From positions 50,523 through 82,522 of the forward strand of contig JASBSB010000005.1 in NCBI GenBank assembly GCA_030149205.1: a stretch of DNA of 32,000 nucleotides. Direction: 5' to 3'. The notes beneath the pieces are model-generated. The model ran no database searches. It had not been told where the DNA came from and saw only the letters and a program-made list of their open reading frames with translations. Both the position numbers and the translations under genes were made by a program. The stretch is from Candidatus Heimdallarchaeota archaeon. Lineage in GTDB: Archaea > Asgardarchaeota > Heimdallarchaeia > Heimdallarchaeales > Kariarchaeaceae. Below, in pieces: positions 1-32,000 of this stretch (positions within the stretch are counted from its first letter, which is position 1; the number at the start of each line of letters is the position of its first letter).

Positions 1-32
1 TATTTGGAACATTAAGGGTTTATTTTTTATTT

Positions 33-40
33 AAAAAAAA
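33..40 (-). terminator. Possible oligo-T archaeal terminator downstream of copA
   Basis: A8 on the + strand (T8 on the - strand) about 40 nt past the copA stop. Weak evidence in AT-rich DNA. Confidence 0.3.
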
Positions 41-79
41 TTTCTCACAATTCATTTAACTTGAAAAAGTATAACTATT

Positions 80-2689
80 TTAGGCGGTGATAGGAGTAGC
101 AGACAAATTAAGGTCTATTTTAGGGACTTTGTAGCGCTTTAGAAGTAAACTGCTGGTAACGACAGAAACTGATGAAAATGCCATTGCGAGTCCCGCGAAT
201 TCAGGAGGTAAGGTAAATACAATATTTGAAGCTGCATAGATTATAGGTACAAACACACCAGCTGCAAGTGGAATTCCAAGTACATTGTAAATAAAAGCCC
301 ATCCAAAATTTATTTTTATACGTCTGAATGTTGTTTTTGAGAGGTCTATTGCCTTAACCACATCTCTGAGATCGTTTTTAATCAAAACCAAATCTGCAGT
401 TTCAATTGCTACATCAGTTCCCGCTCCAATTGCGATTCCTATGTCTGCTTGTGCAAGAGCAGGGGCATCATTTATGCCATCACCAACCATTCCAACTTTC
501 TTACCCTTCACTTGTAGCTCTTTTACCTTCTCTGCCTTCTCTTGCGGTAATACAGAAGCTAAAACGTTTGTAATGCCCACTTGTTTGGCTATATAATTTG
601 CAGTTCTTTGGTTGTCTCCTGTTATCATCCAAACCTCAATACCCATTTCTTGAAGTTTTTGAACTGCAACTTTTGAGGTTGGTTTTATTGTATCGGCAAC
701 GGCGAACAATCCAACTACTTCATCATTGACAACTCCTAACATAACTGTTTTACCCTGTCCTTCTAACTCCTGAACTTTTGAACGAGTGTTTTCAGGTATT
801 GCTTTACCTTCTTCCTTAAGCAAGTCTGGTTTACCCAAGAGAACTTTATTGCCGTTTACAGTCCCTGTAACTCCTTTACCAAGAACAGCCTGAAAATCTG
901 TAGGTTCACTCAAATTAGCATTAGATTCTTTGGCATAATTCACAATAGCTTTACCAAGAGGATGTTCAGAACCTAACTCAACAGATGCCAATAATGACAA
1001 AGTGTTTTCGTCATTCTTGAAATTTACAAATTCAGTTACCTTGGGTTTTCCCTCTGTGATTGTCCCGGTCTTATCTAGAACTACTGCATTTAAAGAATGT
1101 GCACCTTCTAATGCTTCTCCACCTTTGATTAATATCCCATTTTTAGCCCCTAAACCTGTCCCAACCATTATTGCAGTAGGTGTGGCTAATCCTAATGCAC
1201 AAGGGCATGAAATAACAACCACTGAGATTGCAAGAAGGAATGAGAAAAGAAATGGAGAAGAACCTGGAGGCACCCATGAAAGTGGTACTACGTTAAGCTG
1301 AAATAAGCTAAACCAAACGAAAAAGGTTAGGATTGCAATACTCACAACAACCGGCACAAAAACAGAGGATATTTTATCTGCTAGTGCTTGAACAGGTGCT
1401 TTTGACAATTGGGCGTCCTCAATAAGCTTTACAATCTGTGAGAGTGTGGTGTCTTTTCCAACCTTTTCTGCTTTTACATAAATAACTCCAGATTGATTTA
1501 TTGTGGAACCAGTAACAACTTCACCTTTAGTCTTAATAACTGGGATTGGTTCTCCAGTTATCATAGATTCATCTACAGAGGAACTTCCATCAACAACACT
1601 TCCATCAACAGGTATCTTTTCACCAGGATAAACTTTTAAGATATCACCAACTTCCACAAGTTCTGCTTCAATCTTTTTCTCTTCAATGATCTCACCATTT
1701 TCATTATAGGTCAATAGGTTTGCTGTGGTTGCTTGTTGATCCAATAAATCTTTAATGGCTGTTGAAGTCTTACCCTTAGCATTAGCTTCAAGATACTTTC
1801 CAAAAATGATGAATGTTATCAGATAAGCAGCTGTGTCAAAAAACACATCACTGTAAAATTGAGGGACGAAAAAGTGATAGATCATCACAAACAGACTGTA
1901 GAAATAAGCAGCGGATGTACCAATCATCACTAATACATCCATTGTTGCACTTCTATGCCTGAGAACAGCAAAGGATTTCGTGTAGAAACTTTTACCAACC
2001 CAAAATTGAACTGGCGTTACGAATAGAAATAATAAGAAATCTTTAAGGAAAACATTTGGAAATATTTCAATGTGGTAAAATTGTGTGATTGCTGAAATCT
2101 GAAACATAAATGGTATCATATAAAGGAAAAAAATTGGGAGCGTGAATACTAGACTTGCTATTAATTTATGTCTCCAGTATTGTATTTCTTCCTTTTTAGA
2201 CAGTTTATCCAGTGTTACCCCACCTTGGGATAACTTGGCTTTGTAACCTACATCCTCAACTAAATTAATAAGATCTCTGGCTCCTAGTTTTAAGGGGTCA
2301 TACTCAATTAAGCCTTTTTCGGTACTCAAATTCACCCTAATTGACTTTACACCATCCTGAGAACCCACGTAATTCTCTATAGTGTTAACACAGCTAGCAC
2401 AGGTCATCCCACTGATATCTAACTCCGCAACACCATCTTCATTGAACTTTTTCTCGATCTCTGCACCAAATCCCACATCTTTGATTAATTCCGCAATCTG
2501 GTCTTCAGTGTACTTGGATCTATCAAATTCTACTTGCGCTTGTTCTGTTGTTAAATTAACTTTAACAGACTTCACACCTTCCTGAGATCCTACATAGTTC
2601 TCTATAGTGTTGACACAGCTTGCACAGGTCATTCCAGAGACGTTGATCATCAGAGGTGGTTCTTTGACTTTTTGCACATCTTCTGACAT
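80..2689 (-). CDS. copA: Cu(I)-exporting P1B-1 ATPase with two N-terminal HMA domains
   Basis: Two GMTCASC motifs, TGEP actuator motif, intramembrane CPC, DKTGT phosphorylation site, [14 protein letters not shown] hinge, and the YN and MAFSS transmembrane Cu(I) ligands. Confidence 0.97.
2327..2638 (-). repeat. Internal duplication of the HMA core (2552-2638 and 2327-2413)
   Basis: [29 protein letters not shown] vs [29 protein letters not shown]: 26/29 aa identical, with many synonymous codon differences. Confidence 0.9.
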
Positions 2690-2771
2690 TTGTATCTAAG
2701 TAATGTATCAACAATTGATATATAAATTCTTTTGTTATGAACCTTTCCAAAATTTTGATGTTTAAGTATAC

Positions 2772-2987
2772 CTAGTTTAAAACTTTGTATCCGAGTTGAG
2801 AGATTGCTTCCTTTAGTTTTTCTACATTCCCTTTTGATGCATCTGTGAGTGTGAAGTCACCTTTTGCAGCTTCCCATTCTACATCCGCTTTTTCAACAAA
2901 ATCAAATTTTGATGTCCTTGCTTTAATTCCATTGGAACACCCATTGCAGGTCATTCCCTCTATTTCTAATGTTATTGTTTTAGACAT
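2772..2987 (-). CDS. copZ: Copper chaperone, single HMA domain
   Basis: 71 aa with GMTCNGC, SD-like AGGTGA just upstream, same strand and directly upstream of copA. Confidence 0.85.
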   Translation of the reverse strand: MSKTITLEIEGMTCNGCSNGIKARTSKFDFVEKADVEWEAAKGDFTLTDASKGNVEKLKEAISQLGYKVLN

Positions 2988-3228
2988 AATATCACCTGAT
3001 GATATGTTAAATATTGATATATTAGAAATATTATAAAGGTATAGATAATAGTACTATTCCGCCTATTAATGAATGAGAGATTAGTTTCAATACACTGACT
3101 CTCCTAAATGTTTTTAGCAATATGAAACTTTCATAGGTTAGTCTTACAATGATTTTATCTGTGAATATTTGGAGTGGTAAATCTTTAAATAGAAAAACAA
3201 GATTGAGTCATTATGGAGGGAACACATA

Positions 3229-4842
3229 TTGAGTTCTAATTTAACTATTAATAATAATCAGTCAATCGGTGCAGTCATTGGAGAAACAACCTCTCATGAC
3301 TTAGAATTTATTGTTGATGTTGATCAAAATGAGATTCGACCTGTTGAGGTCGGTGAATATGTTGGAATATCATATGGAAACAATCGATATGCCATCGGAT
3401 TGGTTACAGAAATTACTCGTGTAAACAATGAAATCATCAGTAGTTTCGCAAATTCTCCTTCATCAGTTTCTCGTATGAATGAGCTATCCATGTACCCTGG
3501 TTCACAAAGAATTGTTGCCTCTGTCTCAGTTCAGGGAATCTTAAATGAAAATGGTCAGTTGATAAGACCGAGATACCCACCAGCCCCGGGAGCGGAGGTC
3601 ATTCGAGATCCAACTGAGATACTGGATGTTGTATTTGCAGGTGGTGGAGTTAAAGTCGGAAACTTAGTTGCAAATCCTGAAGTAGAAGTTAGCCTTGATA
3701 TAAACAAGTTAATTTCAAGACATTTTTCGGTTCTTGCTGTTACAGGTGCAGGAAAGAGTTATACGGTAAGTGTCATACTTGATGAAATTATGAAGAATAT
3801 GCCTTTTGCTAGTATAGTTATTCTAGACCCACACCAAGATTACTTTTATTTAAGAGAAAACACAGAATATGGAAACAAAGTTCAGATATTTACACCTAGT
3901 GGAGACGGTAATAGCAGTAGAATCAAATTTAAAATCTCAAATTTCGATAATACTAAAATTATGGATATAATTGGATTGAGAGAAAATGCCAGCCGACAAA
4001 GAAGTTTCCTTTCAAATGTTTTGACAGAAATGAGAAATGCAAATGAAAACTGGGATCTTAGTGATGTCAGAGAAGAGATAAACACTCAGCTAAACAACCC
4101 AGAAATCAGTGCCCAAACTAAGAGTCTTGGATATTCTGTTTTAAATTACCTCAACTGGGTTGTAGGGGAAGACTTTTTGGATGCATTGGTTGAGACACCA
4201 CTGACAAGCCCAAATGAACCTTGCCTTACCAAGAAGGGTCAAATGACAATAATAGGTACAGGTCTACTTGATAATCGAGCAAAAGGTTTCTTGGTTGAAG
4301 AAGTATTGAAAAAAATCTTTACTGGGGCAGTAAATTATCGAAGAGGGACAAACCCTGAAAATGCCTTGGAGGGACCAATATTAGTAATTCTAGAAGAGGC
4401 ACATCAGTTTATTCCTGGGTTCAATGAAAAATCGTCCTGTAGAGGTATTATTAAACAGATAGCAGGTGAAGGTAGAAAATTTGGGGTTGGTTTAGGAATC
4501 ATTAGTCAGAGACCTGGGAAGGTCGATGAAAATGTGCTTTCACAATGTAACACACAAATTACCCTGAAAATTACGAACCCCAAGGATCAAAATGCAATAG
4601 GATCTGCAAGTGAAAGCATTACACAGGACCTTCTTAACGATCTTCCCGGTCTTAACACTGGAGAGGCAATTATCAATGGTTCAGCTATTACATCTCCTGC
4701 TTTTGTTAAAATAAGGCAACTTGACCTTACCCCTGGGGGAGATGACATTGATATAGAATCAGAATGGGTAACCCCAAATGAAAATGAAGATGTTGTTACA
4801 AGCTCTGTGGATCCAGAGCCTGATTACGAGGGAATGGTATGA
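3229..4842 (+). CDS. herA: HerA/FtsK-family DNA translocase (HAS barrel + ATPase)
   Basis: N-terminal HAS-barrel-like region, Walker A AVTGAGKS, Walker B ILEEAH, SQRP motif. TTG start preceded by GGAGG; ATGA overlap with mre11. Confidence 0.9.
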   Translation: MSSNLTINNNQSIGAVIGETTSHDLEFIVDVDQNEIRPVEVGEYVGISYGNNRYAIGLVTEITRVNNEIISSFANSPSSVSRMNELSMYPGSQRIVASVSVQGILNENGQLIRPRYPPAPGAEVIRDPTEILDVVFAGGGVKVGNLVANPEVEVSLDINKLISRHFSVLAVTGAGKSYTVSVILDEIMKNMPFASIVILDPHQDYFYLRENTEYGNKVQIFTPSGDGNSSRIKFKISNFDNTKIMDIIGLRENASRQRSFLSNVLTEMRNANENWDLSDVREEINTQLNNPEISAQTKSLGYSVLNYLNWVVGEDFLDALVETPLTSPNEPCLTKKGQMTIIGTGLLDNRAKGFLVEEVLKKIFTGAVNYRRGTNPENALEGPILVILEEAHQFIPGFNEKSSCRGIIKQIAGEGRKFGVGLGIISQRPGKVDENVLSQCNTQITLKITNPKDQNAIGSASESITQDLLNDLPGLNTGEAIINGSAITSPAFVKIRQLDLTPGGDDIDIESEWVTPNENEDVVTSSVDPEPDYEGMV

Positions 4843-6266
4843 CAACTTTTGTTCATACATCTGATTGGCACCTTGGCTTTTTTCAATATAACAAAAATCT
4901 TAGACATGATGACTTCTTTGCAGCAGCAAATAGAATCGTTGATAAAATAATAAAAATTGAGCCAGATTTTGTGCTTCACACAGGGGATCTTTTTCATCAT
5001 AAATCTCCTACACCTGGGAGTGTTCTACAGGCATTAAAGTTGCTTAACAAACTAACAAAGAAAAAAATACCAGTATTCATCATCCGGGGTAACCATGATG
5101 CGTACACGACAAGGAACCTTCAGTACGGTGGAACTGCTTTACAGCTACTTAATGAGGCAACTGGATTGAACTATATCAATGATGATGTAATGAACTTCAA
5201 TGATGTGGATATCATTGGAGTCGGTCATTACTTCTCCGGAAGGGCTAATGAAACATTACAACGTATAAATCAAGAAAAGAGACCCTTTGATGATCGTTCA
5301 AACTTTAAAATATTAGCGATTCATAATTTTATAGAAGGACAAATTTCAGACACTTCAGAGGTAAGTTTGAGTCTGATTCAGGATCTAGCACCTGATTACG
5401 TTGCAGCTGGTCATTTTCATATCCCTTGGAAGCGAGAAAAATTAAATATATTTGTCCCAGGAAGCTCTGAATCTACATCCGCTAATGATTGGAACAGAGA
5501 GGATAACCTGAATGGAAATATTACACTATATTCTTCATTTTACGAGGTAAAATTGGAAAATCATAATGGTTGGAGTAAGGAGGTGATTCAACATAGGATA
5601 CCGGTTAGGCCAAAATTCAAGTTAGAGATTTCATCAGAGTCAATTGATCATCTGGAAATTAAATCTCAAATTTCAGAAGAAATCAATCAAGTAAAAAAAT
5701 TTGCATTTTCTACAATTGTTGAAGAATTTAACTACAACTCTGATAAGAAACCAGTACGAACCGCATTTGAACAACCATTAGTTCGAATAAGGCTAGATGC
5801 AAAAAATCTTCCACAGACCAACCAACATTTAATTAGCACACAAGAGTTAGAGTCAGAGTTAGGTTTGCTTAACCTTGAAATTTCATTTGATGATTCATTC
5901 GAATCTGATTTTCCAATAACTCAAGGTGAACATGTTGTTGTTGAAGATTTACTTCAAGAGTTAATCGAGGAAAGCGAAATAGATGACAAACCTCACCTAA
6001 CCCAATTAGTCCATCAAACTATAGATTATTTTGGTCAAAAGGCAAAAAGTACGACTCTTGGTCTGGACGACCTCAACCATTTTCTGAGAATACAAGATGA
6101 AAGCTGGAAATTAGGATCTACCCCGAAAATTATGAAATACACAGAAGATGAGCCTCCGAAAGAGAATCTAAATGCTTCGTCTTCAAATCCAAATAAAAAA
6201 GCTTCAGCAGAATCATCCAAATCATCTCGAAAAAGAAACCAGCAATGGGAGGATCTCTTTGAATGA
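4839..6266 (+). CDS. mre11: Mre11 DNA double-strand-break repair nuclease
   Basis: All five metallophosphoesterase motifs (DWHLG, GDLFH, GNHD, HNF, GHFH). Lies between herA and rad50 with ATGA overlaps. Confidence 0.92.
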   Translation: MTTFVHTSDWHLGFFQYNKNLRHDDFFAAANRIVDKIIKIEPDFVLHTGDLFHHKSPTPGSVLQALKLLNKLTKKKIPVFIIRGNHDAYTTRNLQYGGTALQLLNEATGLNYINDDVMNFNDVDIIGVGHYFSGRANETLQRINQEKRPFDDRSNFKILAIHNFIEGQISDTSEVSLSLIQDLAPDYVAAGHFHIPWKREKLNIFVPGSSESTSANDWNREDNLNGNITLYSSFYEVKLENHNGWSKEVIQHRIPVRPKFKLEISSESIDHLEIKSQISEEINQVKKFAFSTIVEEFNYNSDKKPVRTAFEQPLVRIRLDAKNLPQTNQHLISTQELESELGLLNLEISFDDSFESDFPITQGEHVVVEDLLQELIEESEIDDKPHLTQLVHQTIDYFGQKAKSTTLGLDDLNHFLRIQDESWKLGSTPKIMKYTEDEPPKENLNASSSNPNKKASAESSKSSRKRNQQWEDLFE

Positions 6267-9091
6267 AAACATTAAAAATCAACAGCTTACGCCTGAAGTC
6301 AATTCGATGCTATAATGATGATATTCTAAAATTTGATTCCGGTAAAAATATTATTACCGGGGCTAATGGGTCAGGAAAATCAACCATCATTAACTCAATT
6401 GGTCTGGCTCTATTTGGTCAAAACTATCTCACAAACTTTGATTTGAACTATAATGATTTTATTACAAATGGAAAAGATAAAGGTAGAATTATCTTAGATT
6501 TTTCTACAGATAAGGGGAATTTTCAATCAGAATTTTTGATTCAAAGAAAAGGGAGTAACAAATGGGTACTTTATGAAATATTAGAGGACGAAAAGAGAAA
6601 GGAAGTCACAAAGTTGGTCTCAGAGACCAAAAACTATGTCCTAAACCTTTTTGACGGAATGCTTGATGCAACTACCTTTAAAAATGCAATATGCAGCCCA
6701 CAAGGACAAATATCCAAGATAATGGATGCAACAGATTCTGAAAGGGCTGGAGAGATCTACAAAGTATTAAATGTTGAAAAATATAAAGACGTTGCAAACC
6801 TAACTAGAAAGTTGCTTAGGTTAATTGATGAAAAACAAGAGAAGACAACCAGTTATTTAGAAGGATTAGGGGATGTCGATGCAGGTGTTTCACAATTTGA
6901 AAACAAACTAAAAGAAGAAGAGAAGAGTCTTAAGAGTTTAACAATAAACTTACAGGAGAATTTGAAAAATCATGAAGGATTGGCAACCAATCTTATAGCT
7001 ATACAATCAAAAATAACAAAGAAAAATGAGTTATCTACTCAAATTCGCAGTATTCAAGAGCAAATAGAAGACTCAAAAAAGGTAAAAACACAGGCTCAAA
7101 AATCCTTAAAAGATAAATTTGCAGGTCTTAATCAAACGAACTTGAATGAAATTGAGGTCAAACGAGATATTACCAAATTGAACTCTGAAAAGAAGATTAT
7201 TGATGCAGAATTAATTAATGTAATCGAGAAGGAGAAAGAATTCAAATTACTTACAGAAAACTCCAAGAGGTTAGAATCAAGGTTTAATGAGCTTAAGACT
7301 GATCAAAGAAGCGTTACAACAAAGTTAAATAAGTTGAAATCTGATATTTCCTCTCTTATTGATAGTAAAGATGTAACATTAGAAAACTTGCAAAATTTCA
7401 CTAAGGCTGAGTCTGATTTTTTGAATACTAAGATAAAAGAAGAAAAAGAGTATATTCAAAGCATTCAAAGCAAAAGCGAATCAAAAACAAAGAAACTGAC
7501 TCAAAAGGAAGGATTAGAGAATAAAATTGCTAAATCAGAAAATGAATTTAAGAGAGAATTCGATTTAGATCCATCAAACACAGATACAGAAATTCAAAAC
7601 AAAGAAAAATTGCTTAAAGAAATCGACAAAAAAACAGAGGAAGTCAATTTATCATTAGAGGAGATATCAATTAAAAGAGGGGAGCTGAATAATAAGATAA
7701 AACAAACAAATGATGTTCTTAAACTACTAAAACACACTCATGAAACAGAAAAGACATGTCCAACCTGTAGACAAAGCTTACAGGGTGTTGACCTTAAGTC
7801 ATTGACGAATATCCACCAAAAAGAGTTAGAAAGTGCAAATAAAGCAATTAAAGATATACTAACAAGTGAGAACAAACTGAAATTGGAATATAGAAAATTA
7901 GAGGAACAACAAAAGAAAATTTCAAAGGAACATCTGAAACTACAGAATTTCGCAAAGATATTCATGGAACTGAGAGAAGATAACACTCGGATCACTGAAC
8001 TTACCGAATCTATCTCAATTATAGATGATGAACTATCTAAACTAAATAACGAGCATCAAAGCATTCAAACACTATTAGAAGACTCTATGAGGAAGGTTGA
8101 TCTGGCTAAAGGCTATTCAAAGGATCTGCAGAATTCACTAAAAGAAGACAATAAGTTAACAAAAGATCTAAAAATGATTGAGGAAGAGCTTTCTGAAAAT
8201 TCTAAAAAAATTGCTCAAATTGATTTTAATAGACTTCAAAAAGAAAAAGCTCAACTTGAAACAAAACAAGAAAAGTTAACTTCTAGTATTGACAAACTTC
8301 AGGAACTATTGCCATTATTTGTCAGAATACAAACTCTTACAGCGTCTATAGACTCCAATCAGGCAATCATTCTCAACAAAAGAATGAATTTAGATGAGAT
8401 CTTAAAGGAACTCCCTTCAGATTCTGAGATTGAAAAACTAATTTTAGAGGAAAGGGAACTTGACAACACAATCAGTGGATTAAAAGAGAGAATAAAAATA
8501 TTGAGCAATGAGATTTTACCTGAGTTAAAGGCTAACTTGAACTCTTATCTAGAACTAAGAAAGGATAGGGATGATAAAGAAAGTCTTAGACAAAGATACA
8601 TTCTTGCTCAAAAGGAATTTTCAGAGGTTTACAGGATAATGGACATTCTTCCTGAAAAGATAGTTTCAGCAGCTCTTGCGAGGGTATCAAACAATGCAAC
8701 AAAAATTATCCAGAAACTTATGCCTGAAAAAGGCTTCAATCAAATTCAATTAAGCCCCAACGGTCAATTGATAGTGGTTAGACAAGGTGAAGAAATCAGG
8801 TACAATCAAATCTCAGGAGGTGAGAAAACAGCCCTCGCGATTGCCCTTCGAGCAGCACTCAGTCAGAGTGTAGTTCAGGTCAATTTTATGATACTCGATG
8901 AACCTACCCAACATTTGGATAAAAACCGGGTTGAAGAACTTATTGAAATAATGGACAAAGGAGATTTGCTGGGGAATAAAAACGGACAACTAATCCTTGT
9001 GACTCATGTTGATGAGTTCACAAGAATAGCTGATCAAAGCATAAAAATTGAGGTCGCAAACAGTGGCAAAAGAACCTTTGTGACCTCATGA
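6263..9091 (+). CDS. rad50: Rad50 SMC-like ATPase
   Basis: Walker A GANGSGKS, Q-loop PQGQ, long coiled coils around a central CPTC zinc hook, ISGGE signature, ILDEPT Walker B/D-loop, VTH H-loop. Confidence 0.93.
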   Translation: MKTLKINSLRLKSIRCYNDDILKFDSGKNIITGANGSGKSTIINSIGLALFGQNYLTNFDLNYNDFITNGKDKGRIILDFSTDKGNFQSEFLIQRKGSNKWVLYEILEDEKRKEVTKLVSETKNYVLNLFDGMLDATTFKNAICSPQGQISKIMDATDSERAGEIYKVLNVEKYKDVANLTRKLLRLIDEKQEKTTSYLEGLGDVDAGVSQFENKLKEEEKSLKSLTINLQENLKNHEGLATNLIAIQSKITKKNELSTQIRSIQEQIEDSKKVKTQAQKSLKDKFAGLNQTNLNEIEVKRDITKLNSEKKIIDAELINVIEKEKEFKLLTENSKRLESRFNELKTDQRSVTTKLNKLKSDISSLIDSKDVTLENLQNFTKAESDFLNTKIKEEKEYIQSIQSKSESKTKKLTQKEGLENKIAKSENEFKREFDLDPSNTDTEIQNKEKLLKEIDKKTEEVNLSLEEISIKRGELNNKIKQTNDVLKLLKHTHETEKTCPTCRQSLQGVDLKSLTNIHQKELESANKAIKDILTSENKLKLEYRKLEEQQKKISKEHLKLQNFAKIFMELREDNTRITELTESISIIDDELSKLNNEHQSIQTLLEDSMRKVDLAKGYSKDLQNSLKEDNKLTKDLKMIEEELSENSKKIAQIDFNRLQKEKAQLETKQEKLTSSIDKLQELLPLFVRIQTLTASIDSNQAIILNKRMNLDEILKELPSDSEIEKLILEERELDNTISGLKERIKILSNEILPELKANLNSYLELRKDRDDKESLRQRYILAQKEFSEVYRIMDILPEKIVSAALARVSNNATKIIQKLMPEKGFNQIQLSPNGQLIVVRQGEEIRYNQISGGEKTALAIALRAALSQSVVQVNFMILDEPTQHLDKNRVEELIEIMDKGDLLGNKNGQLILVTHVDEFTRIADQSIKIEVANSGKRTFVTS

Positions 9092-11164
9092 AGCTCTAAA
9101 TCCACCAGCAAAATCTCTATCAGGGCTTAGTAATGAGACACCCTTCTCATCCTCAACAGCAAGAACCATTCCCTCAGATTTAATTCCTCCAAGTTTTCGA
9201 GGTTTTAAATTGTCAACAATCATTACAGTCCTGTTTTTCAGGTCTTCTGGATTGTAATATTTTGCAATTCCTGCAACTATTGTTCGGTCTTTTCTCTCAC
9301 CATCATCAACAGTTAGTACAAGCAATTTATCTGACTTGGGATGTTTCACGCAGTCTAAGACTTTTGCAGATTTGATCTTGACCTTATCAAAATCCTCTAT
9401 TGTTATGAATTTGGATTCTTTAGTAGGTTTTTTAGACTTCTTGGGTTTTTCGGGTTGTTTGGACTCTTCATCACTGACTACGACAGCTCCAAATTCTATC
9501 TCGTACTTCTTAACCTCTTTATCAGTAATTTTTTTGAAGAGGTGCCCTTGAAATTTCACAGTATTCCCTCGAATAGCTGTTCTGTCAATAATTCTCTCCC
9601 ATTTATCATCAGTAATTGGATGTGCAATTCCAAGTGATAAATAGATTTTTTCAGCTGAAGAAGGGATAAAGGGATGACTTAGCAGAGCAATAGATCTGAG
9701 GACATGAGCTAGATTAGATAAAATTTCACCTGCTCGCTTTTTGTCTGTCTTAATTACTTCCCATGGTTTTGTTTCTGTGAAGTATTTATTGACTCGAGCA
9801 ACAAAGGTCTTAAGTGCTTTTAATGGTTTTTGGAACTCCACCTGTTCAAACGTCTCTTCATACTCTTTGACAGTATGCTCAAGGTCTTGCCACAGCTCCT
9901 CATCCTCTTTTTTATATGAATCAACAGTTGGAACTTTTCCATCAAAATTCCGTTCAATGAAGGTTACTGTTCTGTTGACTAAATTCCCAAACTGATTATT
10001 CAAATCATTGTTTACTGCATCCTGAAAAAGTTTCCAGTTAAATTCTGTATTCTGTCTCTCAGGAGCAATCAATAGAAGATAATACCTCCAATAATCTGCA
10101 GGGTAAAGCTCGAGTGCCTGATCTATGAACACACCTCGTTTTTGCGATGTAGAAAATTTCCCACCTGGATAGGTTAACCATTGAAACCCCTTTACAAAAG
10201 TTGGGAGAATATATCCATCATCAGCCCCTATTATTGTACTTGGAAAAGTCACAGTATGGAATGGAACATTATCAATTCCCATAAATTCATAGTACCTTGT
10301 TTTAGGATTTTTCCAATATTCTAACCATAGGTTTTCATCGCCCTCTAACTTTGCCCATTTTTTCGTCATGGAGATATAACCAATTGGAGCATCAAACCAG
10401 ACATAGAAAACCAAATCTTCATAGCCTTGAAGGGGTACAGGGATACCCCACTTTAGGTTTCTTGTAATTGATCTGGGTCTTAAGCCTTCTCTAAGCCATT
10501 TTTGTGCTATTGAGAGAGTTGTAAGTGGCCATTGTTCCTGCTTGTTTACCCACTCCTCAACCTTTGGTTGAATTTTTGGTAAATCTATGTAGAGATGTTT
10601 TGTCTGTTTGATCACAAGATTGTTTGAATCTGAAATAACACTCTTCGGGTTTATTAGTTGGGTAGGATTAAGGAGTGTTGAACAATCTTCACATTGATCA
10701 CCCCGTGCTCTTTCATACCCACAATGAGGACAGGTTCCAATGACATATCTATCAGGTAAGAATCTGTCATCATCAACACTAAAGAGTTGTTCGTCCTCTT
10801 TTTCAAAAATATACCCATTTTCATAGAGTTTCAAAAACAATGATTGAGTGATCTCATGATTTTCAATATCGGAAGTTCTCCCAAAGTAATCAAAAGAGAG
10901 GTTGAAATCCTCATAATTCTTCTTCTGAACCTTATACATCTTTGTACAATAATCCTCTACAGACAGGCCAGCCTCTAATGCTGCTATCTCCGCTGGTGTT
11001 CCATGATCATCTGTTCCACAGATGGCAACAACATCCCTTCCTCTAAGCCTGAGGTATCTTGCAAATACATCTGCAGGAAGGAGAGAACCAATTAAATTTC
11101 CAATGTGTTTGACTCCATTAATGTATGGTAATGCACTGGTTACGATATATTTTTCATTAGACAT
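9086..11164 (-). CDS. metG: Methionyl-tRNA synthetase with C-terminal tRNA-binding (EMAP II/Trbp111-like) domain
   Basis: TSALPYIN..HIGN, CPHC/CEDC zinc knuckle, YVWFDAPIGY, KFSTS (KMSKS variant), C-terminal OB-fold LKPRKLGGIKSEGM. SD AAGGTGA upstream. Confidence 0.98.
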   Translation of the reverse strand: MSNEKYIVTSALPYINGVKHIGNLIGSLLPADVFARYLRLRGRDVVAICGTDDHGTPAEIAALEAGLSVEDYCTKMYKVQKKNYEDFNLSFDYFGRTSDIENHEITQSLFLKLYENGYIFEKEDEQLFSVDDDRFLPDRYVIGTCPHCGYERARGDQCEDCSTLLNPTQLINPKSVISDSNNLVIKQTKHLYIDLPKIQPKVEEWVNKQEQWPLTTLSIAQKWLREGLRPRSITRNLKWGIPVPLQGYEDLVFYVWFDAPIGYISMTKKWAKLEGDENLWLEYWKNPKTRYYEFMGIDNVPFHTVTFPSTIIGADDGYILPTFVKGFQWLTYPGGKFSTSQKRGVFIDQALELYPADYWRYYLLLIAPERQNTEFNWKLFQDAVNNDLNNQFGNLVNRTVTFIERNFDGKVPTVDSYKKEDEELWQDLEHTVKEYEETFEQVEFQKPLKALKTFVARVNKYFTETKPWEVIKTDKKRAGEILSNLAHVLRSIALLSHPFIPSSAEKIYLSLGIAHPITDDKWERIIDRTAIRGNTVKFQGHLFKKITDKEVKKYEIEFGAVVVSDEESKQPEKPKKSKKPTKESKFITIEDFDKVKIKSAKVLDCVKHPKSDKLLVLTVDDGERKDRTIVAGIAKYYNPEDLKNRTVMIVDNLKPRKLGGIKSEGMVLAVEDEKGVSLLSPDRDFAGGFRAS

Positions 11165-11490
11165 GCGAAATCACCTTTGATAAGTTCAGTACCCACTTAT
11201 TTATTAAATATAGAATTTTATAAAAGACGGGATGTGGTGTTACACTTACGAGGTTTAAGCTAACAAGAAGATTTTGTTCGGAAATCCATTTCGCAATACC
11301 CCATGTAATTTACCACAATTTCAATTCAACAGGGTTTACAAAAAGGTTTCTCTACAACAATGCTCAATATCCTTAAATGGTGTATAATTGTGGAAAAATT
11401 ATAGAAAATACCTCTTTCCTACAAAAATTCACTTCGTTTTCTATTTATGGAAGTCAAAGAACTTATATAGCTAAATTACTTCTTCACGAC

Positions 11491-13332
11491 ATGCAATCCA
11501 TTGATTTAGCTCCAATCAAAGAGAAGGGTCATTTTGTACTTGAAGAGTTGGCATCTATGCCATCGTTTTATATGCCTACTTTAAACCATAAAGAGGATAA
11601 ACTTGCATTCTATTGGGACAAAACTGGAAGGATCGAACTTTTTGTTATGGATCTTAATACAAAAGAGATCAAACAAGTATCCCATGGTGAGGTACCTAAG
11701 GCATTAAGGGCAGGTTTTATCTGGTCTAGAGATGATTCTACTGTATTATTTGCTCTGGATAATCAGGGTGACGAAAAACATAACATCCATGAGATAGACG
11801 TTGAGACAGGTGAAGTTAGAATCCTTACAAACACACCTGAGCATCAAGAATATATTGTAGATTCATCACCAGATGGAAACTGGTACACACTTGTGAGCAC
11901 TAGAAACGGTCAGTTAAATCTCTTTAAGCTTTATAAGGATGGAAAGGTTGAGCAGCTTACAGCACATGAGAATCCTGCATTTGGTGGTTCAATTTCACCA
12001 GATGGTAAACTTATAACATATTCAAGCAATGAGGAACAAAACTTAAAAAATTCAGATATTTATCTAGCTAAAAGTGATGGTTCATCTGCTGAGAGACTTC
12101 TGCAAATCAAGGTCGGAAGCAGTGAATCTTTTGCAGACTGGGCAAAGAACAGTAAAATGTTTGCCTTCACTAGTGATGCAAATGGTGTGAGTCAACCTGG
12201 GATATATGACATTGAGAAAGGAGAATACAGGTTATTTGGAGATCAGAAACATGATGAGTATGCTGCCAAATTAACCAAGGATGGTAAATCCCTGATTGTA
12301 TTAGAAAATGTGGATGGGTCTGTCTCTCCAGCTGTCTATAATATAGAAACTGGTGAAAAACGCTCACTCGATTTCCCCAAAGGTATTGCTGCTGGAAGTG
12401 AGCTTCGAGGAGACCGATATCTATATTTAACAGTTACCACACCAACTTCTCCCTCTCAGTTGGTTGAATATGATCTACAGAATGATACAACCACCGTTAT
12501 TCTTGAAACTGACACAGGAAATGTAGATTCAAGTTTCTTCGTTGATGGTGAGCATATTTGGTATAAGAGTTTAGATGGAACTGACATTCCTGCGATTGTC
12601 TACAAGCCCAATGATTATGACAAGAGTCTCAAATACCCAGCAATTGTTCTGCCACATGGTGGACCAACAGGGCAATATTTCCTGAATTTCTCGATGATGG
12701 CACAATATTTAGCAGATCTCGGATATGTCGTACTTCTTCCAAATGTCAGAGGAAGCACAGGATACGGTGTGGAATTTAGAGACGCATGCTTAAAAGCATG
12801 GGGAGATAAAGATCATGAGGATTGGGTTGCAGGCAGACAATGGCTTGTTGATGAACTAAATGTTGATCCAAACCGTATTGTGGTATTTGGAGGATCGTAT
12901 GGAGGGTATGCAACCCTGGTCTGTATGACAAAATCCCCTGAACTCTGGGCAGCAGGATGTGCCTGGGTTCCTGTTTCACACCTGAAGAATATGTATGAGC
13001 AATCCCAACCCCATTTTCAGTATTTCTTAAGAGAACAAATGGGAGACCCGGTGAAAGATGCTGATCTTTGGGAGGCTCATTCACCTCTAAACTTTGTCGA
13101 AAACATCACAAAACCATTGCTTCTTGTTCATGGAAAAAATGACCCAAGATGTCCAGTTGATGAATCACGAAATGTTGTAAAGAGATTAAAAGAGCTGGGA
13201 AGAGTTGAAGGTCAGGACTTTGAGTATGTTGAATATCAAGACGAGGGTCATGGGGCAATGAGTGACATTCAATCTAGAATTCGCTCCATTAAGCTATTCC
13301 AAGATTATTTCTACCGAAAGTTAGTAAATTAA
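11491..13332 (+). CDS. S9-family (acylaminoacyl/dipeptidyl) serine peptidase with beta-propeller
   Basis: HGGP oxyanion motif, GGSYGG nucleophile, NDPRC Asp and EGHG His, with TolB-like repeats at the N-terminus. Start moved from 11377 to ATG 11491, which has a TATA-like TTATATA at 11463-11469. Confidence 0.92.
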   Translation: MQSIDLAPIKEKGHFVLEELASMPSFYMPTLNHKEDKLAFYWDKTGRIELFVMDLNTKEIKQVSHGEVPKALRAGFIWSRDDSTVLFALDNQGDEKHNIHEIDVETGEVRILTNTPEHQEYIVDSSPDGNWYTLVSTRNGQLNLFKLYKDGKVEQLTAHENPAFGGSISPDGKLITYSSNEEQNLKNSDIYLAKSDGSSAERLLQIKVGSSESFADWAKNSKMFAFTSDANGVSQPGIYDIEKGEYRLFGDQKHDEYAAKLTKDGKSLIVLENVDGSVSPAVYNIETGEKRSLDFPKGIAAGSELRGDRYLYLTVTTPTSPSQLVEYDLQNDTTTVILETDTGNVDSSFFVDGEHIWYKSLDGTDIPAIVYKPNDYDKSLKYPAIVLPHGGPTGQYFLNFSMMAQYLADLGYVVLLPNVRGSTGYGVEFRDACLKAWGDKDHEDWVAGRQWLVDELNVDPNRIVVFGGSYGGYATLVCMTKSPELWAAGCAWVPVSHLKNMYEQSQPHFQYFLREQMGDPVKDADLWEAHSPLNFVENITKPLLLVHGKNDPRCPVDESRNVVKRLKELGRVEGQDFEYVEYQDEGHGAMSDIQSRIRSIKLFQDYFYRKLVN

Positions 13333-13410
13333 ATTCAATTTTATCTAGGAATTTTTGAGAATTAAACTCTAAAAGAGTAACATTCTAATTATAGCGTTCA
13401 AAGAAGAGGT

Positions 13411-14343
13411 ATGAACCATAAATTTCGCGTACTACCCTCAGTGATACTTACTTTGTTGCTTCTATTGATTGTATTAATTGCTCTTCCTCAAAATAATATA
13501 ATTAACGCTCTCTCATCATCAATATTAGTGATTATATGGCTTCAAACCATTTTAATTTTTGGAATTCCTGACAGGAATTTAGAATTTTCACCATTACTCA
13601 AATTACTTGTTATAACATTAATACCTTATGGAATCTTATTAGGTATTCAGAGCACTTCAATAAGTGATTTTCCTGTTTTTCTTATCTGGTATCTCCTCCC
13701 TCAGTTTCTCTTTTTATCTCCACAGATTATTAAAGATAAATTTAGCAAATCACAAATTCTCTCAATCCAAATACTTGCTGTGGGTTTACTCTGGATTGGA
13801 TTCGATAATCGGTACACAAAGGTACTCTTTAATGGTCTCTCCAATATGGATTATGCATTAAATGCATTCTGGCTTGCAGCAATAATTCTATCCTCAATAT
13901 CTGTGAGAACCCCGGAAAATAAAAATGATTTTATCTTGAAACCAACTTTCTATGGTTTTAAAATTGGAAACATAACTTCATTAGTTGCCTCTGTAATAGT
14001 TCTTCCATTTGGGCTTTTAACAGGGTTCTTAGTATGGAATCCAGTCTCCTTTGATATTCGGATTATCGTTATATCATTCATAGGAATTTTCATGACTATC
14101 GCTTTACAAGAAGAATTAGTTTTCCGAGGAGTCTTACAGAATCACCTGACTCAACTTAGAAAGGATAATCCCATACAAGAGGCATTTATAATTATAGTTG
14201 TTACAATGTTATTTGCACTAACCCACTGGAATAATACCACCCCACAATTTGTTTATCTATACTTCATATCTGCATTCATCGCAGGGTTAGGGTATGCAGT
14301 TGCATATATTCTAATTATTCAAGTCTTTCCCCTGCTAAATTAA
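13411..14343 (+). CDS. CPBP/Abi (CAAX-protease-like) intramembrane metalloprotease, apparently C-terminally truncated
   Basis: Multiple TM helices, QEELVFRG (EExxxR) and FALTH (FxxxH). The final HxxxN/D motif is absent. Confidence 0.8.
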   Translation: MNHKFRVLPSVILTLLLLLIVLIALPQNNIINALSSSILVIIWLQTILIFGIPDRNLEFSPLLKLLVITLIPYGILLGIQSTSISDFPVFLIWYLLPQFLFLSPQIIKDKFSKSQILSIQILAVGLLWIGFDNRYTKVLFNGLSNMDYALNAFWLAAIILSSISVRTPENKNDFILKPTFYGFKIGNITSLVASVIVLPFGLLTGFLVWNPVSFDIRIIVISFIGIFMTIALQEELVFRGVLQNHLTQLRKDNPIQEAFIIIVVTMLFALTHWNNTTPQFVYLYFISAFIAGLGYAVAYILIIQVFPLLN

Positions 14344-14549
14344 AATCCCAAGGAGACGACATGTATAAATACAAGGTGTGGTTTTATCTAAATGGAAGTG
14401 GTAAAGTAAACACATTTGTTTATGCACAATATTTTTATGAAGCACTTCCTGTTCCCCGATTTTATTGGGCTTCGGGCACTAATTTTTTGATGATAGCAAT
14501 TTCATTGCTTGTTGTATTGCTAGTAAGAAGAAAGTCATTTCATAAGTAA
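14307..14549 (+). pseudogene. Probable 3' remnant of a membrane-anchored surface protein
   Basis: The frame of ORF 14361-14549 is open upstream (YSNYSSLSPAKLKSQGDD-MYKYKVW...) and ends in a TM helix plus RRK basic tail (FLMIAISLLVVLLVRRKSFHK). There is no signal peptide. Confidence 0.4.
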
Positions 14550-14631
14550 TATCCTTGGAGGGAACACAATCCTGCTCTGAATCATTATACTCATTTATAC
14601 TCCATAAGGATACTTCCATATATTAGTAACC

Positions 14632-15642
14632 TCAATGTGAAAATTTCCTTTCAACCGGATTATAATATTTGAATCTAATGGGAAACTGTGGTATCCCATC
14701 TTTGGAACCTATTTTGCTTAAGTATCCTTCAACTGTGTTAACAGGATTAACACATGCTTCAATGCCTTCAAAAATTGCAGTCCATTCTTCTTGGGTTTTC
14801 GTTCTTATTTTTTCTACGATTTTTTTCTTGGTTTCTCGATCAAACAGATATTCTCCGTTTGAATCTGGTACAATTCCTGTTAGCTCCAGGCCTTTCATCA
14901 GATTTATGAAGAATTTTGGTTCGAGTGACCCCACTGCAATAAATTTCCCATCTTTCGTCTCATAAAAATCATAAATAGACCCTCCATCTAGCAAACCTTT
15001 CCCAATCTCTGGTTGGGGTTTTCTTAAGGTTGTGTACCCTGAATATAACAAAGTTAGGGGATTCAGGCACTCAGTCATAGAAATATCAATCAGTTCACCC
15101 TCTCCCGTTCTTTCTCTTTTCACCAGAGCGGCTAAAATTCCAATGGTTGCGTGTAGGCTGCCACCAACTAAATCACCCAGTTGTGTTCCAATAGGATGTG
15201 GAATTTTGCTAAGTAGGGTTGCCACACCAGATTCAGCAACGAAGTTGATGTCATGTCCAACTTTGTTGCTCGATCTGCCAAATCCACTTATTGAGCAGTA
15301 AATTAGTTGAGGGTTTATCTCACTCAAGGACTCATAACCCAATCCTAGCTTGTCCATCACACCTGGTCGAAATTGTTCAACTATTATGTCATATTCTATT
15401 ATTAACGATTTGATTATCTTGATTGCCTCATGTGTCTTTAAATTAAGTTCTAAGGTTTCTTTGTTTCCATTTAAAATTGTCTCTATTACAGAAGTTTTAT
15501 TGATGCTCGGTTCTATCATAAATTTTTGTGCGTTTGGGTTTATGACCTGAATCACCTCTGCACCTAATTCCTCAAGCATCAATGTAGCATAAGGACCAGG
15601 TAACAATGTAGAAAAATCTAAAACTTTTATCCCTTTTAGCAT
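14632..15642 (-). CDS. Family III CoA-transferase (CaiB/BaiF), alpha-methylacyl-CoA racemase-like
   Basis: L.GIKVLDFSTLLPGPYAT..L.ELGAEVI N-terminus, EQFRPGVMDKLGLGYE, GHDINF and LGDLVGG, YETKDGKFIAVGSLEPKFF. Confidence 0.9.
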   Translation of the reverse strand: MLKGIKVLDFSTLLPGPYATLMLEELGAEVIQVINPNAQKFMIEPSINKTSVIETILNGNKETLELNLKTHEAIKIIKSLIIEYDIIVEQFRPGVMDKLGLGYESLSEINPQLIYCSISGFGRSSNKVGHDINFVAESGVATLLSKIPHPIGTQLGDLVGGSLHATIGILAALVKRERTGEGELIDISMTECLNPLTLLYSGYTTLRKPQPEIGKGLLDGGSIYDFYETKDGKFIAVGSLEPKFFINLMKGLELTGIVPDSNGEYLFDRETKKKIVEKIRTKTQEEWTAIFEGIEACVNPVNTVEGYLSKIGSKDGIPQFPIRFKYYNPVERKFSH

Positions 15643-15834
15643 ATTAATATTACAAAGGGTAAGACAGACATCAATCTTTCCCTTTACAGGTCATTATTTG
15701 GGTAATATTTGAAATTTACGTGAACGATATTGTTGTTGCATAGTCGTCTTGTAGTGATCCTGTAACTGAATATTTTTTGACTATTCAAAATACATTAATT
15801 TCCTCTAAAACTTGTTAGATTATTTATTTATGCT

Positions 15835-15868
15835 AAAACAATTTTCCGGTAATAGCACAAATTGTTTT
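15835..15868. promoter_or_regulatory. Perfect 10-bp inverted repeat upstream of the CARF gene
   Basis: AAAACAATTT-N14-AAATTGTTTT, ending 25 nt before ATG 15894. Confidence 0.35.
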
Positions 15869-15893
15869 TATTTTTAAAAGTTAGAAAACACAT

Positions 15894-17453
15894 ATGGTGA
15901 ACAGCAGGGAGAAAAATCTTGTAAGCATGAAGAATACCGAACTTGTACAAAAAACTCTGAATTATTTTGAGAAAAAGAGAGATGATCGAAAGAGGAATAG
16001 GGAGGATCAAGGTAAGAAGACTGAAGAGGATTTAATAATAGAAGATCTGGTCACTTTCTTCAAGACTGAGAACCGAAAAGAGCGAACTGAACTAATAAAA
16101 TTAAGCAATAAATATCAAGAAATGGAACGCAGAATGATCTGTAACATAAATCCTCAAGAGGAACAAAAACATGCAGATTGGGCAATATTGACAGTGGGTA
16201 ATAGAGAACAACCCATTATTTTATCAGTATTGTTGTTGCGTGCAAGAAAGGTGTTTCTGCTCCATACCAGTGGATCTAAAAACACAGCAGAACTTGTTGA
16301 AAATTGTCCAGACCTTGTTAGGAGAAAAATTGATTTTGAACTTCATGAAATCGATGAGGTTGACCCCACAAAGTTATATCAGGAAACGAGAGAGATTATC
16401 AAGCAGGCAAAGATTGAAGGAAAGACCATAGTCATAGACCCAACTGGTGGTAGAAAATCTATGAGCGCAGGTGCATCTGCAGTTGCTTTTTTCTACAGAA
16501 TACCAATGGTATACCTTCATGGGTATGAAAAGCAATCAATAATAATGCCGTTTACTGAATATATGAAGGTTATTCCAAACCCCTATGATCTGTTTGGAGA
16601 CTTTGATATGAAGCTGATTTTAAGCATGGCGAACAACTATAGTTACTCAGCAGCTATAGAATCTATTGAAACTATACATCGCACCAAAGATATAATTGGT
16701 CAAACTGTCCAGGAGTTTACAGCATTAAAATATATTTTGGAGGTATATGAACTCTGGGACAGGTTTAAGCATAGTGATTCCAAGAATCAAAATATTCTCT
16801 CTCGACAGTTAGAAATTAATTATAGAAAAATTGGATCTCTTTCCAAAGACACTGTCAACCAGATGGAAAAAAATATTCAATTTCTGAAAAAGATAGAAAC
16901 TGCATGGTTGGGGTCTTCTGTAATGTATGATGAGTTTAGGATTGTAGACCTCTACACAATGATTGAGAGAAGAAAGGAGTCCAAAAAATTTGAGGAGGCT
17001 CTTGCCCTACTGTATCGATTATTTGAAATGGTAGCGACACATCTACTCCTCAAGAAAATGAGCTTAAAAGATCCTAATCTAACAGTTGGAGAGGTAAAAG
17101 AGTTCATGGTAAATCGTGACCCAAATTTTAATCTCGGGGATCTAATTACAAAACCGGGGGACAAACTGAGTCTGTTTGTGCTAAATGCCATTCTAGTTAA
17201 AGGATTTTACGGGGATACAGTTGTCTCTAAATTTGGTGAAACCTATGAATATTTAGAAACAATAAAAGAAAAAAGAAATAGCTCCTATTTTGGTCATGGA
17301 ACTGACAGTGTTACAAAAGAGGAATTTATTGAGGCGTTCAACTCGGTTCATCGGTTTTTGATTCTTATGTTTAAAGATATTAAGTTAGACTTTGATGAGC
17401 TAACCACCTTAGCCAAATTTCCAAAGTTTAGGTCTCTGGATACTTGGAATTGA
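15894..17453 (+). CDS. CARF-HEPN protein, TIGR02710-like CRISPR-associated ancillary nuclease family
   Basis: CARF core ILTVG...PIILS...VFLLHT and IDPTGGRKSMSAG, NPY linker, C-terminal HEPN RxxxxxxH motif RNSSYFGH. Confidence 0.82.
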   Translation: MVNSREKNLVSMKNTELVQKTLNYFEKKRDDRKRNREDQGKKTEEDLIIEDLVTFFKTENRKERTELIKLSNKYQEMERRMICNINPQEEQKHADWAILTVGNREQPIILSVLLLRARKVFLLHTSGSKNTAELVENCPDLVRRKIDFELHEIDEVDPTKLYQETREIIKQAKIEGKTIVIDPTGGRKSMSAGASAVAFFYRIPMVYLHGYEKQSIIMPFTEYMKVIPNPYDLFGDFDMKLILSMANNYSYSAAIESIETIHRTKDIIGQTVQEFTALKYILEVYELWDRFKHSDSKNQNILSRQLEINYRKIGSLSKDTVNQMEKNIQFLKKIETAWLGSSVMYDEFRIVDLYTMIERRKESKKFEEALALLYRLFEMVATHLLLKKMSLKDPNLTVGEVKEFMVNRDPNFNLGDLITKPGDKLSLFVLNAILVKGFYGDTVVSKFGETYEYLETIKEKRNSSYFGHGTDSVTKEEFIEAFNSVHRFLILMFKDIKLDFDELTTLAKFPKFRSLDTWN

Positions 17454-17458
17454 TCCAA

Positions 17459-18343
17459 TTATAAATCTCGCACAGCAGGTAATATCTCATCTCTCAGGGT
17501 TTCTAATGGTCTTATTTCATGTATTCCTGGGATATTAAAGATTGCATGTTCAATTCCAATTTCTGACAATTTTTTAAGTAGGTCAATAATTTCATTAGGT
17601 GTTTGACCGGCGATGAGGTTAGCTGTTCCTAATGCTGTTTTCTCGATGTCACTGTAATTTCGGCCGAGCCCTTCACAATGTTGCTTAAGTATCTTTAACT
17701 TGCTATCCAACACCTCAACCCCCGCTCTCATGAACAGGTTGGTCGCATCCGCATATTGTGCAACCATTCGTAACGTCTTCTTCTCACCCATTCCTCCAAT
17801 CATTATGGGTGGGTGTGGTTTTGATATCGGCTGAGGTGAAAGGTAAGTGTCTTTAATTTGGTAATATTTCCCCTCAAAGGAACTGTTGTCATCAGACCAT
17901 AATTTATGTGTAAGCTGTAGTGTCTCTTCCAGCATCTCGAATCTAGTCTTAACACTTGGAAAAGGGAACCCATAGGCTTCTGCCTCCTCTTTGTACCAAG
18001 CAGCTCCAATTCCAAAATACCCCCTTCCATTGGAAAGTACATCTAAGGTTGTCATTTGTTTGAGTAGCAGCACAGGATTCCTGTAAATTATTCCTGTAAC
18101 TAATGATCCAAGCTTTACATTTTTTGTTATACCTGCAAAAAAATTTAGGGTTGAATATGATTCAAGCATTGGTGCGGTGTGTGGTAGATCGAACAAACCT
18201 TTTATCTGGTAATAATGATCCATGACCCATAAAGATGAGAACCCACCTGCATCAATAATTTTTGTAACTTCTTTTAATGTGTCCGGTATGCCTTGATCCC
18301 CCCCTGGATATGAAAAACTAGGTATTTGTACTCCGATTCTCAT
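17459..18343 (-). CDS. LLM-class (luciferase-like) oxidoreductase, probably F420-dependent (Rv1855c-like)
   Basis: GFSSLWVMDH, LGSLVTG..YRNP.LL.K..TTLDVLS.GR..FGIGAAW, PQP.SKPHPPIMIGGMGEKKTLR.VA.YAD. Confidence 0.92.
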   Translation of the reverse strand: MRIGVQIPSFSYPGGDQGIPDTLKEVTKIIDAGGFSSLWVMDHYYQIKGLFDLPHTAPMLESYSTLNFFAGITKNVKLGSLVTGIIYRNPVLLLKQMTTLDVLSNGRGYFGIGAAWYKEEAEAYGFPFPSVKTRFEMLEETLQLTHKLWSDDNSSFEGKYYQIKDTYLSPQPISKPHPPIMIGGMGEKKTLRMVAQYADATNLFMRAGVEVLDSKLKILKQHCEGLGRNYSDIEKTALGTANLIAGQTPNEIIDLLKKLSEIGIEHAIFNIPGIHEIRPLETLRDEILPAVRDL

Positions 18344-18441
18344 GGAGAAAGTTTAGTTTTGATTTATTTAAAATTACATTATTCATTTTGTATTATTGCA
18401 TAAACTTATGGTGTTTGTATGACCAAAGGGTTATATGAAAA

Positions 18442-18486
18442 TAGGTGACATAAGTGTAGATGATAAAGGTGTAGATGATACAGGAC
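18442..18486 (+). repeat. Three imperfect 15-bp tandem repeats
   Basis: TAGGTGACATAAGTG / TAGATGATAAAGGTG / TAGATGATACAGGAC. Confidence 0.5.
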
Positions 18487-18789
18487 ATCAAAATTTTTAG
18501 GTGTCTTTTTTGAATTTACTCATATTCACTTTGGAATTATACAGATATAAATGAAAATATGTCTGAAGCTCAATCAATACTGACATAAAATCATGCAGCA
18601 ACAGAACACACAGAAATTACAATAATTCTTATACAGAACAACATAATAATTGCTCGATATTCAAAAAAAAATAAATAATCCAGAATGTTGACAACTTTTT
18701 CGCTGTCATTTGATATATTTATTACTTATGGATATTATGTAGTGCTATTCTATAGGTTCGCTGTGAATTACTTGGAAATTCGCACGATA

Positions 18790-18835
18790 TTGTTTACAAA
18801 ATGTTACAAATTGTATATTATTAACAAAAGGTTAA
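18790..18835 (+). promoter_or_regulatory. Candidate promoter/operator of the NifB/NifX-family gene
   Basis: TTGTTTACAA and ATGTTACAA near-palindromes, a TATA-like TTGTATATTA, and a perfect TTAAC-N5-GTTAA palindrome at 18821-18835. Confidence 0.35.
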
Positions 18836-18860
18836 TGACTAATATGATACAATAGTTATT

Positions 18861-18964
18861 TGTGGTGACATGTGATGTGTCATTGGAACTAAGGTTCGAT
18901 AATGCTCTGACACCAGCATTTTAGCGATTCAAAGATGACACATCACTTTCTCACAAGAAGGTGA
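18861..18964 (+). promoter_or_regulatory. Structured 5' leader, riboswitch-like cis-regulatory RNA candidate
   Basis: 12-bp stem (18872-18883 with 18935-18946) enclosing two hairpins. An alternative 9-bp hairpin (18943-18951 with 18956-18964) buries the AAGGTGA SD. Confidence 0.4.
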
Positions 18965-18971
18965 AAAAAAT

Positions 18972-19361
18972 ATGAAACTTGCAATCCCAACAGTTAATGA
19001 ACACCCAACACTGAACAGTAAACCAAATGACACAATGGAGGGTGCTAAGTCGTATGTGATCTATGATACCAGCTCAGAAGAATTTACATTCTTTGAAAAT
19101 GGATACCTCAACTCTGATGAATGCTACATTTCTCGTGATTTGAAATTAATGGGAGTTACAGGGGTTATCACTCCTTCCATCTGCAATGAGTGTTATAAGA
19201 ACCTTCAATCCCAGGGTATAGATGTATGGAAAGATGAAGGCAGCAAAACAATCAGACTTGCAATTCAAAAGCTCGTAATGTGTGGTCTAAGCATAATCGC
19301 AGAAGCTCCTTTATGCTCAAGTCCAAAGCACTATTTAATAGCCCAAACAATAACTCGTTAA
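18972..19361 (+). CDS. NifB/NifX-family (FeMo-co-binding / IssA-like) protein, Cys-rich variant
   Basis: MKLAIPT, SYVIYD..SEEFTFFEN, GVTGVIT..I..ECYKNLQSQGIDVW, T.RLAIQKL. SD AAGGTGA; five Cys. Confidence 0.7.
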   Translation: MKLAIPTVNEHPTLNSKPNDTMEGAKSYVIYDTSSEEFTFFENGYLNSDECYISRDLKLMGVTGVITPSICNECYKNLQSQGIDVWKDEGSKTIRLAIQKLVMCGLSIIAEAPLCSSPKHYLIAQTITR

Positions 19362-19364
19362 AAA

Positions 19365-20111
19365 CTAAGTTCTTTTCTTTTCAATCCAATTTCTTTCTCT
19401 TAATGACTCTACAAACATTTGTAGCATTGCCATATCCAAATTCATTAAATGAGATAAATCAGATGAACAGTGCTTTCCTAGACATGTTATTGCTCTAAGG
19501 ATCACTCTATCCTCATACGAGAGCTCTGAATCTTCCTTTAGTAATTCATCTATCTCCCCCATCAAACTATTCTTGTTTTCTAATTCATCCATAAGCTGCC
19601 TTTCTAGACTCTCAATTCTCTTGTTCGATTCTTGAACAACCTTGTACAGGTTATAAAATTTTATTTTCCTCTCCAGTTTCTCTCCTTCATTTCCCGTTGG
19701 GAAGGAAGGGCTTATTGTTTTCAGTCCCTCTGGGATATTTTTGACAACGCCTCTGTTGTCTCCCCGTGCAATTATATGATTATGTACATAATTTGGGAGG
19801 ATCACAAAGAATAAACCAATAGTTTCAGATATCTTATAAAGTGTGGCTTCAGCCCCCTTCTTACCCGAAAAACTCTCTTTAGTTACCTTTGATGCCTCAA
19901 TTAGTTTGATGTTTTCATCTGATTCAAGCTGAGATAGGTGTCGGTGGATCGCGGGACTAGACACATCCAGGATGTTTGCAATTCTGTTTCCATAGTTGTG
20001 TTCACAAGCTATTAACCTAAGAATCTGTCTTCGGGTCACATTGCTTATTGAATCAAATAATGGGTGTTCAATAGAACAAATGAGAGAATTTTGTTCCTGT
20101 TTAATAGACAT
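19365..20111 (-). CDS. ArsR-family winged-helix regulator with coiled coil and C-terminal HTH-like domain (paralog 1, four Cys)
   Basis: ISNVTRRQILRLIA...IANILDVSSPAIHRHLSQL. Clear paralog of 26337-27071. Confidence 0.8.
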   Translation of the reverse strand: MSIKQEQNSLICSIEHPLFDSISNVTRRQILRLIACEHNYGNRIANILDVSSPAIHRHLSQLESDENIKLIEASKVTKESFSGKKGAEATLYKISETIGLFFVILPNYVHNHIIARGDNRGVVKNIPEGLKTISPSFPTGNEGEKLERKIKFYNLYKVVQESNKRIESLERQLMDELENKNSLMGEIDELLKEDSELSYEDRVILRAITCLGKHCSSDLSHLMNLDMAMLQMFVESLRERNWIEKKRT

Positions 20112-20432
20112 TAACTACTACTTTATTCCTCTTATATTAACCTGACGTTTGACTAAAGACGCAATCCACAAAAATTCTAGTTAGTTTAAAATAATAATTC
20201 TTTATTTTTTTCATTAAAATCAATCATTAATTCGTAAATTCATGATATTTCCTTTTAATAATTCATATTATAATAAAATATTAAAGTACAATTTATTCAA
20301 ATGGCTAATACAAAATTTATTGTAATTTATTTATAAATATTCCCTATAATTTCTCTATATTTTAGAAAATTACCTAATATATTTGTATTTACTTAACAAA
20401 TTCTGTTGGTCGATACTCAAGATATTAATATT

Positions 20433-20456
20433 ATGTAAACAACTTTATTGTAACAA
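20433..20456 (+). promoter_or_regulatory. Candidate operator upstream of tusA
   Basis: ATGTAAACAA and TTGTAACAA near-palindromes resembling those at 18790-18809. Confidence 0.3.
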
Positions 20457-20489
20457 GTGTGATTTGTTTGCACTTGAAGGTGAAGATAA

Positions 20490-20738
20490 ATGAGTGAATT
20501 AAATCAAATCAAACCTGCTGTAGTAATAGATGCTAGGGGAAGTGCTTGCCCTGGTCCAATTCTTGAAGCTAAGAAAGGAATAAGAAAAGTCAAAGTCGGA
20601 GAAATTCTTGAGGTAAGATCAAGTGATGAGGGAACTAAGCATGATCTTCCAATTTGGGTAAAGAGGTCTGGACACGAATTTCTAGGTATGGTAGAAGCAG
20701 AGGGTTACACCCGATTGTTCATAAAGAGGATGAAGTAA
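20490..20738 (+). CDS. tusA: TusA/SirA-family sulfur carrier
   Basis: IDARGSACPGPILEAKK, GEILEV.SSDEGTKHDLP.W. SD GAAGGTGA. Confidence 0.92.
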   Translation: MSELNQIKPAVVIDARGSACPGPILEAKKGIRKVKVGEILEVRSSDEGTKHDLPIWVKRSGHEFLGMVEAEGYTRLFIKRMK

Positions 20739-20764
20739 CCTGGTTCTTTGAAGAGGTGGTCTCT

Positions 20765-21196
20765 ATGAGTGAAGAACCAAGAATTTTGATTATTACGACA
20801 ACATCCTGTTCATATCCTGGTGTGGATAATGCAGGACAGAAACATCTTGAGTATTCCCCTCACAGCTATGTGTTAAATGTTCCTGACCCAGTGATGTTTC
20901 CAATATCCTTCTATTTAAAGGCATTTGATCTGGGGTATGACGGCATATTTATTGCATCATGTGGAACTGATAGCCCATTTAGGAAGACCTATGACAAGCT
21001 TTCTGCTCGAATTGACGAATTAGTCAAAGAAATGAAAAAACTTGGGATTCATTACTCTCGAGTCAAACTTACCGCTATTTGTACAGTTTGCGCAGACCAC
21101 TTTGTTAAGGAACTTAAGGAATTTTCAGAGACAATTGCTACATTACCAATAACAGAGGTACCAGCGGTTGAATCTGCTGGTATGGAGAGTAGTTAA
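20765..21196 (+). CDS. mvhD: MvhD/FlpD-like iron-sulfur subunit, divergent Cys pattern
   Basis: EPRIL..CSYPGVDNAGQ.HLEY, KAF..G.DGIFIASCG, GI...RVKL..I. Start at ATG 20765 with SD GAGGTG, rather than 20654. Confidence 0.78.
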   Translation: MSEEPRILIITTTSCSYPGVDNAGQKHLEYSPHSYVLNVPDPVMFPISFYLKAFDLGYDGIFIASCGTDSPFRKTYDKLSARIDELVKEMKKLGIHYSRVKLTAICTVCADHFVKELKEFSETIATLPITEVPAVESAGMESS

Positions 21197-21197
21197 C

Positions 21198-22535
21198 ATG
21201 TATGAATATGATGCATTGATTGTGGGTGCCGGGATTTCTGGAATTCAGTCTGCCATAGATCTGGGCGATATGGGATATAAAGTTCTCATGATTGATAAAC
21301 AGTCATCAATTGGTGGTACGATGATACAGCTTAGTAAAGTGTTTCCAACCTTAGACTGTGCTTCATGTATCACAACCCCTAAGATGTCTACTGCTTTTCA
21401 TCATGATAACATTGAAGTCAGGACGTTGTGTGAGGTCAAGCATTACAAAGATTTAGAAGATGGTAGATTTGAAGTTATTCTAAAACAAAACCCACGTTTC
21501 GTTGATATGGACAAATGTACTGGATGTAATGATTGTGCAGAAGCCTGCCCTGTTGCAGCAATCGATCTTGGATATGATGAAGGCATGAGTTATAAAAAAG
21601 CTGTGGGAGTGCCATTTGCAACGGCATTACCTCAAAAGGCTGCTTTAGACATAGAAAGTTGTATTTTCTGTGGTAAGTGTGCAAATGCATGTCCAACTCA
21701 AGCCATCAATTTTGATCATAGAGAAGAAGAGATTCCTATTAATGTAGGAGCCATTGTGATCGCAACCGGGTTTTACGAAACCCCCACGATCAGAGAGAAA
21801 TATGGTGGTGGTAAATTTAAGAATGTTATAACAGGAAAACAGATGGAAAGATTGCTAGCTCCAACAGGTCCTGCTGGAGGTGTATTCCGTCCATCTGATG
21901 GAAAATCACCAGGTAGCATAGCATATGTTCAATGCGCTGGATCAAGGGATGCCACAATCGGTGTCCCTTACTGCTCCTCAATTTGTTGTATGTTTGCAAT
22001 AAAACAAGCAATGTTGTTAAGTGCAGCAGTTCCATTAGCAGAGATTACAGTCTACTATATGGATATCAGGGCATTTGGAAAAGGTTACGAAGACTTTTAT
22101 GAAGAAGCTAAGGCTATGGGTGTAGAATTTGTTAAAGGAAAGGTTGCACAAATCCATGAAGATGATGAAACTAAAGATCTAACTGTTAGTGTTGAAGTTT
22201 TTGGAGAAGATGGAGGCATTCAAAAAGTTGATCACGACCTTGTTGTTCTTTCAATGGGTGTAGTCCCACAGTGGACAGCTGACATGAGTAAAATTATTCC
22301 AGTTCAGCTTGGCCCTGATCGATTTATAAGAGAGATACGTTTCACTGAGGAACCTGGTTTGACATCAATCCCAGGTGTTTTTGCCGCTGGAATGGCAACA
22401 GGGCCAAAAGATATTGTAGATTCTATAAATTCAGGTAGTTCAGTTGCTGGAAAAGTAGCACTGTGGTTATCTGGTGGATTAAGAGAGGAATATGAGGTGC
22501 AATATATCCCTCTAATTCCTACCCTTGGGAAGTGA
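21198..22535 (+). CDS. hdrA: HdrA-like FAD/Fe-S protein 1 (inserted ferredoxin, no N-terminal domain or C-terminal ferredoxin)
   Basis: GAGISG FAD motif, SKVFPTLDCASC, CTGCNDCAEACP and CIFCGKCANACP, CAGSRD..YCSSICC, YMDIRAFGKGYEDFY. Start at ATG 21198, just after the mvhD stop. Confidence 0.93.
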   Translation: MYEYDALIVGAGISGIQSAIDLGDMGYKVLMIDKQSSIGGTMIQLSKVFPTLDCASCITTPKMSTAFHHDNIEVRTLCEVKHYKDLEDGRFEVILKQNPRFVDMDKCTGCNDCAEACPVAAIDLGYDEGMSYKKAVGVPFATALPQKAALDIESCIFCGKCANACPTQAINFDHREEEIPINVGAIVIATGFYETPTIREKYGGGKFKNVITGKQMERLLAPTGPAGGVFRPSDGKSPGSIAYVQCAGSRDATIGVPYCSSICCMFAIKQAMLLSAAVPLAEITVYYMDIRAFGKGYEDFYEEAKAMGVEFVKGKVAQIHEDDETKDLTVSVEVFGEDGGIQKVDHDLVVLSMGVVPQWTADMSKIIPVQLGPDRFIREIRFTEEPGLTSIPGVFAAGMATGPKDIVDSINSGSSVAGKVALWLSGGLREEYEVQYIPLIPTLGK

Positions 22536-22540
22536 TGATT

Positions 22541-24412
22541 ATGTCTGACAAAGAGAAAAAGGATAAAAAGAAGGCAGATAAGACTGAGGAAACTCAGCCA
22601 AGAGTTGGAGTCTATGTTTGTCACTGTGGTGGAAACATCTCAGACGTTGTAGACACATCTAAGGTTTCTAAAATAATAGGAGAAGATCCAAATGTTGCAG
22701 TTTCCAAGGATTTCATTTTCATGTGCTCTGATCCAGGACAAAAGATGATTGCAGATGATGTGAAGGCAAATCATTTGGATCATGTAATTGTGGCTTCTTG
22801 TTCTCCAAGACTTCATGAAATGACTTTCCAAAGAGTAGTCTCTGATGCAGGATTAAACCCTTTCCAGTATCAACATGTAAATATCAGGGAACAAGTTTCC
22901 TGGGTTCACTCCCATCAGCACGAGGAAGCAACAGATAAATCTATAAGGTTAATTAGAGGTGCAATTGCATCCGTGTTAGATCAACCTCCTCTTGAACCTA
23001 TCAAGAAAAAGATGATCCAAAGTGCAGCTGTAATAGGTGGGGGAGTAGCAGGTATGACAGCAGCTCTTGACCTTGCGAATAGAGATATTCCAGTTCATCT
23101 CATCGAAAAAGGACCTGTGCTAGGGGGAAACCTTCTGAACCTAGATAAACTCTATCCAATGGAAATAGATGCGAAATCATTTGCATTAAATTTAGCTGAC
23201 AAAGTTTTGAAAAACCCTGCAATTTACTTACACCTTGATACAGTGGTAGATAAAACAGAAGGGGCTATTGGTGACTTTATGCTCCAACTAAAGAAAACTG
23301 AAGAGTCAACAGTCAACAAAGAGAACTTTGCGGTTTCCCTTACAGAACCCGAAAAAAATCCAGATTATGATATTTCAGTTCTCCATGTGGGCTCATTTAT
23401 TATGGCAACTGGTCATGATCTGTATGAACCTTATGAAGGTGAATATGGTTACAAAAAATCTCCATTTGTTGTTACCCTACCTGACCTTATCAAGTATCTG
23501 AATATATACAGGGGGAACACATTCGTATACAAAGGTAAAGAGATCAAAACTGTTGCAATGATTCATTGTGTTGGAAGTCGACAGATTGAAGGAGTACATC
23601 AACCTCCCCCAAGTGGAATTCTTAATACTAATTGTTCAAGAGTCTGCTGTACCACAACACTTCAACAGGCAAATAGGTTAAAATCATTATTCCCTAAGAT
23701 CCAAATCTATGATCTCTACAGAGATATAAGAACATACGGTGAAAAGGAACACTACTATGAGGAAGCATCAAAGAATAATGTGATTTTCATAAAATATCCT
23801 GATGAAGAATCACCAGAAGTAGAAATTAACGGATCATTAAAAATAAAAACACGTGATATCATAACCTATGGATTAGAGGTAGAAATGGAGGTAGATATGA
23901 TTGTTTTGGCTGTGGGGTTAATTCCTAGGATCAAACCTCATATCATAACCGACCTCTCATTACCAACTGGTAACAATGGTTTCCTTCAGGAGGCCCATGT
24001 AAAACTTCGACCAGTTGAGAGTAGCGTTCAAGGTGTTTTTCTTGCTGGAACAGCCCAGGGGCCAAAGGATGTACGAGAGAGTACGACCACAGCCTCTGCA
24101 GCAGCAGCAAAAGCGGGTGCAATCCTTACCAAAGAAAGCATTAATTTATCTCCATTTGTTGCTGTAGTTGACACTGACAAATGCCAGGGTCATGCGCTCT
24201 GTGTGAATGAATGTGAATACAATGCAATCACAATTCATGATAAAGGTGTAGGAGAGTCAGGTGTAAAAATTGCATCTGTAGATCCTTCAGCCTGTGTTGG
24301 TTGTGGGGCTTGTGTTGCTGTGTGTCCAGAACAGGCTATCCAAGTTCAAGGATATGACATCAATAAACTTGAAAAGGAAATTTCTGCTATTATGTTGGAG
24401 GTGAAGCAATAA
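22541..24412 (+). CDS. hdrA: HdrA-like FAD/Fe-S protein 2 (N-terminal domain and C-terminal ferredoxin, no inserted ferredoxin)
   Basis: VGVYVCHCGGNI, FMCSDPGQ, ASCSPRLHE, NIREQVSWVH, GGGVAG, CVGSR..CSRVCC, CQGHALC..EC and CVGCGACVAVCP. Confidence 0.93.
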   Translation: MSDKEKKDKKKADKTEETQPRVGVYVCHCGGNISDVVDTSKVSKIIGEDPNVAVSKDFIFMCSDPGQKMIADDVKANHLDHVIVASCSPRLHEMTFQRVVSDAGLNPFQYQHVNIREQVSWVHSHQHEEATDKSIRLIRGAIASVLDQPPLEPIKKKMIQSAAVIGGGVAGMTAALDLANRDIPVHLIEKGPVLGGNLLNLDKLYPMEIDAKSFALNLADKVLKNPAIYLHLDTVVDKTEGAIGDFMLQLKKTEESTVNKENFAVSLTEPEKNPDYDISVLHVGSFIMATGHDLYEPYEGEYGYKKSPFVVTLPDLIKYLNIYRGNTFVYKGKEIKTVAMIHCVGSRQIEGVHQPPPSGILNTNCSRVCCTTTLQQANRLKSLFPKIQIYDLYRDIRTYGEKEHYYEEASKNNVIFIKYPDEESPEVEINGSLKIKTRDIITYGLEVEMEVDMIVLAVGLIPRIKPHIITDLSLPTGNNGFLQEAHVKLRPVESSVQGVFLAGTAQGPKDVRESTTTASAAAAKAGAILTKESINLSPFVAVVDTDKCQGHALCVNECEYNAITIHDKGVGESGVKIASVDPSACVGCGACVAVCPEQAIQVQGYDINKLEKEISAIMLEVKQ

Positions 24413-24702
24413 TGGGAGACAAATACTTTAAGACTGCTCTGAAGACACTGAAAGAAACTCATGGACCACCGAACGAGGAGTTTGTTGCTTCCAGCCGTGA
24501 CAGGATGAAAGTAGTTAAGGGTGTTGAGAAGGTTATGAAAACTCAACATCTAAAAACTATTCCTGAAATTGCTGAAGCAACGAACTACCCAACGGACATG
24601 ATATTTAACGCAATTAATTTCTTAATGAAGTGGAATGGGTTAAGACTTATCAATAAACGTGGTGATTATCCACAATATTCATTCGAGGTGGATGAAGAAT
24701 GA
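24412..24702 (+). CDS. Small winged-helix-like protein embedded in the operon
   Basis: 96 aa, KTIPEIAEATNYPTDMIFNAINFLMKW helix-turn-helix and GDYPQY wing. TAATG and ATGA overlaps with its neighbours; SD GGAGGTGA. Confidence 0.7.
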   Translation: MGDKYFKTALKTLKETHGPPNEEFVASSRDRMKVVKGVEKVMKTQHLKTIPEIAEATNYPTDMIFNAINFLMKWNGLRLINKRGDYPQYSFEVDEE

Positions 24703-25943
24703 GTGTTTTAAAAATAAAACCAAATCTAATTGACGAAATGCAGGACTATGGTTCATTTGATGTAAACACCTGCTTCAATTGCGGGACCTGTACAGCTACC
24801 TGCCCACTTGTAAAAGAAGATAGCCAGTTTCCTAGAATGCTTATCAGACTTGCTCAACTTGGACAATCTGATAAACTGATAGCCTCTAAAGAGTTATGGG
24901 CGTGTTATTACTGCGGTGATTGTAGCGCAAGCTGTCCGAGAGAGGCAGATCCTGCAGAATTCATGATGGCATCCAGAAGATATGCAATTGCTAATTATGA
25001 CGTGACAGGAATATCGAAATCAATTTACAAAAACAAGCTTTTGGTATTTCTCTATATGCTCATAACAGGTATTATTATAACTGCAGGGTTAGTTTATGCA
25101 GACACATCTAGATTTTTTGGGAATACCGACCACAAACTTATGGGTGGATATTATTATGAGACAATCCACTATGGTGGGCTAGTATTTGGTTCTTTGTTAG
25201 GTCTTGTAATCTTGTTGGGTGTCTATAAAATGTACAGAAACATTGATCAAACTGAGCCATTACGAAAGCAGGAAGGTTTAGATACAAAGCTTTCACTTTC
25301 TGTAAAAGCTCATCTACTTTGGACTACATTCTGGGAGACCCTGATTAACGAAGGTGCACTACAAAAGCGTTTCAAGAGAGAAGATCCAAGCACACAACCT
25401 GCACACAGACCATCTAGGTGGGTTATCCATATGACTATTGTCTGGGGATTTGTGGGATTAGCTGCAGCTACAGCATTGGATTACCTTGTTAAGGATCTAT
25501 TACTTAATGACCCCGCAGGGTTTGTTCCTATTTGGTATCCAATCAGGTTGTTAGGAATCGTTAGTGGGCTACTTATGCTGTATGGAACAAGTTACTCTCT
25601 CTACTTTAGGTGGAAGAAGGTCTCAGATTATTATAATACCAGTAATTTTGATGACTGGTTAATTCTTACATTAATCTGGTTTGTTGGGTTGACTGGATTT
25701 TTAGCAACACTCTTTGTTTATCTACCACAAAATCTAGTTTTAGGCTGGATTAATGCTGTATTGATAATCCATGTTCTCACAGTCTCATGGTTGTTCATGT
25801 TGTTACCCTTTACTAAATTTGGGCACATGATGTACAGACCATTAGCACTGTGGATTTATGATTATCAGGAACAAAAAATTGCATATGCACAGTCTCATCC
25901 CATGGAAACTCCAGAACCCTCACCGGTTCTGACAATCAGTTAA
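24699..25943 (+). CDS. QmoC-like membrane subunit: HdrC-like 2x[4Fe-4S] domain fused to a NarI/HdrE-like cytochrome b domain
   Basis: CFNCGTCTATCP and CYYCGDCSASCP, about six TM helices, His in IHY, VIHMTIVWGF, IIHV and LPFTKFGH (the last two 18 residues apart). Confidence 0.85.
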   Translation: MSVLKIKPNLIDEMQDYGSFDVNTCFNCGTCTATCPLVKEDSQFPRMLIRLAQLGQSDKLIASKELWACYYCGDCSASCPREADPAEFMMASRRYAIANYDVTGISKSIYKNKLLVFLYMLITGIIITAGLVYADTSRFFGNTDHKLMGGYYYETIHYGGLVFGSLLGLVILLGVYKMYRNIDQTEPLRKQEGLDTKLSLSVKAHLLWTTFWETLINEGALQKRFKREDPSTQPAHRPSRWVIHMTIVWGFVGLAAATALDYLVKDLLLNDPAGFVPIWYPIRLLGIVSGLLMLYGTSYSLYFRWKKVSDYYNTSNFDDWLILTLIWFVGLTGFLATLFVYLPQNLVLGWINAVLIIHVLTVSWLFMLLPFTKFGHMMYRPLALWIYDYQEQKIAYAQSHPMETPEPSPVLTIS

Positions 25944-25954
25944 GAGGTGAAAAA

Positions 25955-26320
25955 ATGACCGAAAACGACCTGTTAATAATATCAACGATTGGGCCTGAGA
26001 ACCCTGAAAAGTTACTCATGCCCTTTATTGTGGCTAATACATCATTAACATTAGATATACCTGTAACTATGTTTTTCATGTCAAGTGGTGTTGAATTAGC
26101 TCTCAAAGGCAAGGCAGAGACAATTGAAAAATTGAATGATATGCCGGATTTGCCTTCACTCTTACAGACATTTGTGTCACAAGGAGGAATTATCAAACTA
26201 TGCGGGCCATGTTGCAACCATCGTAATATTAAACCTGAAGACTTAATTGAGGGTGCTGAGATAGGAGGTGCAGCTGGTTTAGTGGATTTGGTGATGGAAA
26301 GAAAAGTACTTACGTTTTAA
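25955..26320 (+). CDS. DsrE-family sulfur-relay protein
   Basis: STIGPENPEK..MPFIVANT, VTMFFMSSGVEL..KG, IKLCGPCCNHRNI, LIEGAEIGGAAGLV. SD GAGGTGA. Confidence 0.85.
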   Translation: MTENDLLIISTIGPENPEKLLMPFIVANTSLTLDIPVTMFFMSSGVELALKGKAETIEKLNDMPDLPSLLQTFVSQGGIIKLCGPCCNHRNIKPEDLIEGAEIGGAAGLVDLVMERKVLTF

Positions 26321-26336
26321 ATGAAATATATCTTAA

Positions 26337-27071
26337 ATGATTGATAGATTCGCAGATATTACATCACATCCATTAATTGAAATTATTTCTAATGAAACAC
26401 GGTTAAAAATTTTAAAACTTATTGCCTCAGAATCTAACTATGGTAACAGACTTGCCCAAATACTTAACCTATCAACCCCGGCTGTCCATAAACATATAAA
26501 AAAATTAAAAGAAAATGTTCTTGAAATATCTAAGCGTGATAAAACTAGCTTCAGTGGTAACAAAGGTGGAGAATCAACTCATTATAAAATAAATTTGAGA
26601 TCTGGGTTGGTTTTTGCAGTTTTTCCACAGTATGTACATCTTAATTTCTATAATTATACTAAAGATGATAAAATAATTCAACCTACGATAATTCCCGACG
26701 AGGTAGATGCTCAGTTGTTTGGTGTTGAATTTAAAAATGCAGACACTACCGGGAAGGGGGACGATAATCTTGGTCAAAAAATAAAAGAGATTCATACAAT
26801 AGAACAGCAAATAATTTCAAAAGAGAACGACTTAATGAGATTATTAGCAGAAAAGAATGAGGCAATCGAACAAGCATTCAGTCAGATAGACCTTGAAAGT
26901 GCACTTGATTATGATGAACGTATAATACTAAAAAGTGTGGTTAGCTACGGAATCTCAAGCCTTCGAGAAATTTCAAACCTACTTTCAAAATCTGAAGAAG
27001 AAACCCTGAAAATCGTTCTCTCTCTAAAACAGAAAGGGTGGATAGCTGACAAGCAAATCAAACCCGTTTAA
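26337..27071 (+). CDS. ArsR-family winged-helix regulator (paralog 2, no Cys)
   Basis: ISNETRLKILKLIA...LAQILNLSTPAVHKHIKKL. Same architecture as 19365-20111; 16 nt after the DsrE gene. Confidence 0.8.
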   Translation: MIDRFADITSHPLIEIISNETRLKILKLIASESNYGNRLAQILNLSTPAVHKHIKKLKENVLEISKRDKTSFSGNKGGESTHYKINLRSGLVFAVFPQYVHLNFYNYTKDDKIIQPTIIPDEVDAQLFGVEFKNADTTGKGDDNLGQKIKEIHTIEQQIISKENDLMRLLAEKNEAIEQAFSQIDLESALDYDERIILKSVVSYGISSLREISNLLSKSEEETLKIVLSLKQKGWIADKQIKPV

Positions 27072-27243
27072 AAAATATTTTGAAGAAATTTTAGCCTGTA
27101 ATAGATTTGCGATTCTTTTTTGTAAATAGTTCATATCTTGCTAATCTATGAATTAATTCATAGATTCAGTTAATCTTAATGTTTTACCTAAATTGCCTTT
27201 TAGTGAAATGTTGTTTTATTATACACGAAAATTATTATGATAC

Positions 27244-27990
27244 TTATCTTGAAAAAAATGACCATATGAATGTCACAATAAAAGCGATGACAAGAAATTG
27301 TAACAATGTTTTCACCCAATGGGGAAGCTTTCTTTTCCGGTTATATTCGTCTCTGTCTGTCAAGTCAGTAAATCTTGGGTCACTCTCAATGAGCTCTTTT
27401 TTCTCATGTGAACTCATCTCGGAAACATGTTTTTCAAAAGGATTTGACGAACCCCCATAGGCAAACTTTCCTTTCTTTCCAGCCACACCTCCTCCAGTGA
27501 TAGTATCTTCATTAAGCTGATATTCCCTGAGTCTGTCAGGTTTTTCAATATAAAGTTTGTAAATCGTAAATCCGATAAAGATAGCCCAAAGAATCCATAA
27601 GAATCCTGGATCTAAAAAGTTGTTTGGGTTAGACCCTAGCTTCATCTCAGCATTGTCAGGAAAGCCATCGAAATCTGAATCTGGGTTGTATGGGTTGGTT
27701 CCAGTCCCCGTTCCAACAAATCCATATCCTGGAACAACGACTGGTTCCCCTGTTGGTGTTTTCTCCATGACATCTGGAATTTGATCGTTGTCACTGTCTA
27801 TAGCCAAATTCGCCCACCTCAAAGAAGAAAGTGATTTACTTAAATTGGGTAAATCTGAGAGTCGAAACCACCCTAAGACTAATTGTACAAAATACGCTAT
27901 AGAAATCATAAAAAGTAAGGTGAAAGACACTACTAACACATCTTCTTTTAGCTTGAACCATATTGTGCGAAGAGTTTCCCTTGCCTTCAC
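27244..27990 (-). CDS. Three-TM membrane protein with DxDxDG (TSP3-like) calcium-binding repeats
   Basis: DSDNDQIPD and GTNPYNPDSDFDGFPDNAE..GSNP between TM1 and TM2. GTG start. Confidence 0.7.
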   Translation of the reverse strand: MKARETLRTIWFKLKEDVLVVSFTLLFMISIAYFVQLVLGWFRLSDLPNLSKSLSSLRWANLAIDSDNDQIPDVMEKTPTGEPVVVPGYGFVGTGTGTNPYNPDSDFDGFPDNAEMKLGSNPNNFLDPGFLWILWAIFIGFTIYKLYIEKPDRLREYQLNEDTITGGGVAGKKGKFAYGGSSNPFEKHVSEMSSHEKKELIESDPRFTDLTDRDEYNRKRKLPHWVKTLLQFLVIAFIVTFIWSFFSR

Positions 27991-28232
27991 GGTATTCAGT
28001 CTCTTTGAACATTTAAATAAGTACTCTTAAATTTGACCAGTTTCACCAACAAGGATAGAAAAAATTGAAAATATATGTGGTAATACATAAAATTCCCACC
28101 GTGTATTGTCCCATATTCGTATTTTAAGCATCAGAAATCTATAATCAGGAGTTGAAGCAGAAATTAAAATAAACACGGTTTATTATGAACGTCATTCGAA
28201 ATGTATTTATTTCAGTTTAGTTTGGTTAAGGT

Positions 28233-31200
28233 ATGAATGGAAGACGTACGTCTTTAATTATTATTTTAAGCTTTTTACTATTTTTCTCAATTTTCACCCA
28301 ATCTAATTTGCCAAGTCGCCAAAACAGGGCAATCCAAACTTCTCTAGTTAAGCAAAGGAGAAGAAATATCTTTGGTAGATCTGAAAATTCTGGGACTATA
28401 GGAATAAACTCTCAATTACCAAGAGTGAGAAAATCAGTTGCTATCAACTCTTTGTCTACTGGCAGGAGTTTAAAATCACTGGTCAACAACACAATCAGGG
28501 GATTAGAAGCTAAATACCTGCAACATGTTAACACCTACAAGGTTCTAAATACCTCAGTATCAATTGTTGACTCTTCTACCTTTGCATCCTTTAAATCAAA
28601 ATATAATGTAACTGGTAATGGAACAGCAAAATTTCCTTATGTGATACAAAACCTTTTGATAAACAGCAGTTCAGATTTAGGTTTTAGTTCTTCGTATCGT
28701 GTTTTTTATGTATTAAGAAACATAGTAGTTTTTGGATCACTATCCTTCAACAATGGATACAGTACCTCTTTGGGAGGTCTTACTCTAGATAATGTCTTTG
28801 TGAGAACTAGATCATCAAATTTAAATTTAATTGCATCTTCCTTTACAAATGTAACCATAGTAAATTCGGTTTTTATCAGCAATTCAGGGGGAAATATAAA
28901 TCTACATTATAATTCTGTTAACTTCCTTAAAAATAACACTCTCATCTTAGAAAGGGGTGGTACCAACACTTATTCAACTCAACTTGCGCTTACAGGCAAT
29001 CTCTGGACAACAGGAACCTATCAACAGAAGAATTCAACAGATTTAGTTAAGGACAGCACATTTCTGTCCAGAACTAGTCCTGCAATGGTATTATCAACTA
29101 CTAATTTCACCTTAGATAACAATGTAGTTTATATTGACCCAATCCCAAGTACCTCTGGCTTAAATATACAACCTTTAACAAATGGTACTGTTACCATAAA
29201 AGGTTTAGTATTAAATAATTTTGGGACATCACTTCCAATGGGAATTTATCTAGGGAGGGTGATAATGCCAAATGGGACATTCTATACTCCTGTAGTAAAT
29301 ATGAGTGATGTATTAATTTATAATACTGCAGTGGGTTTGTACATGGATGGTTTGTATCCAAGATTGTACAAAATTCATGTGAACAATTCTACAATATCTG
29401 CATTTCACATACATCACACAATGGGTGGGGTAACAACTAGTAATATAACAGTTATCAATTCAAATATAGGTGTAACATTTTCATCTGTTTCTAATCTAAC
29501 CCTTTCAGGATTTAATATGACTGATGTTGGGCTGGGTTTTTATAATGAAGGATTCACCTCAAATGTCTCTGTTTCAAAATCAGTATATATCAGATTAGGT
29601 TGGGCTTCCATGGATGCTGGTGGAAAAGAAGGTACAGTGAAAGTTATGCATTCTACATTTTTCAATTATTATCATCGTGGTCTGATTATAAGTTCTGATG
29701 CAAATTTGCTCCAACAAAAGCAAAAATATGGATGGGCTGGTTCTGGGACAAATATAGACCCTATTATAATTAAGGATACGGGTGTTTTCAACCATAAGTC
29801 AATAGGTGTTCATATTTTCAATACAACATTACATTTCGTTTTAAGGGACATTGCTTTCAATCAATCCTATACTATAGACCCACTAATTGGTGTGACTAAT
29901 TCAACAGGCTCAATCAGATTTAAAAACATAACAGCCACCGTTAAGTATGAGACAGTTCGAAGGCTGAACGGAATAAAGATACTTAATAGTTCTAATGTTG
30001 AATTTTTAAACTCAACATTCTATACTCCTTATGCATCATTTCCTACACTGACCCTTCTAAACATTCAAAATTCTGGAAAGATAAACTTGCTTTATTCTAA
30101 CTTTACCAATGGAAACATAGCCAGTGAAATTCTATCCTCTCAAAATATTGTATTTAATCATACCCTTATTAGATCCTCGAAAACAGCAATAAGTGCTAAA
30201 GACAGCACTTATCTAAAGTTTGTAAATAACATTCAGATCGGGTCATCTACAACATTTATTCCTGTGCAGGATGTGATCTCTCCTAAGTTATTTGGCTCTG
30301 GTCCCAAATCCCAAGGGTATGTATTTAACAATGTAAGTGACTCGTCTATGTTCAATAATCAAGGTATGTACCTAAACAAGGTGCTTGATGTGACTATTGG
30401 AACAAATAATACCATCGAACATAATTTCTATTCAAATATGACGTATTTTGCAACTTTTGATGCAGCTTCATTTACTAAAATAATCAATAACACAATATTA
30501 AATCTAGAATTTCAAGGTTTACAGCTCACAAGTACCACATCCTCGAGTTACAATTTTACAATCTATGGAAACTACTTTATTGGGACTTCTCCCTTTTCCC
30601 AATTGGCTTGTGATGAAGGGTTGAACAACACTTGGTACAGACCATCCTATGGGAATTACTGGAGCAATCTTCAACCCTCTGCGACAAATTACTCAATCCC
30701 TTGTGCCACGAAAACCTATGATCTTTACCCAATACAGCTGATTTATAAAAACATAACTCTCATTCAGGAATTTGGTAAATCAACATACAATGTTTCAATA
30801 ACCTCTATAAACAGGCAACGGATAACAGCAGTATATGCAAATTACCAAAATTTTACACTAGTAAGTCAAAAATATATTAACCCTTCAGATACAGTTCAAG
30901 TGAATATTTACAGCCTAAACCACCTACAGGTTGGAGAGTACTCAGTAAAATTACAGGTTTACTTTCAATTTGGTTTACAAACCAATAGAACGATAAAAAT
31001 TATAATAAGAGATACTACCCCTCCTCAGATCATCAAAGGACCATCAAATCTGATATTAAATGGCACGACTGCTACGGAGCACATACAGTTGAATTGGACT
31101 GAGTTTGATTTATCCCCATTCAACTCCAGCTTATATCAAAACGGTTCTGTCACAGCCCATAATACATTTCCTGCAAATCAAACCACAGGTCTTTTCATTT

Positions 31201-31514
31201 CATATCATCTAAACGTTGGGTATTATGTATTCAATTTCAGCGTTACAGATCTCTACAGTAATAGTGCTTTTCAGGTGTTTACTGTCCATGTATCTCAATA
31301 CACCCTTCCACCAAGCGCAACTAGCACACATCCCCCAAGTTCCTCTTCCTCTAAAACTCCAACCACAAATCCCAAAACAACAGTAGCCACACCAACTAAA
31401 TCTCAATCCCCTAGTTCAACAAATCAGGGAGGATTTGGACAGTTGATATTTATACTAATTAGTGGGTTAGGACTATCTGTAATATTTTATTACTTATCCA
31501 AAAGGAGATTCTAA
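28233..31514 (+). CDS. Large membrane-anchored surface glycoprotein with parallel beta-helix (NosD/CASH-like) and Ig-like domains
   Basis: N-terminal signal peptide, two G(N/S)GT..(F/D)P..I modules, Asn/Ser/Thr-rich beta repeats, GNYWSN..DLYP, DTTPPQI, S/T/P linker, C-terminal TM + KRRF, many NxS/T sequons. Confidence 0.85.
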   Translation: MNGRRTSLIIILSFLLFFSIFTQSNLPSRQNRAIQTSLVKQRRRNIFGRSENSGTIGINSQLPRVRKSVAINSLSTGRSLKSLVNNTIRGLEAKYLQHVNTYKVLNTSVSIVDSSTFASFKSKYNVTGNGTAKFPYVIQNLLINSSSDLGFSSSYRVFYVLRNIVVFGSLSFNNGYSTSLGGLTLDNVFVRTRSSNLNLIASSFTNVTIVNSVFISNSGGNINLHYNSVNFLKNNTLILERGGTNTYSTQLALTGNLWTTGTYQQKNSTDLVKDSTFLSRTSPAMVLSTTNFTLDNNVVYIDPIPSTSGLNIQPLTNGTVTIKGLVLNNFGTSLPMGIYLGRVIMPNGTFYTPVVNMSDVLIYNTAVGLYMDGLYPRLYKIHVNNSTISAFHIHHTMGGVTTSNITVINSNIGVTFSSVSNLTLSGFNMTDVGLGFYNEGFTSNVSVSKSVYIRLGWASMDAGGKEGTVKVMHSTFFNYYHRGLIISSDANLLQQKQKYGWAGSGTNIDPIIIKDTGVFNHKSIGVHIFNTTLHFVLRDIAFNQSYTIDPLIGVTNSTGSIRFKNITATVKYETVRRLNGIKILNSSNVEFLNSTFYTPYASFPTLTLLNIQNSGKINLLYSNFTNGNIASEILSSQNIVFNHTLIRSSKTAISAKDSTYLKFVNNIQIGSSTTFIPVQDVISPKLFGSGPKSQGYVFNNVSDSSMFNNQGMYLNKVLDVTIGTNNTIEHNFYSNMTYFATFDAASFTKIINNTILNLEFQGLQLTSTTSSSYNFTIYGNYFIGTSPFSQLACDEGLNNTWYRPSYGNYWSNLQPSATNYSIPCATKTYDLYPIQLIYKNITLIQEFGKSTYNVSITSINRQRITAVYANYQNFTLVSQKYINPSDTVQVNIYSLNHLQVGEYSVKLQVYFQFGLQTNRTIKIIIRDTTPPQIIKGPSNLILNGTTATEHIQLNWTEFDLSPFNSSLYQNGSVTAHNTFPANQTTGLFISYHLNVGYYVFNFSVTDLYSNSAFQVFTVHVSQYTLPPSATSTHPPSSSSSKTPTTNPKTTVATPTKSQSPSSTNQGGFGQLIFILISGLGLSVIFYYLSKRRF

Positions 31515-31690
31515 CCAGCTTTAGGTATTTTTAAACCTAATTTCTCTGGTTAAGTTAAATCTAGCCTAGGTTCAAATTACAATATATCTCAACCAACGGA
31601 GAGTGGTAGCATTTGGACTAATTCATCTTTGTTGAAAATAATAACAGAGACTTCTCAAACTTTAATACTATTTCACCAAATTATCAACAA

Positions 31691-32000
31691 GCTTGTCCCA
31701 AAATTAGATCACACTGGAATCACCCCCTGAGCTCGGATTCTGTGGTTGTACCAGACCACAGAGCACAGCAGGCCCTTCCGCTTGTTCTGAGGCTTGTGAT
31801 CCCGCAGGAGCGGTGCTCGCTGCTTCAGCTGGCCAAACACATGCTCAACCTCTGCCCGGAGGTAGACCCGACAGTTCTTCGCATAGATCTCCCGGTGCTG
31901 GCTTTGCAGCCGAACCAGTCGATCCATGGGGCTGGAGGTCCCATGATCCCTGGAGTTTGATTTCTTGGGGATCACCGCCTGAAGCGCCTCCTGAGCCAGC
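31691..32000 (-). mobile_element. Right end of an IS4/IS5-superfamily insertion sequence (continues beyond the window)
   Basis: Abrupt GC rise to about 59% (172 G+C in 31711-32000), transposase C-terminus, and candidate terminal repeat GCTTGTCCCAAAATTAG at 31691-31707. Confidence 0.68.
31709..32000 (-). CDS. DDE transposase, C-terminal fragment (5'-partial)
   Basis: The frame is open to the window edge (LAQEALQAVIPKKSN...). RAEVEHVFGQLK matches R-(3)-E-(6)-K of the YREK signature. Confidence 0.7.
   Translation of the reverse strand, partial: LAQEALQAVIPKKSNSRDHGTSSPMDRLVRLQSQHREIYAKNCRVYLRAEVEHVFGQLKQRAPLLRDHKPQNKRKGLLCSVVWYNHRIRAQGVIPV

Follow-up and report, generated by a model that had tools for sequence, protein, structure and literature searches.

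A Qmo-like operon with TusA and DsrE sulfur carriers in a Heimdall-class archaeon, a candidate persulfide-linked redox module

Qmo and Hdr complexes occupy a central place in sulfate reduction, in sulfur oxidation and in methanogenesis, and to our knowledge every complex of this kind that has been studied serves a dedicated catalytic partner. In canonical Qmo, the QmoB subunit carries a fused C-terminal MvhD-like domain, and in HdrB, DsrK and sHdr the thiol chemistry is performed by a CCG/non-cubane cluster site. An HdrA-like form, “type II” QmoAB(C), has been described from Ammonifex degensii and ‘Ca. Vulcanisaeta moutnovskia’; its characterised examples adjoin APS reductase, and it is also found in organisms without Dsr or Apr, its role being unknown (Neukirchen et al. 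2023, PMC10504309). Companions of sHdr systems include TusA, DsrE and an ArsR-type regulator (PMC11094781). Here, we analyze an operon in which the same electron-transfer core is encoded with cysteine-persulfide carriers alone, a widespread module that occurs in many bacterial phyla and in several Asgard families.

The operon lies in a window of 32,000 nucleotides (the whole stretch of DNA that was analyzed) and consists of eight translationally coupled plus-strand genes at 20490-27071. In order, their products are TusA, an MvhD-like subunit, HdrA1, HdrA2, a 96-aa winged-helix protein, a QmoC-like subunit, DsrE and an ArsR-type regulator. The features are as follows:

19365..20111, minus strand: ArsR-type regulator, Cys-bearing paralogue, 248 aa (HTH_5, NF033788), divergent from the operon
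20112..20489, no strand: divergent promoter region, 378 bp, AT-rich (21% GC), from sequence reading
20490..20738, plus strand: TusA sulfur carrier, 82 aa (PF01206, 81 bits)
20765..21196, plus strand: MvhD-like subunit of a distinct subfamily, 143 aa (PF02662, MvhD/FlpD-like)
21198..22535, plus strand: HdrA1, in the QmoA position, 445 aa (HdrA-like flavoprotein profile, NF040770)
22532..24412, plus strand: HdrA2, in the QmoB position, 626 aa (HdrA-like flavoprotein profile, NF040770)
24412..24702, plus strand: winged-helix protein between hdrA2 and qmoC, 96 aa (predicted fold, conserved slot)
24699..25943, plus strand: QmoC-like membrane subunit, 414 aa (NF038018, 204 bits)
25955..26320, plus strand: DsrE-family sulfur carrier, 121 aa (PF02635, 51 bits)
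26337..27071, plus strand: ArsR-type regulator, Cys-free paralogue, 244 aa (HTH_5, NF033788)
27116..27121, plus strand: T6 run 3' of the last gene, a likely archaeal terminator signal, from sequence reading

A first-pass annotation had reported eight same-strand genes with overlapping or near-adjacent junctions and GGTG-type Shine-Dalgarno (SD) signals on most of them, and sequence reading confirmed all of this. SD-like GGTGA or GAGGTG(G) motifs lie 5' of tusA, mvhD, the small gene, qmoC and dsrE. A single nucleotide separates the mvhD stop from the ATG of hdrA1, the hdrA1 stop is overlapped by hdrA2, the small-gene start overlaps the hdrA2 stop (TAATG), and qmoC overlaps the small-gene stop (ATGA). 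While all eight genes of the earlier list stand, the start of mvhD was moved: the mechanical ORF (TTG 20654) overlaps tusA, and the likely start is ATG 20765 behind GAGGTGG, giving a product of 143 aa. For hdrA1, the most likely start is ATG 21198. The divergent ArsR-type gene at 19365-20111 was added as a ninth member.

The two HdrA-like flavoproteins, which score 450 and 477 bits against NF040770, differ in their domain content. HdrA1 has an FAD domain with an inserted two-cluster ferredoxin domain and a DCxxC motif; its invariant cysteines are 54/57, 107/110/113/117, 155/158/161/165 and 259/263/264, and its Glu217 and Lys269 align with E356/K409 of HdrA. HdrA2 consists of an N-terminal cluster domain, an FAD domain and a C-terminal ferredoxin domain with no fused MvhD, has invariant cysteines at 30/32/65/90, 346/368/372/373, 551/557/561 and 588/594/598, and lacks both DCxxC and equivalents of E356/K409. 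In a comparison with solved methanogen HdrA, HdrA1 aligned with residues 145-568 at 416 bits and HdrA2 at 373 bits in two stretches that skip the inserted ferredoxin domain. As read from these alignments, the pair is a complementary split HdrA: only HdrA1 has the DCxxC motif, the inserted ferredoxin domain and the E356/K409-aligned residues, and only HdrA2 has the N- and C-terminal cluster domains.

The QmoC-like subunit fuses an HdrC-like two-cluster domain to six hydrophobic segments (six predicted transmembrane helices). Eight cysteines and His244, His358 and His376 are invariant and His157 is mostly conserved, and the architecture is that of canonical QmoC (HdrC-like 2x[4Fe-4S] plus a multi-helix haem-b-type membrane domain, with haem predicted). 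Its match to NF038018 is full length at 204 bits; considering that the cut-off is 300 bits, it falls outside the bona fide Qmo equivalog, which favours the first-pass annotation, for which nesting within bona fide Qmo/Hdr clades would have counted as a refutation. Ten close homologues score 197-233 bits. Homologues of the winged-helix protein occupy the same slot between hdrA2 and qmoC in 14 archaeal and bacterial loci. This protein has no Pfam family and no conserved Cys, and its structure model (pLDDT 85) has a winged-helix fold resembling Z-alpha-type winged helices. That resemblance gave the idea of a DsrD identity, which was dropped when no member matched the DsrD family in Pfam. Complex prediction of the protein against QmoC and HdrA2 residues 150-626 scored 0.00, which is uninformative either way.

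The MvhD-like protein departs from the canonical Cys pattern (CxWC, MCSGR, GCxxGDCHY), which is replaced by Cys15, Cys66, Cys106-x2-Cys109 and His27. These residues and Asp21 are invariant in the best 120 homologues, none of which (0/120) has the canonical CxWC. A search of representative genomes returned 56 matches at E<=1e-10, a number that says little about family size. The motif I-C-[ST]-[VI]-C is invariant in 15/15 TusA-linked loci, while the TusA-free loci of Heimdall-class archaea and Bathyarchaeia have ISA[SA]E at this site and keep the canonical MvhD cysteines. A new observation is that TusA-linked loci encode an MvhD-like subunit with an invariant signature of its own, the TusA-free Heimdall loci a canonical one, so that TusA linkage and the changed Cys pattern go together within the same lineage. 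By the signature (Cys106-x2-Cys109, His27), members of the TusA-linked family are easily recognised in sequence data, and it is a first target for mutagenesis.

Both carriers retain their predicted reactive residues. Cys20 of TusA (DARGxxCPGP motif), the active-site Cys of the CPxP motif, is invariant in 17 sequences, and Cys83 of DsrE, its predicted conserved active-site Cys, is invariant in 11 aligned DsrE proteins. TusA shares 45-78% identity with cluster-linked TusA proteins of archaea and bacteria and 40% with the two other TusA proteins of the genome; the cluster-linked proteins form a well-conserved subfamily of their own.

More than 15 independent loci of archaea and bacteria share the gene order of the operon, which makes a chance arrangement untenable; the order TusA-MvhD-HdrA1-HdrA2-small gene-QmoC, with the altered MvhD, is kept in five Heimdall-class families as well as in bacteria. 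A survey of synteny, which the first-pass annotation had called for, found the cluster in other Heimdall-class genomes and in bacteria, and bore out its expectation that the carriers would be conserved neighbours: TusA adjoins the cluster in all TusA-type loci examined, DsrE in about half. Behind one bacterial locus lie genes for a ferredoxin and a 2-oxoacid:ferredoxin oxidoreductase. Both Heimdall-class archaea and Bathyarchaeia also have TusA-free loci (type B). Searches of the three genomes of the same genus (82-89% complete) did not find the cluster, and the operon is therefore dispensable; by DNA and protein synteny, the window shares with these genomes only the gene at 27244-27990.

Elsewhere, the host genome encodes a type III sulfide:quinone reductase (SQR) in a locus with TusA and DsrE2. 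In relatives, this SQR/TusA/DsrE2 locus is physically joined to the Qmo-like operon, a second new observation: the two are contiguous in a complete relative (G015) and in an archaeal contig (L074), and lie about 4 kb apart in a further genome (G052). New, too, are the haem-copper and bd oxidases of the host, an oxygen respirer, and the combination of cytochrome bd, type III SQR and a membrane CCG protein implies a quinol pool. A persulfide-dioxygenase-like fusion protein is also encoded by the host.

None of the known catalytic partners was found. In the host genome (93.5% complete), searches found no AprA, ATP sulfurylase (Sat), DsrA or DsrC; the best match for a [NiFe] hydrogenase large subunit (MvhA) reached 21 bits, below the cut-off; and TIGR03288, the HdrB model, gave nothing at E<=1e-10. 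The sole CCG-domain protein, a membrane Fe-S protein of 679 aa, adjoins acyl-CoA dehydrogenase genes and on these grounds was rejected as an HdrB. The window has no lbpA and the cluster no HdrC1/C2 pair, and two GcvH/LbpA-type (GcvH-family) genes lie elsewhere in the genome. Across the class, AprA was above the cut-off in 0/83 genomes, and several cluster-bearing relatives lack HdrB-like genes. The claim that the locus lacks each known partner, made initially for the window, consequently extends to the whole genome for AprA, Sat, DsrA, DsrC, HdrB and the [NiFe] large subunit, and within the class no AprA travels with the cluster. On the whole, most of the genomic checks proposed in the first-pass annotation went its way, as did both of its refuting conditions.

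The Cys-bearing regulator (19365-20111) is a paralogue of the downstream regulator (26337-27071). Its four cysteines are conserved in the cluster-adjacent orthologues of five loci (L020, L026, L052, L056 and L025), and it may act as a thiol or persulfide sensor; orthologues of the Cys-free regulator lie behind dsrE in three loci (L020, L021 and L030). The intergenic region 20112-20489 contains only weak inverted repeats, and no operator conserved upstream of tusA was found across 12 orthologous regions.

From the observed parts, cofactor motifs, synteny, missing partners and SQR linkage, we infer a scheme of subunit contacts, substrate, catalytic site, ferredoxin involvement and direction. The QmoC-like subunit, with two [4Fe-4S] clusters and probably two haems b, would exchange electrons with the quinone pool. 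Wired to it would be an HdrA1/HdrA2 heterodimer, in which HdrA1 would contribute a bifurcation-type flavin site and an inserted ferredoxin-facing domain, and HdrA2 its N-terminal cluster domain and a C-terminal ferredoxin domain directed towards QmoC. The MvhD-like protein would sit at the port where hydrogenase or APS reductase docks in known relatives, with the co-encoded TusA and DsrE as its partners there. The reaction would be a two-electron interconversion of carrier-bound sulfane sulfur (persulfide) with thiol and sulfide, coupled to quinone/quinol and probably ferredoxin through flavin-based bifurcation or confurcation. The complex may work downstream of or parallel to the type III SQR with its own TusA/DsrE2, and reactive sulfur would turn the operon on through the ArsR-type regulators, of which one has four conserved cysteines. 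On balance, we lean towards a complex of this kind, linked to quinone and probably to ferredoxin, in which persulfide on the carriers and sulfide are interconverted. The first-pass annotation had already coupled a quinone-type pool to persulfide on TusA/DsrE; the missing partners and the conserved carriers strengthen this proposal, in which we infer what happens to the persulfide, where, and in which direction.

Several points temper this reading. What ties the carriers to the complex is gene neighbourhood only, DsrE is missing from about half of the loci, and the operon is dispensable. Because no subunit has a CCG/non-cubane cluster site, a recognised catalytic centre for persulfide is missing from the complex. 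Persulfide cannot be reduced by menaquinol alone. Quinone reduction by sulfide would duplicate SQR, so that the physiological gain would rest on the putative ferredoxin arm. A bolder version, which we consider unlikely, is an HdrB-free third kind of Hdr-type sulfur enzyme that would bifurcate electrons from the sulfide/protein-persulfide couple (TusA/DsrE, altered MvhD-like port) to quinone (QmoC) and ferredoxin (the domain inserted in HdrA1), or would, under anoxia, operate in the opposite direction as a confurcating persulfide reductase. If true, sulfide turnover in the Heimdall class would be tied directly to the respiratory chain and the low-potential ferredoxin pool.

The absence of a thiol-active CCG site, together with the inserted ferredoxin domain of HdrA1, also fits a general oxidoreductase between ferredoxin (or another low-potential donor) and quinone, in which TusA and DsrE would not be redox substrates but would serve cofactor or cluster maturation, thiomodification or sulfur-status sensing. 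The ferredoxin and oxidoreductase genes behind one bacterial locus point the same way, as does the TusA-free core in the same lineage: since type B loci lack TusA, HdrA-HdrA-MvhD-QmoC works with other partners or alone. We nevertheless regard this alternative as doubtful, given that TusA is always the first gene and of its own well-conserved subfamily, that the MvhD-like signature shifts exactly where TusA appears, that SQR/DsrE2 genes are joined to the cluster in two relatives, and that the regulators are of ArsR type, one of them Cys-rich.

Other identities fare worse. That the locus is an sHdr-like system oxidizing carrier-bound sulfane sulfur to sulfite is very improbable: the TusA, DsrE and ArsR-type companions, the oxygen-respiring host and the two GcvH-family genes would suit it, but the operon has no HdrB/CCG subunit and the genome no HdrB type, HdrC1/C2 and lbpA are missing from the cluster, and a QmoC membrane anchor is foreign to sHdr. 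Slightly less probable still is that selenium, as perselenide or selenotrisulfide, and not sulfur is what the carriers and the complex handle. YedF is a TusA-DsrE-like protein of selenium metabolism, and TusA and DsrE match it weakly; one same-genus SQR gene, moreover, carries a TGA codon in frame and finds its best match in the selenoprotein SQR subtype. The YedF matches all fall far below the cut-offs, however, the genes physically linked to the cluster are those of sulfide:quinone reductase and DsrE2, and the window offers no selD, selA or selB context. Least probable, and already disfavoured, is a canonical QmoABC for APS reductase or a hydrogenase-linked Mvh/Hdr complex with its partner elsewhere in the genome; against the full-length QmoC match and strong HdrA and MvhD homology stand the searches for AprA, Sat, DsrA and the [NiFe] large subunit, none above cut-off in the genome, the 0/83 class genomes with AprA, the sub-equivalog QmoC score and the non-canonical MvhD cysteines.

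Returning to the persulfide-linked complex, if the carriers are its substrate, it would represent an unrecognised microbial route for reducing or oxidizing zero-valent sulfur, and could at the same time put flavin-based bifurcation to a new use. Its setting in the Heimdall class makes it a concrete, testable addition to hydrogen-sulfur ideas on the archaeal relatives of eukaryotes.

Compared with described systems, the canonical Qmo, sHdr and Mvh-Hdr identities were rejected, as defining parts of each are missing. QmoABC (“type I”; sulfate reducers and green sulfur bacteria) shares the two HdrA-related flavoproteins, the presumed quinone link, the A-B-C order and a QmoC in which an HdrC-like two-cluster domain is fused to a membrane domain of the haem-b type with six helices. 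A first difference is the QmoC score (204 bits here, cut-off 300); here, moreover, the MvhD module is a separate upstream gene with a different Cys/His pattern, HdrA2 ends with a ferredoxin domain, HdrA1 keeps the inserted one, an extra 96-aa winged-helix gene precedes qmoC, and TusA and DsrE are encoded in the catalytic partner's stead, with no aprA or sat in the host genome. MvhAGD-HdrABC of methanogens (PDB 5ODC, 7BKB, 8RVU) shares the MvhD and HdrC-like modules and the full HdrA domain set (N-terminal cluster domain, FAD, CxnCx3CC cluster, inserted and C-terminal ferredoxin domains), which is here split over two paralogues. Unlike that complex, the present one has neither hydrogenase nor HdrB, and thus no heterodisulfide site; its HdrC-like module is fused to a membrane domain, and only one of its two flavin sites keeps the E356/K409-aligned residues. 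With sHdr-LbpA (Hyphomicrobium, Acidithiobacillus, Sulfolobales), the locus shares TusA, DsrE-family transferases, an ArsR-type regulator and an HdrA-like flavoprotein, a similarity at family level only, whereas the cluster has no HdrB1/B2, HdrC1/C2 or LbpA, is anchored to the membrane via QmoC, and includes an MvhD-like subunit without sHdr counterpart.

In the searchable literature, we found no description of a TusA-MvhD-HdrA-HdrA-QmoC-DsrE cluster, in keeping with the initial suggestion of a possibly undescribed module, although its HdrA-like Qmo core has been catalogued: the nearest published relative is “type II Qmo”, of unknown role, whose A and B subunits resemble methanogen HdrA more closely than they do bacterial QmoAB. 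That study does not describe the TusA/DsrE link, the small winged-helix gene or the altered MvhD (PMC10504309). Also close are the type B loci of Heimdall-class archaea and Bathyarchaeia, which differ in gene order (HdrA-HdrA-MvhD-QmoC), in their canonical MvhD cysteines and in lacking TusA, DsrE and the small winged-helix gene, but share the core of two HdrA paralogues, MvhD and QmoC; the QmoC proteins of TusA-linked and type B loci are near neighbours in the tree, within one family.

The Qmo-like operon lies between window positions 20490 and 27071 and comprises eight genes, all on the plus strand, in a 3.3-Mb genome of 12 contigs that is 93.5% complete. The database names attached to the nearest homologues of the window's proteins are Heimdallarchaeota, Kariarchaeaceae and Hodarchaeales; from these names, and from an archaeal herA-mre11-rad50 set in the window, the host is taken to be a Heimdall-class Asgard archaeon. 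Domain and profile matches bore out the domain content that the first-pass annotation had read from the sequence for these genes, which are, in order:

First gene, plus strand: TusA (domain match)
Second gene, from the ATG at 20765, plus strand: MvhD/FlpD-like protein (domain match)
Third and fourth genes, plus strand: two HdrA-like flavoproteins, HdrA1 and HdrA2 (domain matches)
Between hdrA2 and qmoC, plus strand: 96-aa protein (faint Sul7s-type match only)
After the 96-aa gene, plus strand: QmoC-like protein (profile match)
After qmoC, plus strand: DsrE-family protein (domain match)
Last gene, plus strand: 244-aa protein with an ArsR-type HTH (domain match)

On reading the sequence, the junctions are those of translational coupling, with GGTGA or GAGGTG(G) boxes ahead of five starts. 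Two starts were corrected, that of mvhD from a TTG overlapping tusA and that of hdrA1 to the ATG at 21198, and a T6 run lies downstream of the last gene. The ninth gene of the unit is a paralogous, divergent ArsR-type regulator, separated from the operon by a 378-bp AT-rich spacer. This regulator is adjoined by a small NifX/NafY-type (PF02579) protein (18972-19361), homologues of which stand beside the cluster in two other loci (L020, with two copies, and L026), and which may belong to the neighbourhood of the operon. Elsewhere in the window, a CopA-type P-type ATPase with two HMA domains adjoins an archaeal herA-mre11-rad50 set (80-9091), both of which look ordinary; an orphan CARF-HEPN (Csm6/Csx1-type) protein is encoded at 15894-17453, although the window contains neither cas genes nor a CRISPR array; and a 248-aa membrane protein carrying a TSP3-like repeat (27244-27990) is the only neighbour that the window shares with the same-genus genomes. 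The 1093-aa protein at 28233-31514, with a hydrophobic N-terminal start, a Ser/Thr/Pro-rich stalk, a C-terminal anchor and no Pfam match, looks like a surface protein.

The QmoC-like protein has eight invariant cysteines for two [4Fe-4S] clusters, six hydrophobic segments, and three invariant and one mostly conserved histidine at or near these segments, a pattern that fits a dihaem-b, quinone-facing anchor. Every QmoC homologue tested fell short of the 300-bit cut-off of the QmoC equivalog model, with scores of 197-233 bits. No transmembrane segment or signal peptide-like start was found in any other subunit, and the rest of the complex is therefore predicted to be cytoplasmic. The 96-aa protein, modelled as two helices and a winged helix (pLDDT 85), has no conserved cysteine and no match to a Pfam family, and has homologues at this place between hdrA2 and qmoC in 14 further loci of archaea and bacteria; this fixed position, together with the translational coupling on both sides, suggests that it is a subunit of the complex.

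HdrA1 aligns over its full length with residues 145-568 of the solved methanogen HdrA (416 bits) and retains the DCxxC motif, the inserted two-cluster ferredoxin domain, the CxnCx3CC cluster, and the counterparts of E356 and K409 in the Methanothermococcus enzyme, residues that are reported in the 2017 structure paper to line the bifurcating flavin. HdrA2 aligns with HdrA in two pieces that skip the inserted domain; it has an N-terminal four-cysteine domain and a C-terminal ferredoxin domain, lacks DCxxC, and has Ile and Gln at the positions of the Glu and Lys of HdrA1. Because their motif and domain sets differ in this way, the two proteins are complementary halves of an HdrA homodimer, with only one flavin site of the bifurcating type.

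The most specific new observation of our analysis is a family-specific pattern in the MvhD-like protein. In all 15 TusA-linked loci, I-C-[ST]-[VI]-C stands at the position of the canonical ISA[SA]E, His27 replaces the canonical Arg, and the canonical CxWC pair is lost. Among its best 120 database homologues, Cys15, Cys66, Cys106, Cys109, His27 and Asp21 are invariant and CxWC occurs in none. The full canonical pattern is found in the MvhD of seven Heimdall-class and Bathyarchaeia loci that carry the HdrA-HdrA-MvhD-QmoC core without TusA. Within family f5, QmoC proteins from the two kinds of locus fall close together in the tree. Taken together, these comparisons indicate that the change in cysteine pattern tracks TusA linkage even within one lineage. 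The four cysteines may either bind a rearranged [2Fe-2S] cluster or include a redox-active CxxC. In known relatives, the partner enzyme docks at MvhD or, in QmoB, at the MvhD domain, and by this analogy TusA and DsrE would meet the complex at the MvhD-like protein. The seven TusA-free loci (L048, L049, L050, L051, L053, L006 and L027) also lack the gene for the small winged-helix protein. Two of them, L050 and L051, have about 2.5 kb between mvhD and qmoC, a gap that may hold hydrogenase genes.

The operon TusA has the invariant cysteine in CPGP. It shares 45-78% identity with the cluster-linked TusA of archaea and bacteria but only 40% with the two further TusA that the genome encodes, and on these grounds it is a dedicated orthologue. 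One cysteine of the operon DsrE is invariant in the alignment. The upstream ArsR-type paralogue has four cysteines that recur in its orthologues from three families, and the downstream paralogue has none; the cysteine-bearing regulator may plausibly sense sulfur or redox state through its thiols. No operator was found in the intergenic region of the window or in orthologous upstream regions.

Ten of the 83 Heimdall-class genomes, spread over five families, carry a close QmoC, taken as 40% identity or more; none was found in the three same-genus genomes (82-89% complete). In QmoC-bearing genomes of the class the gene order is TusA-MvhD-like-HdrA1-HdrA2-small-QmoC, in many cases with DsrE and the ArsR-type gene coming next, and the order up to QmoC recurs in a bacterial 4.9-Mb contig with sigma-70, LysR and MCP genes and in a Limnocylindrales MAG; a bacterial variant of the cluster has a GltD-fused HdrA. 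In the Limnocylindrales MAG, genes for a small ferredoxin and a 2-oxoacid:ferredoxin oxidoreductase lie downstream of the operon in the same orientation (L075:5910-8733), which hints at a ferredoxin link. In the QmoC tree, the protein of the window falls in a starred clade of 16, whose members of known origin are from the Heimdall class and the rest metagenome proteins. It is placed outside another starred clade, of 107 sequences, in which the few that carry a name are bacterial. With a backbone support of only 81-85, we read no more from the tree than that it gives no sign of a recent bacterial transfer into this lineage.

In the genome itself, AprA, ATP sulfurylase, DsrA, DsrC, HdrB and a YeeE-type transporter were sought and not found, nor was any [NiFe] large subunit over the cut-off. 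The only CCG protein encoded there is a membrane Fe-S protein of 679 aa (L041:7456-9495, contig C4) with a membrane part, an Fe-S domain and two CCG domains; it lies among acyl-CoA dehydrogenase-type and fumarylacetoacetase genes and looks like an electron-transfer-flavoprotein-linked quinone reductase. Near it, at L041:9966-10529, lies a gene for a Ras-family small GTPase, a family typical of Asgard archaea. An sHdr system was excluded because HdrB was not found in the genome, despite two GcvH-family genes. Across the class, AprA exceeded its cut-off in none of the 83 species genomes, and no HdrB-like gene was found at E<=1e-10 in six genomes that all have a QmoC-type locus (G000, the genome of the window, G006, G007, G011, G018, and G014, whose locus is without TusA). 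The first-pass annotation had set two patterns against its own reading, on the one hand co-occurrence of aprAB or hdrB with the cluster together with nesting of the proteins in bona fide Qmo/Hdr clades, on the other tusA/dsrE not being conserved neighbours. Neither appeared: AprA exceeded its cut-off nowhere in the class, HdrB was not found in the six QmoC-locus genomes named above, and an order starting with TusA recurs in class genomes and bacterial contigs.

The host encodes three haem-copper oxidase subunit I proteins and a cytochrome bd subunit I. Directly upstream of the latter (L081:2033-3274, contig C1) is a gene for a 474-aa protein (L081:379-1803) with a metallo-beta-lactamase and two rhodanese domains, the architecture of persulfide dioxygenase-sulfurtransferase fusions; a sulfite-oxidase-family Mo-domain protein is also encoded. 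A second sulfur locus (L040:8469-11034, contig C8) reads TusA-DsrE2-DsrE2-like-TusA-type III SQR, with DsrE2 at 200 bits, just below the cut-off of 210, and the SQR, a type present in 51 of the 83 class genomes, at 399 bits. Both loci are joined into one same-strand array in G015, a complete genome (L024:1167-10474), with the order TusA-SQR-TusA-DsrE2-DsrE2-like-wHTH regulator-TusA-MvhD-like-HdrA1-HdrA2-small-QmoC; the same juxtaposition occurs in a contig that NCBI names Thorarchaeota (L074), and in G052 the SQR gene is about 4 kb from the cluster. This neighbourhood evidence places the complex in a shared pathway with sulfide:quinone reductase and carrier-bound sulfane sulfur, and it further shows that the Qmo-like family is not limited to strict anaerobes. 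In a same-genus genome, a type III SQR gene (G003:C159:995-2164) has one in-frame TGA and a selenoprotein subtype model as its best match, and may encode a selenocysteine-containing SQR in a Heimdall-class archaeon.

We mapped a possible mechanism onto the solved Mvh-Hdr architecture. The MvhD-like port would stand in for the mid-potential two-electron couple, QmoC for HdrC-HdrB as the high-potential branch, and the inserted domain of HdrA1 would be the ferredoxin branch. Since the sulfide/persulfide couple has a textbook value near -260 mV, splitting its electrons between quinone and ferredoxin would be feasible; in reverse, quinol and reduced ferredoxin would reduce persulfide, near equilibrium with menaquinone. 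Because of this feasible forward and near-equilibrium reverse direction, we lean slightly towards a reversible, carrier-dependent persulfide/sulfide:quinone(+ferredoxin) oxidoreductase. Such a complex could dispose of SQR-made sulfane sulfur under anoxia, when the oxygen-dependent dioxygenase cannot, and could yield reduced ferredoxin where both oxygen and sulfide are present. The weak point of this oxidoreductase reading is that the complex has no known thiol-active site, for which the altered MvhD-like protein would be the candidate.

Our full-text literature search found no description of a TusA-MvhD-HdrA-HdrA-QmoC-DsrE cluster. Three publications come nearest. Neukirchen et al. (2023; PMC10504309) reported an HdrA-like 'type II' Qmo, both in organisms that have Dsr/Apr and in others that lack it, and called for experiments; a 2021 paper on Cloacimonadota (PMC8542988) interpreted an Hdr-TusA-rhodanese-transporter cluster as sulfur oxidation; and a preprint of 2025 on Nerearchaeum, an Asgard archaeon, proposed that a cytosolic Hdr reduces TusA- and DsrE-bound persulfides with hydrogen. 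At the genomic level, the initial view of a Qmo-like module with TusA and DsrE whose known partners are missing is supported, and we regard the cluster as a widespread, uncharacterised and testable variant of the Qmo/Hdr systems.

Follow-up and report, generated by a model that had tools for sequence, protein, structure and literature searches.

Adjacent HdrA paralogs with reciprocal modules are predicted to form the asymmetric core of a Qmo-like complex in a Heimdallarchaeon

Two adjacent genes of a Candidatus Heimdallarchaeota genome, here termed hdrA1 and hdrA2, encode HdrA paralogs that each keep what the other lacks and that very probably work as one lopsided pair. We consider it highly likely that they are the unlike halves of a single HdrA-type dimer, serving as the flavoprotein core of a Qmo-like membrane complex. 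Such a complementary design is widespread and is already described for related enzymes. The genes reside in a 32,000-nucleotide stretch of contig JASBSB010000005.1 (the window), and the features discussed below are listed by their positions in that window (Table 1).

Table 1. Features of the hdrA1–hdrA2 operon and of the two HdrA proteins
Feature	Positions	Strand	Assignment and basis
tusA	20490-20738	+	sulfur carrier; Pfam PF01206, 80.7 bits; first gene of conserved operon
mvhD	20765-21196	+	free-standing MvhD/FlpD-like [2Fe-2S] adaptor, unfused to HdrA2; Pfam PF02662, 68.7 bits
hdrA1	21198-22535	+	445 aa; flavin core and inserted 2x[4Fe-4S] ferredoxin; no N-terminal cluster domain, no C-terminal ferredoxin
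HdrA1 DCASC motif (Cys54/Cys57)	21354-21368	+	Cys194/Cys197 of M. thermolithotrophicus HdrA; translation, alignment
HdrA1 inserted ferredoxin	21474-21737	+	eight Cys in two complete CxxCxxCxxxC motifs; HA5/HA6 equivalents, low-potential exit; Pfam Fer4 families
HdrA1 Glu217	21846-21848	+	flanks CAGSRD...CSSICC; aligns to E356 of 5ODC
HdrA1 CAGSRD...CSSICC	21933-21989	+	HA4-type cluster beside flavin, high-potential exit; translation, alignment
HdrA1 Lys269	22002-22004	+	flanks CAGSRD...CSSICC; aligns to K409 of 5ODC
hdrA2	22535-24412	+	~625 aa; N-terminal cluster domain with four Cys, flavin domain lacking DCxxC and insert, C-terminal ferredoxin
HdrA2 N-terminal domain	22595-22942	+	Cys28, Cys30, Cys63, Cys88; site of HA3 "shuttle cluster"
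HdrA2 CHC	22619-22627	+	translation
HdrA2 LYPMEIDAKS	23150-23179	+	DCxxC position, Cys-free; translation, alignment
HdrA2 linker at inserted-ferredoxin site	23285-23392	+	36 residues, Cys-free; translation, alignment
HdrA2 Ile318	23489-23491	+	at position of bifurcation Glu
HdrA2 CVGSRQ...CSRVCC	23567-23650	+	HA4-type cluster; translation, alignment
HdrA2 Gln376	23663-23665	+	at position of bifurcation Lys
HdrA2 C-terminal ferredoxin	24155-24352	+	HA1/HA2 equivalents; motif 1 CxxHxxCxxxC, motif 2 complete; Pfam Fer4_7, translation
96-aa ORF	24412-24702	+	between hdrA2 and qmoC-like gene, overlapping both (TAATG, ATGA)
qmoC-like gene	24699-25943	+	membrane subunit; HdrC-type di-cluster domain fused to cytochrome-b-type membrane domain; Pfam Fer4_8, Nitrate_red_gam
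dsrE-like gene	25955-26320	+	sulfur carrier; Pfam PF02635, 50.6 bits; closes conserved operon

When aligned with solved HdrA proteins (PDB 5ODC, 8RVU, and 9SFI), the two paralogs prove to carry reciprocal modules, and cluster sites HA1 through HA6 can be placed on the pair by means of 5ODC. Residues 5–428 of HdrA1 align to residues 146–569 of 5ODC HdrA (E 2e-114), a region that comprises the thioredoxin-reductase-like flavin domain and the inserted ferredoxin. The alignment of HdrA2 to 5ODC falls into two blocks (residues 3–236 and 315–649; E 1e-109) that correspond to the N-terminal domain, the flavin domain free of the insert, and the C-terminal ferredoxin. In neither protein did we find diverged remains of the modules it lacks. 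HdrA1 has no room for an N-terminal domain, as its ATG lies 1 nt past the mvhD stop, and only 17 residues follow its core; the HdrA2 linker holds no Cys. The probable start codon of hdrA2 overlaps the hdrA1 stop as ATGA. Note that HdrA2 residue numbers follow the translation of 22538–24412.

Both proteins keep the GxGxxG FAD fold, with matches to Pfam families Pyr_redox_2 and NAD_binding_8, and both carry the CxGSR...CSxxCC (HA4) motif beside the flavin. Against the NCBIfam HdrA/HdrA2 models they score 450 and 477 bits, under the cut-off of 1100, because each protein covers the models only in part. The modular description given in the first-pass annotation is thus borne out: HdrA1 combines DCASC with the inserted ferredoxin, HdrA2 combines the two terminal modules with LYPMEIDAKS at the DCxxC site, the FAD and HA4 motifs are common to both, and MvhD is a separate gene product. 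The residues needed for bifurcation follow the same division, with Glu and Lys kept in HdrA1 and Ile and Gln found at those sites in HdrA2.

HdrA1 is predicted to be the bifurcating subunit, and its DCASC motif the donor of a fourth ligand to the cluster in the HdrA2 N-terminal domain. HdrA2 is predicted to be the subunit that donates the arm, with a flavin that does not bifurcate. Note that the requirement for Cys57 comes from published structures; ligand counting alone would not call for it here, as the N-terminal domain already contains four invariant Cys. Likewise, because HdrA2 has an intact HA4-type cluster and intact FAD motifs, its flavin may not be merely structural. One cluster of its C-terminal ferredoxin has only three Cys ligands, owing to the His at the second Cys position of the first motif.

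This division of features is conserved among 79 HdrA1 and 67 HdrA2 orthologues from seven phyla, in which the operon encoding both proteins is present (Heimdallarchaeota, Chloroflexota, Desulfobacterota, Armatimonadota, Planctomycetota, Acidobacteriota, and Bacteroidota). Cys54 and Cys57, the eight Cys of the insert, the four HA4 Cys, and Lys269 are kept in 79/79 HdrA1 orthologues, and the Glu217 position holds Glu in 77 and Asp in the other two. The four N-terminal-domain Cys and four HA4 Cys of HdrA2 are kept in 67/67, its FAD motifs are invariant, and Cys is absent from the DCxxC site and Lys from the K409 site in all 67. The HdrA2 linker spans 14–54 residues with 0–1 Cys in these proteins, except in Chloroflexota (84–90 residues, 2–6 Cys). 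Seven Cys of the C-terminal ferredoxin are conserved, six of them invariantly (the second Cys of motif 2 is found in 65/67), and the second position of motif 1 varies among T, S, C, H, A, and N.

Phylogenetic analysis of the shared core separates the short (A1-like) proteins, without exception, from the long (A2-like) ones, each set being a clade of its own (SH-aLRT 97 and 96). The sub-clades of the two mirror each other locus by locus, which indicates that HdrA1 and HdrA2 diversified as a pair. Given two such deep, mirrored clades, we reject a recent fission of a fused HdrA. Among A2-like proteins of other Asgard operons, Lys is kept in 6 of 15 and Glu in 7 of 15, so proteins of this architecture do not always lose these residues. 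Asgard genomes commonly encode A1-like/A2-like pairs, and also their fusions of about 1000 aa, and the asymmetric pair occurs in at least 600 stretches of a species-representative genome collection. No HdrA homologue other than HdrA1 and HdrA2 was found in the present genome, which is 93.5% complete.

Structure prediction of the HdrA1–HdrA2 complex gave an ipSAE of 0.90 (best of three controls, 0.00); the same mark was attained by 58 out of 80 solved complexes and by 2 out of 110 mismatched pairs. The score may partly reflect memorization of, or likeness to, solved HdrA homodimers. At least 94% of contacts are shared between runs, and partner pLDDT is at least 88. The predicted interface sets HdrA1 residues 53–54 and 57–58 against HdrA2 residues 30–31, 63–66, and 88, and residues 30–31, 60–66, and 88–96 of the HdrA2 N-terminal domain touch HdrA1. 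We read the prediction as indicating that an HdrA-type interface is retained, which does not imply the exclusion of homodimers. The conserved complementarity, the co-evolution of the two families, the confidently predicted interface, and the presence of these two genes as the sole HdrA genes support the earlier proposal of an obligate asymmetric heterodimer with one electron wire and two flavins. From these observations we infer that the proteins associate physically and share a composite cluster.

The complex would consist of MvhD, HdrA1, HdrA2, the QmoC-like subunit, and perhaps the 96-aa protein. Its proposed electron paths are taken from methanogen HdrA, and the assignment of clusters to domains follows PMC9012536 and PMC12350162. 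HdrA2 would provide a mobile arm composed of the N-terminal domain with the HA3 shuttle cluster, the C-terminal ferredoxin with HA1 and HA2, and bound MvhD. HdrA1 would hold the bifurcating FAD with Glu217 and Lys269, and its Cys57 would serve as the fourth ligand of HA3. From this flavin, the presumed direction of electron flow is through HA4 of HdrA1 and the QmoC FeS domain to quinone, and through HA5 and HA6 of the inserted ferredoxin to ferredoxin. The flavin domain of HdrA2 keeps its FAD motifs and an HA4-type cluster of its own, but its CxxC, Glu/Lys pair, and insert are gone, and there is no arm that would serve it. By analogy with the second half of BamE (see below), its flavin is most likely structural or non-bifurcating.

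The surrounding genes are consistent with such a complex. Junctions from mvhD onward are a 1-nt gap, then ATGA, TAATG, and ATGA; tusA precedes mvhD in essentially all related loci, and the dsrE-like gene is kept at the 3′ side in most. The MvhD protein aligns with the MvhD end of two NCBIfam models, HdrA2 and VhuD. The QmoC-like protein, a likely partner of the HdrA pair, scores 204 bits with the NCBIfam qmoC model NF038018 (cut-off 300), as compared with 478 for the true QmoC of Desulfobacter curvatus. The 96-aa ORF, which has a weak wHTH (Sul7s) match and counterparts of 34–42% identity at the equivalent position in two other Asgard operons, possibly encodes an extra subunit. We found no characterization of a TusA-MvhD-HdrA-HdrA-QmoC-DsrE operon in the literature; HdrA3/A3′, mentioned in the Desulfobacterium autotrophicum genome paper, may be related.

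The closest solved relatives are the methanogen HdrA proteins of Mvh/Fdh/Elp-HdrABC complexes (PDB 5ODC, 7BKB, 8RVU, and 9SFI; E 1e-110 to 1e-123), from which the FAD site and the six cluster sites can all be located on the pair. These are symmetric homodimers with all modules in each subunit and two wires, each arm working on the flavin of the opposite subunit. In the present dimer, only the FAD and the HA4-type cluster would be duplicated, every other module being there once. Tandem and fused complementary HdrA paralogs have been described from ANME archaea and Moorella (HdrA5/6, 12/13, 3, and 4; Chadwick et al. 2022, PMC9012536). That study noted that the N-terminal cluster relies on the partner's Cys197 for completion, and it proposed that tandem HdrA proteins with complementary losses are heterodimers. 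Like the ANME pairs HdrA5/6 and 12/13, for which a symmetry-breaking heterodimer was proposed, the genes described here adjoin; HdrA2 has the N-terminal cluster domain without Cys197, and HdrA1 has DCASC without that domain, as do all of their orthologues. The present pair differs from the ANME pairs in its operon, which includes a membrane anchor, in having the short copy first, and in the additional loss of the whole insert and the Glu/Lys pair from HdrA2. In BamE of class II benzoyl-CoA reductase, cryo-EM revealed a fused HdrA dimer with a bifurcating FAD (Lys) and a non-bifurcating FAD (Gln) (preprint 10.64898/2026.04.10.717634). Judged from its description, BamE resembles the pair in its asymmetric HdrA units, in Lys at N5 of one flavin versus Gln at the other (compare Lys269 and Gln376), and in its single arm and insert cluster set, but it is one polypeptide with permuted domains that has BamD and BamBC as partners and no QmoC-type membrane subunit. 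Because splits of this kind had been described for the ANME pairs, for HdrA class A6 (PMC12054007), for QmoAB, and for BamE, the design cannot be regarded as new.

Canonical (type I) QmoABC (Pires 2003; Ramos 2012, PMC3333476) is represented here by the aprBA-qmoABC locus of D. curvatus. The first-pass annotation held that the pair departs from the usual QmoA/QmoB split, but the module division is equal. QmoA, like HdrA1, has the flavin core, the insert, and the Cys197 equivalent without either terminal module; QmoB, like HdrA2, has both terminal modules and a flavin core that has neither Cys197 nor the insert; and a QmoC-type gene follows in both operons. Only the separate MvhD and the retention of some clusters differ. 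MvhD forms the C-terminal domain of D. curvatus QmoB, whereas here its gene lies 5′ of hdrA1; the QmoA insert has 5/8 Cys versus 8/8 in HdrA1; and QmoB has lost the HA4 Cys and kept the Lys and Glu equivalents, the reverse of HdrA2. On the basis of this shared division and the QmoC-like gene, the pair might be taken for a canonical QmoA/QmoB, the module that feeds electrons to APS reductase during sulfate respiration, from which MvhD has been separated. We consider this highly improbable and reject such membership. Linkage to apr genes, present in D. curvatus, is absent here, and neither an AprA above the cut-off nor a sulfite-reductase (NIR_SIR) domain was found in the 93.5%-complete genome. 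In addition, the QmoC-like score is low, and D. curvatus has the present operon besides aprBA-qmoABC. Methanogen HdrA is also a far closer match to both proteins (E 1e-110 or better) than QmoB is (E 1e-14). QmoA and QmoB, which have only distant sequence similarity to the pair, group together outside the A1-like and A2-like clades, and forcing QmoA into the A1-like clade is disfavored (AU p 0.012), subject to long-branch caveats. That the Qmo split arose independently is no more than a suggestion, since this group was named after inspection of the tree and the QmoB branch is very long (1.8). The 'Type II' qmoAB(C) genes (for example of Vulcanisaeta and Ammonifex) are nearer to hdrA than to bacterial qmoAB and occur with or without Dsr/Apr (Neukirchen 2023, PMC10504309); our pair, much nearer to HdrA than to D. 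curvatus QmoA/QmoB, would fit that description.

The two proteins might instead act separately, with HdrA1 as a homodimer (a minimal HdrA with a ferredoxin exit, like class A6 or sHdrA), HdrA2 as a homodimer or as a monomer with MvhD, and their adjacency reflecting only a shared pathway. The sHdrA of Hyphomicrobium (PDB 6TJR, 349 aa), which both proteins match, does lack all accessory domains, and both paralogs keep FAD motifs and an HA4-type cluster. This arrangement nevertheless appears very unlikely: an HdrA1 homodimer would leave the invariant Cys54/Cys57 with no cluster to complete, an HdrA2 homodimer would have arms but no CxxC, bifurcation residues, or low-potential exit, and the losses are reciprocal in every orthologue of two co-diversifying families. 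A heterodimer in which both flavins are catalytic is somewhat easier to entertain, though we judge it unlikely. Here the HdrA2 flavin and its HA4 cluster would form a second, non-bifurcating active site that might serve, for instance, a pyridine nucleotide or the persulfide of a sulfur carrier; there would then be two entry or exit points rather than one wire and a structural flavin. The invariance of these HdrA2 motifs suggests selection beyond structure, canonical QmoB has lost its HA4 Cys, and nearly every locus with the pair also has tusA and dsrE genes. Against it, the HdrA2 flavin has no arm, CxxC, or insert, the equivalent second FAD of BamE was judged to lie off the branching point (10.64898/2026.04.10.717634), and no substrate-binding feature of HdrA2 was identified.

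A tentative extension, doubtful on present evidence, is that the asymmetric pair is the core of an uncharacterized, widespread flavin-based bifurcating or confurcating enzyme in which sulfur bound to the carrier TusA or DsrE takes the role of third redox partner that hydrogenase or formate dehydrogenase plays elsewhere. This third substrate would enter through MvhD or through the non-bifurcating HdrA2 flavin/HA4 site. The high-potential partner would be quinone in the QmoC variant or a CCG-type HdrB-like subunit in the Desulfobacterota variant, and the low-potential partner would be ferredoxin. If so, in this Heimdall-type Asgard archaeon, which has no Apr, Dsr, or [NiFe] hydrogenase, the complex would be a principal connection between the pools of quinone and ferredoxin.

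The pair illustrates how a symmetric electron-bifurcating dimer can become an obligately asymmetric one through reciprocal loss. The principle is not new, having been published for ANME HdrA pairs; it holds for QmoA/QmoB and is seen in the BamE structure. For expression and structural work, HdrA1 should carry the bifurcating flavin and HdrA2 the arm in this widespread, putative Qmo-like complex.

Searched against all PDB chains, HdrA1, the shorter (445 aa) of the two adjacent HdrA-like proteins, matches the solved methanogen HdrA complexes 9SFI (E 2e-123) and 5ODC (E 2e-114), and in the latter its residues 5–428 correspond, with no notable gaps, to residues 146–569 of M. thermolithotrophicus HdrA. 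This span comprises the thioredoxin-reductase-like flavin domain and the inserted ferredoxin. The longer HdrA2 (about 625 aa) aligns with 5ODC (E 1e-109) in two blocks, residues 3–236 and 315–649, which represent the N-terminal domain, the flavin domain without the insert, and the C-terminal ferredoxin. Translation located every motif by which the first-pass annotation had described the proteins as complementary halves, at the positions given there. Its reading of the remaining modules as missing also holds, because they are absent rather than diverged: upstream of HdrA1 there is no space for them, just 17 residues follow its core, and the insert site of HdrA2 is a 36-residue linker without Cys, from which the inserted ferredoxin is gone.

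The first motif of the C-terminal ferredoxin of HdrA2 is CxxHxxCxxxC (window positions 24182–24214; His at 24191–24193), which leaves one of the domain's two clusters with three Cys ligands instead of four. Among HdrA2 orthologues (n = 67), the second Cys position of this motif is occupied by Thr, Ser, Cys, His, Ala or Asn. The sequences suggest that this cluster of the HdrA2 arm is either of the [3Fe-4S] type or a [4Fe-4S] cluster that uses one ligand other than Cys.

The 445-aa form represented by HdrA1 is not rare: of 8000 database proteins scored, over 7600 match it at E <1e-20. Among the matches listed, the best are 409–465 aa long and the nearest named relatives are from Heimdallarchaeota MAGs, the source organism being a Heimdall-type Asgard archaeon. 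A scan covering a single genome for each prokaryotic species yielded at least 600 matching stretches, the best 80 of which lie in Heimdallarchaeota, Chloroflexota, Desulfobacterota, Armatimonadota, Planctomycetota, Acidobacteriota and Bacteroidota. The gene order TusA-MvhD-HdrA1-HdrA2-QmoC(-like)-DsrE recurs among these 80 loci where the flanks are long enough.

Conservation of cluster and flavin sites among orthologues of HdrA1 and HdrA2 (K409 and E356 are methanogen HdrA residues)
Site	HdrA1 (n = 79)	HdrA2 (n = 67)
N-domain	Absent	Four Cys invariant
DCxxC	Asp53, Cys54, Cys57 invariant	Cys in 0/67
Insert	Eight Cys, all invariant	14–54 residues, 0–1 Cys; Chloroflexota, 84–90 residues, 2–6 Cys
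HA4-type cluster	Four Cys invariant	Four Cys invariant
C-terminal ferredoxin	Absent	Seven Cys conserved, six invariant, one 65/67
K409	Lys269 invariant	Lys in 0/67; mostly His, Gln or Asn
E356	Glu217 in 77/79, Asp in 2/79	Mostly Ile; Glu in 6/67

Where HdrA2 inserts are long (e.g., Chloroflexota loci L007, L017, L021 and L025, and some Asgard relatives of HdrA2), the Cys residues kept are the four that would ligate exactly one cluster. To judge by sequence, these inserts look like an intermediate stage in a decay series by which the inserted ferredoxin disappeared.

No other HdrA homologues were found in the source genome (93.5% complete). A maximum-likelihood tree over 344 shared core columns was computed for the operon orthologues together with further Asgard short/long pairs, four Asgard HdrA proteins of canonical type, and QmoA and QmoB of Desulfobacter curvatus. 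The short proteins form a single clade (SH-aLRT 97) adjoining canonical HdrA, the long proteins form a separate single clade (SH-aLRT 96), and the loci fall into matching sub-clades in both (L099/L101; L104/L107/L112/L114; L124/L126; L127/L128/L133/L134; and the operon group). From this agreement we infer that the pair arose once in this HdrA lineage and diversified jointly through several operon types, some of which have MvhD downstream and lack QmoC.

Complex prediction with HdrA2 residues 18–545 (numbered from the translation of window positions 22538–24412) and HdrA1 residues 1–432 gave an ipSAE of 0.90, compared with 0.00 for the best of three controls; this value is reached in 58 of 80 solved complexes and in 2 of 110 mismatched pairs. 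At least 94% of the contacts were common to runs, with partner pLDDT of at least 88. The confident interface joins HdrA1 residues 53–54 and 57–58 to HdrA2 residues 30–31, 60–66 and 88, and thus the DCASC cysteines of HdrA1 are predicted to lie at the N-domain cysteines of HdrA2. Note that, because solved HdrA homodimers exist, the model shows retention of a predicted HdrA-type interface with a score that is also compatible with homodimers.

The first-pass annotation took the division of modules to depart from the usual QmoA/QmoB split, but this view is unsupported by comparison with the true aprBA-qmoABC locus of D. curvatus (AprA 942 bits and QmoC 478 bits, both above cut-offs), a genome that also holds the present operon (L034). 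Like HdrA1, QmoA has the core, the insert and the Cys197 equivalent, without an N-domain or C-terminal ferredoxin. QmoB resembles HdrA2 in having the N-domain, a core that lacks both Cys197 and the insert, and the C-terminal ferredoxin, to which it adds a fused MvhD that is free in the present operon. The systems differ further in that QmoA retains 5 of 8 insert Cys whereas HdrA1 is fully liganded, and in that QmoB has lost the HA4 cysteines and kept the Lys and Glu equivalents, the reverse of HdrA2.

We rejected assignment of the HdrA pair to canonical Qmo, the membrane complex serving APS reductase. The QmoC-like subunit scores 204 bits against a cut-off of 300, the pair is far nearer methanogen HdrA than QmoA/B, and QmoA and QmoB are placed outside the clades of both HdrA1 and HdrA2 relatives. 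Forcing QmoA into the HdrA1-like clade is disfavoured (AU p 0.012), a result weakened by long branches and by the group having been named post hoc. In the source genome (93.5% complete), neither AprA over the cut-off nor a sulfite-reductase domain (NIR_SIR) was found. In being much closer to HdrA than to D. curvatus QmoA/B, the pair fits the description of "type II" QmoAB (PMC10504309) and is a candidate member of that type.

Tandem HdrA5/6 and HdrA12/13 and fused HdrA3/4 show complementary loss of the N-domain and Cys197, and heterodimers have been proposed for them; in HdrA structures, Cys197 of the partner subunit completes the N-terminal cluster (PMC9012536). An asymmetric fused HdrA dimer, BamE of class II benzoyl-CoA reductase, has already been solved (preprint 10.64898/2026.04.10.717634). 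Complementary HdrA pairs are also abundant in Asgard genomes, as are fusions of about 1000–1170 aa. The principle of complementary halves is already published, and the present pair is a clean, well-conserved further case. Asgard fusions of this kind, single ORFs of about 1000–1230 aa with an HdrA2-like and an HdrA1-like part and 37–42 Cys (L103, L105, L108–L111, L115, L117–L120, L123 and L125), occur beside unfused pairs having MvhD downstream.

In HdrA, HA3 is a shuttle carrying the low-potential electron toward insert clusters HA5′/HA6′, and HA4′ is the high-potential exit into HdrC (PMC12350162). Mapped accordingly, HdrA1 would be the entire bifurcating core (FAD, Glu217/Lys269, Cys54/57, HA4 and HA5/HA6) and HdrA2, presumably with MvhD attached, the entire arm (HA1/HA2 and HA3). 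Electrons on the high-potential branch would pass from HA4 into the HdrC-like di-cluster domain carried by the QmoC-like subunit and go on to quinone, and those on the low-potential branch would reach ferredoxin. At the flavin site of HdrA2, Ile318 and Gln376 replace the Glu/Lys pair, and Gln376 parallels Gln768 of BamE, in which cryo-EM indicates that the FAD with Lys280 bifurcates and the second FAD (Gln768) was judged structural (preprint 10.64898/2026.04.10.717634). On this mapping and parallel, "one full wire and two flavins," as first proposed, appears a fair description, with the proviso that HdrA2 keeps an invariant HA4-type cluster.

Genes of the operon around the HdrA pair
Feature	Window coordinates
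TusA	20490–20738
MvhD/FlpD-like	20765–21196
HdrA1	21198–22535
HdrA2	22535–24412
96-aa ORF	24412–24702
QmoC-like membrane subunit	24699–25943
DsrE-like	25955–26320
ArsR-type regulator	26337–27071

The operon genes all run in one direction and are closely packed. A 1-nt spacer separates mvhD from hdrA1, hdrA1 and hdrA2 overlap in ATGA, and HdrA2 probably starts at ATG 22535. The 96-aa ORF overlaps hdrA2 (TAATG) and the qmoC-like gene (ATGA), has a weak wHTH (Sul7s-like) match, and has counterparts at the same position in two other Asgard operons (34–42% identity); in D. curvatus this place is taken by an ORF of 111 aa that matches no Pfam family. Its product may be an unrecognised subunit.

The sole CCG-domain (HdrB/HdrD-type) protein of the source genome is unlinked to the operon (G000:C4:577536-578174, L002) and has two CCG domains within a 695-aa open frame. 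A search of this genome (93.5% complete) for the large subunit of [NiFe] hydrogenase gave nothing above the cut-off. The operon was found in neither of two same-genus genomes (G016 and G037; 89% complete) and does occur in two Asgard genomes that are more distantly related (L135 and L136); its distribution is thus patchy, and lateral transfer is possible. In many Desulfobacterota loci, the place of the QmoC-like gene is taken by two genes, one small and HdrC-like and the other encoding a CCG-domain (HdrB-like) protein, with DsrE still following; in D. curvatus (L034:9463-10696) they encode an HdrC-like di-cluster protein of 100 aa and a CCG-domain protein of 319 aa. By gene content, this appears to be one operon in two versions, soluble in Desulfobacterota and membrane-bound where the QmoC-like subunit is present, and the regular presence of TusA and DsrE in it may mean that its substrate is carrier-bound sulfur.
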